From positions 136,588,001 through 136,652,000 of the forward strand of contig CM059431.1 in NCBI GenBank assembly GCA_030390025.1: a DNA stretch of 64,000 nucleotides. The letters are read 5' to 3'. Made by a program: the position numbers and the translations under genes. Positions 1-64,000 of the stretch are shown in pieces. Source of the stretch: Squalus acanthias (taxonomy: Eukaryota). The notes under the pieces are model-generated. The model saw only the letters and a program-made list of their open reading frames with translations. It had not been told where the DNA came from and did no database searches. Numbering within the stretch: position 1 is the first letter of the stretch; the number at the start of each line of letters is the position of its first letter.

Positions 1-3000
1 ACGGAGAATGAACTGCCTCAAACCGGGGACTGAAGAGTGAGACATGGAGAATGAACTGTCTCTCAACGGGGACTGAAGAGCGAGACATGGAGAATGAACT
101 GTCTCTAACCGGGGGCTGAAGAGAGAGAAACGGAGAATGAACTGTCTCTAACCGGGAAATGAAGTGCGAGACATGAAGAATGAACTGTCCCTAACCGTGG
201 ACTGAAGAATGAGACATGGAGAATGAATGGTCTCTAACCGGGGACTGATGAGAGAGACATGGAGAATGAACTGTCTCCAACCGGGGAATGAAATGCAAGA
301 TATGTAGAATGAACTGTCTTTAACTGGGGATTGGAGAGTGAGACATGGAAAATGAACTGTCTCTAACTGGGGACAGAAGAGTGAGAAATGGAGAATGAAC
401 TGCCTCTAACCGGAGATTGAAGAGTGAGACATGGAGAATGAACTGTCTCTAACCGGGCACTGAAGAGCGAGACATGGAGGATGAATTGTCTCTTACTGGT
501 GACTGAAGAGTAAGACATGGAGATTGATCTGCCTCAATCTGGGGAATGAAGAGTGAGACATGGAGACTGAACTGTCTCTAACCAGAACTGAAGAGCGAGA
601 CATGGAGAATGAACTGCCTCTAACCATAAACTGATCAGCGAGACATGGAGAATGAATTGTCTTTAACCGGGGACTGAAGAGTGAGACATGGAGAATGAAC
701 TGCCTCTAAGCGGAGACTGAAGAGCGCGACATGGAGAATGAATTGTCTCTCACCGGGGAAAGATTAGCGAGACATGGAGAACGAACTGTCTCTCACCGGA
801 GACTGAAGAGCGTGACATGGAGAATGAACTGTCTCTAACTGGGGACAGAAGAGTGAGAAATGGAGAATGAACTGCCTCTAACCGGAGATTGAAGAGTGAG
901 ACATGGAGAATGAACTGTCTCTAACCGGTCACTGAAGAGCGAGACATGGAGGATGAATTGTCTCTTACTGGTGACTGAAGAGTAAGACATGGAGATTGAT
1001 CTGCCTCAATCTGGGGAATGAAGAGTGAGACATGGAGACTGAACTGTCTCTAACCAGAACTGAAGAGCGAGACATGGAGAATGAACTGCCTCTAACCGTA
1101 AACTGAAGAGCGAGACATGAAGAATGAACTGCCTCTAACCGTGGACTGAAGAGTGAGACATGGAGAATGAACTGCCTCTAACCGGGGGCTGAAGAGTGCG
1201 ATATTGAGAATGAACTGTCTCTAATCGGGGACTGAAGAGTGAGTCATGGAGAATGAACTGTCCCAAACCGGGGACTGAAGAGTGATACATGGAGAATGAA
1301 CTGCCTCTAACCGGGGACTGATGAGCGAGACATGGAGAATGAACTGCCTCTAACCGTAAACTGAAGAGCGATACATGGATAATGAACTGCCACTTACCAT
1401 AAACTGATGAGCGAGACATGGAGAATTAATTGTCTCTAACCGGGGGCTGAAGAGAGAGACATAGAGAATGAACTGTCTCTAACCGTGGGCTGAAGAGTGA
1501 GACATTGAGAATGAACTGCCTCTAACTGGGGAATGAATAGCGAGACATGGAGAATGAACTGTCTCAAACTGGGGACTGAAGAGTGAGACATGGAGAATTA
1601 ATTGTCTCTAAGCGGGGACTGAGGGCCAAGACATGGAGAATGAACTGCCTCTAACCGTAGAATGAATAGTGAGACATTGAGAAGATATTGTCTCTAACCG
1701 GGGACTGAAGAGCGAGACATGGAGAATGAACTGTCTCTAATCGGGGACTGAAGAGTGAGTCATGGAGAATGAACTGCCTCAAACCGGGGACTGAAGAGTG
1801 AGACATGGAGAATGAACTGTCTCTCAATGGGAACTGAAGAGCGAGACATGGAGAATGAACTGCCTCTAACCGTAGAATGAATAGTGAGACATTGAGAAGG
1901 AATTGTCTCTAACCGGGGACTGAAGAGCGAGACATGGAGAATGAACTGTCTCTAATCGGGGACTGAAGAGTGAGTCATGGAGAATGAACTGCCTCAAACC
2001 GGGGACTGAAGAGTGAGACATGGAGAATGAACTGTCTCTCAATGGGAACTGAAGAGCGAGACATGGAGAATGAACTGTCTCTAACCGGGGGCTGAAGAGT
2101 GAGAAACGGAGAATGAACTGTCTCTAACAGCGAAATGAAGTGAGAGCCATGAAGAATGAACTGTCCCTAACCGGCGACTGAAGAATGAGACATGGAGATT
2201 GAACGGTCTCTAACCGGGGACTGATGAGAGAGACATGGAGAATGAAATGTCTCCAACCGGGGAATGAAATACAAGATATGTAGAATGAACTGTCTTTAAC
2301 TGGGAATGAAGAGTGAGACATGGAGAATGAGCTTTCTTTAATCGGGGATTGAAGTGTGAGACATGGAGAATGAACTGTCTCTAACTGGGGGCTGAAGAGT
2401 GAGACATGGAGAATGATCTGCCTCAATCCGGGGAATGAAGAGTGAGACATGGAGAATGAACTGTCTCTAACCGTAAACTGAAGAGCGAGACATGGAGAAT
2501 GAACTGCCTCTAACCATAAACTGATGAGCGAGACATGGAGAATGAATTGTCTTTAAACGGTGGCTGAAGAGAGAGACATGGAGAATGAACTGCCTCTAAC
2601 CGGGGACTGAAGAGTCAAACATGGAGAATGAACTGCCTCTAACCGGGGACTGAAGAGCGAGACATGGAGAATGAACTGTCTCTAACTGGGGACAGAAGCG
2701 TGAGACATGGAGAATGAACTGCCTTTAACCAGGAATGAAGAGTGAGACATGGAGAATGAACTGCTTCTAACTGGGGAATGAAGAGCGAGACATGGAGAAT
2801 GAACTGCCTCTATCCGGGGAATGACGAGTGAGACATGGAGAATGAACTGCCTCTCTTCGGGGACTGAAGAGTGCGATATGGAAAATGAACTGCCTCTAAT
2901 CGGGGACAGAAGAGCGAGACATGGAGAATGAACTGTCTCTAACCGGGGACTGAAGAGTGAGACATGGAGAATGAACTGACTCTAACTATGGAATGAAGAG

Positions 3001-3073
3001 CGAGACATGGAGAATGAACTGTGTCTAACCGGGGACTGAAGAGTGACACATGAAGAAAGAACTGCCTCTAACC

Positions 3074-4580
3074 ATTTTGCAACATTCCTTAGACTCTGGA
3101 TCAGTTCCGATGGAGTGGAGGGTGGCCAATGTAACCCCTCTTTTTAAAAAAGGAGGGAGGGAGAAAGCAGGGAATTATAGACCGGTCAGCCTGACATCGG
3201 TCGTGGGTAAAATGATGGAAGCAATTATTAAAGATGTCATAACAGACCATTTTGAAAGTGGCGACATGATAGGTCCAAGTCAGCATGGATTTGTGAAAGG
3301 GAAATCATGCTTGACAAATCTTCTGGAATTTTTGAGGATGTTTCCAATAGGGTGGACAGGGGGGAACCAGTAGATGTGGTGTATTTGGACTTTCAGAAGG
3401 CCTTCGACAAGGTCCCACACAAGAGTTTGGTGAGCAAAGTTAAAGCACATGGAATTGGGGGTAATGTGTTGACGTGGATTGAGAACTGGTTGGCACACAG
3501 GAAACAAAGAGTAGGAGTAAATGGGTATTTTTCAGAATGGCAGGCAGTGACCAGCGGGGTACCGCAGGGTTCGGTGCTGGGACCCCAGCTGTTTACATTA
3601 TATATTAATGATTTGGACGAAGGGATTAAATGTAATATCTCCAAATTTGCGGATGACACTAAATTGGGAGGCAGTGTGAACAATGAGGAGGATGCTAGGA
3701 GGCTACAGAGTGACTTGGACAGGTTGGGTGAATGGGCAAATGTATGGCAGATGAAGTGCAATGTGGATAAATGTGAGGTTATCCACTTTGGTGGTAAAAA
3801 TAGAGAGGCGGACTATTACCTGAATGGTGGCAGATTAGGGAAAGGGGAGTTGCAACGAGACCTGGGCGTCATGGTACATCACTCACTGAAGGTGGGAATG
3901 CAAGTGCAGCAGGCAGTCAAGAAAGCAAACGGAATGATGGCCTTCATAGCAAGGGGATTTGAGTACAGGAGTAGGGAGGTGATGCTGCAGTTGTACAGGG
4001 CCTTGGTGAGGCCACACCTGGAGTATTGTGCGCAGTTTTGGTCTCCTAACTAAAGGAAGGACATTCTTGCTATTGAGGGAGTGCAGCGAAGGTTCACTAG
4101 ATTGATTCCTGGGATGGCCGGACTGACATATCAAGAAAGATTGGGTCAACTGAACTTGTATCCTCTGGAGTTCAGAAGAATGAGGGGGGATCTTATAGAG
4201 ACATTTAAAATCCTGACTGGTTTAGACAAATTAGATGCGGGCAGAATGTTCCCAATGTTAGGGAAAACTAGAACCAGGGGTCACAGTCTAAGGATTAAGG
4301 GGAACCCATTTAAGACTGACCTGAGGAGGAACTTCTTCACCCAGAGAGTGGTGAATCTATGGAATTCTCTTCCACAGAAGGTTGTTGAGGCCAGTTCGCT
4401 AAATATATTCAAAAGGGAGTTAGATATAACACTCACAACAAGGGGGATCAAGGGGTATGGCGAGAAAGCAGGAATGGGGTACAGAGGTAGCATGTTCAGA
4501 AATGAACGCATTGAATGGCGGTGCAGGCTCGAAGGACCAAATGGTCTACTCCTGTACCTATTTTCTATGTTTCTATGTTT
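3074..4580 (+). mobile_element. 5'-truncated CR1-clade LINE (RT domain, ORF2 C-terminus, 3' tail), copy 1; defective
   Basis: NYRPVSLTS, QHGF..GKSC, DVVYLDFQKAFD, GVPQGSVLGP and KFADDTK (FADD at 3646-3657) motifs. 3' end is TTCTATGTTTCTATGTTT. There is a 1-bp frameshift in the T run near 3330 and an in-frame TAA at 4051-4053. Flanked by TAACC on both sides. Confidence 0.96.
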
Positions 4581-7500
4581 TAACCGGGGACTGAAGAGTG
4601 AGACATGGAGAATGAACTGTCTCTAACCGGGGACTGAAGAGTGAGACATGAAGAATGAACTGTCTCTAACCGGGGACTGAAGAGCGAGACATGGAGAATG
4701 AACTGCCTCTAACCGGGGACTGAAGAGTGAGACATGGAGAATGAACTGTCTCTAACCGGGGACTGAAGAGTGAGACATGGAGAATGAACTGCCTCTAAGC
4801 GGAGACTGAAGAGCGCGACATGGAGAATGAATTGTCTGTCACCGGGGAAAGATTAGCGAGACATGGAGAACGAACTGTCTCTCACCGGGGACTGAAGAGC
4901 GTGACATGGAGAATGAACTGTCTCTACCCGGGGACTGAAGAGCGAGATTTGGAGAATGAACTGTCTCTAACTGGGGACAGAAGAGTGAGAAATGGAGAAT
5001 GAACTGTCCCTAACCGTGGACTGAAGAATGAGACATGGAGAATGAATGGTCTCTAACCGGGGACTGATGAGAGAGACATGGAGAATGAACTGTCTCCAAC
5101 CGGGGAATGAAATGCAAGATATGTAGAATGAACTGTCTTTAACTGGGGATTGGAGAGTGAGACATGGAAAATGAACTGTCTCTAACTGGGGACAGAAGAG
5201 TGAGAAATGGAGAATGAACTGCCTCTAAATAGAGATTGAAGAGTGAGACATGGAGAATGAACTGTCTCTAACCGGGGACTCTTGGTCAAGACATGGAGAA
5301 TGAAGTGCATCTAACCGTGGAATGAATAGTGAGACATTGAGAAGGAATTGTCTCTAACCGGGGACTGAAGAGCGAGACATGGAGAATGAACTGTCTCTAA
5401 TCGGGGACTGAAGAGTGAGTCACGGAGAATGAACTGCCTCAAACCGGGGACTGAAGAGTGAGACATGGAGAATGAACTGTCTCTCAACGGGGACTGAAGA
5501 GCGAGACATGGAGAATGAACTGTCTCGAACCGGGGGCTGAAGAGAGAGAAACGGAGAATGAACTGTCTCTAACCGGGAAATGAAGTGCGAGACATGAAGA
5601 ATGAACTGTCCCTAACCGTGGACTGAAGAATGAGACATGGAGAATGAATGGTCTCTATCCGGGGACTGATGAGAGAGACATGGAGAATGAACTGTCTCCA
5701 ACCGGGGAATGAAATGCAAGATATGTAGAATGAACTGTCTTTAACTGGGGATTGGAGAGTGAGACATGGAAAATGAACTGTCTCTAACTGGGGACAGAAG
5801 AGTGAGAAATGGAGAATGAACTGCCTCTAACCGGAGATTGAAGAGTGAGACATGGAGAATGAACTGTCTCTAACTGGGGACTGAAGAGCGAGACATGGAA
5901 AATGAACTTCCTCAATCCGGGGAATGAAGAGCGAGACATGGAGAATGAACTGTCTCTAACCGGGCACTGAAGAGCGAGACATGGAGGATGAATTGTCTCT
6001 TACTGGTGACTGAAGAGTAAGACATGGAGATTGATCTGCCTCAATCTGGGGAATGAAGAGTGAGACATGGAGACTGAACTGTCTCTAACCAGAACTGAAG
6101 AGCGAGACATGGAGAATGAACTGCCTCTAACCATAAACTGATGAGCGAGACATGGAGAACGAAATGTCTTTAACCGGGGACTGAAGAGTGAGACATGGAG
6201 AATGAACTGCCTCTAAGCGGACACTGAAGAGCACGACATGGAGAATGAATTGTCTCTCACCGGGGAAAGATTAGCGAGACATGGAGAACGAACTGTCTCT
6301 CACCGGGGACTGTGAGCGTGACATGGAGAATGAACTGTCTCTACCCGGGGACTGAAGAGCGAGATTTGGAGAATGAACTGTCTCTAACTGGGGACAGAAG
6401 AGTGAGAAATGGAGAAAGAACTGCCTCTAACCGGAGATTGAAGAGTGAGACATGGAGAATGACCTGTCTCTAACCGGTCACTGAAGAGCGAGACATGGAG
6501 GATGAATTGTCTCTTACTGGTGACTGAAGAGTAAGACATGGAGATTGATCTGCCTCAATCTGGGGAATGAAGAGTGAGACATGGAGACTGAACTGTCTCT
6601 AACCAGAACTGAAGAGCGAGACATGGAGAAGGAACTGCCTCTAAACGTAAACTGAAGAGCGAGACATGAAGAATGAACTGCCTCTAACCGAGGGCTGAAG
6701 AGTGAGATCTGGAGAATGAACTGTCTCTAATCGGGGACTGAAAAGTGAGTCATGGAGAATGAACTGCCTCAATCCGGGGAATGAAGAGTGAGACATGGAG
6801 ACTGAACTGTCTCTAACCGGGGACTGATGAGCGAGACATAGAGAATGAACTGCCTCTAACCGTAAACTGAAGAGCGAGACATGGAGAATGAACTGTCTCT
6901 AACCGGGGGCTGAAGAGTGAGACATTGAGAATGAACTGCCTCTAACTGGGGAATGAATAGCGAGACATGGAGAATGAACTGTCTCAAACTGGGGACTGAA
7001 GAGTGAGACATGGAGAATGAACTGTCTCTAAGCGGGGACTGAGGGCCAAGACATGGAGAATGAACTGCCTCTAACCGTAGAATGAATAGTGAGACATTGA
7101 GAAGATATTGTCTCTAACCGGGGACTGAAGAGCGAGACATGGAGAATGAACTGTCTCTAATCGGGGACTGAAGAGTGAGTCATGGAGAATGAACTGCCTC
7201 AAACCGGGGACTGAAGAGTGAGACATGGAGAATGAACTGTCTCTCAATGGGAACTGAAGAGCGAGACATGGAGAATGAACTGCCTCTAACCGTAGAATGA
7301 ATAGTGAGACATTGAGAAGGAATTGTCTCTAACCGGCGACTGAAGAGCGAGACATGGAGAATGAACTGTCTCTAATCGGGGACTGAAGAGTGAGTCATGG
7401 AGAATGAACTGCCTCAAACCGGGGACTGAAGAGTGAGACATGGAGAATGAACTGTCTCTCAATGGGAACTGAAGAGCGAGACATGGAGAATGAACTGTCT

Positions 7501-8536
7501 CTAACCGGGGGCTGAAGAGTGAGAAACGGAGAATGAACTGTCTCTAACAGCGAAATGAAGTGAGAGCCATGAAGAATGAACTGTCCCTAACCGGCGACTG
7601 AAGAATGAGACATGGAGATTGAACGGTCTCTAACCGGGGACTGATGAGAGAGACATGGAGAATGAAATGTCTCCAACCGGGGAATGAAATACAAGATATG
7701 TAGAATGAACTGTCTTTAACTGGGAATGAAGAGTGAGACATGGAGAATGAGCTTTCTTTAATCGGGGATTGAAGTGTGAGACATGGAGAATGAACTGTCT
7801 CTAACTGGGGGCTGAAGAGTGAGACATGGAGAATGATCTGCCTCAATCCGGGGAATGAAGAGTGAGACATGGAGAATGAACTGTCTCTAACCGTAAACTG
7901 AAGAGCGAGACATGGAGAATGAACTGCCTCTAACCATAAACTGTTGAGCGAGACATGGAGAATGAATTGTCTTTAAACGGTGGCTGAAGAGAGAGACATG
8001 GAGAATGAACTGCCTCTAACCGGGGACTGAAGAGTCAAACATGGAGAATGAACTGCCTCTAACCGGGGACTGAAGAGCGAGACATGGAGAATGAACTGTC
8101 TCTAACTGGGGACAGAAGCGTGAGACATGGAGAATGAACTGCCTTTAACCAGGAATGAAGAGTGAGACATGGAGAATGAACTGCTTCTAACTGGGGAATG
8201 AAGAGCGAGACATGGAGAATGAACTGCCTCTATCCGGGGAATGACGAGCGAGACATGGAGAATGAACTGCCTCTCTTCGGGGACTGAAGAGTGCGATATG
8301 GAAAATGAACTGCCTCTAATCGGGGACAGAAGAGCGAGACATGGAGAATGAACTGTCTCTAACCGGGGACTGAAGAGTGAGACATGAAGAATGAACTGTC
8401 TCTAACCGGGGACTGAAGAGTGAGACATGGAGAATGAACTGACTCTAACTATGGAATGAAGAGCGAGACATGGAGAATGAACTGTGTCTAACCGGGGACT
8501 GAAGAGTGACACATGAAGAAAGAACTGCCTCTAACC

Positions 8537-10035
8537 ATTTTGCAACATTCCTTAGACTCTGGATCAGTTCCGATGGAGTGGAGGGTGGCCAATGTAACCC
8601 CTCTTTTTAAAAAAGGAGGGAGGGAGAAAGCAGGGAATTATAGACCGGTCAGCCTGACATCGGTCGTGGGTAAAATGATGGAAGCAATTATTAAAGATGT
8701 CATAACAGACCATTTTGAAAGTGGCGACATGATAGGTCCAAGTCAGCATGGATTTGTGAAAGGGAAATCATGCTTGACAAATCTTCTGGAATTTTTTGAG
8801 GATGTTTCCAATAGGGTGGACAGGGGGGAACCAGTAGATGTGGTGTATTTGGACTTTCAGAAGGCCTTCGACAAGGTCCCACACAAGAGTTTGGTGAGCA
8901 AAGTTAAAGCACATGGAATTGGGGGTAATGTGTTGACGTGGATTGAGAACTGGTTGGCACACAGGAAACAAAGAGTAGGAGTAAATGGGTATTTTTCAGA
9001 ATGGCAGGCAGTGACCAGCGGGGTACCGCAGGGTTCGGTGCTGGGACCCCAGCTGTTTACATTATATATTAATGATTTGGACGAAGGGATTAAATGTAAT
9101 ATCTCCAAATTTGCGGATGACACTAAATTGGGAGGCAGTGTGAACAATGAGGAGGATGCTAGGAGGCTACAGAGTGACTTGGACAGGTTGGGTGAATGGG
9201 CAAATGTATGGCAGATGAAGTACAATGTGGATAAATGTGAGGTTATCCACTTTGGTGGTAAAAATAGAGAGGCGGACTATTACCTGAATGGTGGCAGATT
9301 AGGGAAAGGGGAGTTGCAACGAGACCTGGGCGTCATGGTACATCACTCACTGAAGGTGGGAATGCAAGTGCAGCAGGCAGTCAAGAAAGCAAACGGAATG
9401 ATGGCCTTCATAGCAAGGGGATTTGAGTACAGGAGTAGGGAGGTGATGCTGCAGTTGTACAGGGCCTTGGTGAGGCCACACCTGGAGTATTGTGCGCAGT
9501 TTTGGTCTCCTAACTAAAGGAAGGACATTCTTGCTATTGAGGGAGTGCAGCGAAGGTTCACTAGATTGATTCCTGGGATGGCCGGACTGACATATCAAGA
9601 AAGATTGAACTTGTATCCTCTGGAGTTCAGAAGAATGAGGGGGGATCTTATAGAGACATTTAAAATCCTGACTGGTTTAGACAAATTAGATGCGGGCAGA
9701 ATGTTCCCAATGTTAGGGAAAACTAGAACCAGGGGTCACAGTCTAAGGATTAAGGGGAACCCATTTAAGACTGACCTGAGGAGGAACTTCTTCACCCAGA
9801 GAGTGGTGAATCTATGGAATTCTCTTCCACAGAAGGTTGTTGAGGCCAGTTCGCTAAATATATTCAAAAGGGAGTTAGATATAACACTCACAACAAGGGG
9901 GATCAAGGGGTATGGCGAGAAAGCAGGAATGGGGTACAGAGGTAGCATGTTCAGAAATGAACGCATTGAATGGTGGTGCAGGCTCGAAGGACCAAATGGT
10001 CTACTCCTGTACCTATTTTCTATGTTTCTATGTTT
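8537..10035 (+). mobile_element. 5'-truncated CR1-clade LINE, copy 2; defective
   Basis: Nearly identical to copy 1, with the same junctions and the same TAA (9515-9517). Has a private 9-bp deletion near 9607. Confidence 0.96.
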
Positions 10036-13000
10036 TAACCGGGGACTGAAGAGTGAGACATGGAGAATGAACTGTCTCTAACCGGGGACTGAAGAGTGAG
10101 ACATGAAGAATGAACTGTCTCTAACCGGGGACTGAAGAGCGAGACATGGAGAATGAACTGCCTCTAACCGGGGACTGAAGAGTGAGACATGGAGAATGAA
10201 CTGTCTCTAACCGGGGACTGAAGAGTGAGACATGGAGAATGAACTGCCTCTAAGCGGAGACTGAAGAGCGCGACATGGAGAATGAATTGTCTGTCACCGG
10301 GGAAAGATTAGCGAGACATGGAGAACGAACTGTCTCTCACCGGGGACTGAAGAGCGTGACATGGAGAATGAACTGTCTCTACCCGGGGACTGAAGAGCGA
10401 GATTTGGAGAATGAACTGTCTCTAACTGGGGACAGAAGAGTGAGAAATGGAGAATGAACTGTCCCTAACCGTGGACTGAAGAATGAGACATGGAGAATGA
10501 ATGGTCTCTAACCGGGGACTGATGAGAGAGACATGGAGAATGAACTGTCTCCAACCGGGGAATGAAATGCAAGATATGTAGAATGAACTGTCTTTAACTG
10601 GGGATTGGAGAGTGAGACATGGAAAATGAACTGTCTCTAACTGGGGACAGAAGAGTGAGAAATGGAGAATGAACTGCCTCTAAATAGAGATTGAAGAGTG
10701 AGACATGGAGAATGAACTGTCTCTAACCGGGGACTCTTGGTCAAGACATGGAGAATGAAGTGCATCTAACCGTGGAATGAATAGTGAGACATTGAGAAGG
10801 AATTGTCTCTAACCGGGGACTGAAGAGCGAGACATGGAGAATGAACTGTCTCTAATCGGGGACTGAAGAGAGAGACATGGTGAATGAACTGTCTCTAACC
10901 GGGGACTCTTGGTCAAGACATGGAGAATGAAGTGCATCTAACCGTGGAATGAATAGTGAGACATTGAGAAGGAATTGTCTCTAACCGGGGACTGAAGAGT
11001 GAGTCACGGAGAATGAACTGCCTCAACCGGGGACTGAAGAGTGAGACATGGAGAATGAACTGTCTCTCAACGGGGACTGAAGAGCGAGACATGGAGAATG
11101 AACTGTCTCGAACCGGGGGCTGAAGAGAGAGAAACGGAGAATGAACTGTCTCTAACCGGGAAATGAAGTGCGAGACATGAAGAATGAACTGTCCCTAACC
11201 GTGGACTGAAGAATGAGACATGGAGAATGAATGGTCTCTATCCGGGGACTGATGAGAGAGACATGGAGAATGAACTGTCTCCAACCGGGGAATGAAATGC
11301 AAGATATGTAGAATGAACTGTCTTTAACTGGGGATTGGAGAGTGAGACATGGAAAATGAACTGTCTCTAACTGGGGACAGAAGAGTGAGAAATGGAGAAT
11401 GAACTGCCTCTAACCGGAGATTGAAGAGTGAGACATGGAGAATGAACTGTCTCTAACTGGGGACTGAAGAGCGAGACATGGAAAATGAACTTCCTCAATC
11501 CGGGGAATGAAGAGCGAGACATGGAGAATGAACTGTCTCTAACCGGGCACTGAAGAGCGAGACATGGAGGATGAATTGTCTCTTACTGGTGACTGAAGAG
11601 TAAGACATGGAGATTGATCTCCCTCAATCTGGGGAATGAAGAGTGAGACATGGAGACTGAACTGTCTCTAACCAGAACTGAAGAGCGAGACATGGAGAAT
11701 GAACTGCCTCTAACCATAAACTGATGAGCGAGACATGGAGAACGAAATGTCTTTAACCGGGGACTGAAGAGTGAGACATGGAGAATGAACTGCCTCTAAG
11801 CGGACACTGAAGAGCACGACATGGAGAATGAATTGTCTCTCACCGGGGAAAGATTAGCGAGACATGGAGAACGAACTGTCTCTCACCGGGGACTGTGAGC
11901 GTGACATGGAGAATGAACTGTCTCTACCCGGGGACTGAAGAGCGAGATTTGGAGAATGAACTGTCTCTAACTGGGGACAGAAGAGTGAGAAATGGAGAAA
12001 GAACTGCCTCTAACCGGAGATTGAAGAGTGAGACATGGAGAATGACCTGTCTCTAACCGGTCACTGAAGAGCGAGACATGGAGGATGAATTGTCTCTTAC
12101 TGGTGACTGAAGAGTAAGACATGGAGATTGATCTGCCTCAATCTGGGGAATGAAGAGTGAGACATGGAGACTGAACTGTCTCTAACCAGAACTGAAGAGC
12201 GAGACATGGAGAATGAACTGCCTCTAAACGTAAACTGAAGAGCGAGACATGAAGAATGAACTGCCTCTAACCGAGGGCTGAAGAGTGAGATCTGGAGAAT
12301 GAACTGTCTCTAATCGGGGACTGAAAAGTGAGTCATGGAGAATGAACTGCCTCAATCCGGGGAATGAAGAGTGAGACATGGAGACTGAACTGTCTCTAAC
12401 CGGGGACTGATGAGCGAGACATAGAGAATGAACTGCCTCTAACCGTAAACTGAAGAGCGAGACATGGAGAATGAACTGTCTCTAACCGGGGGCTGAAGAG
12501 TGAGACATTGAGAATGAACTGCCTCTAACTGGGGAATGAATAGCGAGACATGGAGAATGAACTGTCTCAAACTGGGGACTGAAGAGTGAGACATGAAGAA
12601 TGAACTGTCTCTAAGCGGGGACTGAGGGCCAAGACATGGAGAATGAACTGCCTCTAACCGTAGAATGAATAGTGAGACATTGAGAAGATATTGTCTCTAA
12701 CCGGGGACTGAAGAGCGAGACATGGAGAATGAACTGTCTCTAATCGGGGACTGAAGAGTGAGTCATGGAGAATGAACTGCCTCAAACCGGGGACTGAAGA
12801 GTGAGACATGGAGAATGAACTGTCTCTCAATGGGAACTGAAGAGCGAGACATGGAGAATGAACTGCCTCTAACCGTAGAATGAATAGTGAGACATTGAGA
12901 AGGAATTGTCTCTAACCGGCGACTGAAGAGCGAGACATGGAGAATGAACTGTCTCTAATCGGGGACTGAAGAGTGAGTCATGGAGAATGAACTGCCTCAA

Positions 13001-14119
13001 ACCGGGGACTGAAGAGTGAGACATGGAGAATGAACTGTCTCACAATGGGAACTGAAGAGCGAGACATGGAGAATGAACTGTCTCTAACCGGGGGCTGAAG
13101 AGTGAGAAACGGAGAATGAACTGTCTCTAACAGCGAAATGAAGTGAGAGCCATGAAGAATGAACTGTCCCTAACCGGCGACTGAAGAATGAGACATGGAG
13201 ATTGAACGGTCTCTAACCGGGGACTGATGAGAGAGACATGGAGAATGAAATGTCTCCAACCGGGGAATGAAATACAAGATATGTAGAATGAACTGTCTTT
13301 AACTGGGAATGAAGAGTGAGACATGGAGAATGAGCTTTCTTTAATCGGGGATTGAAGTGTGAGACATGGAGAATGAACTGTCTCTAACTGGGGGCTGAAG
13401 AGTGAGACATGGAGAATGATCTGCCTCAATCCGGGGAATGAAGAGTGAGACATGGAGAATGAACTGTCTCTAACCGTAAACTGAAGAGCGAGACATGGAG
13501 AATGAACTGCCTCTAACCATAAACTGATGAGCGAGACATGGAGAATGAATTGTCTTTAAACGGTGGCTGAAGAGAGAGACATGGAGAATGAACTGCCTCT
13601 AACCGGGGACTGAAGAGTCAAACATGGAGAATGAACTGCCTCTAACCGGGGACTGAAGAGCGAGACATGGAGAATGAACTGTCTCTAACTGGGGACAGAA
13701 GCGTGAGACATGGAGAATGAACTGCCTTTAACCAGGAATGAAGAGTGAGACATGGAGAATGAACTGCTTCTAACTGGGGAATGAAGAGCGAGACATGGAG
13801 AATGAACTGCCTCTATCCGGGGAATGACGAGCGAGACATGGAGAATGAACTGCCTCTCTTCGGGGACTGAAGAGTGCGATATGGAAAATGAACTGCCTCT
13901 AATCGGGGACAGAAGAGCGAGACATGGAGAATGAACTGTCTCTAACCGGGGACTGAAGAGTGAGACATGAAGAATGAACTGTCTCTAACCGGGGACTGAA
14001 GAGTGAGACATGGAGAATGAACTGACTCTAACTATGGAATGAAGAGCGAGACATGGAGAATGAACTGTGTCTAACCGGGGACTGAAGAGTGACACATGAA
14101 GAAAGAACTGCCTCTAACC

Positions 14120-15627
14120 ATTTTGCAACATTCCTTAGACTCTGGATCAGTTCCGATGGAGTGGAGGGTGGCCAATGTAACCCCTCTTTTTAAAAAAGGA
14201 GGGAGGGAGAAAGCAGGGAATTATAGACCGGTCAGCCTGACATCGGTCGTGGGTAAAATGATGGAAGCAATTATTAAAGATGTCATAACAGACCATTTTG
14301 AAAGTGGCGACATGATAGGTCCAAGTCAGCATGGATTTGTGAAAGGGAAATCATGCTTGACAAATCTTCTGGAATTTTTTGAGGATGTTTCCAATAGGGT
14401 GGACAGGGGGGAACCAGTAGATGTGGTGTATTTGGACTTTCAGAAGGCCTTCGACAAGGTCCCACACAAGAGTTTGGTGAGCAAAGTTAAAGCACATGGA
14501 ATTGGGGGTAATGTGTTGACGTGGATTGAGAACTGGTTGGCACACAGGAAACAAAGAGTAGGAGTAAATGGGTATTTTTCAGAATGGCAGGCAGTGACCA
14601 GCGGGGTACCGCAGGGTTCGGTGCTGGGACCCCAGCTGTTTACATTATATATTAATGATTTGGACGAAGGGATTAAATGTAATATCTCCAAATTTGCGGA
14701 TGACACTAAATTGGGAGGCAGTGTGAACAATGAGGAGGATGCTAGGAGGCTACAGAGTGACTTGGACAGGTTGGGTGAATGGGCAAATGTATGGCAGATG
14801 AAGTACAATGTGGATAAATGTGAGGTTATCCACTTTGGTGGTAAAAATAGAGAGGCGGACTATTACCTGAATGGTGGCAGATTAGGGAAAGGGGAGTTGC
14901 AACGAGACCTGGGCGTCATGGTACATCACTCACTGAAGGTGGGAATGCAAGTGCAGCAGGCAGTCAAGAAAGCAAACGGAATGATGGCCTTCATAGCAAG
15001 GGGATTTGAGTACAGGAGTAGGGAGGTGATGCTGCAGTTGTACAGGGCCTTGGTGAGGCCACACCTGGAGTATTGTGCGCAGTTTTGGTCTCCTAACTAA
15101 AGGAAGGACATTCTTGCTATTGAGGGAGTGCAGCGAAGGTTCACTAGATTGATTCCTGGGATGGCCGGACTGACATATCAAGAAAGATTGGGTCAACTGA
15201 ACTTGTATCCTCTGGAGTTCAGAAGAATGAGGGGGGATCTTATAGAGACATTTAAAATCCTGACTGGTTTAGACAAATTAGATGCGGGCAGAATGTTCCC
15301 AATGTTAGGGAAAACTAGAACCAGGGGTCACAGTCTAAGGATTAAGGGGAACCCATTTAAGACTGACCTGAGGAGGAACTTCTTCACCCAGAGAGTGGTG
15401 AATCTATGGAATTCTCTTCCACAGAAGGTTGTTGAGGCCAGTTCGCTAAATATATTCAAAAGGGAGTTAGATATAACACTCACAACAAGGGGGATCAAGG
15501 GGTATGGCGAGAAAGCAGGAATGGGGTACAGAGGTAGCATGTTCAGAAATGAACGCATTGAATGGCGGTGCAGGCTCGAAGGACCAAATGGTCCACTCCT
15601 GTACCTATTTTCTATGTTTCTATGTTT
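14120..15627 (+). mobile_element. 5'-truncated CR1-clade LINE, copy 3; defective
   Basis: Nearly identical to copies 1 and 2, with the same junctions and the same TAA (15098-15100). Confidence 0.96.
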
Positions 15628-18600
15628 TAACCGGGGACTGAAGAGTGAGACATGGAGAATGAACTGTCTCTAACCGGGGACTGAAGAGTGAGACATGAAG
15701 AATGAACTGTCTCTAACCGGGGACTGAAGAGCGAGACATGGAGAATGAACTGCCTCTAACCGGGGACTGAAGAGTGAGACATGGAGAATGAACTGTCTCT
15801 AACCGGGGACTGAAGAGTGAGACATGGAGAATGAACTGCCTCTAAGCGGAGACTGAAGAGCGCGACATGGAGAATGAATTGTCTGTCACCGGGGAAAGAT
15901 TAGCGAGACATGGAGAACGAACTGTCTCTCACCGGGGACTGAAGAGCGTGACATGGAGAATGAACTGTCTCTACCCGGGGACTGAAGAGCGAGATTTGGA
16001 GAATGAACTGTCTCTAACTGGGGACAGAAGAGTGAGAAATGGAGAATGAACTGTCCCTAACCGTGGACTGAAGAATGAGACATGGAGAATGAATGGTCTC
16101 TAACCGGGGACTGATGAGAGAGACATGGAGAATGAACTGTCTCCAACCGGGGAATGAAATGCAAGATATGTAGAATGAACTGTCTTTAACTGGGGATTGG
16201 AGAGTGAGACATGGAAAATGAACTGTCTCTAACTGGGGACAGAAGAGTGAGAAATGGAGAATGAACTGCCTCTAAATAGAGATTGAAGAGTGAGACATGG
16301 AGAATGAACTGTCTCTAACCGGGGACTCTTGGTCAAGACATGGAGAATGAAGTGCATCTAACCGTGGAATGAATAGTGAGACATTGAGAAGGAATTGTCT
16401 CTAACCGGGGACTGAAGAGCGAGACATGGAGAATGAACTGTCTCTAATCGGGGACTGAAGAGTGAGTCACGGAGAATGAACTGCCTCAAACCGGAGACTG
16501 AAGAGTGAGACATGGAGAATGAACTGTCTCTCAACGGGGACTGAAGAGCGAGACATGGAGAATGAACTGTCTCGAACCGGGGGCTGAAGAGAGAGAAACG
16601 GAGAATGAACTGTCTCTAACCGGGAAATGAAGTGCGAGACATGAAGAATGAACTGTCCCTAACCGTGGACTGAAGAATGAGACATGGAGAATGAATGGTC
16701 TCTATCCGGGGACTGATGAGAGAGACATGGAGAATGAACTGTCTCCAACCGGGGAATGAAATGCAAGATATGTAGAATGAACTGTCTTTAACTGGGGATT
16801 GGAGAGTGAGACATGGAAAATGAACTGTCTCTAACTGGGGACAGAAGAGTGAGAAATGGAGAATGAACTGCCTCTAACCGGAGATTGAAGAGTGAGACAT
16901 GGAGAATGAACTGTCTCTAACTGGGGACTGAAGAGCGAGACATGGAAAATGAACGTCCTCAATCCGGGGAATGAAGAGCGAGACATGGAGAATGAACTGT
17001 CTCTAACCGGGCACTGAAGAGCGAGACATGGAGGATGAATTGTCTCTTACTGGTGACTGAAGAGTAAGACATGGAGATTGATCTGCCTCAATCTGGGGAA
17101 TGAAGAGTGAGACATGGAGACTGAACTGTCTCTAACCAGAACTGAAGAGCGAGACATGGAGAATGAACTGCCTCTAACCATAAACTGATGAGCGAGACAT
17201 GGAGAACGAAATGTCTTTAACCTGGGACTGAAGAGTGAGACATGGAGAATGAACTGCCTCTAAGCGGACACTGAAGAGCGCGACATGGAGAATGAATTGT
17301 CTCTCACCGGGGAAAGATTAGCGAGACATGGAGAACGAACTGTCTCTCACCGGGGACTGTGAGCGTGACATGGAGAATGAACTGTCTCTACCCGGGGACT
17401 GAAGAGCGAGATTTGGAGAATGAACTGTCTCTAACTGGGGACAGAAGAGTGAGAAATGGAGAAAGAACTGCCTCTAACCGGAGATTGAAGAGTGAGACAT
17501 GGAGAATGACCTGTCTCTAACCGGTCACTGAAGAGCGAGACATGGAGGATGAATTGTCTCTTACTGGTGACTGAAGAGTAAGACATGGAGATTGATCTGC
17601 CTCAATCTGGGGAATGAAGAGTGAGACATGGAGACTGAACTGTCTCTAACCAGAACTGAAGAGCGAGACATGGAGAATGAACTGCCTCTAAACGTAAACT
17701 GAAGAGCGAGACATGAAGAATGAACTGCCTCTAACCGAGGGCTGAAGAGTGAGATCTGGAGAATGAACTGTCTCTAATCGGGGACTGAAAAGTGAGTCAT
17801 GGAGAATGAACTGCCTCAATCCGGGGAATGAAGAGTGAGACATGGAGACTGAACTGTCTCTAACCGGGGACTGATGAGCGAGACATGGAGAATGAACTGC
17901 CTCTAACCGTAAACTGAAGAGCGAGACATGGAGAATGAACTGTCTCTAACCGGGGGCTGAAGAGAGAAGACATGGAGAATGAACTGTCTCTAACCGTGGG
18001 CTGAAGAGTGAGACATTGAGAATGAACTGCCTCCAACTGGGGAATGAAGAGCGAGACATGGAGAATGAACTGTCTCAAACCGGGGACTGAAGAGTGAGAC
18101 ATGGAGAATGAACTGTCTCTAACCGGGGACTGAGGGCCAAGACATGGAGAATGAAGTGCATCTAACCGTGGAATGAATAGTGAGACATTGAGAAGGAATT
18201 GTCTCTAACCGGGGACTGAAGAGCGAGACATGGAGAATGAACTGTCTCTAATCGGGGACTGAAGAGTGAGTCACGGAGAATGAACTGCCTCAAACCGGGG
18301 ACTGAAGAGTGAGACATGGAGAATGAACTGTCTCTCAACGGGGACTGAAGAGCGAGACATGGAGAATGAACTGTCTCTAACCGGGGGCTGAAGAGAGAGA
18401 AACGGAGAATGAACTGTCTCTAACCGGGAAATGAAGTGCGAGACATGAAGAATGAACTGTCCCTAACGGTGGACTGAAGAATGAGACATGGAGAATGAAT
18501 GGTCTCTAACCGGAGACTGATGAGAGAGACATGGAGAATGAACTGTCTCCAACCGGGGAATGAAATGCAAGATATGTAGAATGAACTGTCTTTAACTGGG

Positions 18601-21600
18601 GATTGGAGAGTGAAACATGGAAAATGAACTGTCTCTAACTGGGGACAGAAGAGTGAGAAATGGAGAATGAACTGCCTCTAACCGGAGATTGAAGAGCGAG
18701 ACATGGAGAATGAACTGTCTCTAACCAGAATTGAAGAGCGAGACATGGAGAATGTACTGCCTCTAACCGTAAACTGAAGAGCGAGACATGAAGAATGAAC
18801 TGCCTCTAACCGGGGGCTGAAGAGTGCGATATTGAGAATGAACTGTCTCTAATCGGGGACTGAAGAGTGAGTCATGGAGAATGAACTGTCCCAAACCGGG
18901 GACTGAAGACTGATACATGGAGAATGAACTGCCTCTAACCGGGGACTGATGAGCGAGACATGGAGAATGAACTGCCTCTAACCGTAAACTGAAGAGCGAT
19001 ACATGGATAATGAACTGCCACTTACCATAAACTGATGAGCGAGACATGGAGAATGAATTGTCTCTAACCGGGGGCTGAAGAGAGAGACATAGAGAATGAA
19101 CTGTCTCTAACCGTGGGCTGAAGAGTGAGACATTGAGAATGAACTGCCTCTAACTGGGGAATGAAGAGCGAGACATGGAGAATGAACTGTCTCAAACTGG
19201 GGACTGAAGAGTGAGACATGGAGAATGAACTGTCTCTAAGCGGGGACTGAGGGCCAAGACATGGAGAATGAACTGCCTCTAACCATAGAATGAATAGTGA
19301 GACATTGAGAAGGAATTGTCTCTAACCGGGGACTGAAGAGCGAGACATGGAGAATGAACTGTCTCTAATCGGGGACTGAAGAGTGAGTCATGGAGAATGA
19401 ACTGCCTCAAACCGGGGACTGAAGAGTGAGACATGGAGAATGAACTGTCTCTCAATGGGAACTGAAGAGCGAGACATGGAGAATGAACTGACTCTAACCG
19501 GGGGCTGAAGAGTGAGAAACGGAGAATGAACTGTCTCTAACAGCGAAATGAAGTGCGAGCCATGAAGAATGAACTGTCCCTAACCGGCGACTGAAGAATG
19601 AGACATGGAGAATGAACGGTCTCTAACCGGGGACTGATGAGAGAGACATGGAGAATGAACTGTCTCCAACCGGGGAATGAAATACAAGATATGTAGAATG
19701 AACTGTCTTTAACTGGGAATGAAGAGTGCGACATGGAGAATGAGCTTTCTTTAATCGGGGATTGAAGTGTGAGACATGGAGAATGAACTGTCTCTAACTG
19801 GGGGCTGAAGGGTGAGACATGGAGAATGATCTGCCTCAATCCGGGGAATGAAGAGTGAGACATGGAGAATGAACTGTCTCTAACCGTAAACTGAAGAGCG
19901 AGACATGGAGAATGAACTGCCTCTAACCATAAACTGATGAGCGAGACATGGAGAATGAATTGTCTTTAAACGGTGGCTGAAGAGAGAGACATGGAGAATG
20001 AACTGCCTCTAATCGGGGACTGAAGAGCGCGACATTGAGAATGAACTGCCTCTAACTGGGGAATTAAGACCGAGACATGGAGAATGAACTGCCTCTAACC
20101 GGGGAAGGAAGAGTGTGACATGGAGAATGAACTGCCTCTAACCGTGGAATGATTAGTGAGACATTGAGAAGGAACTGTCTCTAACCGGGGACTGAAGAGC
20201 GAGACATGGAGAATGAACTGTCTCTAACTGGGGACTGAAGAGTGAGACATGGAGAATGAACTGTCTCTAACTGGGGACTGAAGAGTGAGACATGGAGAAT
20301 GAACTGCCTCTAACCGGGGACTGAAGAGCGAGACATGGAGAATGAACTGTCTCTAACTGGGGACAGAAGCGTGAGACATGGAGAATGAACTGCCTTTAAC
20401 CAGGAATGAAGAGTGAGACATGGAGAATGAACTGCCTCTAACTGGGGAATGAAGAGCGAGACATGGAGAATGAACTGCCTCTATCCGGGGAATGACGAGC
20501 GAGACATGGAGAATGAACTGCCTCTCTCCGGGGACTGAAGAGTGCGATATGGAAAATGAACTGCCTCTAATCGGGGACAGAAGAGCGAGACATGGAGAAT
20601 GAACTGTCTCTAACCAGAAACTGAAAAGTCAGACATGGAGAATGAGCTGTCTCTAACCGGGGAATGAAGAGCAAGACATGGAGAATGAATTGCCTCTAAC
20701 TGGGGAATGAAGAGTGAGATATGGAGAATGAAATGTCTCTAACTGTGGAATGAAGAGCGAGACATGGAGAATGAACTGCCTCTAACTGGGGAGTGAAGAG
20801 AGAGACATGACGAATGAACTTCCTCTAACAGCGGAGTGAAGAGCAAGACATGGAAAATGAACAGCCTCGAACCGGGCAATGAAGAGTGAGACATGGAGAA
20901 TGAACTGCCTCTAACCGGGGAATGAAGAGTGAGACATGGAGAATGAACTGCCTCTAACCGCGGACTGAAGAGCAAGACATGGAGAATGAACTGTCTCTAA
21001 CCGTGGACGGATGAGTGAAAAATGGAGAACGAACTGTCTCTAACAGGGGACTGAAGAGTGAGACATGGATAATGAACTATCTCTAACCGGGGGATGAAGA
21101 GCGAGACATGGAGAATGAGCTGCCTCTGTACGGGGACTGAAGAGTGAGACATGCAGAATGAACATCCTTCAGCCAGGGAATGAAGAACTAGACATGGAGA
21201 ATGAATTGCCTCTGAACGGGGTATGAAGAGTGAGACAGTCAGAATGAATAGCCTTTTGCCAGGGAATGAAGAAATAGACGTGGAGAATGAACTGCCTCTA
21301 ACTGGGGACTGAAGAGCGAGACATGGAGATTAAATTGCCTGTAATTGGGGACAGAGGAGCGAGAAATGGAGTATTAACTGTCTCTAACTGGTGTCTGAAT
21401 AGTGAAACATGGAGAACGAACTTCCTCTAAGTGGTGACCGAAGAGCGTGACACGTGAAATCAATTGTCTATGCGGGGAATGAAGACAGTGACATGGAGAA
21501 TGAACTGTCTCGAACCAGGTACGGAAGAGTAGAGACATGGAGAATGAATTGCATCCAACCCGGGACTAGAGAGTGAGACAAAGTGCATGAACTGCTTCTA

Positions 21601-24600
21601 ACTGGGGAACGAAGTGCGAGACATGGAGAATGAACTGACTCTAACTGTGGAATGAAGAGCGAGACATGGAGAATGAACTGTGTCTAACCGGGGACTGAAG
21701 AGCGAGACATGAAGAATGAACTGTGTCTAACCGGGGACTGAAGAATGAGACATGGAGAATGAACTGCCTCAATCCGGGGAATGAAGAGTGAGACATGGAG
21801 AATGAACTGTCTCTAACCGTAAACTGAAGAGCGAGACATGGAGAATGAACTGCCTCTAACCATAAACTGATGAGCGAGACATGGAGAATGAATTGTCTTT
21901 AACCGGGGACTGAAGAGTGAGACATGGAGAATGAACTGCCTCTAAGCGGAGACTGAAGAGCGCGACATGGAGAATGAATTGTCTCTCACCGGGGAAAGAT
22001 TAGCGAGACATGGAGAACGAACTGTCTCTCACCGGGGACTGAAGAGCGTGACATGGAGAATGAACTGTCTCTACCCGGGGACTGAAGAGCGAGATTTGGA
22101 GAATGAACTGTCTCTAACTGGGGACAGAAGAGTGAGAAATGGAGAATGAACTGCCTCTAACCGGAGATTGAAGAGTGAGACATGGAGAATGAACTGTCTC
22201 TAACCGGTCACTGAAGAGCGAGACATGGAGGATGAATTGTCTCTTACTGGTGACTGAAGAGTAAGACATGGAGATTGATCTGCCTCAATCTGGGGAATGA
22301 AGAGTGAGACATGGAGACTGAACTGTCTCTAACCAGAACTGAAGAGCGAGACATGGAGAATGAATTGCCTCTAACCGTAAACTGAAGAGCGAGACATGAA
22401 GAATGAACTGCCTCTAACCGTAGAATGAATAGTGAGACATTGAGAAGGAATTGTCTCTAACCGGGGACTGAAGAGTGAGTCATGGAGAATGAACTGCCTC
22501 AAACCGGGGACTGAAGAGTGAGACATGGAGAATGAACTGTCTCTCAATGGGAACTGAAGAGCGAGACATGGAGAATGAACTGTCTCTAACCGGGGGCTGA
22601 AGAGTGAGAAACGGAGAATGAACTGTCTCTAACAGGGAAATGAAGTGCGAGCCATGAAGAATGAACTGTCCCTAACCGGGGACTGAAGAATGAGACATGG
22701 AGAATGATCTGCCTCAATCCGGGGAATGAAGAGTGAGACATGGAGAATGAACTGTCTCTAACCGTAAACTGAAGAGCGAGACATGGAGAATGAACTGCCT
22801 CTAACCATAAACTGATGAGCGAGACATGGAGAATGAATTGTCTTTAACCGGGGACTGAAGAGTGAGACATGGAGAATGAACTGCCTCTAAGCGGAGACTG
22901 AAGAGCGTGACATGGAGAATGAATTGTCTCTCACCGGGGAAAGATTAGCGAGACATGGAGAACGAACTGTCTCTCACCGGGGACTGAAGAGCGTGACATG
23001 GAGAATGAACTGTCTCTACCCGGGGACTGAAGAGCGAGATTTGGAGAATGAACTGTCTCTAACTGGGGACAGAAGAGTGTGAAATGGAGAATGAACTGCC
23101 TCTAACCGGAGATTGAAGAGTGAGACATGGAGAATGAACTGTCTCTAACCGGTCACTGAAGAGCGAGACATGGAGGATGAATTGTCTCTTACTGGTGACT
23201 GAAGAGTAAGACATGGAGATTGATCTGCCTCAATCTGGGGAATGAAGAGTGAGACATGGAGACTGAACTGTCTCTAACCAGAACTGAAGAGCGAGACATG
23301 GAGAATGAACTGCCTCTAACCGTAAACTGAAGAGCGAGACATGAAGAATGAACTGCCTCTAACCGTGGACTGAAGAGTGAGACATGGAGAATGAACTGCC
23401 TCTAACCGGGGGCTGAAGAGTGAGATCTGGAGAATGAACTGTCTCTAATCGGGGACTGAAAAGTGAGTCATGGAGAATGAACTGCCTCAATCCGGGGAAT
23501 GAAGAGTGAGACATGGAGACTGAACTGTCTCTAACCGGGGACTGATGAGCGAGACATGGAGAATGAACTGCCTCTAACCGTAAACTGAAGAGCGAGACAT
23601 GGAGAATGAACTGCCACTAACCATAAACTGATGAGCGAGACATGGAGAATGAATTGTCTCTAACCGGTGGCTGAAGAGAGAAGACATGGAGAAAGAACTG
23701 TCTCTAACCGTGGGCTGAAGAGTGAGACATTGAGAATGAACTGCCCCTAACTGGGGAATGAAGAGCGAGACATGGAGAATGAACTGTCTCAAACTGGGGA
23801 CTGAAGAGTGAGACATGGAGAATGAACTGTCTCTAAGCGGAGACTGAGGGCCAAGACATGGAGAATGAACTGCCTCTAACCGTAGAATGAATAGTGAGAC
23901 ATTGAGAAGGAATTGTCTCTAACCGGGGACTGAAGAGTGAGTCATGGAGAATGAACTGCCTCAAACCGGGGACTGAAGAGTGAGACATGGAGAATGAACT
24001 GTCTCTCAATGGGAACTGAAGAGCGAGACATGGAGAATGAACTGTCTCTAACCGGGGGCTGAAGAGTGAGAAACGGAGAATGAACTGTCTCTAACAGGGA
24101 AATGAAGTGCGAGCCATGAAGAATGAACTGTCCCTAACCGGGGACTGAAGAATGAGACATGGAGAATGATCTGCCTCAATCCGGGGAATGAAGAGTGAGA
24201 CATGGAGAATGAACTGTCTCTAACCGTAAACTGAAGAGCGAGACATGGAGAATGAACTGCCTCTAACCATAAACTGATGAGCGAGACATGGAGAATGAAT
24301 TGTCTTTAACCGGGGACTGAAGAGTGAGACATGGAGAATGAACTGCCTCTAAGCGGAGACTGAAGAGTGAGACATGGAGAATGAATTGTCTCTCACCGGG
24401 GAAAGATTAGCGAGACATGGAGAACGAACTGTCTCTCACCGGGGACTGAAGAGCGTGACATGGAGAATGAACTGTCTCTACCCGGGGACTGAAGAGCGAG
24501 ATTTGGAGAATGAACTGTCTCTAACTGGGGACAGAAGAGTGAGAAATGGAGAATGAACTGCCTCTAACCGGAGATTGAAGAGTGAGACATGGAGAATGAA

Positions 24601-27600
24601 CTGTCTCTAACCGGTCACTGAAGAGCGAGACATGGAGGATGAATTGTCTCTTACTGGTGACTGAAGAGTAAGACATGGAGATTGATCTGCCTCAATCTGG
24701 GGAATGAAGAGTGAGACATGGAGACTGAACTGTCTCTAACCAGAACTGAAGAGCGAGACATGGAGAATGAACTGCCTCTAACCGTAAACTGAAGAGCGAG
24801 ACATGAAGAATGAACTGCCTCTAACCGTAGAATGAATAGTGAGACATTGAGAAGGAATTGTCTCTAACCGGGGACTGAAGAGTGAGTCATGGAGAATGAA
24901 CTGCCTCAAACCGGGGACTGAAGAGTGAGACATGGAGAATGAACTGTCTCTCAATGGGAACTGAAGAGCGAGACATGGAGAATGAACTGTCTCTAACCGG
25001 GGGCTGAAGAGTGAGAAACGGAGAATGAACTGTCTCTAACAGGGAAATGAAGTGCGAGCCATGAAGAATGAACTGTCCCTAACCGGGGACTGAAGAATGA
25101 GACATGGAGAATGATCTGCCTCAATCCGGGGAATGAAGAGTGAGACATGGAGAATGAACTGTCTCTAACCGTAAACTGAAGAGCGAGACATGGAGAATGA
25201 ACTGCCTCTAACCATAAACTGATGAGCGAGACATGGAGAATGAATTGTCTTTAACCGGGGACTGAAGAGTGAGACATGGAGAATGAACTGCCTCTAAGCG
25301 GAGACTGAAGAGCGTGACATGGAGAATGAATTGTCTCTCACCGGGGAAAGATTAGCGAGACATGGAGAACGAACTGTCTCTCACCGGGGACTGAAGAGCG
25401 TGACATGGAGAATGAACTGTCTCTACCCGGGGACTGAAGAGCGAGATTTGGAGAATGAACTGTCTCTAACTGGGGACAGAAGAGTGAGAAATGGAGAATG
25501 AACTGCCTCTAACCGGAGATTGAAGAGTGAGACATGGAGAATGAACTGTCTCTAACCGGTCACTGAAGAGCGAGACATGGAGGGTGAATTGTCTCTTACT
25601 GGTGACTGAAGAGTAAGACATGGAGATTGATCTGCCTCAATCTGGGGAATGAAGAGTGAGACATGGAGACTGAACAGTCTCTAACCAGAACTGAAGAGCG
25701 AGACATGGAGAATGAACTGCCTCTAACCGTAAACTGAAGAGCGAGCCATGAAGAATGAACTGCCTCTAACCGTGGACTGAAGAGTGAGACATGGAGAATG
25801 AACTGCCTCTAACCGGGGGCTGAAGAGTGAGATCTGGAGAATGAACTGTCTCTAATCGGGGACTGAAAAGTGAGTCATGGAGAATGAACTGCCTCAATCC
25901 GGGGAATGAAGAGTGAGACATGGAGACTGAACTGTCTCTAACCGGGGACTGATGAGCGAGACATGGAGAATGAACTGCCTCTAACCGTAAACTGAAGAGC
26001 GAGACATGGAGAATGAACTGCCACTAACCATAAACTGATGAGCGAGACATGGAGAATGAATTGTCTCTAACCGGTGGCTGAAGAGAGAAGACATGGAGAA
26101 AGAACTGTCTCTAACCGTGGGCTGAAGAGTGAGACATTGAGAATGAACTGCCCCTAACTGGGGAATGAAGAGCGAGACATGGAGAATGAACTGTCTCAAA
26201 CTGGGGACTGAAGAGTGAGACATGGAGAATGAACTGTCTCTAAGCGGAGACTGAGGGCCAAGACATGGAGAATGAACTGCCTCTAACCGTAGAATGAATA
26301 GTGAGACATTGAGAAGGAATTGTCTCTAACCGGCGACTGAAGAGTGAGTCATGGAGAATGAACTGCCTCAAACCGGGGACTGAAGAGTGAGACATGGAGA
26401 ATGAACTGTCTCTCAATGGGAACTGAAGAGCGAGACATGGAGAATGAACTGTCTCTAACCGGGGGCTGAAGAGTGAGAAACGTAGAATGAACTGTCTCTA
26501 ACAGGGAAATGAAGTGCGAGCCATGAAGAATGAACTGTCCCTAACCGGGGACTGAAGAATGAGACATGGAGAATGATCTGCCTCAATCCGGGGAATGAAG
26601 AGTGAGACATGGAGAATGAACTGTCTCTAACCGTAGACTGAAGAGCGAGACATGGAGAATGAACTGCCTCTAACCATAAACTGATGAGCGAGACATGGAG
26701 AATGAATTGTCTTTAACCGGGGACTGAAGAGTGAGACATGGAGAATGAACTGCCTCTAAGCGGAGACTGAAGAGCGTGACATGGAGAATGAATTGTCTCT
26801 CACCGGGGAAAGATTAGCGAGACATGGAGAACGAACTGTCTCTCACCGGGGACTGAAGAGCGTGACATGGAGAATGAACTGTCTCTACCCGGGGACTGAA
26901 GAGCGAGATTTGGAGAATGAACTGTCTCTAACTGGGGACAGAAGAGTGAGAAATGGAGAATGAACTGCCTCTAACCGGAGATTGAAGAGTGAGACATGGA
27001 GAATGAACTGTCTCTAACCGGGCACTGAAGAGCGAGATATGGAGGATGAATTGTCTCTTACTGGTGACTGAAGAGTAAGACATGGAGATTGATCTGCCTC
27101 AATCTGGGGAATGAAGAGTGAGACATGGAGACTGAACTGTCTCTAACCAGAACTGAAGAGCGAGACATGGAGAATGAACTGCCTCTAACCGTAAACTGAA
27201 GAGCGAGACGTGAAGAATGAACTGCCTCTAACCGTGGACTGAAGAGTGAGACATGGAGAATGAACTGCCTCTAACCGGGGGCTGAAGAGTGAGATCTGGA
27301 GAATGAACTGTCTCTAATCGGGGACTGAAAAGTGAGTCATGGAGAATGAACTGCCTTAATCCGGGGAATGAAGAGTGAGACATGGAGACTGAACTTTCTC
27401 TAACCGGGGACTGATGAGCGAGACATGGAGAATGAACTGCCTCTAACCGTAAACTGAAGAGCGAGACATGGAGAATGAACTGCCACTAACCATAAACTGA
27501 TGAGCGAGACATGGAGAATGAATTGTCTCTAACCGGGGGCTGAAGAGAGAAGACATGGAGAATGAACTGTCTCTAACCGTGGGCTGAAGAGTGAGACATT

Positions 27601-30600
27601 GAGAATGAACTGCCTCTAACTGGGGAATGAAGAGCGAGACATGGAGAATGAACTGTCTCAAACCGGGGACTGAAGAGTGAGACATGGAGAATGTACTGTT
27701 TCTAACCGGGGACTGAGGGCCAAGACATGGAGAATGAAGTGCCTCTAACCGTGGAATGAATAGTGAGACATTGAGAAGGAATTGTCTCTAACCGGAGACT
27801 GAAGAGCGAGATATGGAGAATGAACTGTCTCTAATCGGGGACTGAAGAGTGAGTCACGGAGAATGAACTGCCTCAAACCGGGGACTGAAGAGTGAGACAT
27901 GGAGAATGAACTGTCTCTCAACGGGGACTGAAGAGCGAGACATTGAGAATGAACTGTCTCTAACCGGGGGCTCAAGAGAGAGAAACGGAGAATGAACTGT
28001 CTCTAACCGGGAAATGAAGTGCGAGACATGAAGAATGAACTGTCCCTAACCGTGGACTGAAGAATGAGACATGGAAAATGAATGGTCTCTAACTGGGGAC
28101 TGATGAGAGAGACATGGAGAATGAACTGTCTCCAACCGGGGAATGAAATGCAAGATATGTAGAATGAACTGTCTTTAACTGGGGATTGGAGAGTGAGACA
28201 TGGAAAATGAACTGTCTCTAACTGGGGACAGAAGAGTGAGAAATGGAGAATGAACTGCCTCTAACCGGAGATTGAAGAGTGAGACATGGAGAATGAACTG
28301 TCTCTAACTGGGGACTGAAGAGCGAGACATGGAAAATGAACTTCCTCAATCCGGGGAATGAAGAGCGAGACATGGAGAATGAACTGTCTCTAACCGGGCA
28401 CTGAAGAGCGAGACATGGAGGATGAATTGTCTCTTACTGGTGACTGAAGAGTAAGACATGAAGATTGATCTGCCTCAATCTGGGGAATGAAGAGTGAGAC
28501 ATGGAGACTGAACTGTCTCTAAACAGAACTGAAGAGCGAGACATGGAGAATGAACTGCCTCTAACCGTAAACTGAAGAGCGAGACATGAAGAATGAACTG
28601 CCTCTAACCGTGGACTGAAGAGTGAGACATGGAGAATGAACTGCCTCTAACCAGGGGCTGAAGAGTGCGATATTGAGAATGAACTGTCTCTAATCGGGGA
28701 CTGAAGAGTGAGTCATGGAGAATGAACTGTCCCAAACCGGGGACTGAAGAGTGATACATGGAGAATGAACTGCCTCTAACCGGGGACTGATGAGCGAGAC
28801 ATGGAGAATGAACTGCCTCTAACCGTAAACTGACGAGCGATACATGGATAATGAACTGCCACTTACCATAAACTGATGAGCGAGACATGGAGAATGAATT
28901 GTCTCTAACCGGGGGCTGAAGAGAGAGACATAGAGAATGAACTGTCTCTAACCGTGGGCTGAAGAGTGAGACATTGAGAATGAACTGCCTCTAACTGGGG
29001 AATGAAGAGCGAGACATGGAGAATGAACTGTCTCAAACTGGGGACTGACGAGTGAGACATGGAGAATGAACTGTCTCTAAGCGGGGACTGAGGGCCAAGA
29101 CATGGAGAATGAACTGCCTCTAACCGTAGAATGAATAGTGAGACATTGAGAAGGAATTGTCTCTAACCGGGGACTGAAGAGCGAGACATGGAGAATGAAG
29201 TGTCTCTAATCGGGGACTGAAGAGTGAGTCATGGAGAATGAACTGCCTCAAACCGGGGACTGAAGAGTGAGACATGGAGAATGAACTGTCTCTCAATGGG
29301 AACTGAAGAGCGAGACATGGAGAATGAACTGTCTCTAACCGGGGGCTGAAGAGTGAGAAACGGAGAATGAACTGTCTCTAACAGGGAAATGAAGTGCGAG
29401 CCATGAAGAATGAACTGTCCCTAACCGGCGACTGAAGAATGAGACATGGAGAATGAATGCTCTCTAACCGGGGACTGATGAGAGAGACATGGAGAATGAA
29501 CTGTCTCCAACCGGGGAATGAAATACAAGATATGTAGAATGAACTGTCTTTAACTGGGAATTGAAGAGTGAGACATGGAAAATGAACTGTCTCTAACCTG
29601 GGACTGAAGAGTGAGACATGGAGAAAGAACTGTCTCTTACCGGGGACTGAAGAGAGAGACATGGAGAATGAGCTTTCTCTAATCGGGGATTGAAGTGTGA
29701 GACATGGAGAATGAACTGTCTCTAACTGGGGGCTGAAGAGTGAGACATGGAGAATGATCTGCCTCAATCCGGGGAATGAAGAGTGAGACATGGAGAATGA
29801 ACTGTCTCTAACCGTAAACTGAAGAGCGAGACATGGAGAATGAATTGCCTCTAACCATAAACTGATGAGCGAGACATGGAGAATGAACTGCCTCTAACCG
29901 GGGAAGGAAGAGTGTGACATGGAGAATGAACTGCCTCTAACCGTGGAATGATTAGTGAGACATTGAGAAGGAACTGTCTCTAACCGGGGACTCAAGAGAG
30001 AGAAACGGAGAATGAACTGTCTCTAACCGGGAAATGAAGTGCGAGACATGAAGAATGAACTGTCCCTAACCGTGGACTGAAGAATGAGACATGGAGAATG
30101 AATGGTCTCTAACCGGGGACTGATGAGAGAGACATGGAGAATGAACTGTCTCCAACCGGGGAATGAAATGCAAGATATGTAGAATGAACTGTCTTTAACT
30201 GGGGATTGGAGAGTGAGACATGGAAAATGAACTGTCTCTAACTGGGGACAGAAGAGTGAGAAATGGAGAATGAACTGCCTCTAACCGGAGATTGAAGAGT
30301 GAGACATGGAGAATGAACTGTCTCTAACTGGGGACTGAAGAGCGAGACATGGAAAATGAACTTCCTCAATCCGGGGAATGAAGAGCGAGACATGGAGAAT
30401 GAACTGTCTCTAACCGGGCACTGAAGAGCGAGACATGGAGGATGAATTGTCTCTTACTGCTGACTGAAGAGTAAGACATGAAGATTGATCTGCCTCAATC
30501 TGGGGAATGAAGAGTGAGACATGGAGACTGAACTGTCTCTAAACAGAACTGAAGAGCGAGACATGGAGAATGAACTGCCTCTAACCGTAAACTGAAGAGC

Positions 30601-33600
30601 GAGACATGAAGAATGAACTGCCTCTAACCGTGGACTGAAGAGTGAGACATGGAGAATGAACTGCCTCTAACCGGGGGCTGAAGAGTGCGATATTGAGAAT
30701 GAACTGTCTCTAATCGGGGACTGAAGAGTGAGTCACGGAGAATGAACTGTCCCAAACCGGGGACTGAAGAGTGATACATGGAGAATGAACTGCCTCTAAC
30801 CGGGGACTGATGAGCGAGACATGGAGAATGAACTGCCTCTAACCGTAAACTGAAGAGCGATACATGGATAATGAACTGCCACTTACCATAAACTGATGAG
30901 CGAGACATGGAGAATGAATTGTCTCTAACCGGGGGCTGAAGAGAGAGACATAGAGAATGAACTGTCTCTAACCGTGGGCTGAAGAGTGAGACATTGAGAA
31001 TGAACTGCCTCTAACTGGGGAATGAAGGGCGAGACATGGAGAATGAACTGTCTCAAACTGGGGACTGACGAGTGAGACATGGAGAATGAACTGTCTCTAA
31101 GCGGGGACTGAGGGCCAAGACATGGAGAATGAACTGCCTCTAACCGTAGAATGAATAGTGAGACATTGAGAAGGAATTGTCTCTAACCGGGGACTGAAGA
31201 GCGAGACATGGAGAATGAACTGTCTCTAATCGGGGACTGAAGAGTGAGTCATGGAGAATGAACTGCCTCAAACCGGGGACTGAAGAGTGAGACATGGAGA
31301 ATGAACTGTCTCTCAATGGGAACTGAAGAGCGAGACATGGAGAATGAACTGTCTCTAACCGGGGGCTGAAGAGTGAGAAACGGAGAATGAACTGTCTCTA
31401 ACAGGGAAATGAAGTGCGAGCCATGAAGAATGAACTGTCCCTAACCGGCGACTGAAGAATGAGACATGGAGAATGAACGGTCTCTAACCGGGGACTGATG
31501 AGAGAGACATGGAGAATGAACTGTCTCCAACCGGGGAATGAAATACAAGATATGTAGAATGAACTGTCTTTAACTGGGGATTGAAGAGTGAGACATGGAA
31601 AATGAACTGTCTCTAACCTGGGACTGAAGAGTGAGACATGGAGAAAGAACTGTCTCTTACCGGGGACTGAAGAGTGAGACATGGAGAATGAGCTTTCTCT
31701 AATCGGGGATTGAAGTGTGAGACATGGAGAATGAACTGTCTCTAACTGGGGGCTGAAGAGTGAGACATGGAGAATGATCTGCCTCAATCCGGGGAATGAA
31801 GAGTGAGACATGGAGAATGAACTGTCTCTAACCGTAAACTGAAGAGCGAGACATGGAGAATGAATTGCCTCTAACCATAAACTGATGAGCGAGACATGGA
31901 GAATGAATTGTCTTTAAACGGTGGCTGAAGAGAGAGACATGGAGAATGAACTGCCTCTAATCGGGGACTGAAGAGCGAGACATTGAGAATGAACTGCCTC
32001 TAACTGGGGAATTAAGACCGAGACATGGAGAATGAACTGCCTCTAACCGGGGAAGGAAGAGTGTGACATGGAGAATGAACTGCCTCTAACCGTGGAATGA
32101 TTAGTGAGACATTGAGAAGGAACTGTCTCTAACCGGGGACTGAAGAGCGAGACATGGAGAATGAACTGTCTCTAACTGGGGACTGAAGAGTGAGACATGG
32201 AGAATGAACTGTCTCTAACCGGGGACTGAAGAGTCGAACATGGAGAATGAACTGCTCTAACCGGGGACTGAAGAGCGAGACATGGAGAATGAACAGTCTC
32301 TAACTGGGGACAGAAGCGTGAGACATGGAGAATGAACTGCCTTTAACCAGGAATGAAGCGTGAGACATGGAGAATGAACTGCCTCTAACTGGGGAATGAA
32401 GAGCGAGACATGAAGAATGAACTGCCTCTATCCGGGGAATGACGAGCGAGACATGGAGAATGAACTTCCTCTCTCCGGGGACTGAAGAGTGCGATATGGA
32501 AAATGAACTGCCTCTAATCGGGGACAGAAGAGCGAGACATGGAGAATGAACTGTCTCTAACCAGAAACTGAAAAGTGAGACATGGAGAATGAACTGTCTC
32601 TAACCGGGGAATGAAGAGCAAGACATGGAGAATTAACTGACTCTAACTGGGGACTGAAGAGTGAGACATGGAGAACGAATTGTCTCTAACCGGGGAATGA
32701 AGTGCGAGATATGGAGAATGAACTGCCTCAAACTGGGGACTGAAGAGTGAGATATGGAGAATGAAATGTCTCTAACTGTGGAATGAAGAGCGAGACATGG
32801 AGAATGAAAGGCCTCTAACCGGGGAGTGAAGAGCGAGACATGACGAATGAACTTCCTCTAACAGCGGAGTGAAGAGCAAGACATGGAGAATGAACAGCCT
32901 CGAACCGGGCAATGAAGACTGAGACATGGAGAATGAACTGCCTCTAACCGGGGAATGAAGAGTGAGACATGGAGAATGAACTGCCTCTAACCGCGACTGA
33001 AGAGCAAGACATGGAGAATGAACTGTCTCTAACCGTGGACGGATGAGTGAAAAATGGAGAACGAACTGTCTCTAACAGGGGACTGAAGAGTGAGACATGG
33101 AGAATGAACTATCTCTAACCGGGGGCTGATGAGCGAGACATGGAGAATGAGCTGCCTCTGTACAGGGACTGAAGAGTGAGACATGCAGAATGAACATCCT
33201 TCAGCCAGGGAATGAAGAACTAGACATGGAGAATGAATTGCCTCTGAACGGGGTATGAAGAGTGAGACAGTCAGAATGAATAGCCTTTTGCCAGGGAATG
33301 AAGAAATAGACGTGGAGACTGAACTGCCTCTAACCGGGGACTGAAGAGCGAGACATGGAGATTAAATTGCCTGTAATTGGGGACAGAGGAGCGAGAAATG
33401 GAGTATTAACTGTCTCTAACTGGTGTCTGAATAGTGAAACATGGAGAACGAACTTCCTCTAAGTGGTGACCGAAGAGCGTGACACGTGAAATCAATTGTC
33501 TATGCGGGGAATGAAGACAGTGACATGGAGAATGAACTGTCTCGAACCAGGTACGGAAGAGTAGAGACATGGAGAATGAATTGCATCCAACCCGGGACTA

Positions 33601-36600
33601 GAGAGTGAGACAAAGTGAATGAACTGCTTCTAACTGGGGAACGAAGTGCGAGACATGGAGAATGAACTGACTCTAACTGTGGAATGAAGAGCGAGACATG
33701 GAGAATGAACTGTGTCTAACCGGGGACTGAAGAGCGAGACATGAAGAATGAACTGTGTCTAACCGGGGACTGAAGAATGAGACATGGAGAATGAACTGTC
33801 TCTACCGTAAACTGAAGAGCGAGACATGGAGAATGAACTGCCTCTAACCATAAACTGATGAGCGAGACATGGAGAATCAATTGTCTTTAACCGGTGGCTG
33901 AAGAGAGAGACATGGAGAATGAACTGCCTCTAATCGGGGACTGAAGAGCGAGACATTGAGAATGAACTGCCTCTAACTGGGGAATTAAGACCGAGACATG
34001 GAGAATGAACTGCCTCTAACCGGGGAAGGAAGAGTATGACATGGAGAATGAACTGCCTCTAACCGTGGAATGATTAGTGAGACATTGAGAAGGAACTGTC
34101 TCTAACCGGGGACTGAAGAGCGAGACATGGAGAATGAACTGTCTCTAACTGGGGACTGAAGAGTAAGACATGGAGAATGAACTGTCTCTAACCGGGGACT
34201 GAAGAGTCGAACATGGAGAATGAACTGCCTCTAACTGGGGACTGAAGAGCGAGACATGGAGAATGAACTGTCTCTAACTGGGGACAGAAGCGTGAGACAT
34301 GGAGAATGAACTGCCTTTAACCAGGAATGAAGAGTGAGACATGGAGAATGAACTGCCTCTAACTGGGGAATGAAGAGCGAGACATGGAGAATGAACTGCC
34401 TCTATCCGGGGAATGACGAGCAAGACATGGAGAATGAACTGCCTCTCTCCGGGGACTGAAGAGTGCGATATGGAAAATGAACTGCCTCTAATCGGGGACA
34501 GAAGAGCGAGACATGGAGAATGAACTGTCTCTAACCAGAAACTGAAAAGTGAGACATGGAGAATGAACTGTCTCTAACCGGGGAATGAAGAGCAAGACAT
34601 GGAGAATGAACTGCCTCTAACTGGGGACTGAAGAGTGAGACATGGAGAACGAATTGTCTCTAACCGGGGAATGAATTGCGAGATATGGAGAATGAACTGC
34701 CTCAAACTGGGGACTGAAGAGTGAGATATGGAGAATGAAATGTCTCTAACTGTGGAATGAAGAGCGAGACATGGAGAATGAACTGCCTCTAACCGGGGAG
34801 TGAAGAGCGAGACATGACGAATGAACTTCCTCTAACAGCGGAGTGAAGAGCAAGACATGGAGAATGAACCGCCTCGAACCGGGCAATGAAGAGTGAGACA
34901 TGGAGAATGAACTGCCTCTAACCGGGGACTGAAGAGTGAGACATGGAAAATGAACTATCTCTAACCGGGGACTGATGAGAGAGACATGGAGAATGAACTG
35001 TCTCCAACCGGGGAATGGAATGCAAGATATGTAGAATGAACTGTCTTTAACTGGGGATTGAAGAGTGAGACATAGAAAATGAACTATCTCTAACCGGGGG
35101 CTGAAGAGCGAGACATGGAGAATGAACTGCCTCTGTACGGGGACTGAAGAGTGAGACATGCAGAATGAACATCCTTCAGCCAGGGAATGAAGAACTAGAC
35201 ATGGAGAATGAATTGCCTCTGAACGGGGTATGAAGAGTGAGACAGTCAGAACGAATAGCCTTTTGCCAGGGAATGAAGAAATAGACGTGGAGAATGAACT
35301 GCCTCTAGCCAGGGACTGAAGAGCGAGACATGGAGATTAAATTGCCTCTAATTGGGGACAGAGGAGCGAGAAATGGAGTATTAACTGTCTCTAACTGGTG
35401 TCTGAATAGTGAAACATGGAGAACGAACTTCCTCTAAGTGATGACCGAAGAGCGTGACACGTGAAATCAATTGTCTATGCGGGGAATGAAGACAGTGACA
35501 TGGAGAATGAACTGTGTCGAACCAGGTACGGAAGAGTGAGACATGGAGAATGAATTGCATCCAACCCGGGACTAGAGAGTGAGACAAAGTGAATGAACTG
35601 CTTCTAACTGGGGAACGAAGTGCGAGACATGGAGAATGAACTGACTCTAACTGTGGAATGAAGAGCGAGACATGGAGAATGAACTCTGTCTAACCAGGGA
35701 CTGAAGAGCGATACATGGAGAATCAACTGCCTCAAACCGGGGACTGAAGAATGAGACATGGAGAATGAACGGTCTCTAACCAGGGACTGATGAGAGAGAC
35801 ATGGAGAATGAACTGTCTCCAACCGGGGAATGAAATGCAAGATATGTAGAATGAACTGTCTCTAACCGGGAAATGAAGTGCGAGACATGAAGAATGAACT
35901 GTCCCTAACCGGGGACTGAAGAATGAGACATGGAGAATGAACGGTCTCTAACCGGGGACTGAAGAATGAGACATGGAGAATGAACTGTCTCCAACCGGGG
36001 AATGGAATGCAAGATATGTAGAATGAACTGTCTTTAACTGGGGATTGAAGAGTGAGACATAGAAAATGAACTGTCTCTAACCGGGGACTGAAGAGTCAGA
36101 CATGGAGAATGAACTGTCTCTAACCGTGGAATGAATGCAAGATATGTAGAATGAACTGTCTTTAACTGGGGATAGAAGAGCGAGACATGAAGAATGAACT
36201 GTCTCTAATCGGGGACTGAAGAGTGAGTCATGGAGCATGAACTGCCTCAAACCGGCGACTGAAGAGTGAGCCATGGAGAATGATCTGCCTCAATCCGGGG
36301 AATGAAGAGTGAGACATGGAGACTGAACTGTCTCTAACCGTAAACTGAAGAGTGAGACATGGAGAATTAACTGCCTCTAACCATAAACTGATGAGCGAGA
36401 CATGGAGAATGAATTGTCTTTAACCGATGGCTGAAGAGAGAGACATGGAGAATGAACTGCCTCTAATCGGGGACTGAAGAGCGAGACATTGAGAATGAAA
36501 TGTCTCTAACCGGGGACTGAAGAGCGAGACATGGAGAATGAACTGTCTCTAACTGGGGACTGAAGAGTGAGCCATGGAGAATGAACTGCCTTTAACTAGG

Positions 36601-38283
36601 AATGAAGAGCGAGACATGGAGAATGAAAAGCCTCTAACCGGGAACTGAAGAGCGAGACATGGAGAATGAAATGTCTATATACTGCGACTGAAGAGTGAGA
36701 CATGGAGAATGAACTGCCTCTATCCGGGGAATGACGAGCGAGACATGGAGAATGAACTGCCTCTATCCGGGGACTGAAGAGTGCGATATGGAAAATGAAC
36801 TGCCTCTAATCGGGGACAGAAGAGCGAGACATGGAGAATGAACTGTCTCTAACCAGGAACTGAAAAGTGAGACATGGAGAATGAACTGTCTCTAACTGGG
36901 GACTGAGGGCCAAGACATGGAGAATGAACTGCCTCTAACCGTGGAATGAATCGTGAGGCATTGAGAAGGAATTGTCTCAAACCGGGGACTGAAGAGCGAG
37001 ACATGGAGAATGAACTGTCTCTAATCGGGGACTGAAGAGTGAATCATGGAGAATGAACTGCCTCAAACCGGGGACTGAAGACAGAGACAATGAGAATGAA
37101 TTGTCTCTAACTGGGGACTGAAGAGTGTGACATGGATAATGAACTGTCTCTAACCGGGAAATGAAGTGCGAGACATGAAGAATGAACTGTCCCTAACCGG
37201 GGACAGACGAATGAGACATGGAGAATGAACAGTCTCTAACCAGGGACCGATGAGAGAGACATGGAGCATGAACTGTCTCCAACCGGGGAATGAAATGCAG
37301 GATATGTAGAATGAACTGTCTTTAACTGGGGATTGAAGAGTGAGACATGGAGAATGAACTGCCTCTAACCGGGGACTGAAGAGTGAGACATGGAGAATGA
37401 ACTGTCTCTAACCGGGGACTGAAGAGTGAGACATGGAGAGTGAACTTTCTCTAATCGGGGATTGAAGTGTGAGACATGGAGAATGAACTGCCTCTGACCG
37501 GGGGCTGAAGAGTGAGATATGGAGAATGAACTGTCTCTAATCGGGGACTGAAGAGTGAGTCATGGAGAATGAACTGTCTCAAACCAAGGACTGAAGATTG
37601 AGTCATGGAGAATGAACTCTGTCTAAACGGGGATTGAAGAGAGAGACATGGAGAATGAACTGTCTCTTATCGGGCATTGAAAAGTGAGACATGGAGAATG
37701 AACTGTCTCTAACCGGGAAATGAAATGCGAGACATGAAGAATGAACTGTCTCTAACCGCGGACTGAAGAGCGAGACATGGAGACTAACTGTCCTTAACCG
37801 AGGACTGAAGAATGAGACATGGAGAATGAACTTTCTCTAACCGGGAACTGATGAGAGAGACATGGAGAATGAACTGTCTCTAACCGGGGAATGAAATGCA
37901 AAATATGTAGAATGAACTGTCTTTAACTGGGGATTGAAGAGTGAGACAGGGACAATGAACTGTCTCTAACCGGGGACTGAAGAGTGAGGCATGGAGAAAG
38001 AACTGTCTCTAACCGGGGACTGAAGAGTGAGACATGGAGAATGAACTGTCTCTAACAGGTGACTGAAGAGTGAGACATGGAGAATGAACTTTCTCTAATC
38101 GGGGAATGAAGTGTGAGACATGGAGAATGAACTGCCTCTAACCGGGGCTGAAGGTGAGATATGGAGAATGAACTGTCTCTAATCGGGGACTGAAGAGTGA
38201 GTCATGGAGAATGAACTGTCTCAAACAGGGGACTGAATGTGAGACATGGGGAATGAACTGCTTCTTACCTGGGGCTGACGAGT

Positions 38284-39270
38284 CATAGAGTTATAGAGTA
38301 ATAACGGCACAAAAGGAGGCCCTTCGGCCCATCGTGTCCGTGCTGGCTCTCTTCAGAGCGTCGAGCCAGTCCCATTCCCCCGACCTATCCCCGTAGCCCG
38401 GCAAGTTTATTTCCCTCAAGTGCCTATCCAGTCTCCCCTTGAAAACATTGAGTGTCTCCGCTTCCAACACTTCCGTCGGCAGCGAGTTCCAGGTCGTCAA
38501 CACTCGCTGCGTAAAAAAGTTTTCCCTCCCATCCCCAGTGTATCTCTTGCCCAAAACTTTAATTCTGTGTCACTTAGTCTTTGTACCATCAACTAGTGGG
38601 AACAGCCATTCTCCATCTAACCTATCCAAACTCGTCATAATCTTGTACACCTCTATCAAATCACCTCTCAACCTCTTTGCTCCAATGGAAACAAATCCAG
38701 CTTCTCCAACCTATCCTTATAGTTAAGATCCCCCATCCCCGGAACCATTCAGGCAAATCTCCTCTGACCCCTCTCAAGGGCCTTCACATCCTTCCTAAAG
38801 TCTGGTGGCCAGAATTGGACGCAATACTCCAGCGCTTTATATAGATTCAGCAAAACTTCTCTACTTTTGTACTCAATATCTCTATTTATGAAACACAAGA
38901 TCCCATATGCTTTGCAAAGCACTCTCTCAATATGTCCTGCCACCTTCAGGGATCTATGCACATTAATTCGCTTCATCGATCCTCCCTGTTACTTCATCAA
39001 AAAATGCAATTAGATTGGTCAAACATGATCTGCCTTGTACAAATCCGTGTTGGCTCTGATTAATTAGCTTAAACCTCTCCAATTGCCAGTTAATTTTATC
39101 CTTGATTATTGTTTCTAAAACTTTCCCCACCACTGATGTTAAACTGACCGGCCTGTAGTTACTAGGATTGTCCTTAGAACCTTTCTGGTTCAATGGTGTC
39201 ACATTTGCCACTTTCCAATCCTCAGGCACCTCCCCCGCATCTAGGGAAGATTGGAAAATTATGGCAAGTG
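38284..39270 (-). mobile_element. 5'-truncated, internally deleted CR1-clade LINE of a different subfamily
   Basis: Minus-strand frames give IFQSSLDAGEVPEDWKVANVTP..NYRPVSLTS..QHGFVQGRSCLTNL, then VHRSLKV..EYCVQFW, then NFFTQRVLTTWNSLP. The 3' tail is CTCTATAACTCTATG. The segment containing YLDF and FADD is missing. Confidence 0.93.
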
Positions 39271-40662
39271 TGTGGGAAGAAAAATGAACTGCCACAAACC
39301 GGTGAATGAAGAGCGAGACATGGACACTAAACTGCCTCTAACCGGGGAATGCAGAGTCAGAAATGGAGAATTAAATGTCTCTAACTGGGGACTGAAGTGT
39401 CAGACATGGAGTTTTAAATGTCTCTAACTGGTGACTGAAGTGTGAGACATGGACACTAAACTGTCTCAAACCGGGGACTGCAGAGTCAGAAATGGAGAAT
39501 TAAAAGTCTGTAACCGGGGACTGCAGAGTCAGAAATGAAGAATTAAATGTCTCTAACTGGGGACTGAAGTGTGAGACAGGGAGAATGAACTGTCTCTAAG
39601 AGGGGACTGAAGAGTGAGACATGGAGAACAAACTGTCTCTAACTGGGTAGTTAAGAGCGAGACATGGAGAATGAACTGTCTCTAACCGGGGAATGAAGTG
39701 CGTCACAGGAAGAATGAATTGTCTCAAAATGGGGACTGAAGAGTGAGACATGGAGAATGAACTGTCTCTAACCGGGGGCTGAAGAGTGAGACGTGGAGAA
39801 TGAACTATCTCTAACCGCGGGCTGAAGAGTGAGACATGGAGAATGAAGTGTCTCTAACCGGGGAATGAAGTGCGACACAGGAAGAATGAATTGTCTCAAA
39901 CCGGGGACTGAAGAGTGAGACGTGGAGAATGAACTGTCTCTAATCGGGGACTGAAGAGCGAGACATGGAGAATGAACTGTCTCTCACCGGGGACTGAAGA
40001 GTGAGACGTGGAGAATGAACTGTCTCTAACCGCGGGCTAAAGAGTGAGACATGGAGAATGAACTGTCTCTAACCGGGGAATGAAGTGCGACACAGGAAGA
40101 ATGAATTGTCTCAAACCGGGGACTGAAGGATGAGAAATGGAGAACGAACTGTCTCTAATCGGGGACTGAAGAGTGAGACATGGAGAATGAACTGTCTCTA
40201 ACCGGGGATAGAAGAGCGAGTCATGGAGAATGAACTGCCTCAAACCGGGGACTGAAGAGTGAGACATGGAGAATTAACTGTCTCTAAACGGGGACTGAAG
40301 AGAGAGACATGGAGAATGAACTGTCTCTAATCGGGGACTGAAGAGTGAGACATGGAGAATGAACTGTCTCTAACCAGGGAATGAATTGCGAGACATGGAG
40401 AATGACCTGCCTCTGAACGGGGACTGAAGAGCGAGACATGGTGAATGAACTGTGTCTAACCGGTGACTGAAGAGTGAGACATGGAGAATGAACTGTCTCT
40501 AACTGGGGACTGAAGGTTGAGACATGAAGAATGAACTGCCTCTAACCGGGGACTGAAGAGTGAGACATGGAGAATGAACTGTCTCTAACCGGGGACTGAA
40601 GAGCGAGACATGGAGAATCAGCTGTCTCTATCCGGGGACTGAAGAGAGAGACATGGAGAAAG

Positions 40663-41832
40663 TGTAGGCTTCGCTAAATCCCCCAGAAACTCGAACAGAG
40701 TCCTAAAGGGAGTGATTTTTGGACTTTTCATACAAACTTGGGATGATGGGGCCTAAGTGAGTGATTTGATGTAAAAACCTAAATATCAGGGTAGAAAAAA
40801 CCTGAGGAAACTGATTTTTTTGAATCTTACTGTTGGGAGAGTCACCGTTCACAGACACAAGCTGGGAGGGCCGTGGCCGGGCAGTGAACAAATCAAGCTG
40901 TCTGGGAATTGTTTACACTACAAATCCTACCCAGGTGCAAGAGACAAAGCAAAAAGTCAAAAACACATCCCCAGGGGCAAACAAGATGCTGGAAACCTAA
41001 AAACGATTCAATGACAATATAACTTCGATCACACAGTTTCATAGCCATTATCCCATCAAAAAAAACAACCAACTAGGTACCCTCAGAACAGATTTAAAAG
41101 CCCGCCAATAAACCTAGGATAATAGGGTGGAGATTTGGCGCGTAGATAAGGCTGTGTTTAAATCGGAAAACGATCAAGGCATGTTTAACACTGAGCAAAA
41201 ACCATCGGAACTGGCAAGCCCGCCAAAAACTAGACAATTGGACGAAGCAAGGTTCATTTTGCAAACAAAAGGAATTTGTTTTAGTAAGTGTTTTTTAGGC
41301 GCGAAAAGAAACAGTATAATTTGGAAGCCTGTGCCATAATCTCTCTCTCTTTCGGACTGGCTGACGACGCGGACACAGCTCTCTCCCTACTCCAGCAAAA
41401 CCTACCACAAGCCACGAGGAAGAAGGCCAGCACACAAGAAGGCACCTGAGCGACTGTCTGAGTGACCAACAGACACCTCGCAGCAACAAGGGCCTTACGG
41501 AGTCTTTTTAAACAAAAGACTCTATTATCCTGTCAAGAATTCGTTGGTGAGCATTATCCCTGATCACCTGAAACCAAAAGCCTAGCCGGATAGTGGGATC
41601 TTTGGGAGGGATAAGGTTTTGTATGATATATTGTCATTTCCCTCGCTTGTACCGTGTGTTCCCCGAATCTGTGTTTAAGTAATAAGTGTGTTTCAAGTTT
41701 GTTACCTTTTGCTTTTAATAAAGTAAAATTCTTTCATCAGAACCTGTTTACTGCAATTTTGTTCACAACCCCTAAATAAGTCCAAAGTCTAGGAACCGGA
41801 GGGGTGTGGGAGCGATTATGATACCCCCTACA
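40663..41832 (+). repeat. 5' LTR (1170 bp)
   Basis: Begins TGTAGG and ends CCTACA (6-bp terminal inverted repeat). Direct repeat of 47704-48885. AATAAA at 41717-41722. Confidence 0.95.
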
Positions 41833-41836
41833 TAAA

Positions 41837-41854
41837 TGACGACCGCGGCAGGAC
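41837..41854 (+). promoter_or_regulatory. Primer binding site, tRNA-Arg(UCG)-type
   Basis: TGACGACCGCGGCAGGAC lies 4 nt after the LTR. It matches 17/18 to TGGCGACCGCGGCAGGAC, the complement of the 3' end of vertebrate tRNA-Arg-TCG (recalled from memory). Confidence 0.85.
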
Positions 41855-41907
41855 TTTGGCGAAAGGGTTGTGAAGTAGTAAATGGTGGTTTTGAGTTGAG
41901 AACAAAA

Positions 41908-43659
41908 ATGGAAGAGAGAATGTCATCCTATGTATATAAAAAAGTAAATATCACCAAGAAATGGGTCCTCAGGCTGTTGCATGCTGAACGTCCTATGGAC
42001 GCTGCAGCTGCCTGGGCTGAGAGCAAGGAATACAATAAGTCTGTGCAGAAAGCCATATGGTTGGTCTGCTCCCACAAACAAATGCAGCTTATGGGGAAGC
42101 GCATTCAGGCTCTCACAGAAGAGCTAAAGGAAGAGAGCCAACTGTCCCGTGCCAGAGCAAAAGCAGGGGATAGGTTGTCAGCAGAGCTCGGCACAAAAGA
42201 TCAGGAACAGTCACAGATGCTGGAGGAACACCGTGCCAGTAAGGGATACCTCCAGTGTCAGGCCACCGAGGCCAAAAGTAGTGAACTGGCATTGCGGGAA
42301 GAGAACATCCGCCTTGCCAACCAATTAAGGGAACTCACAGAGAAGTGAAACGATGTTAAGGCAGCCTACAGAGTAGCCAGTACAAGGGAGTTTGAGGTAG
42401 GGGACCACGGCTCCTGTCAGAAGCAGATTGAGAGTCTGAACCTTGCTCTGTCCAAGACAAAAGGCATGTCGTGCCTGATAAGCCCGGGTGCGGCCCAAGC
42501 AGACCTGGAGGAGCAGGAGGAGACTGTTCGACTACCACGTGTGGCGCCAAGGAGAAGCTTGGTTAGGCAGCAGGAGGGGCAGACAATCTGTGAGGCTGAC
42601 AGGGAGTGCACACCAGCACCTGTGGCGCCGAGTTTTGACTCGGTCTGGCAACAGGGAGAGGGGGGCGAACCGATGCAGGAGAAGTCGGAGCCAGGGCCAA
42701 TGTGCCCAGCACGACAGCAAAAATTCGGCCCGCCCGCCGGTGGTGGAGGTCAGGGACCCCTTGAAAGTCAATTCTTGGCTCCCCACGTTACACAACAGCT
42801 TAGGGCTATGGTAAGCCACCTGAGTAAACTTACCCAAAAGGAAAACCCCTCAGTCCACTTCATGGAGGTGGAGCAATCAGCAGGCCTCAACCATTTTGAC
42901 GATGCCGAAATGGCAAAATTGCTCCTGTTCTCATTAGATGGCAAATTGTACCAGTCACTCTCGACTGAGAGCAAGAGAGGACAGAACGGATATGCTGCCG
43001 TCAGGGAGGAAGTTTTAGAGGCCATGGGAATGAATGAGGGAAGGCCTTTCTCCCGGATGGAGGAAACAGTGCAGCTCGCAGGGGACACCCCACAGGCTTT
43101 CGCAGGCAGGCTGTGGCCGGTGTACAGGGGTGCTTGTAATGGGGCTCTCGACAGGGCTAACCTGAACAGGGACGAGCTGGCCCACTGGCTCCGTAGCCTA
43201 GTGGCAAACAGCTTGCCACGAGTCAAAGCCAAGGCTGAGCTTTGGTTTGACCCAAGTGAGCCCCGGGTCACCGAGGAGGCAGTGGTCAGGCAACTGACCC
43301 TAGCCTACCGGAACGGTAGGGGAGCTGAAGACACCCCACCGAAAGGGAAGGTGCATGAGATAAAGCCCAGTCAGGATAAGAAGGAGTGGCACCAGGAAGG
43401 TGGTAAACCTTCCGACACGAAGCGTAACTGCTTCGGGTGCGGGAAGAGGGGGCATTGGAGAAAGGACTGTAGAAATCCCTGGAAGGATATGCTAACAAAG
43501 AATTCCCCAGCTTTCGCCCCAAAAGAAGAGGCACCGACCTCTTCCCCCACACTGGACACAATAGTAGCGGCCATCAGAGTCCTGCTTGGTGGCCCAGGGA
43601 AGTTAGCTACAGCCACTGGCGCATTCATTCCATCTGCCCCCCCTAAAGCAGACCTATGA
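41908..43659 (+). pseudogene. gag: Gag polyprotein (~583 codons) with N-terminal coiled coil and C-terminal CCHC zinc knuckle; one in-frame stop
   Basis: ORFs 41836-42348 and 42466-43659 share one frame, separated only by TGA at 42346-42348. AAAATGG start context at 41908. CFGCGKRGHWRKDC at 43429-43470. Confidence 0.88.
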
Positions 43660-44614
43660 CTAGAACCAGCGCAGGCTGTCTACCTGTGTTCCCCGGGATA
43701 CGATGTTAAGAAGGGGGTGGAGAATGTTGGGGAGATGTTTGGTGGACACCGGAGCTGCCAGCACGGTGGTCCATTCAGAAGACCTGACCAATTCACCCAG
43801 GTTTAACGGGGTCCCCTACAGTTTAATGGGAATCAAAGGGAACGAGCAGGCTGGGGCAATGTCCAAACGTTTGGACATAGATTTAGGATCCCTCCATACC
43901 ACGTGAGAGGGTAACCAAAAGGCGGACAAGTTGGCCAAGCATGGGGCCAGGGAAGGAGAGTTATGGGATCCCTATAAAGCAGGCCCGGTAGCTGCAATCC
44001 GGGACAAGGGAGGCACACAGGGGGTAGATTTGCCCCCGGACTTAAAGCAGGTCCAAGCCCAGAATCACGTCTTTAAGGCCAGCCTGGTAAAGAGAGAGAG
44101 TGGGGAGTCCCTAGAAGTTCCGTTCAGGGCAGAGGACGCGATTTTTAAACAGGTTCACTGGCAAGCAGCCAGTAACCTGGGGATTTTGTACTAGAAAAAT
44201 GGGCTGCTGTTAGAACCCCAGAGAACCCACGAGTGGGAGATTGACCAATGCAAACTGCTTAAACCTAAAAGGGAACAGCCGGCAAAGGTGGACTGCCCCC
44301 AAGTTAGAAATCGTCAGCCAGCCGCAGCTGTGGCAGACGCACAAGGTGAAGCGGGACGGACAGTGTGTTGTCTCACAGGAGAGAACACTCCACCGCTTAT
44401 GTGGGTCTCAAGCACACCCCCAGTGGCCAGAGCCCTAGAAGGTCTCCACGCACACCACAGCAAAGGCTACTGTGGCCACAGGTGTATCTGTTTCGAGGGT
44501 CCCACCCAAAGAGGGTTGCAATCCGAAGAAGAGCGCCCAAGAGCAGGGAGCGTTCTAAAGTTCGGGATTCCCAGCCTACAGCCTCCAACATTGAGGTTTT
44601 CACAGGAGAGGTAG
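43660..44614 (+). pseudogene. pol: Deleted pro-pol: retropepsin protease, RNase H C-terminal helix, probable integrase-flanking remnants; no RT, no DDE core
   Basis: CLVDTGAASTVV (DTG at 43745-43753). After TGA at 43904-43906 the same frame reads EGNQKADKLAKHGA. No YxDD, HHCC or DDE motif seen. Confidence 0.8.
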
Positions 44615-45033
44615 TACTGGGAGAAGAGAGAGAGAATGGTCCCCCACCTGCAGCCTCAGGCTGGGAGGAGCCCACAGATATGAACGAGGGTGCTGCAGCC
44701 ACAACAAAGGGGGTAGTGTGCGGCAGCACAGGACGCAGCTGGGATGTTAAGATACCCCCAGCGGTTTTGAGGAAGGCCTTCTGGGTTCGGCGGTACAGGC
44801 CGCACTACACCCAGGTGTACAAGCCATCCAGAGGCCACATAAGGCAGAGACTAAACAGGATTTAACCTGGCCATCCGAAGACGGGCGGCAAATGTACAGA
44901 ACTTTCGGTTTTAAGTAATTGCAGTTTTGGTGGTTATGGGTTATCATTAGTTTAGTTGTTTGTAGAGTTTTTTTTAAGTTTAAGGGCTTGATTAATGATC
45001 CAGCCAGAGAACCTTTCTGGGACATGGATATAT

Positions 45034-45054
45034 GTTTTGTGTGTGCCCCTACAG
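45034..45054 (+). promoter_or_regulatory. Putative env splice acceptor
   Basis: GTTTTGTGTGTGCCCCTACAG ends 13 nt upstream of the signal-peptide ATG at 45068. Confidence 0.5.
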
Positions 45055-45067
45055 AAAGGACTTCGGG

Positions 45068-47419
45068 ATGACAAGGTTTCTGCTCCTGCTCGCCCTGGTA
45101 GGGGTGAGCATCGGTGACCGAGGTGACGTGGAGGACTCCCACATCTATGGGTGCTCAGGAGTGAGAGCACCAGTCGTCACCGCAGGGGGTGGCGAGCGGG
45201 GAGTGGAGGAGCTCGCCATATACTTCCACGAGGGAAGGTGGCCAGGGTGGCTGGGGTCCAACTCTACTAAATACTCCAACCAGCCCGGGTTCACGTACGG
45301 GGAGGCCTCCCTCCCATGCCCCAGAATACAGGTCGTTGCCACAAGGGTCAGTGTCACCGAGGGGAAGCGTGTGTGCCTTACCTGTAAGGGACGAATTCCC
45401 CTGAATAGGTGGTGGTGGCTCAGGAAGCTGAGCAGGGACGCAGGGGACCATACAGCCGACTGGGAAAGATTAGGGAACGACACCCACCGGACAATCACAG
45501 GGACCCAGGGAGGAGTGAGTGTTTGTTGGGATAAGTGGTGGGAGTCGGAACAGGGAGTCTATGTTTGTATGTGGGGATCAGAGGAAGCCTGACCACAGGG
45601 GTATCCATCATCTTCTCCAGCCAATGGCAGGATGCCGGGGAGGGGATAGGGTGGGATTCTAGCCTGCATAGGTGCGTGGTCCCACACATTCCGGTCCCAG
45701 TTAATGCCACTGAACTCGTGGCACACACCCGAAAGCCCCTATCCACGACCCAGGTACCGAAAACCCTGGAAGAAGAGTGCCCTACCACCACTAAGGGACA
45801 AGGGAATGGGTTAGTCCTAGTACCAACCGAAAAGGTAATATACCAGGGGGTACACTATGCAGTAGCTTCAGTAATATTAAACCTCACCGAGGTATACTTA
45901 CCTGAGTGATGTCCTAAGGAGACGGAGCAACTGTACCAGGCCCTGCTAAAGGAAATGTTTAGGAAATGTTACGAATTTGATTTTGCCAATATAGACAAAG
46001 TAGAGCTATACAGAATACAACCTGAGAACCCTATGGGCACGGGTAGACAAAGAAGGGGAGCCTGGAATGATGTCTTCACTGCCTATAGTGCAGGGTCCTC
46101 TGTAATAAATAGCCTGGATGACATGGAATTACAGACACAGATAAATGTTTTAAAAACCCAGTTAAGAAAGATCCTGAAGTATGGGAACACCGTGGTAGGC
46201 TCAGAACTACATGAGGACCAAGCTATGACGGTTAATTTAAAGGAAATTATTGCAGAATTGGAAAGGCATGCCAAAACAGTAAATGCACTCATACGGGAGG
46301 ATAGGAATGCATCGGATCAGGCTGCACAGAATGAGGTGTGTGTGCTGTACGAGGCATGGTAGCTGGGCGAGGGCCGTAGCAACCTGGAGGATTTAAAGCA
46401 AGGTTTAGTCCCCTCCTGGATCAGCAACAAGCACCTTGCAGCCCTCCACCCGTTTAGTAATTCGCTGAGCCCATGCCAATTTCGTTTAGCCTCTGAAGCC
46501 TACCCTGTCCCAATAGATTGTGGGCGTTCAAATCACACTATCATGGGGATAGTAGTGAGAATGCCGGTCATGAATGGGACAGCCCGACCCGTACCGGTAT
46601 ACAGGGTGGAGAACATTGGAGTCATTCAAGGGGGTGCACAAATCCGTTTTACAGCGGTCCCACCTTATGTCATAAAGTGGGAGCACGCCATCACAGGTAC
46701 TGACCTCTCCGGGTGCGGAGCCGGGGTTCACACATAATACTGTGTCCCCAGCACTTGAACGCCTATTCCAAACCACAGTGCGGGTTTAAAGCTGCTGGCG
46801 CACGACTTATCAATTTTACCATGGAGGTGATGGCACACGGCCATTTTCCCCACAGGTAGCATATATAGGGGGTGGGACATATTGTGTCACCACAGGTGCG
46901 TCCCACTACCAGCATGGACACTTCTGGTGTCCGGTAAGTGACAGCAGTTTCTGCTTTAAACCCGAGGCAGAAGTTCAAGTGGCCCAGGAACGGATTGTGC
47001 CCATTTCTGAACCCTACACTGTTCACCTCACTGTAACAGAAAACATCACCAACCTGCAAAAGTATGTGACTTACTTTGGATGTAAAATTCCCCCTCTACC
47101 CAACATCTTACCACCCTACTTAAAGCTGTAGAGATTTCAAAAAAAACATTTCTACACCCTGGAACAGAAAACAGTTGTAATAGCGGCAGAGATTTTGGAT
47201 ATAGTAGTTCCACCCTGGTGGGATATTTTCGAGAATAAAGAGGTGCCTTCCTGGATCAGGATGGCTTTCCATCTTTTGGTGGTCTGCCAGCTCGGGATAA
47301 TTCTCTACCTGCTGTGTACAAAGTGCAGGGGAAGGGACGAGGAGCTCCGCTTCAGACACGAAGGGACTTGGGGAGTGCATCAAAATAAAGGCTATGGCCA
47401 GGGATGGAACGAACCTTGA
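45068..47419 (+). pseudogene. env: Envelope glycoprotein, class I F-type fusion protein with N-terminal Ig-like domain; several stops and frameshifts
   Basis: Signal peptide MTRFLLLLALVGVSIG. Furin site RQRR (46045-46056) followed by GAWNDVFTAYSAGSSVINS and a heptad-like helix. Cys-rich region, NxT/S sequons, and membrane-proximal PPWWDIF. TM segment MAFHLLVVCQLGIILYLLC (~47261-47317). Confidence 0.85.
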
Positions 47420-47692
47420 ATTTTGTCTTTTAATAAAAAAAAATTGTATGTGTGTTGTGTCATTTTTATGATGTGTATGATGTGTTTTTTCCAAGCTGTG
47501 CAGGGGTGTCGGACCCTCTCCGTGCTTGGATGTGAAATAAAGATTGATTCTTACCTGTATGTACCTGAAACACCACTTTCAAAAGGGGAATGAATGTTTG
47601 GGTTTTTAGTTTAGGTAATACAGGGGAAGGTTTGTTTTCGGGGATCGTAAATTTTGCACACCTGTTAATGATACTAATTCAGTTTTAGTATC

Positions 47693-47703
47693 AAAGTGGG
47701 GGA
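47693..47703 (+). promoter_or_regulatory. Polypurine tract
   Basis: AAAGTGGGGGA immediately before the TG of the 3' LTR. Confidence 0.85.
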
Positions 47704-48885
47704 TGTAGGCTTCGCAAAATCCCCCAGAAACTCGAACAGAGCCCTAAAGGGAGTGATTTTTGGACTTTCAATACAAACTTGGGATGATGGGGCCTAAGTG
47801 AAGTGAATTGATGTAAAAACCTAAAGATCAGGGTAGAAAAAACCTGGGGAAACTGATTTTTTTGAATCTTACTGTTGGGAGAGACACCTTTCACAGACAC
47901 AAGCTGCGAGGGGCGTGGCCGGGCAGTGAACAAATCAAGCTGTCTGGGAATTGTTTACACTAAAAATCCTACCCAGGTGCAAGAGACAAAGCAAAAACTC
48001 ACAAACACATTCAAATATGAATCCCAGGGGCAAACAAAAACTGGAAATCTAAAAACGATTCAATGACAATATAACTTCGATCACACAGTTTCACAGCCAT
48101 TATCCCATCAAAAAAACAATCAACCGGGTATCCACAGAACAGATTTAAATGCCCGCCAACAGACCTAGAACAATAGGGTGGAGATTTGGCACGTAGATAA
48201 GGCTGTGTTTAAATCGGAAAACGATCAAACCATGTTTAACACTGAGCAAAAACCATCGGAACTGGAAAGCCCGCCAAAAACTAGACAATTGGACGAAGCA
48301 AGGTTGATTTTGCAAATAAAAGGAATTCGTTTTAGGAAGGGATATTTGGGCGCAAAAAAGAAACAGTATAATTTGAAAGCCTGTGCCATAATCTCTCTCT
48401 CTTTCGGAAAGTGCTGACGACGTGGACACAGCTCTCACGCTGCTCCAGCAAAACCTACCACAAGCCACGAGGAAGAAGGCCAGCACGCAAGAAGAAACCA
48501 GAGCGACTGTCTGAGTGACCATCAGACACCTCGCAGCAACAAGGGCCTTACGGAGTCTTTTTAAACAAAAGACTCTAATACCCTGACAAGTATTCGTTGT
48601 TGAGCATTATCCCTGATCTCCTGAAACCAAAAACCTAGCCAGATAGTGGGATCTTTGGGAGGGATAAGGTTTTGTTTGATATATTGTCATTTCCCTCGCT
48701 TGTACCGTGTGTTCCCCGAATCTGTGTTTAAATAATAAGTGTGTTTCAAGTTTGTTACTTTTTGCTTTTAATGAAGTAAAATTCTTTCATCAGAACCTGT
48801 TTACTGCAATTTTGTTCACAACCCGTAAATAAGTCCAAAGTCTAGGAACCGGAGGGGTGTGGGAGCGATTAAGATACCCCTTACA
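47704..48885 (+). repeat. 3' LTR (1182 bp)
   Basis: TGTAGG...CTTACA. Colinear with the 5' LTR, with scattered substitutions and an ~11-bp indel near 48010. Confidence 0.95.
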
Positions 48886-51800
48886 TCTGTACAGCCCCAT
48901 CCTATTACCCATCTCTGTATAGTCCCATCCTATTATCCATGGCAGTACGGCCCCATCCTTTTAAACATCTCTGTACGGCCCCATCCTATTACCCATCTCC
49001 GTATGGCCCCATCCTATTACCCATCTCTGTACGGCCCCATCCTATTACCCATCTCTGTACAGCCCCATCCTATTACCCATCTCTGTACGGCCCCATCCTA
49101 TTACCCATCTCTGTACGGCCCCACCCTATTACCCATCTCTGTACGGTCCCATCCTATTGCCCATCTCTGTATGGCCCCATCCTATTACCCATCTCTGTAC
49201 GGCACGATCTTATTACCCATCTCTGTACGGCCCCATCCTATTACCCATCTCTGTACGGTCCCATCCTATTACAAATCTCTGTATGGCCCAATCATATTCC
49301 CCATCTCTGTACGGCCCCATCCTATTCCCCATCTCTGTACAGCCCCATCCTATTACCCATCTCTGTATGGCCCCATCCTGTTACCCGTCTCTGTACGGCC
49401 CCATCGTATTACCATCTCCGTACGGCCCACCCTATTACCCATCTCTGTACGGCCCCATCCTATTACCCATCTCAGTACGGCCCAATCCTGTTACCCATCT
49501 CATTGGACCCATCCTATTACCCATCTCTTTGGGTCCCATCCTGTTACCCATCTCTGTTCGGCCCCATCCTTTTACCCTTCATTGTACGGCTCCATCCTAT
49601 TACACATCTCTGTGCTTCCCAATCCTATTACCCCTCTCTGTACGCCCCATCCTATCACCAATCTCTGTACTGCCCCATCCTATTAGCCATCTCTGTACGG
49701 CCCCATCCTATTACCCATCTCTGTACAGCCTATCCTATCACCAATCTCTCTACTGCCCCATCCTATTATCCATCTCTGTACGGCCCCATCCTATTACCCA
49801 TCTCTGTACGGCCCCATCCTATTACCCATCTCTGTACGGCCCCACCCTATTACCCATCTCTGTACGGCCCCATCCTATTACCCATCACTGTACGGCCCCA
49901 TCCTATTACCCATCTCTGTACGGCCCCATCCTATTACCCATCTCTGTACAGCCTATCCTATCACCAATCTCTGTACTGCCCCATCCTATTACCCATCTCT
50001 GTACGGCCCCATCATATTACCCATCTCTGTACGTCCCCATCCTATTACCCATCTCTGTACAGCACCACCCTATTACCCATCTCTGTATGGCCCCATCCTA
50101 TTACCCAACTCTGTATGGTCCCATCCTACTACCCATCTCTGTACAGCCCCATCCTATGACCCATCTCTGTATGGCCCCATCCTATTACCCATCTCTGTAC
50201 GGCCCGATCCTATTACCCAACTCTATATGGCCCCACCCTGTTACCCATCTCTGTATGGCCCCATCCTATTACCCATCTCTGTACGGCCACATCCTATTAC
50301 CCATCTCTGTACGCCCCATCCTATTACCCATCTCTTTACGGCCCATCCTATTACACATCTCTTTACGGTCCCATCCTATTGCCCATCTCTGTACGGCCCC
50401 ATCCTATTACCCATCTCTGTACGGCCCCATCCTATTACCCATCTCTGTACGGCCCCACCCTATTACCCATCTCTGTACGGCCCCATCCTATTACCCATCT
50501 CTGTATGGCCCCATCCTATTACCCATCTCTGTAAGGCCACATCCTATTACCCATCTCTGTACGCCCCATCCTATTACCCATCTCTTTACGGCCCATCCTA
50601 TTACACATCTCTTTACGGTCCCATCCTATTGCCCATCTCTGTACGGCCCAATCCTATCACCAATCTCTGTGCGGCCCCATCCTATTACCCATCTCTGTAC
50701 AGCCGATCCTATCACCAATCTCTGTACTGCCCCATCCCATTACCCATCTCTGTACGGCCCCATCATATTACCCATCTCTGTACGTCCCCATCCTATTACC
50801 CATCTCTGTACAGCACCACCCTATTACCCATCTCTGTATGGCCCCATCCTATTACCCAACTCTGTATGGTCCCATCCTACTACCCATCTCTGTACAGCCC
50901 CATCCTATTACCCATCTCTGTATGGCCCCATCCTATTACCCATCTCTGTACGGCCCGATCCTATTACCCAACTCTATACTGCCCCACCCTGTTACCCATC
51001 TCTGTATGGCCCCATCCTATTACCCATCTCTGTAAGGCCCCATCCTATTACCCATCTCTGTACGCCCCATCCTATTACCCATCTCTATACGGCCCATCCT
51101 ATTACACATCTCTTTACGGTCCCAGCCTATAGCTCATCTCTGTACGGCCCCATTCTATTACCCATCTCTGTACGGCCCCATCCTATTACCCATCTATGTA
51201 CAGCCCCATCCTATTACCCATCTCTGTACAGCCCCATCCTATTACCCATCTCTGTACGGCCCCATCCTATTACCCATCTCTGTACGGCCCCATCCTATTA
51301 CCCATCTCTGTACAGCCTATCCTATCACCAATCTCTGTACTGCCCCATCCTATTACCCATCTCTGTACGGCCCCATCATATTACCCATCTCTGTACGTCC
51401 CCATCCTATTACCCATCTCTGTACAGCACCACCCTATTACCCATCTCTGTATGGCCCCATCCTATTACCCAACTCTGTATGGTCCCATCCTACTACCCAT
51501 CTCTGTACAGCCCCATCCTATTACCCATCTCTGTATGGCCCCATCCTATTACCCATCTCTGTACGGCCCGATCCTATTACCCAACTCTATATGGCCCCAC
51601 CCTGTTACCCATCTCTGTATGGCCCCATCCTATTACCCATCTCTGTAAGGCCCCATCCTATTACCCATCTCTGTACGCCCCATCCTATTACCCATCTCTT
51701 TACGGCCCATCCTATTGCACATCTCTTTACGGTCCCATCCTATTGCCCATCTCTGTACGGCCCCATCCTATTACCCATCTCTGTACGGCCCCATCCTATT

Positions 51801-54800
51801 ACCCATCTCTGTACGGCCCCACCCTATTACCCATCTCTGTACGGCCCCATCCTATTACCCATCTCTGTACGGCCCCATCCTATTACCCATCTCTGTACGC
51901 CCCATCCTATTACCCATCTCTTTACGGCCCATCCTATTACACATCTCTTTACGGTCCCATCCTATTACCCATCTCTGTACGGCCCAATCCTATCACCAAT
52001 CTCTGTACGGCCCCATCCTATTACCCATCTCTGTACAGCCTATCCTATCACCAATCTCTGTACTGCCCCATCCTATTACCCATCTCTGTACGGCCCCATC
52101 ATATTACCCATCTCTGTACGTCCCCATCCTATTACCCATCTCTGCACAGCACCACCCTATTACCCATCTCTGTATGGCCCCATCCTATTACCCAACTCTG
52201 TATGGTCCCATCCTACTACCCATCTCTGTACAGCCCCATCCTATTACCCATCTCTGTATGGCCCCATCCTATTACCCATCTCTGTACGGCCCGATCCTAT
52301 TACCCAACTCTATACTGCCCCACCCTGTTACCCATCTCTGTATGGCCCCATCCTATTACCCATCTCTGTAAGGCCCCATCCTATTACCCATCTCTGTACG
52401 CCCATCCTATTACCCATCTCTTTACGGCCCATCCTATTACACATCTCTTTACGGTCCCAGCCTATAGCTCATCTCTGTACGGCCCCATCCTATTACCCAT
52501 CTCTGTACGGCCCCATCCTATTACCCATCTATGTACAGCCCCATCCTATTACCCATCTCTGTACAGCCCCATCCTATTACCCATCACTGTGCTGCCCCAT
52601 CCTATTACCCATCTCTGTACAGCCCCATCCTATTACCCATCTCTGTACGGTCCCATCCTATTACCCATCTCTGTACGGTCCCATCCTATTACCCACCTCT
52701 GTACGGCCCCATCCTATCACCCATCTCTGTATGGCCTCATCGTATTACCCATCTCTGTATGGCCCCATAATATCACCCATCTCTGTACGGCCCCATCCTA
52801 TTACACATCTCTGTACGGTCCCATCCTATTACCCATCTCAGTATGGCCCCATCCTATTACCCATCTCTGTACGACCCATTCTATTACCCATCTCTGTACC
52901 GCACCATCCTATTACCCATCTCTCTCGTGCCCCATCCTATTACCCACCTCTGTACAGCCCCATCCTACTACCCATTTCAGTGCAGCCCCATCCTATTACC
53001 CATCTCTGTACGGCCCCATCCTATTACCCATCTCTGTACTGGCCCATCCTATTACACATCTCTGAACAGCATCATCCTATTACCCATGTCTGTACGGCCC
53101 CATCCTATTACCCATCTCTGTACGGCCCCATCCTATTACCCATCACTGTACGGCCCCATCCTATTACCCTGCTCTGTATGGCCCCATCCTATTACCCATC
53201 TCTGTACGGCCCTATCCTATTACCCTTCTCTGTACGGCCCCATCCTATTACCCATCTCTTTGGGCCCCATCCTATTACCCACCTCTGTACGGCCCCATCC
53301 TATTACCCATCTCTATAAGACACCATCCTATTACCCTTCATTGTACGGCTCCATCCTATTGCCCATCTCTGTGGTTCCCCATCCTATTACCCCTCTCTGT
53401 ACGCCCCATCCTATCACCCATCTCTATATGCCCCATCCTATTATCCATCTCTGTACGGCCCCCTCCTATTACCCATTTCTGTCTGGCCCCATCCTATTAA
53501 ACATTTCTATACGGCCCCGTCCTATTACCCATCTCTGTATGCCCCATCCTATCACCCATCTCTGTACGGCCCCGACCTATTACCCATCTCTGTCTGGTCC
53601 CATCCTATTACCCATCTCTGTACGGCCCCATCCTATTACCCATCTCTGTATGGTCCCATCCTATTACCCATCTCTGTACGGCCCCATCCTATTACCGATC
53701 TCTGTACAGCCCCATCCTATTACCCATCTCTGTACGGCCCCATTCTATTAACCATCTCTGCACAGCCCCATCCTATTACCCATCTCTGCGCTGCCCCCTC
53801 CTATTACCCATCTCTGTGCTGCCCATCCTATTACCTATCTCTGTACGGTCCCATCCTATTACCCATCTCTGTATGGCCCCATCCTATCACCCATCTCTGT
53901 ACGGCCCCATCCTGTTACCCATCTCTGTACAGCCCCATCCTATCACCCATCTCTGTACGGCCCCATCCTATCACCCATCTCTGTACGGTCCCAGCCTGTT
54001 ACCCATCTCTGTACGGCCCCATCCTATTACTCATCTCTTACGGCCCCATCCTATCACCCTTCTCTGTACGGCCCCATCCTATTACACATCTCTGTACGGC
54101 CCCATCCTATTACCCATCTCTGTACGGCTCCTTCCCATTACCCATCTCTCTAGTGCCCCATCCCATAACCCATCTCTGTACTGCCCCATCCTATTACCCA
54201 TCTCAGTACGGCTCCATCCTATCACCCATCTCTGTACAGCCCCATCCTATTACACATCTCTGTACGGCCCCATCCTATTACCCATCTCTGTACGGCCCCA
54301 ACGTATTACCCTTCTCTGTACGGCTTAATCCTATTACCCAAATTCTGTACAGCCCCATCCTATTACCCATCTCGGTACGGCGCCATCCTATTACACATCT
54401 CTGCCCGGCTTTATCCTATTTCCCATCTCTGTACGTCCCCATTCTATTACCCGTCTCTGCCTGGCCCCATCCTATTACCCATTTCTGTACTGCCCCATCC
54501 TATTACCCATCCCTCTACGGCCCCCTCCTATTACCCATCTCTGTATGGCCACAACCTATTACCAATCTCTGTACGGCCCCATCCTATTACCCATCTCTGT
54601 ACGGACCCCTCCTATTACCCATCTCTGTATGGCCCCATCCTATTACCAATCTCTGAAATGCCCCATCCTATTACCAATCTCTGAAAGGCCCCAACCTATT
54701 ACACATCTCCGTATGACCCCATCCCATTATCCATCTCTTTGGGCCCCATCCTATTACCGTTCCCTGGACGGCTCCATCCTATTACCCATCTCGATATGTC

Positions 54801-57800
54801 CCCATCCTATTACCAAGCTCTGCACGGCCCCATTATATTACCCATCTCGATATGGCCCCATCCTATTACCCATCTCTGTACCGCCCCGTCCTTTTACCCA
54901 TCTCTGTACGCCCCATCCTATCACCCATCTCTGTACGGCCTCGACCTATTACCCATCTCTGTCTGGCCCCATCCTATTACCCATCCATGTACGGCCCCAT
55001 CCTATTCCCCATCTCTGTACAGCCCCATCCTATTACACATCTCTGTACAGCCCCATCCTATTACCCATCTCTGTACGGCCCCATCCTATTATCCATCTCT
55101 GTACAGCCGCATCCTATTACCCAACTCTGTACGGCCCCATCCTATCACCCATCTCTGTATGGACCCATCCTATTACCCATCTCTGTACGCCCCATCCCAT
55201 TACCCATCTCTGTATGGCCGCATCTCATTATCCATCTCTGTACAGCCCCTTCCTATTACCCATCTTTGTACGCCCCTTCCTATTACCCATCTATGTACGC
55301 CCCATCTTATTACCCATCTCTGTACGGCCCCATTCTATTAACCATCTCTGTACGGCCCCATCCTATTACCCATCTCTGTACGGCCCCATCCTATTACCCA
55401 TCTCTGTACTGCCCCATCCTATTACCCATCTCTGTACGGCCCCATCCTATTACCCATCTCTGTACGCCCCATCCTATTACCCATCTCTGTATGGACCCCT
55501 CCTATTACCCATCTCTGTATGGCCCCATCCTATTACCAATCTCTGAAATGCCACATCCTATTACCAATCTCTGAAAGGCCCCAACCTATTACCCATCTCT
55601 GTACGACCCCATCCTATTACCCATCTCTTTGGGCCCCTTCCTATTACCGTTCTCTGGACGTCCCCATCCTATTACCCATCTCGATATGGCCCCATCCTAT
55701 TACCCAGCTCTGCTCGGCCCCATTATATTACCCATCTCGATATGGCCCCATCCTATTACCCATCTCTGTACCGCCCCGTCCTATTACCCATCTCTGTACG
55801 CCCCATCCTATCACCCATCTCTGTACGGCCCCGACCTATTACCCATCTCTGTCTGGCCCCATCCTATTACCCATCTATGTACGGCCCCATCCTATTCCCC
55901 ATCTCTGTACAGCCCCATCCTATTACCAATCTCTGTACAGCCCCATCCTATTACCCATCTCTGTACGGCCCAATCCTATTATCCATCTCTGTACAGCCGC
56001 ATCCTATTACCCATCTCTGTACGGCCCCATCCTATCACCCATCTCTTTATGGCCCCATCCTATTTCCCATCTCTGTACGCCCCATCCCATTACCCATCTC
56101 TGTATGGCCGCTTCTCATTATCCATCTCTGTACAGCCCCTTCCTATTACCCATCTTTTTACGGCCCCATCCTATTACCCATCTCTGTACGGCCCCATCCT
56201 ATTACCCATCTCTGTACGGCCACATTCTATTAACCATCTCTCTACGGCCCCATCCTATTACCCATCTCTGTACAGCACCATCCTATTACCCATCTCTGTG
56301 CTGCCCCATCCTATTACCCATCTCTGTGCTGCCCATCCTATTACTTATCTCTGTACGGTCCCATCCTATTACCCATCTCTGTGTGGCCCCATCCTATCAC
56401 CCATCTCTGTACGGCCCCATCCTATTACCTATGTCTGTACGGCCCCATCCTATTACCCATCTCTGTACAGCCGCATTCTATCACCCATCTCTGTACTGTC
56501 CCATCCCATAACCCTTCTCTGTACGGCCCCATCCTATCACCCATCTCTGTACAGCCCCATCCTATTCCACATCTCTGTACGGCCCCATCCTATTACCCAT
56601 CTCTGTACGGCCCCAACGTATTACCCATCTCTGTATGGCTTAATCCTATTACCCAAATTCTGTACAGCCCCATCCTATTACCCGTCTCGGTACGGCTCCA
56701 TCCTATTACCCATCTCTGCCCGGCTTTATCCTATTTCCCATCTCTGTACGTCCCCATTCTATTACCCATCTCTGCCTGACCCCATCCTATTACCCATCTC
56801 TGTACTGCCCCATCCTATTCCCCATCTCTGTACGGCCCCCTCCTACTACCCATCTCTGTATGGCCACAACCTTTTACCAATCTCTTACGGCCCCATCATA
56901 TTACCCATCTCTGTACGGCCCCCTGTTATTACCCATCTCTGTATGGCACCATCCTATTACCAATCTCTGAAAGGCCCCAACCTATTACCCATCTCGATAC
57001 GACCCCATCCTATTACCCATCTCTTTGGGCCCCATCCTATTACCGTTCTCTTGTCGGCCCCATCCTATTACCCATCTCGATATGGCCCCATCCTATTACC
57101 CAGCTCTGCTCGGCACCATTCTATTACCCATCTCGATATGGCCCCATCCTATTACCCATCTCTGTACTGCCCCATCCTATTCCCCATCTCTGTACGGCCC
57201 CCTCCTACTACCCATCTCTGTATGGCCACCACCTATTACCAATCTCTTACGGCCCCATCATATTACCCATCTCTGTACGGCCCCCTGCTATTACCCATCT
57301 CTGTATGGCACCATCCTATTACCAATCTCTGAAATGCCCCATCCTATTACCAATCTCTGAAAGGCCCCAACCTATTACCCATCTCGATACGACCCCATCC
57401 TATTACCCATCTCTTTGGGCCCCATCCTATTACCGTTCTCTTGTCGGCCCCATCCTATTACCCATCTCGATATGGCCCCATCCTATTACCCAGCTCTGCT
57501 CGGCCCCATCCTATTACCCATCTCGATATGGCCCCATCCTATTACCCATCTCTGTACGGCCCCATCCTATTACCCATCTCTGTATGGCACCATCCTATTA
57601 CCCATCTCTGTACGGCCCCATCCTATTACCCATTGCTGTTCTACCCCTCCTATTACCCATCTCTGTATGGCCCCATCCTATTACCCATCTCTGTATGGCA
57701 CCATCCTATTACTCATCTCTGTACGGCACCATCCTATTACCCATCTCTGTTCTACCCCATCCCATTACCCATGTCTGTACGGCCCCATCCTACTATCCAT

Positions 57801-60800
57801 CTCTGTACGCCCCATCCTATCACCCAACTCTGTACGGCCCCGAACTATTACCCATCTCTGTCTGGCCCCATCCTATTACCCATCTATGTACGGCCCCATC
57901 CTATTCCCCATCTCTGTACAGCCCCATCCTATTACCCATCTCTGTACAGCCCCACCCTATTACCCATCTCTGTACGGCTCCATCTTATTATCCAGCTCTG
58001 TACAGCCCCATCCTATTACCAATCTCTGTACGGCCCCATCCTATCACCCATCTCTGTATTGCCCCATCCTATTACCCATCTCTGTACGCCCCATCCTATT
58101 ACCCATCTCTGTATGGCCGCATCCCATTATCCATCTCTGTACAGCCCCTTCCTATTCCCCATCTTTGTACGCCCCTTCCTATTACCTATCTATGTACGCC
58201 CCATCCTATTACCCATCTCTGTACGGTCCCATCCTATAACCCATCTCTGTACGGCCCCATCCTATTACCCATCTCTGAACGGCCCCATCCTATTACCCAT
58301 CTCTGTAAGGCCCCATTCTATTAACCATCTCTCTACGGCCCCATCCTATTACCCATCTCTGTAAAGCCCCATCCTATTACCCATCTCTGTGCTGCCCCAT
58401 CCTATTACCCATCTCTGTACGGTCCCATCCTATTACCATTCTCTGTATGGCCCCATCCTATCACCCATCTCTGTACGGCCCCATCCTATCACCCATCTCT
58501 GTACGGCCCCATCCTATTACCCATCTCTGTACGGCCCCATCCTATTACCCATCTCTGTACAGCCCCATCCTATCACCCATCTCTGTACTGTCCCATCCTG
58601 TTACCCATCTCTGTACGGTCCCATCCTATTACCCATCTCTGTACGGCCCCATCCTGTTACCCATCTCTGTACGGCACCACCCTATTGCCCATTTATGTAT
58701 GGCCCCATCCTATTACCCATCTCTGTACGGCCACATCCTACTACCCATCTCTGTACGGCCCCATCCTATTACCCATCTCTGTACGGCCCCATCCTATTAC
58801 ACATCTCTGTACGGCCCGATCCTATTACCCAACTCTGTACGGCCCCATCCTGTTACCCATCTCTGTACGGTCCCATCCTACTACCCATCTCTGTACAGCC
58901 TCATCCTATTACCCATCTCTGTACGGCCCCATCCTATTACGCATCTCTGTACGTCCCCATCCTATTACCCATCTCTATACGGCACCACCCTATTACCCAT
59001 CTCTGTATGGCCCCATCCTATTACCCAACTCTGTACGGTCCCATCCTACTACCCATCTCTGTACAGCCCCATCCTATTACCCATCTGTGTACGGCCCGAT
59101 CCTATTACCCATCTCTGTACTGCCCCACCCTATTACCCATCTCTGTATGGCCCCATCCTATTACCCAACACTGTACGGTCCCATCCTACTACCCATCTCT
59201 GTACAGCCCCATCCTATTACCCATCTCTGTACGGCCCGATCCTATTACCCATCTCTGTACGGCACCACCCTATTACCCATCTCTGTATGGCCCCATCCTA
59301 TTACCCAACTCTGTACGGTCCCATCCTACTACCCATCTCTGTACAGCCCCATCCTATTACCCATCTCTGTACGGCCCCATCCTATTACCCATCTCTGTAC
59401 AGCCCCATCCTATTACCCATCTCTGTACGGCCCCATCCTATTATCCATCTCTGTACGCCCCATCCTATTACCCATCTCTGTACAGCCACATCCTATTTCC
59501 CATCTCTGTACGGCCCATCCTATTACCCATCTCTTTACAGCCCATCCTATTACACATCTCTTTACGGTCCCATCCTATTACCCATCTCTGTACGGTCCCA
59601 TCCTATTACGCTTCTCTGTACGGCCCGATCCTATTACCCACCACTGTACGGCCCCATCCTATTACCCATCTCTGTACAGCCCCATCCTATCACCCATCTC
59701 TGTATGGCCCCATCCTATTACCCAGCTCTGTATGGCCCCATACTATCACCCATCTCTGTACGGTCCCATCCTATTACCCATCTCAGTACGGCCCCATCCT
59801 ATTACCCATCTCAGTACGGCCCCATCCTATTACACATCTCTGTACGGTCCCATCCTATTACCCATCTCAGTACGGCCCCATTCTATTACCCATCTCAGTA
59901 CGGCCCCATCCTATTACCCATCTCTGTACCGCACCTTCCTATTACCCATCTCTCTAGTGCCCCATCCCATTACCCATCTCAGTATGGCCCCATCCTATTA
60001 CACATCTCTGTACGGTCCCATCCTATTACCCATCTCAGTACAGCCCCATCCTATTACCCATCTCTGTACGGCCCATCCTATTACCCATCTCTGTACGGCC
60101 CATCCTATTACCCATCTCTGTACCGCACCTTCCTATTACCCATCACTCTAGTGCCCCATCCCATTACCCATCTCAGTACGCCCCCATCCTATTACACAGC
60201 TCTGTACGGTCCCATCCTATTACCCATCTCAGTACAGCCCCATCCTATTACCCATCTCTGTACGGCCCATCATATTACCCATCTCTGTACAGCCCCATCC
60301 TATTACCCATCTCTGTACGCCCCATCCTATTACCCATCTCCGTACGATCCCATCCTATTGCCCATCTCAGTACGGCCCCATCCTATTATCCATCTCTGTA
60401 CAGCCCCATCCTATCACCCATCTCTGTACGGCCCCATCCTATTACCCATCTCTGTACGATCCAACGTATTACCCATCTCTGTACGGCTTAATCCTGTTAC
60501 CCAAATTCTGTACAGCCACATCCTATTACCCATCTCTGTACGGCCACTTCCCATTACCCATCTCTCTAGTGCCCCATCCCATAACCCTTCTCTGTTCGGC
60601 CCCATCCTATTAACCATCTCTCTACGGCCCCATCCTATTACCCATCTCTGTGCAGCCGCATCCTATTACCCATCTCTGTGCTGCACCATCCTATTACCCA
60701 TCTCTGTGCTGCCATCCTATCATCCATCTCTGTATGGCCCCTTCCTATTACCCATCTATGTACGGCCCCATCCTATCACCCATCTCTGTACTGCTCCATC

Positions 60801-63800
60801 CTATTACCCATCTCTGTACGGCCCCATCCTATCACCCTTCTCTGTACGGCCCCATCCTATTACCCATCTCTGTACGGCCCCATCCTATTACTCATCTCTG
60901 TACGGCCACTTCCCATTACCCATCTCTATATTGCCCCATCCCATAACCCTTCTCTGTACGGCTCCATCCTATCACCCATCTCTGTACGGCCCCATCCTAT
61001 TACCCATCTCTGTACGGCCCCAACGTATTACCCATCTCTGTACGGCTTAATCCTATTACCCAAATTCTGTACAGCCACATCCTATTACCCATCTCTATAC
61101 GGCCACTTCCCATTACCCATCTCTCTAGTGCCCCATCCCATAACCCTTCTCTGTACGGCCCCATCCTATTAACCATCTCTCTACGGCCCCATCCTATTAC
61201 TCATCTCTGTACAGCCCCAGCCTATTACCCATCTCTGTGCTGCACCATCCTATTACCCATCTCTGTGCTGCCCATCCTATTACCCATCTCTGTATGGCCC
61301 CATCCTATTACCCATCTCTGTACAGCCCCATCCTAATACGCATCTATTTACGGACCTATTCTATTACCCATCTCTGTACGGTCCCATCCTATTACCCATC
61401 TCTGTATGGCCCCATCCTATTACCCATCTCTGTACAGCCCCATCCTAATATGCATCTCTTTACGGACCTATTCTATTACCCATCTCTGTATGGCACCATC
61501 CTATTACACATCTCTGTATGGCCCCATCCTATTAACCATCTTTGTATGGCCCCAACCAATTACCCATCTCTGTTCTACCTCATCCTATTACCCATCTCTG
61601 TACGGCCCGATCCTATTACCCATCTCTGTACGGCCCAATCCTATTACCCATCTCTGTACGGCCCCATCCTATTACCCATCTCTGTACGGCCCCATCCTAT
61701 TACCCATCTCTGTACGGCTCAATCCTATTACCCATCTCTGTACAGCCCCATCCTATTACCCATCTCTGTACGGCCCCATCCTATAACCCATCTGTGTAGG
61801 GCCCCATCCTATTACCCATCTCAGTACGGCCCCATCCTATTACCCATCTCTTTATGGTCCCATCCTATTACCCATCTCTGTACGGCCCCATCCTATTACC
61901 CATCTCAGTAAGGCCCCATCCTATTACCCATTTCTGTGCTGCCCCATCCTATTACCCATCTCTGTGCTGCCCTTTCTATTACCCATCTATGTACGGTCCC
62001 ATCCTATTTCCCATCTCTGTACGTCCCCATCCTAATACCCATCTCTGTACAGCCCCATCCTATTACCCATCTCTGTACGGCCCCATCCTATTACCCATCT
62101 CTGTACGTCCCCATCCTACTACCCATCTCTGTACATCCCTATCCTATTACCCATCTCTGTACGGCCCCATCCTATTACCCATCTCGATATGACCGCATCC
62201 TATTACCCATCTCTGTACAGCCCCATCCTAATACGCATCTCTTTACCGACCCATTCTATTACCCATCTCTGTACGGCCCCATCCTATTACCCATCTCTGT
62301 ATGGCATCATCCTATTACACATCTCTGTACGGCCCCATCCTATTACCCATCTCTGTTCTACCCCATCCTATTACCCATCTCTGTATGGCTCCATCCTATT
62401 ACCCATCTCTGTATGGCACCATCCTATTAATCATCTCTGTACGGCCCCATCCTATTACCCATCTCAGTAAGGCCCCATCCTATTACCCATCTCTGTACGG
62501 CCACATCCTATTACCCATCTCTTTATAGTCCCATCCTATTACCCATCTCTGTATGGCCCCATCCTTTGTCCCATCTCTGTGCAGCCCCATCCTATTAACC
62601 ATCTCTGTGCAGCCCCATCCTATTACCCATCTCTGTGCAGCCCCATCCTATTAACCATCTCTGTGCAGCCCCATCCTATTACCCATCTCTGTGCAGCCCC
62701 ATCCTATTAACCATCTCTGTGCAGCCCCATCCTATTACCCATCTCTGTACGGCCCCATCCTATTAGCCATCTCTGTACAGCCCCATCCTATTACCCATAT
62801 CTGTACGGCCCCATCCTATTACCCATCTCTGTACAGCCCCATCCTATTACCCATCTCTGTATGGCCCCATCCTATTAGCCATCTCTGTACGGCCCCACCC
62901 TATTACCCATCGCTGTACGGCCAAATCCTATTACCCATCTCTTACGGCCCCATCCTATTACCCAACTCTGTACGGCCCCATCCTATAACCAATCTCTGTA
63001 CGGCCCCACCCTATTACCCATCTCTGTACGGCCCGACTCCAATTACCCATCTCTGTACGGCCCCATCCTATTACCCATCTCTGTATGGCCCCATCCTATT
63101 AGCCATCTCTGTACGGCCCCACCCTATTACCCATCTCTGTACAGCCCCATCCTATTCGCCATCTCTGTACAGCCCCATCCTATTACCCATCTCTGTACGG
63201 CCCCATCCTATTACCCATCTGTGTATGGCCCCATCCTATTACCCATCTCTGTTCTGCCCCATCCTATTACCCATCTCTTTACGGCCCCATCCTATTACCC
63301 ATCTCTGTACGGCCCCATCCTATTTCCCATCTCTGTACGGCCCCATACTATTACCCATCTCTGTACGGCCCCATCCTATTACCCATCTCTGTACAGCCCC
63401 ATCCTATTACCCATCTCAGTGCGGCCCCATCCTATTACCCATCTCTGTACGGTCCCATCCTCTTACCCTTCTCTGTACGGCCCCATCCTATTACCCTTCT
63501 CTGTACAGCCCCATCCTATTACCCTTCTCTGTACAGCCCCATCCTATTACCCTTCTCGGTATGGCCCCATCCTATTTCCAATCTCTGTACGGCCCCATAC
63601 TATTACCCATCTCTGTACGGCCCCATCCTATTACCCATCTCTGTACAGCCCCATCCTATTTTCCATCTCTGTACGGCCCCATCCTATTACCCATCTCTGT
63701 ACGGCCCCATCAAATTACCCATCTCTGTACGGCCCCATCCTATTACCCTTCTCTGTACGGCCCCATCCTATTACCCTTCTCTGTACAGCCCCATCCTATT

Positions 63801-64000
63801 ACCCTTCTCTGTACGGCCCCATCCTATTACCCATCTCTGTACGGCCCCATCCTATTACCGTTCTCTGTACGGCCCCATCCTATTACCCATCTCTGTACGG
63901 CCCCATCCTATCACCCATCTATGTACAGCCCCTTCCTATTACCTATCTCTGTATGGCCCCATCCTATTACCCATCTCTGTACGTCCCCATCCTATTACCC
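48886..64000. repeat. 28-bp C-rich tandem satellite (consensus CCCCATCCTATTACCCATCTCTGTACGG); runs off the right edge
   Basis: Continuous 28-bp monomers, occasionally 27 bp, with local higher-order duplications. Confidence 0.98.

Follow-up and report, generated by a model that had tools for sequence, protein, structure and literature searches.

The stretch of DNA analysed here (64,000 nt, hereafter the window) contains a provirus of 8,223 bp (40663-48885) in which pol is deleted and both TG...CA ends are whole. It lies between two different satellite arrays, and no second copy of it is found within the 64,000-nt window. The features are arranged as follows:

1-40662, + strand: 43-bp satellite array, interrupted by CR1 LINE fragments and running off the left edge of the window
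40663-41832, + strand: 5' LTR, 1170 bp, TG...CA intact
41837-41854, + strand: PBS-like stretch, 4 nt past the 5' LTR, called by position
41908-43659, + strand: gag-like frame with one internal stop
43664-43903, + strand: aspartyl-protease-like remnant (RVP E 0.0097, under the curated cut-off)
43907-45067, + strand: pol remnant; the gag-env gap of ~1.4 kb is below the size of a whole pol
45068-47419, + strand: env-like gene with stops and frameshifts, its N-terminal part Ig-like
47693-47703, + strand: polypurine tract, directly 5' of the 3' LTR
47704-48885, + strand: 3' LTR, 1182 bp, TG...CA intact
48886-64000, + strand: 28-bp satellite array, ~542 copies in the window, running off its right edge

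The order gag-pol-env is kept between the two LTRs, with pol mostly deleted, and the three stop-free pol pieces scanned gave no match to an RT or integrase family. The gag-like frame includes a CCHC zinc knuckle near 43426-43473 (zf-CCHC E 0.0026, under the curated cut-off), and two relatives of this frame were found, at 51% (a Logan protein) and 39% (a Rhinoraja longicauda protein). Pieces of env are 59-73% identical to Pristiophorus japonicus proteins, the species from which all three env relatives come. Among the 10 relatives looked up, seven are named from sharks or skates and one from a frog. These relatives place the host among the cartilaginous fishes. A tRNA scan found no tRNA. Searches of metagenome contigs returned no match to the LTR-start pattern and no confirmed match among 130 pattern matches to an env piece, and none of three gag matches in viral contigs was confirmed.

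One env relative, the natural protein P0006, is 59-72% identical to two pieces of the window. Its predicted structure is of low confidence (mean pLDDT 55.9, pTM 0.30); the best PDB matches of this model are the F proteins of RSV, hMPV and measles (best E 1.1e-5, with TM only 0.12-0.21), foamy-virus env appears at rank 23, and in a viral structure library chuvirus-type glycoproteins score best and F fragments next. A Pfam scan of env gave no Fusion_gly match, and a search of solved-structure sequences with an env alignment gave coiled-coil-level matches only. The layout recalls the lokiretroviruses, described as carrying gag-pol-env between LTRs and an env like pneumo/paramyxovirus F, to which the low-confidence model of the present env relative may be similar (PMC7947760). 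That lineage is defined by RT phylogeny, whereas the present copy has no detectable RT, and cartilaginous fishes are not among the hosts listed in the available text of that paper (PMC7947760).

Both LTRs start with TGTAGG and end with TACA. Together with the PBS-like stretch and the polypurine tract, these matching termini fix the ends of the element independently of its flanks. The two LTRs differ by 69 substitutions over 1168 aligned columns and by six gap events (K2P 0.062), and the differences (33 transitions and 36 transversions, 7 of CpG type) are spread evenly over the LTR length. A fraction of 0.41 of the internal words of the provirus is present in the best public run, at ~3% divergence. 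With LTRs 6% apart and internal words ~3% diverged, the provirus is an old and individual copy.

The junctions are abrupt on both sides. At 40662/40663 (...CATGGAGAAAG/TGTAGG) the 43-bp satellite adjoins the TG, and at 48885/48886 (...TTACA/TCTGTACAGCCCC) the 28-bp satellite begins with the first base past the CA, exactly as the first-pass annotation had written them. That annotation had also reported that a 4-6 bp target-site duplication (TSD) is missing, and this holds: the flanking 4, 5 and 6 bp are unequal (AAAG/TCTG, GAAAG/TCTGT and AGAAAG/TCTGTA). A search with shifted boundaries, moving each end by up to 6 bp either way and considering lengths of 4-8 bp, produced a single match in 845 combinations, TGTA, which was rejected as a TSD since it lies within both LTRs. 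Decay of a true duplication to the present flanks has a probability of at most 8e-4 at 6% change per site, which rules out point mutation as the source of the missing duplication.

The further statement that neither satellite occurs on the opposite side of the provirus was confirmed. All 384 hits of the 43-bp core word lie to its left and all 244 hits of the 28-bp core word to its right, none of them inverted, and no 12-mer or longer word is shared on either strand between the parts of the window left and right of the provirus. The likeness of the two units stays within the range of shuffled sequences (p 0.36 forward, 0.74 reverse). Kinship between the satellite units, or of either unit with the provirus, was likewise rejected (p 0.10-0.74, within shuffles), as was derivation of the 28-bp unit from CR1 sequences of the window itself, to which it shows no match (p 0.86).

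Array edges are usually decayed. At this locus, the last unbroken block of the 43-bp satellite (39283-40662) runs directly into the 5' LTR, and the 10 monomers nearest that LTR are on average 6.7% off the majority unit, compared with 11.8% in the main block (a mean that leaves out 11 of 526 poorly phased monomers). On the other side, the first 10 monomers past the 3' LTR are 6.1% off their majority unit, compared with 10.1% array-wide. Both flanks thus look like array interiors rather than decayed edges, with the remaining half of each array apparently missing. This resemblance to interiors indicates that one flank of the provirus has been replaced, and it favours a rearrangement over insertion at a natural array boundary. 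Given the absent duplication, the intact ends and the unrelated, interior-like flanks, the evidence supports a rearrangement junction at this locus rather than a plain insertion.

The first-pass annotation had gone further, reading the provirus as a chimera of two proviruses inserted in different arrays and proposing that subfamily-specific letters would locate the crossover. To compare the LTRs with their family, contigs from 4 of 15 public runs were aligned to the 3' LTR, which served as reference, and the right junction. These runs may come from species other than that of the window, and the shares given below are sums of depth, not copy numbers. The LTR family is abundant in all four runs (138-3380 contigs on 1376 bp), so partners for recombination exist. 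The comparison covers 37 LTR sites, obtained from 40 listed places of 108 variable ones after three outside the LTR had been dropped. At 31 of these 37 listed sites the alternative letter accounts for 70% or more of the depth in X1 as well as in X2; at 23 of the 31 the window letter is private to the 3' LTR, at seven it is common to both LTRs, and one is three-state. At the other six listed sites the 5' and 3' LTRs agree.

Among the sites listed, the shared minority letters fall at LTR positions 89, 131, 230, 259, 807, 810 and 1061. At five of these positions the share of the window letter in the depth is 0-28%; at 810 and 1061 it does not exceed 1.7% in any of the four runs. Independent ageing would be expected to produce only 0.24-0.38 coincidental shared minority letters, against the seven observed among 37 listed sites. 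Because of this excess, both LTRs probably belong for the most part to one minority lineage over positions 89-1061. No discordance between the LTRs is seen over that interval among the sites listed. A scan for a step in LTR-LTR divergence marking a crossover found none (p 0.08-0.96), and no recent conversion tract is seen, the longest identical run between the LTRs being 55 bp. The transversion-rich spectrum of LTR differences, considered as a sign of two subfamilies, was not borne out by the comparison with run contigs.

[quoted passage not shown] The room for a crossover is then about 3-6% of the element with an unrelated full-length provirus as partner; with an unrelated solo LTR it amounts to ~8-11% of the LTR on the 5' side or 10-31% of that on the 3' side. 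A sister copy as partner, or later conversion, would lift this confinement to the tips. The subfamily letters therefore restrict a crossover with an unrelated partner to the LTR tips, and no crossover point is visible. The chimera reading survives as a rearrangement junction, in keeping with recombination precedents, and loses the version in which two unrelated proviruses crossed over anywhere along their length, which the seven shared letters between 89 and 1061 do not support.

We favour the reading of the provirus as a real and old deletion or translocation junction, produced when proviral sequences underwent ectopic homologous exchange, and assign it a probability of about 0.58; our weights for the five readings considered here are judgements and were not computed. 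The 43-bp array would have contained one member of the LTR family and the 28-bp array a second one, in the simplest case a solo LTR, and a crossover would have joined the left flank of the first to the right flank of the second. A single minority lineage accounts for almost all of the element, so the crossover would need to have fallen near an outer LTR tip, or to have involved a sister copy belonging to that lineage, or to have been followed by LTR-to-LTR conversion. If the two members lay in direct orientation on a single chromosome, the intervening DNA would have been lost and no reciprocal product left; as none is expected after a deletion, its absence would not refute the exchange.

The weight given to ectopic exchange comes from precedents in which intact elements without a TSD arise by recombination, set against the lineage data of the LTRs. 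The general mechanism is not new: proviruses without a TSD are known at rearrangement junctions, and the recombinant HERV-K(HML-2) provirus K222/K111 from human pericentromeres is a close precedent. As described, it has the centromeric repeat pCER:D22Z8 on its 5' flank and CER:D22Z3, also centromeric, on its 3' flank; the arrangement is put down to recombination or conversion involving two proviruses that lay within repeat arrays, with signs of conversion between them and a switch near the LTR end in some recombinants (PMC4425911). K222/K111 is the closest case that we found, in that a provirus again stands between two different repeats. It differs in having related flanking repeats (71.8% alike), two known parents, no 5' LTR and a human host, whereas the present provirus has unrelated arrays around it, two whole LTRs and a cartilaginous fish as host (PMC4425911).

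A second precedent is the gibbon SERV-K/MER11 provirus 10_73510506-gib, for which mismatched TSDs and a reciprocal solo LTR are reported and a translocation by inter-provirus recombination is proposed (PMC11379458). Like the present locus, it has two LTRs and flanks from different places; its LTRs cluster discordantly, whereas those of the present provirus share minority letters (PMC11379458). Such discordance is typical of inter-element recombinants and not obligatory, as sister partners or tip crossovers hide it. In plants, 198 intact copies of pear Cassandra are reported without a TSD and 1175 with one (PMC4079214), and possible conversion is given for 25% of LTR pairs (PMC7251063). These intact elements without a TSD have two LTRs and intact ends, as here, and are attributed to unequal recombination; the joining of two satellite arrays is not part of the description in the available text of either paper (PMC4079214, PMC7251063). 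In the literature searched, chiefly non-subscription papers, we found no published description matching a provirus that bridges two satellite arrays.

The first of the competing explanations is uncoordinated integration, in which integrase inserted one end of a viral DNA into the 43-bp array and the other end into the 28-bp array, at sites far apart, and the deletion or translocation that resulted was fixed by repair. We consider it unlikely, although a single step would cover the intact ends, the absent TSD and the shared minority letters. Integration of a single DNA predicts minority letters common to both LTRs, as seen, and these letters would fit one integration more simply than ectopic exchange. 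The differences private to the 3' LTR, at least 23 of 69, are also as expected from the ageing of LTRs that were once identical. Uncoordinated joining is reported to cause deletions and other rearrangements, and the published case resembles the present one in lacking a short duplication and in rearranging the host DNA, there from one viral DNA (PMC2857682). That case, however, was found in cultured cells and has a damaged LTR end and a 273-bp duplication, while both ends of the present provirus are intact, and 14 of the 15 sites reported have a 4-5 bp duplication (PMC2857682). The explanation further needs both arrays to have been near each other in the nucleus.

Less probable is a normal insertion followed by a non-homologous deletion, or by satellite turnover, that removed all of one flank as far as the LTR and placed the other array next to it. 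Such a history agrees with the shared minority letters, and the left array has indeed turned over recently, its three CR1-bearing cassettes being 99.2-99.8% identical. The second-last base on the left of the 5' LTR deviates from the monomer by a change found in only 4 of 447 other monomers with the same prefix. This hints weakly at a repair scar, the more weakly since 31 of 448 monomers carry some change at this dinucleotide. The break, moreover, would need to have halted within ~2 bp of the LTR edge without clipping the LTR.

A mis-join of the assembly across two copies of the element is more doubtful again. Near-identical recent duplicates are present in the left array, and no bridge of the right junction with 31 letters on each side occurs among the 32 short-contig pieces listed from the four runs, an absence without evidential weight since run contigs drop rare variants. 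Against a mis-join, two near-identical copies with unlike flanks would be required, while the present copy is old and individual; the shared minority letters speak against two unrelated halves, and the window contains no N letters and hence no gap. Finally, insertion exactly at an existing boundary between the 43-bp and 28-bp arrays, with the duplication erased by point mutation, agrees with the shared minority letters and is nevertheless very improbable, given the decay probability above and the fact that each flank reads as its own monomer, interior-like, up to the LTR.

If the favoured reading of ectopic exchange through proviral sequence is correct, the locus would be a datable, base-exact record of two unrelated satellite domains becoming neighbours through a retroelement joint. 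What the locus adds is a clean example from a cartilaginous fish, in which the combination of sister-like LTRs and unlike flanks provides a sharp test between a tip crossover and a rearrangement made by integrase. In the latter event, to which we give a low probability, the provirus would instead be a germ-line fossil of uncoordinated integration, with normally processed ends and two satellite domains fused. On the favoured reading the locus is a passive scar, and no function is implied.

A minor observation concerns the composition of the differences between the two LTRs. Where these are between A and T, the 3' LTR has the A at 13 of 18 sites (p 0.096), and among all differences involving A it has the A at 28 of 41 (p 0.028, uncorrected), which may hint at unequal ageing of the 5' and 3' LTRs.

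The array of 43-bp satellite lying to the left of the provirus is interrupted by islands of CR1 LINE sequence, among them:

3074-4580, 8537-10035 and 14120-15627: CR1 fragment, three copies, spaced ~5.5 kb apart
38284-39282: distinct CR1 fragment, in the orientation opposite to that of the triplet

The three copies of the triplet share 99.2-99.8% mutual identity and have in common a 5-bp duplication, TAACC. The triplet is a single insertion that was tripled along with the 43-bp satellite around it. The fragment at 38284-39282 matches the other CR1 copies at 65% identity over 220 bp, and the phase of the 43-bp satellite is broken across it. Between this fragment and the 5' LTR (39283-40662), the 43-bp monomers approach the majority unit progressively toward the LTR, the final 10 monomers standing 6.7% from the majority, nearer than any 10-monomer window of the main block.

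On the right-hand side, the 28-bp satellite (48886-48935) was found in all four public sequencing runs compared, as contig depth in the last bin, and its tandem joints are present in contigs of runs X1, X2 and X9. Because these four runs represent three organisms, the satellite is not private to the assembly of the window. Near 48870, contigs of X1 (7) and X2 (19) depart from the LTR close to its 3' tip with different letters, suggesting an LTR subfamily with ~40 additional bases at that place, which are absent from both LTRs of the provirus (40663-48885). One reading frame of the 28-bp unit (48886-48913) is LYGPILLPI, which we take to resemble a LINE reverse transcriptase motif; the LTR end coincides with the would-be start of this reading, a coincidence with a chance of ~1-3 in 28.

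Within the provirus, the env-like frame includes one further feature:

45320-45570: Ig-like domain in the front part of the env frame; the Pfam family Ig_3 matches it at E 0.0024, short of the cut-off

A Chiloscyllium relative bears the name 'Ig-like domain-containing'. In two database proteins, P0005 and P0012, a piece of the env family is fused with domains of host origin: a Niban-like one in Pristiophorus and, in P0012, cadherin repeats. These fusions are possibly gene-model artefacts.

Follow-up and report, generated by a model that had tools for sequence, protein, structure and literature searches.

Foamy-like endogenous retroviruses (FLERVs) of sharks and frogs were described from pol only, namely CmiFLERV and XtrFLERV, by the account available from Aiewsakun & Katzourakis (2017, PMC5512871). 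The same holds for ERV-Spuma.0-Sca (PMC10699275) and for an EFV of cartilaginous fish, taken here as cited (Wang, Chen & Cui 2023, J Virol). Lokiretroviruses, which include zebrafish BHIKHARI, are described in the main passages of Wang & Han (2020, PMC7947760) as having a dual RNase H and an F-type Env. In the foamy Env gp130 (PDB 8RM0/8RM1), the receptor-binding domain is inserted between N-SU and C-SU, upstream of the furin site, as far as the structural description consulted goes (Fernandez et al. 2024, PMC11468914). Here we analyze a window (the whole stretch of 64,000 nucleotides) in which positions 40663-48885 are a provirus, as the initial annotation had observed. It is a defective, dead provirus of a simple enveloped retrovirus family. 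The best explanation, which we hold to be likely, is that this copy has lost most of pol and belongs to a family with an F-type Env on an early retroviral branch distinct from the lokiretroviruses. Compared by description only, the lineage may be that of the published shark/frog FLERVs, of which pol alone was recognized.

The provirus has two LTRs of 1.17-1.18 kb, both on the plus strand and both of the form TG...CA: a 5' LTR at 40663..41832 (1170 nt; direct repeat families D8-D12) and its partner, the 3' LTR, at 47704..48885. When aligned, with the 3' LTR slice ending at 48884, one base before its true end at 48885, they are identical at 1098 of 1167 aligned positions (94.1%), with seven gap events and a K2P divergence of 0.062. 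The primer binding site (PBS) at 41837..41854 (plus strand; TGACGACCGCGGCAGGAC) is complementary to tRNA-Arg(TCG)+CCA at 17 of 18 positions and is overlapped by the gag ATG (41836-41838). In other family copies the site reads TGGCGACCGCGGCAGGAC and is fully complementary to the CCA-tailed 3' end of a tRNA-Arg(TCG) from the same genome (gene 3' end: ...GTCCTGCCGCGGTCG). Across the genome, the tRNA-Arg pattern matching the PBS occurs at 435 sites and the control pattern at none; both loci examined are identified as tRNA-Arg(tcg) by ARAGORN. A polypurine tract-like run read from the sequence (AAAGTGGGGGA; 47693..47703, plus strand) abuts the 3' LTR, so that the LTR, PBS and polypurine tract described initially are all present. 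A target-site duplication is absent from the two ends (GAAAG before the 5' LTR, TCTGT after the 3' LTR), and the flanks are two unlike satellite arrays: the one ending at 40662 has a period of 43 bp, the one starting at 48886 a period of 28 bp. The copy may have arisen by recombination between two proviruses; the LTR divergence would then give no date.

The gag gene (41836..43659, plus strand, from its open reading frames) comprises an N-terminal coiled-coil-rich part, a capsid-like part and a single CCHC knuckle (43426-43473; zf-CCHC, E 0.0026). It has one in-frame stop (42346-42348) and is 89% identical over 492 amino acids to the gag of a full-length copy. Three remnants of pol follow, all on the plus strand. 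The first is a protease stump (43739..43900) with the active-site motif LVDTGAAS (RVP, E 0.0097), 59% identical in tblastn to the PR of P0006 (residues 11-64). In the second (43907..44161), which aligns to P0006 residues 756-849, the end of RNase H is fused to the start of integrase. Its string EGNQKADKLAK, already read as an RNase H remnant, aligns with the C-terminal end of RNase H in full-length copies (...AEGNHQADMLTKEGAS). The third (44144..44757) holds the integrase C-terminal remnant and a C-terminal extension in the pol frame (P0007 residues 744-888 and 883-995). RT, the tether, most of RNase H and the integrase core are absent; relative to one full-length copy (L020), about 3.05 kb of pol is gone.

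The env gene, encoding an F-type class I fusion protein, lies at 45032..47419 (plus strand; tblastn of the uninterrupted relative P0002). It shifts frame at three points (near 45565-45601, 46716-46743 and 46847-46898) and is interrupted by in-frame stops at 45907, 46360 and 47129, and its pieces are 87-96% identical to the uninterrupted env of another copy, the one that was modelled. All of the env motif strings quoted in the initial annotation are found in this interval. The furin-type site RQRR (46045..46056, plus strand, in the open reading frame 45910-46362) splits SU, the F2-like part, from TM, the F1-like part; at residues 339-342 of P0002, it is the only R-x-K/R-R site in that protein. 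The membrane anchor, WIRMAFHLLVVCQLGIILYLLC, is at 47252..47317 (plus strand, in the open reading frame 47132-47419). In the uninterrupted relative it spans about residues 742-765 as read from the translation, and the model has a helix at residues 741-767; the furin site indeed stands some 400 codons before the anchor. The uninterrupted env also bears out the reported lack of a CX6CC motif.

How common is this family in the genome? It is very abundant: a first look gives 9218 candidates. In the scored subset of 103, the matched stretch is free of stops in 66, and 14 lie in stop-free frames of at least 799 amino acids. A search for autonomous relatives turned up full-length copies with complete pol domains (Pfam: RVT_1, RT_RNaseH_2 (the tether), RNase_H, Integrase_H2C2 and rve). 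Among eight regions examined upstream of env, three have a full pol and three belong to another pol-less gag subfamily, while the pol-deleted layout of the window copy is collinear at 94% in two other loci (L013 and L015). The window copy is a member of a pol-deleted (gag + env) subfamily that has reached several loci. Purifying selection acts on env across copies (median dN/dS 0.35, range 0.19-0.51; 28 pairs of eight copies); the sample is non-random, since the copies in this comparison and in the survey of upstream regions were picked for long open frames. In two loci (L014 and L018), gag and pro-pol share a frame with one stop between them, and pol is probably expressed by read-through. Skate, sawshark, sevengill shark and other sharks supply the nearest named Env and Pol relatives, making the host very probably an elasmobranch, in line with the shark or ray suggested at first.

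By its predicted fold, the Env of this family is F-type. The structure searches used a model of the uninterrupted relative (796 residues), whose confidence is moderate (mean pLDDT 58.6; 347 of 796 residues below 50) and good at residues 250-320 and 430-660. All of the matches listed by Foldseek are paramyxovirus or pneumovirus F proteins (221 with E<=1e-3), the best being hPIV3 F (E 1.1e-10, about 490 alignment columns); this agrees with the F-type envelope proposed initially. The independent aligner VIA, run against 48,161 chains, ranks NDV F first (Z 12.0, 371 residues aligned), and its first 13 rows contain only F proteins or foamy Env (8rm1, Z 8.4; 8rm0, Z 7.9). Matches in BFVD include baculovirus F, paramyxovirus F0, the Envs of walleye epidermal hyperplasia virus 1 (WEHV-1; E 2e-10) and walleye dermal sarcoma virus (WDSV; E 2.4e-9), and feline foamy virus gp130 (E 3.5e-5). 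No significant Pfam family is found in P0002; PF00523 and PF03408 give no match in it at E<=10, nor in 18 Env relatives at E<=1, one chimeric shark protein has a weak Baculo_F match (E 0.0011), and a profile search of PDB sequences with Env finds no fusion protein. In profile-profile comparison, the env family matches the Env of a cyclin-bearing epsilon-type virus (L071; 96.0%, E 4.3e-9), nine foamy Envs (84.8%, over 213 columns of the TM part) and the Env of viral contig L021 (83.6%); ten gamma/delta-type Envs, used as a control, give no match (1.2%).

An F-like Env had been taken as the hallmark of lokiretroviruses, and the provirus was assigned to them, or to a sister group, in a new host class. 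The hallmark is too narrow: foamy and walleye epsilonretrovirus Envs match as well, and the shark family falls outside the lokiretroviruses, so F-type Env is not diagnostic of that group. We consider the assignment itself very improbable. The shark family does have the dual RNase H and F-type Env described for lokiretroviruses, and the N-terminal coiled coil of its Gag recalls the smc/coiled-coil part of loki Gag. In addition, an HMM of shark/frog integrase (IN) scores loki IN (P0102) at 385 bits, higher than Ty3/gypsy (up to 276), gamma (about 230) or foamy (about 180), and a union with loki survives the AU test on the IN tree (p=0.27). However, in the RT+connection tree the retroviruses other than the natural lokiretrovirus form its sister clade (100/99), and this clade includes the shark family, adjoining frog and coelacanth elements; a tree constrained to unite shark, frog and coelacanth with loki is worse by 29.3 lnL and is rejected (AU p=0.00044). 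The loki reference is the Pol P0083 from Oryzias melastigma, a species given a loki-positive star in Wang & Han's supplement (PMC7947760); its RT resembles their Xenopus loki consensus as printed there. The shark family carries the RT motif LPQGFHNSP, shared with gamma, epsilon, delta and foamy viruses, versus the Ty3-like xPFGYxN in loki. About 340 Env residues precede the furin site versus about 110 in the Loki-Xla consensus, and PF00523 does not match here versus E 2.2e-7 for loki Env in the portions of PMC7947760 that cover Env. The same source gives lokiretroviruses in none of six chondrichthyan genomes, among them S. torazame and C. punctatum, both of which hold Env relatives of the shark family. 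The best matches to loki RT in the present genome have 33-39% identity, a floor set by the 44 of 18,679 candidates scored. Judged by RT, the shark family is not a lokiretrovirus.

Could the element be a Ty3/gypsy retrotransposon carrying env, like the errantiviruses, rather than a retrovirus? Integrase_H2C2 is present, the IN ends in a C-terminus of the GPY/F type and gives weak matches to SH3_Tf2-1 and Integrase_p58_C, Ty3 is the top PDB sequence match for the IN-containing query, and F-type Env is common in errantiviruses according to the available part of 10.1101/2023.10.26.564294. Against this, the family has a tether plus a second, PF00075-type RNase H, and the RT of its full-length relatives groups with retroviruses against nine Ty3/gypsy rows (100/100); according to the same part of that work, no homologue of the invertebrate elements was found among vertebrate ERVs. 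The tether/RNase H and the RT trees refute this identity for practical purposes, leaving it the barest chance.

The reading that deserves more weight, possible though still doubtful, is a foamy-like ERV on a sister or stem lineage of Spumaretrovirinae, that is, an elasmobranch counterpart of CmiFLERV/XtrFLERV or of the cartilaginous-fish EFV, with its F-like Env overlooked. The nearest Pols are from frogs, including X. tropicalis (41-45%), and coelacanth (40%), and XtrFLERV was placed within the CmiFLERVs, with pol alone detected in both, in the text seen of PMC5512871. Joining the shark group to foamy viruses costs 1.56 lnL in RT (AU p=0.19) and is not rejected by IN either (p=0.13). PFV integrase is the best retroviral IN in PDB (E 3.6e-33), and the foamy TM region and the solved foamy Env structures match the shark Env as given above. 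However, the best RT trees group foamy viruses with L021 and class I instead of the shark group (91/78; 92/94 in a second tree), and in IN, where loki is again sister to the rest (100/99), a crown of class I, L021 and foamy leaves out the shark and frog rows (100/96). The Gag carries a CCHC knuckle, neither Gag_spuma domains nor Spuma_A9PTase match, and gag and pol share one frame with a single stop in between. The PBS fits tRNA-Arg versus tRNA-Lys in most foamy viruses (PMC5512871, same text). The mere 284 bp between env and the 3' LTR leave no room for tas/bet-type genes. The Env signal is short and of the cleavable type versus the long foamy leader peptide, and the extra domain precedes the F2-like part on its N-terminal side, unlike in foamy Env.

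An epsilon-like (class I) ERV, suggested by the walleye-type likeness of the Env, is highly improbable in our view. The best Env profile match is the 12.7-kb cyclin-bearing contig L071, BFVD adds WEHV-1 and WDSV, and the CCHC Gag and the gag/pol frame continuing across a stop are comparable to L071 and gamma viruses. However, L071 lies inside the class I clade of the RT tree (97/91, 97/96), while the shark family is outside the crown (92/94), and the shark IN lacks the MLVIN_C carried by L071, L032, L033, L021 and gamma viruses. In trees whose RT set was drawn up without alpha-, beta- and lentiviruses, snakehead retrovirus or published FLERV sequences, the shark, frog and coelacanth elements are placed as a branch or grade after lokiretroviruses and outside the foamy/epsilon/gamma/delta group; their monophyly is weak (82/73 in one RT tree, without resolution in the second).

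Full-length members of the family, flanked by LTRs of 1.2 kb, encode gag (coiled coil, capsid, CCHC), protease, RT, tether, RNase H, IN and env, and are primed by tRNA-Arg(TCG). By its modelled fold, their Env consists of a signal peptide, an N-terminal SU region of about 240 residues, an F2-like strand/helix segment, the furin site RQRR, some 400 F1-like residues (heptad repeat A, domains III/I/II, heptad repeat B) and the membrane anchor. As in F or foamy Env, furin cleavage would prime the protein, after which a long helix would extend and a hairpin form, fusing the membranes. The pol-deleted subfamily was presumably mobilized in trans by the enzymes of full-length members.

The shark Env shares with paramyxovirus and pneumovirus F (NDV F, 3MAW; hPIV3 F, 1ZTM), its top structural matches, the fold, the F2-like and F1-like domain order and a furin site before the refolding helix, but at 8-16% identity, with about 240 extra N-terminal residues and in a gene of a reverse-transcribing element. 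With foamy gp130 it shares an F-like core of domains I/II/III and a long central helix, and the profiles of the two are homologous along 213 columns in TM. Unlike gp130, it has no long leader, its extra domain is N-terminal and not inserted, it is about 800 rather than about 985 amino acids long, and Pfam Foamy_virus_ENV does not match it. The WDSV and WEHV-1 Envs are matched by predicted structure. The best sequence-profile homology is to IMG/VR contigs L071 (12.7 kb, with a cyclin ORF) and L021 (10.7 kb), whose Envs likewise match no Pfam family but are larger (1134-1229 amino acids), and whose Pols have MLVIN_C and branch inside or beside class I, not with the shark family. FLERVs resemble the shark family in their cartilaginous-fish hosts with a frog relative, in a foamy/gamma-like Pol and, by the published description available, in a gag and env unrecognizable by sequence search, matching the Pfam failure on the shark Env. 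The shark family goes beyond them in a defined gag (CCHC), PBS (tRNA-Arg) and F-type Env, and the present trees place it apart from foamy viruses without rejecting a union with them. Lokiretroviruses, as their description in the passages cited at the outset has it, share the retroviral layout, tether plus RNase H, F-type Env with a furin site, N-terminal Gag coiled coil, and aquatic and amphibian hosts. They differ in their separate RT branch and RT motif, in an Env with a PF00523 sequence match and a short F2 (versus a 340-residue SU without a Pfam match), and in the glycine-rich C-terminus reported for BHIKHARI Gag (versus CCHC). F-type Env occurs outside lokiretroviruses, here probably on a separate early retrovirus branch.

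The provirus in the window (40663-48885) is bounded by a direct repeat of 1.17-1.18 kb, both copies of which start with TG and end with CA (5' LTR, 40663-41832; 3' LTR, 47704-48885). The two LTRs agree at 1098 of 1167 aligned positions (94.1%; K2P 0.062; 7 gap events). Four bases downstream of the 5' LTR lies a tRNA-Arg-type primer-binding site (PBS), TGACGACCGCGGCAGGAC, and a purine run, AAAGTGGGGGA, stands directly 5' of the 3' LTR, so that the LTR/PBS/PPT architecture described in the initial annotation is real. At the corresponding place other copies carry TGGCGACCGCGGCAGGAC, an 18-mer perfectly complementary to the 3' end of a tRNA-Arg(TCG) encoded in this genome, made up of the final 15 bases of the gene and CCA. 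The pattern of a T-loop followed by the PBS complement occurs 435 times in the genome (reversed control: 0), and at the two loci examined ARAGORN identifies tRNA-Arg(tcg), the gene end having also been read directly. Reverse transcription is presumably primed by tRNA-Arg. The tRNA-Arg(TCG) genes form long tandem arrays with a period of approximately 1,623 bp (contig C26, ~38.99-41.88 Mb, loci L062-L064; and locus L061); in L062 a tRNA-Ser(GCT) gene shares the repeat unit.

The provirus occupies the precise junction of two satellite arrays, one with a 43-bp unit ending at 40662 and one with a 28-bp unit beginning at 48886. The former (window 1-40662) has a 129-bp higher-order period and a positive GC skew; the latter (window 48886-64000) is unrelated to it and has a strongly negative GC skew. 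There is no target-site duplication, the flanking bases being GAAAG (5') and TCTGT (3'). Because the duplication is absent and the two satellite flanks differ, the window copy may be a recombinant of two insertions. For the same reason we do not rely on an LTR date, which would be ~12-31 Myr (K2P 0.062) at the 1-2.5e-9 per site per year quoted in PMC10699275.

The gag gene (41836-43659) has one in-frame stop, and its product has a coiled-coil-rich N-terminal part and one CCHC knuckle. The pol gene is reduced to three pieces, with ~3.05 kb absent relative to a full-length copy: a protease stump with the motif LVDTGAAS (43739-43900), the C-terminal residues of RNase H running into the beginning of integrase (43907-44161), and an integrase tail (44144-44757). 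The RNase H end, EGNQKADKLAK, is present as first read. The env gene (45032-47419) contains three frame changes and three in-frame stops, and 284 bp separate it from the 3' LTR. Searched against Pfam, 13 ORF pieces of the window give weak matches only, to CCHC, RVP and Ig_3 (the last at E 0.0024). The window copy itself is dead and unremarkable; the family it represents, hereafter the shark family, is noteworthy.

Several features of gag and pol recur in other copies. The gag ATG overlaps the first bases of the PBS in the window (41836-41854) and likewise in four other copies (L013, L015, L019, L020), and therefore no leader separates PBS and gag; in a further copy (L016) the gag frame is open upstream into the LTR. 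The N-terminus of Gag is rich in coiled coil, and Pfam gives it no match to the SMC family; some lokiretroviruses carry an smc-like gene or domain ahead of gag. In L014 and L018, gag and pol are in one frame with one stop; Gag-Pro-Pol would be made by read-through of the gag stop. The pol frame extends approximately 170 residues past the integrase C-terminal domain (residues ~830-998 of P0007, the Pol of L020; window 44419-44757). This extension is proline/arginine-rich and 87% conserved in the window copy, and it has no family match.

How abundant is the family? We searched the 3.71 Gb assembly of Squalus acanthias with a 401-residue env stretch in which stops were read as X. There are 9218 first-look candidates; 103 were scored, every one 88-100% identical to the query. 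The matched stretch is free of stops in 66 of these 103, and 14 have stop-free frames of at least 799 amino acids. For eight copies, picked for long open frames, we fetched 10 kb 5' of env. Three of the eight regions (L016, L019, L020) encode a complete PR-RT-tether-RNase H-IN. Two others (L013, L015) align collinearly with the window copy, at 94%, straight across its pol deletions, which makes the window copy a member of a pol-less gag+env subfamily at several loci. The remaining three (L014, L017, L018) represent a gag subfamily that has diverged further, with env almost directly after gag. These three lie on contigs C8, C20 and C9, respectively, of the genome assembly (G000), with gag at approximately 70-80% DNA identity to the window gag; in each, a partly duplicated gag N-terminal region stands between gag and env, and pol is missing entirely. 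We propose that the window copy was mobilised by enzymes from full-length members, although pol-less copies at several loci may also reflect segmental duplication.

Pairwise dN/dS of env has a median of 0.35 (range 0.19-0.51; 28 pairs, 8 copies) in the eight of 11 loci with an env frame of at least 560 amino acids, the three loci lacking such a frame being omitted. Purifying selection therefore acted on env as the family diversified. In the sharks Pristiophorus japonicus and Heterodontus francisci, three public gene models (P0004, P0005, P0042) join pieces of the shark-family Env to host genes (Niban 1-like, cadherin-related 5-like, fbxo15); these fusions are probably annotation chimeras over ERV insertions.

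Since the window's own env is broken, we tested for an F-type envelope, i.e., one with the fold of paramyxovirus and pneumovirus fusion (F) proteins, on a model of P0002, a natural uninterrupted env of 796 amino acids that is 87-96% identical to the window env pieces. Conventional searches assign it to no family. On the whole protein, Pfam gives a weak Ig_3 match (E 0.036); PF00523 is not matched at E ≤ 10, nor at E ≤ 1 by 18 relatives, and PF03408 is not matched by P0002. Sequence and profile searches of the PDB find no fusion protein. HMMER, run on 1.84 billion representatives, finds 47 relatives. Sources were looked up for 10 of them: sharks (Mustelus, Chiloscyllium, Heterodontus, Scyliorhinus), frogs (Pelodytes, Mantella, Xenopus tropicalis) and one other; further matches are from a skate (Rhinoraja) and a sawshark (Pristiophorus).

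The AlphaFold2 model (33 relatives in the alignment; mean pLDDT 58.6) is reliable over residues 250-320 and 430-660 but poor over the first 245 residues; the N-terminal 226 residues of SU, folded alone with 13 sequences, reach a mean pLDDT of 36, too low to confirm a putative Ig-like SU head, at which the weak Ig_3 matches (E 0.0024 and 0.036) and the source name of one shark relative hint. Foldseek returns 221 PDB matches at E ≤ 1e-3, and all the matches listed are paramyxovirus or pneumovirus F proteins; the best is hPIV3 F (E 1.1e-10, probability 1.00, approximately 490 columns). VIA-align, which is independent of Foldseek, compared 48,161 chains and gives its highest rank to Newcastle disease virus F (371 residues aligned, Z 12.0, rmsd 17.9); the 13 top-ranking rows comprise F proteins and two structures of foamy-virus Env (8rm1, Z 8.4; 8rm0, Z 7.9). 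Among predicted viral structures, Env matches baculovirus F, paramyxovirus F0, and glycoproteins of arli-, lispi- and chu-like viruses. It also matches predicted retroviral Envs: those of walleye epidermal hyperplasia virus 1 (WEHV-1; E 2e-10) and walleye dermal sarcoma virus (E 2.4e-9), and feline foamy virus gp130 (E 3.5e-5). The model contains a long helix (394-456), a domain I/II/III core, HRB and a membrane anchor, and the protein has one furin-type site (RQRR, residues 339-342). The F-type envelope proposed in the initial annotation is thus confirmed at the level of the predicted fold, which places Env in subclass Ib of the class I fusion proteins. By analogy with F and foamy Env, furin would prime the protein, the N-terminal SU part would engage a receptor, and heptad repeat A would extend before a hairpin forms and drives fusion.

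Profile-profile comparison agrees with the fold searches. The Env profile matches nine foamy Envs (84.8%, E 6.5e-6, 213 columns) and the Envs of two IMG/VR retroviral contigs, L071 (96.0%, E 4.3e-9, 193 columns) and L021 (83.6%, E 8.2e-6, 344 columns, collinear through the furin site); ten gamma/delta-type Envs, used as a control, give 1.2% (E 0.045, 21 columns). There is no CX6CC, as had been noted at the outset. L071 (IMGVR_UViG_638277100_000001; 12.7 kb) is a cyclin-bearing epsilon-type retrovirus, and the shark Env has its best profile match in the Env of this virus (ORF 5962-9648, 1229 amino acids, no Pfam family). L021 (IMGVR_UViG_638276818_000001; 10.7 kb) has an env ORF at 6131-9532 (1134 amino acids, no Pfam family), and the trees place its RT between foamy viruses and class I. 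Our literature search found no paper calling an epsilonretrovirus Env F-type.

Is the shark family a lokiretrovirus? Its full-length Pols (P0006, P0007) contain RVT_1, a tether (RT_RNaseH_2/RT_RNaseH), a second RNase H (RNase_H, PF00075), Integrase_H2C2 and rve. A tether plus a second RNase H is common to all retroviruses and does not discriminate lokiretroviruses. The nearest solved RTs are those of XMRV/MLV (E 1e-67), followed by foamy virus (1e-62) and Ty3 (3e-43), and the nearest retroviral integrase among solved structures is that of PFV (E 3.6e-33). In a set of 5.8 billion proteins, the closest Pols are a Logan record (81%), frogs including X. tropicalis (41-45%) and coelacanth (40%). 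Lokiretroviruses are represented by P0083, a natural protein of Oryzias melastigma whose RT resembles the Xenopus consensus of Wang and Han, and by P0102, a tether-RH-IN protein of the same type, both of them matches from this Pol search; O. melastigma is starred as lokiretrovirus-positive in the supplement of Wang and Han (PMC7947760).

From 108 HMM matches we picked 44 rows for a quick first ML tree covering RT plus connection, and then built two careful RT trees, one of 35 rows (dropping five Ty3/gypsy, two foamy, one gamma and one delta) and one of 36 rows with L071 added. IMG/VR reference genomes were labelled foamy, gamma, delta or epsilon-type from their own Pfam content. Each tree holds one lokiretrovirus sequence, no alpha-, beta- or lentivirus, and no published foamy-like ERV (FLERV). 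Retroviruses split from Ty3/gypsy (9 rows) at 100/100 with the shark family on the retrovirus side; this split and the dual RNase H rule out a Ty3/gypsy errantivirus. P0083 is sister to all other retroviruses (100/99), among which the shark family falls. L021, foamy viruses and class I form a crown (91/78; 92/94), and outside it lie the shark pair, X. tropicalis, one further relative, and coelacanth with three frogs. An epsilonretrovirus or class I identity is disfavoured: the RT is outside the crown clade holding L071, P0078 and the gamma viruses, and MLVIN_C is absent. Forcing the shark/frog/coelacanth elements together with the lokiretrovirus costs 29.3 log-likelihood units (AU p = 0.00044, rejected), while forcing them with foamy viruses costs 1.56 (p = 0.19, not rejected). 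In the integrase tree (31 rows), the lokiretrovirus is again outside (100/99) and the shark and frog rows fall outside the crown (100/96); these data reject neither the lokiretrovirus union (p = 0.27) nor the foamy union (p = 0.13). Searching the genome with lokiretrovirus Pol gives matches only 33-39% identical (44 of 18,679 candidates scored, a floor and not proof of absence).

The initial annotation was right about the envelope and the host group, the nearest named relatives being from sharks, skate and sawshark, and wrong about lokiretrovirus affinity: the RT falls outside, the union is rejected, and Env, similar to F in fold only, has no match to PF00523 (fusion glycoprotein F0), a family that lokiretrovirus Env resembles in sequence. 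Judged by RT, which defines the group, and with one lokiretrovirus RT in the tree, the shark family is not a lokiretrovirus. An F-like env does not imply a lokiretrovirus.

In lower vertebrates, four or more retroviral branches carry F-type envelopes (the shark family, foamy viruses, walleye-type epsilonretroviruses and lokiretroviruses). Since several of these branches are deep, such envelopes may be ancestral in retroviruses. It is tempting to go further, although we think it rather improbable, and to regard the shark/frog/coelacanth elements as the earliest surviving branch of Retroviridae after lokiretroviruses, with an F-type Env homologous to those of epsilonretroviruses, foamy viruses and lokiretroviruses. 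If so, retroviruses would originally have had the F-type fusogen as their envelope, which the gamma-type (CX6CC/ISD) Env later replaced. As part of that tentative reading, the thousands of copies, the many uninterrupted env frames and the purifying selection on env suggest that infectious spread of the family may have been recent and might still be going on among elasmobranchs. With natural uninterrupted env genes to work from, structural studies and fusion assays can directly address where retroviral envelopes came from.

The best trees place foamy viruses away from the shark family, although their union is not rejected (p = 0.19 for RT; p = 0.13 for integrase). Foamy Gag has Gag_spuma and no Cys-His knuckle, whereas shark-family Gag has a CCHC knuckle and no Gag_spuma match; Spuma_A9PTase is not matched in shark-family Pol at E ≤ 0.01. 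Three foamy genomes scanned in the same way all matched the Gag_spuma and A9 protease families. Foamy Env has PF03408 and a leader peptide, while shark-family Env has a short N-terminal signal and shows remote profile homology only. Foamy viruses carry accessory genes 3' of env, where the window copy has just the 284 bp before the LTR.

Wang and Han (PMC7947760) screened six chondrichthyan genomes and record no lokiretrovirus in them; two of the six species carry Env relatives of the shark family, which fits a lineage that their RT screen put elsewhere. Literature searches found no F-type Env described in a cartilaginous-fish ERV; a 2023 J Virol paper on foamy ERVs of cartilaginous fish may bear on this. 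As described by Aiewsakun and Katzourakis (PMC5512871), the frog element XtrFLERV clusters within the shark CmiFLERVs, with pol alone detectable in both, and a 2023 account of the catshark "ERV-Spuma" reports no Gag or Env domain (PMC10699275). On circumstantial evidence, we consider the shark family probably the elasmobranch face of the FLERV lineage. The shark/frog elements now have a full gene map with a CCHC gag, a tRNA-Arg PBS and an F-type Env, and if they belong to that lineage, one previously represented by pol alone has its gag, PBS and env defined.

Follow-up and report, generated by a model that had tools for sequence, protein, structure and literature searches.

The window analysed here, a 64,000-nucleotide stretch of the Squalus acanthias genome, contains a provirus on the forward strand. 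It is bounded by a 5' LTR (40663..41833), identified by its local alignment with 47704-48886 and by repeat families D9-D11, and by the 3' LTR to which that alignment leads (47704..48886, forward strand); the pair shows 94.2% identity, with 1101 matches, 68 mismatches and 16 gap nucleotides. The gag region follows at 41836..43659, in two open reading frames of the same frame (41836-42348 and 42349-43659) separated by a single stop. Its zf-CCHC match in Pfam (E 0.0026, 18.2 bits) lies below the cut-off of 20.8, while the gags of three sister copies exceed it (L038 with 24.1 bits, L079 with 21.2 and L080 with 21.0). Next comes a protease remnant at 43664..43906, also on the forward strand, with a sub-threshold match to RVP (E 0.0097, 16.6 bits). 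Pfam found no reverse transcriptase or integrase family in 43907-44614 of the window copy; in the sister copies L079 and L080 it found RVT_1, RT_RNaseH_2/RT_RNaseH, RNase_H, Integrase_H2C2 and rve. Homology to the window ends at 44244 in 11 of 30 loci. The env gene is itself broken by stops at 45590-45592, 45907-45909, 46360-46362 and 47129-47131, and by two frame shifts, one of a single base beside the 45590 stop and another between about 46737 and 46790. The window copy is a dead member of an abundant endogenous retrovirus family. Four sequence runs yielded contigs that span env, one of which, 1953 nucleotides long, bridges the Ig-to-F junction over positions 1323-2964 of sister locus L031; these contigs are of unspecified kind and no measure of transcription.

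The env frame opens at the ATG at 45068 with MTRFLLLLALVGVSIG, the start of a putative signal peptide (residues 1-16, 45068..45115, forward strand) called on hydrophobic character only. It continues through RVSVTEGKRVCLTCKGRIPLNRWWWLRK and GVSVCWDKWWESEQGVYVCMWGSEEA until the stop at 45590-45592, after 174 codons. The signal peptide is followed by a conserved segment of 67 residues (residues 17-83, 45116..45316, forward strand), for which Cys29 and the adjoining Cys84 are noted; across nine homologues R57, P59, L62, G63, N65, S66, S70, F75, Y77 and C84 are invariant. The Ig-like domain (residues 84-187) occupies 45317..45627 on the same strand, and a Pro/Thr-rich linker with Cys203 and an N-A-T sequon (residues 188-237, 45628..45777, forward strand) leads to the fusion core. 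In the window copy this linker and the 'GLVLVPTEKVIY' start of the core are read in a different frame, a stop-to-stop open reading frame at 45535-45909. The Thr/Pro-rich linker into an F2-like start, as the earlier note described it, holds up, with low model confidence and weaker constraint than the Ig segment.

The N-terminal 174 residues gave 150 scored matches in the genome, all at E 6e-110 or better, with open frames of at least 262 codons in 132 and of at least 790 codons in 14. Five fetched copies encode an uninterrupted Env of 784 residues from the MTRF start; for L036 and L037, the open frames of 870 and 832 residues were trimmed to the tblastn-matched 778 and 772 residues, which are not measured Env lengths. 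In 21 of the 27 readable loci (30 minus three without a recognisable start motif) the frame is open from Met1 to beyond residue 238, into the F core. The earlier note had asked whether less-decayed copies keep signal peptide, Ig domain and F protein as one open reading frame, which they do, and it had named beforehand, as the outcome that would speak against this, a stop at 45590 common to all copies; that stop was found in one of the 27 loci, namely the window itself. Continuity across the break is also seen in the homologues P0004, P0008 and P0066, which come from a skate and a Logan assembly. Since the 45590 stop is private to the window and the sister frames are long, the gene is one open reading frame of 784 residues with no separate accessory gene; signal peptide, Ig-like domain, linker and F core form a single open frame in intact copies.

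Translation of the frame bears out the Ig-like pattern that had been noticed at the outset, with Cys106 (45383) and Cys167 (45566) 61 codons apart, Trp117 between them and the motif E-Q-G-V-Y-V-C at the second cysteine, which agrees with the Ig hallmarks of two cysteines some 55-75 residues apart and D/E-x-G-x-Y-x-C at the F-strand Cys. In the window copy the 45590-45592 stop and the one-base frame shift interrupt the domain, and its last strand, GVSIIFSS (45598-45621), is encoded past that point in the other frame, which gives the domain a span of about 45317-45627, close to the 45320-45620 given in the earlier note. Pfam Ig_3 (PF13927) aligns with residues 85-167 over profile positions 2-74 of 78 at E 0.0014, and the same sub-threshold match recurs in seven of nine homologues (best E 0.0027). 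Because its 19.5 bits fall below the curated cut-off of 30, we file the domain as Ig-like by fold and not as a member of Ig_3. A profile of the nine homologues was aligned by hhalign with a profile of 30 host Ig_3 domains; the alignment spans 71 columns with 30% identity (E 5.1e-4, probability 31%), in a register that shares the B-strand Cys, the C-strand Trp and the G-x-Y-x-C motif. W116/W117 are invariant in 9/9 homologues, C106 is replaced in one of the nine, and C167 is kept in all seven that are long enough to cover it. Among the other sequence searches, the profile of the N-terminal region had no match among PDB sequences at E up to 10, and ESM Atlas, queried with residues 17-260, gave a best score of 0.79 with Ig families at 0.78-0.79, which is chance level given that shuffled proteins score 0.8 in one third of cases.

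Structure prediction pointed in the same direction. In the full-length AlphaFold2 model, residues 84-187 are predicted as a beta-sandwich of eight strands (87-91, 102-107, 115-120, 132-134, 141-146, 149-154, 163-169 and 177-183), with a pLDDT of 56-77 per 10-residue block over residues 101-170; the flanks (1-88 and 184-232), and with them the conserved N-terminal segment, stay below 50. The two-sheet Ig topology is present in this model, which is a prediction of moderate confidence and not a solved structure. VIA placed 47 of its best 50 matches within residues 30-189 at Z 8.7-10.1, the Ig alignments having an rmsd of 2.1-3.4 over 82-104 residues; the background stated for the tool is Z 4-5, and rank 50 still stands at 8.7. 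The matches include both I-set and V-set domains (5fm5_P, NCAM2 Ig1, shark UrIg2 V, titin, TCR V and CD8). The first AlphaFold2 model, covering residues 1-300 from 18 alignment rows, had a mean pLDDT of 42.8 and is untrustworthy; in a Foldseek search with it, each of the 50 matches listed was a V domain of an antibody or TCR, or a complex containing such domains, with E values from 3.9e-3 to 2.4e-2 and none reaching 0.001. With moderate confidence, this concordant evidence suggests that residues 84-187 form an Ig-superfamily-like fold, and the proposal of an Ig domain ahead of an F-type fusion core is upheld by the Pfam pattern, hhalign, AlphaFold2 and VIA alike.

The fusion core begins with an F2-equivalent part at 45778..46044 (forward strand), which starts at the conserved 'CPxxxxGPxxGLV' and in the window carries the 45907-45909 stop. 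It ends at RQRR (46045..46056, forward strand; residues 327-330 of the intact form), by its sequence a probable furin site at which cleavage would occur; an R-x-[KR]-R site aligns at this position in remote homologues. The F1-equivalent (46057..47419, forward strand) comprises a fusion peptide, a long heptad helix, beta-rich head domains, a second helix and a tail, with a membrane anchor at 47252-47317 on the same strand, and the AlphaFold2 model places helices at 349-444, 679-710 and 729-757. Foldseek retrieved at least 500 matches from the PDB at E 0.001 or below, with an F protein in every match listed; they include the F proteins of hPIV3, RSV, Langya and NDV and are led by 1ztm (E 5.9e-11), with 3rki, 8tve and 3maw also present, at 9-15% identity. 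VIA aligned 3maw at Z 11.2 over residues 245-714, so that the F match begins at residue 245. In sequence searches, on the other hand, the 784-residue Env had no Pfam match, PF00523 included, at E 0.01 or lower, five remote full-length Env relatives gave no PF00523 match at E up to 1, and a full-length profile of 21 relatives run against PDB sequences returned five weak coiled-coil matches and no F chain. The core is predicted to have the paramyxovirus and pneumovirus F fold, a likeness of fold alone, without a sequence match.

Comparison of two subfamilies, A and B, gave a dN/dS of 0.07-0.09 for the Ig segment, 0.15-0.18 for the N-terminal flank and 0.34-0.37 for the linker, which makes the Ig segment the most strongly constrained part of the N-terminal half of Env; these ratios are rough because dS between the subfamilies is saturated (1.6-2.2). 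Within subfamily A the ratio is 0.17-0.73 for the whole env and 0.11-0.15 for the Ig segment in five of six pairs. Judged from these substitution patterns, the Ig segment is under strong purifying selection. Such a very low dN/dS is unlike that of many arms-race receptor-binding domains, and a structural or regulatory role fits it equally.

Searched with phmmer against 1.84 billion representatives, the complete Env gave 48 matches, with no host IgSF protein among them. Eight reach the N-terminal part (P0003, P0004, P0008, P0010, P0015, P0023, P0024 and P0033), and because their alignments extend across the non-Ig flanks as well, they represent this same env and not host IgSF genes. The Ig module is found at 53-70% identity in endogenous retroviral env copies assigned by name to Pristiophorus and Rhinoraja; P0015, from Rhincodon, is a truncated homologue (56% over 60% of the query). 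Beyond these, the remote Envs P0013, P0014, P0020, P0035 and P0044 align only from residue 216-236 onward, and hhalign of the N-terminal profile with P0014, P0035 and P0020 is limited to the start of the F core. P0035 aligns with host Ig_3 (hhalign E 8.4e-5, probability 61%) and has a Pfam V-set match at E 0.045; P0014, from Chiloscyllium, bears the UniRef name 'Ig-like domain-containing protein'. Against the host Ig_3 profile, hhalign covered 11-19 columns of P0014, P0020 and P0044 at a probability of 1-4% and gave no match for P0013; in the frog sequences P0020 and P0044 an Ig-looking pattern is seen by eye only. These remote full-length Envs, with a shared F core and Ig-looking starts of their own, offer hints of an ancestral module. 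Tentatively, and with less than even probability, the N-terminal Ig-like module may be a general and possibly ancestral feature of F-type Envs in shark and frog endogenous retroviruses, serving as a built-in attachment domain by which an F-type fusion machine could do without a partner protein; such Envs would then stand as a missing intermediate between Mononegavirales F, the Env of foamy viruses and perhaps that of epsilonretroviruses.

Several other readings of the N-terminal region were weighed against these data. The frame of the window copy does stop at 45590-45592 after 174 codons, as it would if the Ig-like protein were a separate secreted accessory ending there and F started independently downstream; that stop, however, is confined to one of 27 loci while 21 continue into the F core, 14 of 150 matches have frames open for 790 codons or more, P0004, P0008 and P0066 are uninterrupted at this point, the break sits within the Ig-like domain ahead of its last strand, and neither a Met nor a signal peptide precedes the F2 start, which together leave this arrangement extremely improbable. 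As a candidate gene, the separate secreted Ig reading frame had already been refuted by the sister copies. It is also decidedly unlikely that there is no Ig fold at all and that V-x-V-x-E-G / W / G-x-Y-x-C is a chance pattern in some other Cys/Trp-rich, beta-rich fold. Every sequence score is sub-threshold, the PDB profile search was empty, the Atlas scores of 0.78-0.79 compare with 0.8 for a third of shuffled proteins, the AlphaFold2 confidence is moderate, and a PDB crowded with antibodies draws any sandwich. Against this, four independent kinds of test agree on the register and the hallmark residues, VIA at rank 50 stands well above its background, non-antibody I-set and V-set domains and not Fabs alone are among its matches, and Cys167 (7/7 of the homologues reaching it) and W116/W117 (9/9) are conserved.

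The earlier note had further called the domain captured. Retroviruses do transduce host sequence and Ig_3 exons are plentiful in the host genome (150/150 scored matches, 3883 candidates), but it looks very improbable that this lineage recently captured an exon from a host IgSF gene: host IgSF proteins are absent from the 48 phmmer matches, the closest match to a host Ig profile is distant (30% identity across 71 columns), and the module is common to the Pristiophorus and Rhinoraja env copies and to P0015. Conservation in other elasmobranch endogenous retroviruses means that any capture would be old; a recent one is unsupported. More serious, though still unlikely, is a module that belongs to Env without binding a receptor, and whose role is instead to cap or stabilise the metastable pre-fusion F head, to hide it from antibodies or to modulate host immunity, with attachment left to the F core. 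Pneumovirus F can itself carry out attachment, the low dN/dS of the Ig segment is consistent with a structural role, and the conserved residues 17-83 together with C29, C84, C175 and C203 hint at a bigger folded unit that packs against something; an Atlas lead to a poxvirus soluble interferon receptor with Ig domains (score 0.78) is at chance level. There is, however, no sign of contact between the module and the F head, phmmer detected no similarity to any immune receptor, and the linker's length and modelled disorder are more in keeping with a binding domain on a tether than with a cap held in place.

The reading we prefer, and consider reasonably probable, is that the Ig-like sandwich is a built-in N-terminal part of one 784-residue F-core Env, where it most likely serves as the counterpart of a retroviral SU. 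Retroviruses carry a single surface gene, and since the F-type machine here comes without a separate attachment protein, the Ig module and its flank are the most likely bearers of that function. Along the proposed chain, the signal peptide would be followed by the 67-residue segment, the Ig-like domain, the flexible Pro/Thr-rich linker and the F2-like strands, and then by the RQRR site, the fusion peptide with its heptad helix, the head domains, the second heptad helix and the membrane anchor. Mechanistically, the Ig-like module and its conserved flank would bind a cell-surface molecule, the module would stay joined to F1 after furin cleavage via the F2 strands, and receptor binding would be coupled to release of the fusion core. 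Receptor binding by the Ig-like module is suggested by the architecture; the model is a monomer in a post-fusion-like form, from which the position of the Ig domain on the trimer is consequently not readable.

F-type retroviral Envs are already known from lokiretroviruses (PMC7947760) and foamy viruses (PMC11468914); in the literature searched, we found no description of an N-terminal Ig-like module on such an Env. The lokiretrovirus Env is related to Mononegavirales F and lies in an LTR-gag-pol-env element (Wang and Han 2020, PMC7947760), and it has in common with the present Env its signal peptide, basic cleavage site, fusion peptide, coiled coil and membrane anchor. The dual RNase H (tether plus RNase H) of lokiretroviruses is present in the sister copies L079 and L080, and Pol relatives at 47-51% identity are found in coelacanth and frogs, which are among the host groups given for lokiretroviruses (PMC7947760). 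On the other hand, the lokiretrovirus Env model given there names no N-terminal domain, and the words 'Immunoglobulin', 'Ig-like', 'Cartilaginous', 'shark' and 'Chondrichthyes' do not occur in the text of PMC7947760. The Pol relatives at 47-51% carry generic names only, being unnamed or 'NYNRIN-like' proteins, and identity in Pol is about 30-35% both to relatives whose integrase has a C-terminal domain of the MLV type and to Ty3/gypsy elements of plants. The Env described here has no PF00523 match, its likeness to F being one of fold, and the element is a candidate lokiretrovirus.

Among foamy viruses, the BFVD matches include a model of feline foamy virus gp130 (E 2.6e-6). Foamy Env differs from the present one in having a leader peptide; the Gag of the present element has a CCHC zinc knuckle (above the cut-off in L038, L079 and L080), whereas foamy virus Gag is not known to have one. 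Foamy virus Env pairs a domain I/II/III layout like that of paramyxovirus and pneumovirus F with a receptor-binding domain of its own, located in the N-terminal subunit, and that domain is described as a previously unidentified, non-Ig-like fold in a nested arrangement (PMC11468914). We take it as a precedent for an F-like core with its own N-terminal receptor-binding domain (PMC11468914).

Paramyxovirus and pneumovirus F proteins resemble our Env in the fold of residues 245-714, in a basic cleavage site ahead of the fusion peptide, in their pair of heptad helices and in a membrane anchor at the C-terminus. Their F2 is short, they have no extra N-terminal domain, and paramyxoviruses use a separate attachment protein. 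Epsilonretrovirus Envs are the second and thirteenth best BFVD matches (walleye epidermal hyperplasia virus 1, E 2.8e-15; walleye dermal sarcoma virus, E 2.4e-10), but they are far longer (1317 and 1159 residues) and align over about 900 columns with low TM-scores of 0.10-0.21. In gammaretroviral SU the receptor-binding domain is an N-terminal beta-sandwich with a proline-rich linker behind it, and the fusion subunit is of the gamma type; no gammaretroviral SU structure is among the best 50 VIA matches.

F-type class I fusion proteins are usually seen as bare machines that need a partner or a head of their own for attachment. Here an F-type core is joined to a recognisable domain of the cell-adhesion type, in a retroviral family with many open env frames, which may offer a natural model for the coupling of receptor binding to F triggering and bears on the kinship of retroviral, foamy-virus and Mononegavirales fusion proteins. 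It also extends F-type endogenous retroviruses to cartilaginous fishes, a host group without mention in the lokiretrovirus papers examined. Finally, env fragments are embedded in annotated host gene models of other elasmobranchs, which matters for the annotation of these genomes.

The frame opened by the ATG at 45068 translates into a hydrophobic leader, a 67-residue segment and an Ig-like stretch, whose two cysteines, proposed in the earlier note at 45383 and 45566, are confirmed as Cys106 and Cys167 (numbering of the intact 784-aa Env from Met1). In the window this frame ends at a stop (45590-45592), with a one-base frame shift in the same few bases, and past the break the protein resumes in the ORF 45535-45909, where GVSIIFSS... 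is followed by a Pro/Thr-rich stretch and then GLVLVPTEKVIY. The reading is interrupted again by stops at 45907, 46360 and 47129 and by another frame shift near 46737-46790.

Sister copies in the same genome resolve the arrangement. Near-identical matches to the 174-aa N-terminus number at least 150 in the genome (5786 candidates at first look, 150 scored, all 150 at 93-100% identity; such counts are minimum values). Of the 150, 132 lie in open frames of 262 codons or more, long enough to extend past the start of the fusion core; 14 lie in frames of 790 codons or more and eight in frames of exactly 808. Five fetched copies encode the uninterrupted 784-aa Env, while the open frames of loci L036 and L037 (870 and 832 aa) were used as their tblastn-matched stretches (778 and 772 aa) and not as Env lengths. 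Thirty loci were inspected and three without a recognisable start motif were dropped; among the remaining 27, 21 read from Met1 beyond residue 238, so that signal peptide, Ig-like stretch and fusion core do form one ORF in less-decayed copies. The stop after codon 174 is confined to the window; in one other copy the frame shifts slightly further on, by a few codons. Env homologues of a skate and of a Logan assembly are likewise continuous across the break. A separate accessory ORF ending at 45590, the alternative raised earlier in case every copy carried the stop, was rejected, since sister copies and homologues continue into the F core.

The sequence evidence for an Ig fold is consistent but weak. 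Pfam Ig_3 aligns over residues 85-167 (profile positions 2-74 of 78) with an E-value of 0.0014 and 19.5 bits, below the cut-off of 30, and by this curated score the module is not an Ig_3 member. The same match appears in seven of nine homologues, the other two being truncated sequences. A profile of the nine homologues, compared with one built from 30 bona fide Ig_3 domains of the same genome, aligned over 71 columns (E 5.1e-4, probability 31%), in a register that places Cys106 as the B-strand Cys, Trp117 as the C-strand Trp and E-Q-G-V-Y-V-C as the F-strand motif. The nine-homologue profile found no match among PDB sequences, and ESM Atlas scores for the N-terminal part were at chance level.

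Structure prediction is clearer on this point. A first AlphaFold2 job on residues 1-300 gave a poor model (mean pLDDT 42.8), for which every one of the 50 Foldseek rows listed was a V domain of an antibody or TCR, or a complex containing one. The second, full-length job (43 rows) reached a pLDDT of 56-77 per block over residues 101-170 and placed eight strands within residues 87-183. When this model was searched with the structure aligner VIA against 48,161 representative chains, 47 of the 50 listed rows fell inside residues 30-189, with Z of 8.7-10.1, and the Ig rows had an rmsd of 2.1-3.4 Å across 82-104 residues. They include myomesin/obscurin-like Ig, NCAM2 Ig1, the V domain of shark UrIg2, titin Ig, TCR V, CD8, CD79b, BTLA and nectin-1. 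The background stated by the tool is a best Z of 7-8 dropping to 4-5 at rank 50, where the present search still gives 8.7. Judged from a predicted monomer of moderate confidence and sub-threshold sequence scores, the module very probably has an Ig-like fold; the Ig_3 match, the AlphaFold2 strands and the VIA scores support the earlier note's claim with moderate confidence.

The remainder of the chain is, by predicted fold and not by sequence, an F protein of the paramyxo/pneumovirus type. Pfam gave no match for the 784-aa Env or for five remote relatives, and no F chain was present among the PDB sequence matches of a 21-row profile. Foldseek returned at least 500 matches at E up to 0.001, the top ranks being hPIV3 F (1ztm, E 5.9e-11), post-fusion RSV F, Langya virus F and NDV F, and VIA aligned NDV F across residues 245-714 (Z 11.2). 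The sequence RQRR occupies residues 327-330; after it the model shows a long helix at 349-444, then beta-rich domains, another helix at 679-710 and a membrane helix at 729-757. F is described as having an Ig-like domain II of its own (text of PMC11468914); that domain is separate from the N-terminal module, on which all Ig rows of the VIA search fall. In the viral model database BFVD, the model of the Env P0002 best matched A0A384ZVF2 (928 aa, E 1.7e-16) and then the Env of walleye epidermal hyperplasia virus 1 (E 2.8e-15), both ahead of any paramyxovirus F, followed by arli-, lispi- and chu-like virus glycoproteins and baculovirus F. Since the walleye virus Env outranks paramyxovirus F, epsilonretrovirus Env may also be F-like.

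In the Env a single chain carries the Ig-like module, then a flexible linker and then the F-like core, in which a basic cleavage site separates the F2-like from the F1-like part. Mechanistically, the module would remain on the N-terminal subunit after furin cleavage, and this subunit would be held in the F core via its F2 strands. Because there is no second surface gene, the N-terminal subunit would be the likely attachment part, like the SU of other retroviruses and the receptor-binding domain described for foamy virus Env, and binding would release the metastable core. Alternatively, the module may be a cap, a shield or an immune modulator with no receptor-binding role, a reading that fits its very low dN/dS.

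These ratios came from Nei-Gojobori comparisons that paired single copies of two subfamilies, using three partners. The second subfamily (L039-L048), from the same genome, shares 59-65% identity with the first over the N-terminal part and 72-74% over the core. Between them, dN/dS is 0.07-0.09 for the Ig segment (codons 85-197), 0.15-0.18 for the segment before it (codons 17-84), 0.34-0.37 for the linker (codons 198-244) and about 1.1 for the signal peptide, the ratios being rough as dS is saturated (1.6-2.2; dN 0.14-0.16). Inside the first subfamily, whole-env dN/dS is 0.17-0.73 and that of the Ig segment 0.11-0.15 in five of six pairs, the sixth giving 1.37 from six changes. The low Ig-segment values argue that the module was under purifying selection during diversification of the family, as expected for a working part of Env. 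Synonymous divergence between loci L031 and L036 is 0.16 at codons 17-187 and 0.40-0.56 from codon 188; env lineages look to have recombined near the end of the Ig-like domain.

With phmmer, the Env matched 48 proteins among 1.84 billion representatives. Matches covering the N-terminal part also align across its non-Ig flanks and are therefore the same env, in sources including Pristiophorus, Rhinoraja and Rhincodon, some within chimeric gene models. No host IgSF protein is among the 48, so recent capture from a host IgSF gene, as the idea of a captured domain implied, is unsupported. Remote full-length Envs (Mustelus, Chiloscyllium, two frogs and one further assembly) share alignable sequence only from residue 216-236 onwards, beginning with a conserved CPxxxxGPxxGLV. 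Their own N-terminal parts are Ig-like by eye: one (P0035) matches the host Ig profile (E 8.4e-5, probability 61%; V-set E 0.045), a second (P0014) bears the UniRef name 'Ig-like domain-containing protein', and the three others gave no score with the host profile. The Ig-looking modules of different Envs may reflect shared descent or repeated gain. Where a host name was retrieved for a match, it was that of a shark, a skate or a frog, and by the taxa of the nearest proteins the host of the element itself is probably an elasmobranch. Env pieces also lie inside annotated Pristiophorus and Heterodontus gene models (P0003, P0005, P0012, P0039: a zinc-finger protein, Niban 1-like, cadherin-related 5-like and an fbxo15 isoform), which are probably annotation chimeras.

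Publications already describe F-type Envs in retroviruses, as well as F-like Envs that carry their own binding domain (texts of PMC7947760 and PMC11468914). An N-terminal Ig-like module on an F-type retroviral Env was not found in the main texts of the literature searched, the only prior trace being the automatic UniRef name on the shark relative P0014. The pol of sister copies encodes protease, RT, a tether-type RNase H-like domain, RNase H and integrase, and Pol relatives at 47-51% identity are from frogs and coelacanth. By this domain content and these relatives, the element would fit the lokiretroviruses, whose Env is reported to resemble Pfam PF00523 (text of PMC7947760). The words 'immunoglobulin', 'Ig-like' and 'cartilaginous' are absent from the text of that paper and of its follow-up (PMC9040795), and the only two texts listed as naming both lokiretrovirus and cartilaginous fish draw no link between them.

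The family occurs in two forms (window 43664-45067; loci L001-L030, L038, L079 and L080). Eighteen of 30 loci, among them the window and L010/L038, have the window's upstream structure, which lacks RT and integrase; homology to the window ends at 44244 in 11 of 30, with full pol in both of the two extended, and breaks at 44678 in one (L020). Both forms include uninterrupted env frames, which suggests that pol-deleted copies spread with help in trans.

The window's own LTR element (40663-48886), in a eukaryotic genome of 3.7 Gb, comprises LTRs, a gag region with a CCHC knuckle, a protease remnant and the broken env (45068-47419, from sequence and ORF list); the domain search that detected the protease remnant found neither reverse transcriptase nor integrase in it. 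The LTRs (5', 40663-41833; 3', 47704-48886; about 1.17 kb each) are 94.2% identical, with 68 mismatches over 1169 aligned sites (JC distance 0.061), and the insertion is old. No target-site duplication is evident at the LTR boundaries found. In both pol-deleted copies inspected (window 42346-42348; L038 5431-5433), one in-frame stop lies at the same boundary, between an upstream frame that looks like a coiled coil and the gag frame with the CCHC motif; it may be a defect that the copies share or a stop that is read through. Contigs of two runs (X1, X3) join position 3185 of L031 to 2964, omitting 220 nt in which the start codon of env and its signal peptide lie; read on the env strand, the ends do not form canonical splice sites, and the skip may represent a deletion variant or else an artefact. 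Satellite arrays, seen in the repeat and ORF listing, flank the provirus: upstream a 43-nt tandem repeat (39223-40726), downstream one with a 28-nt unit (48774 to beyond 53300), from which very long spurious open frames (PSYYPSLYGPILLPISVRPHPITHLCTA...) arise.
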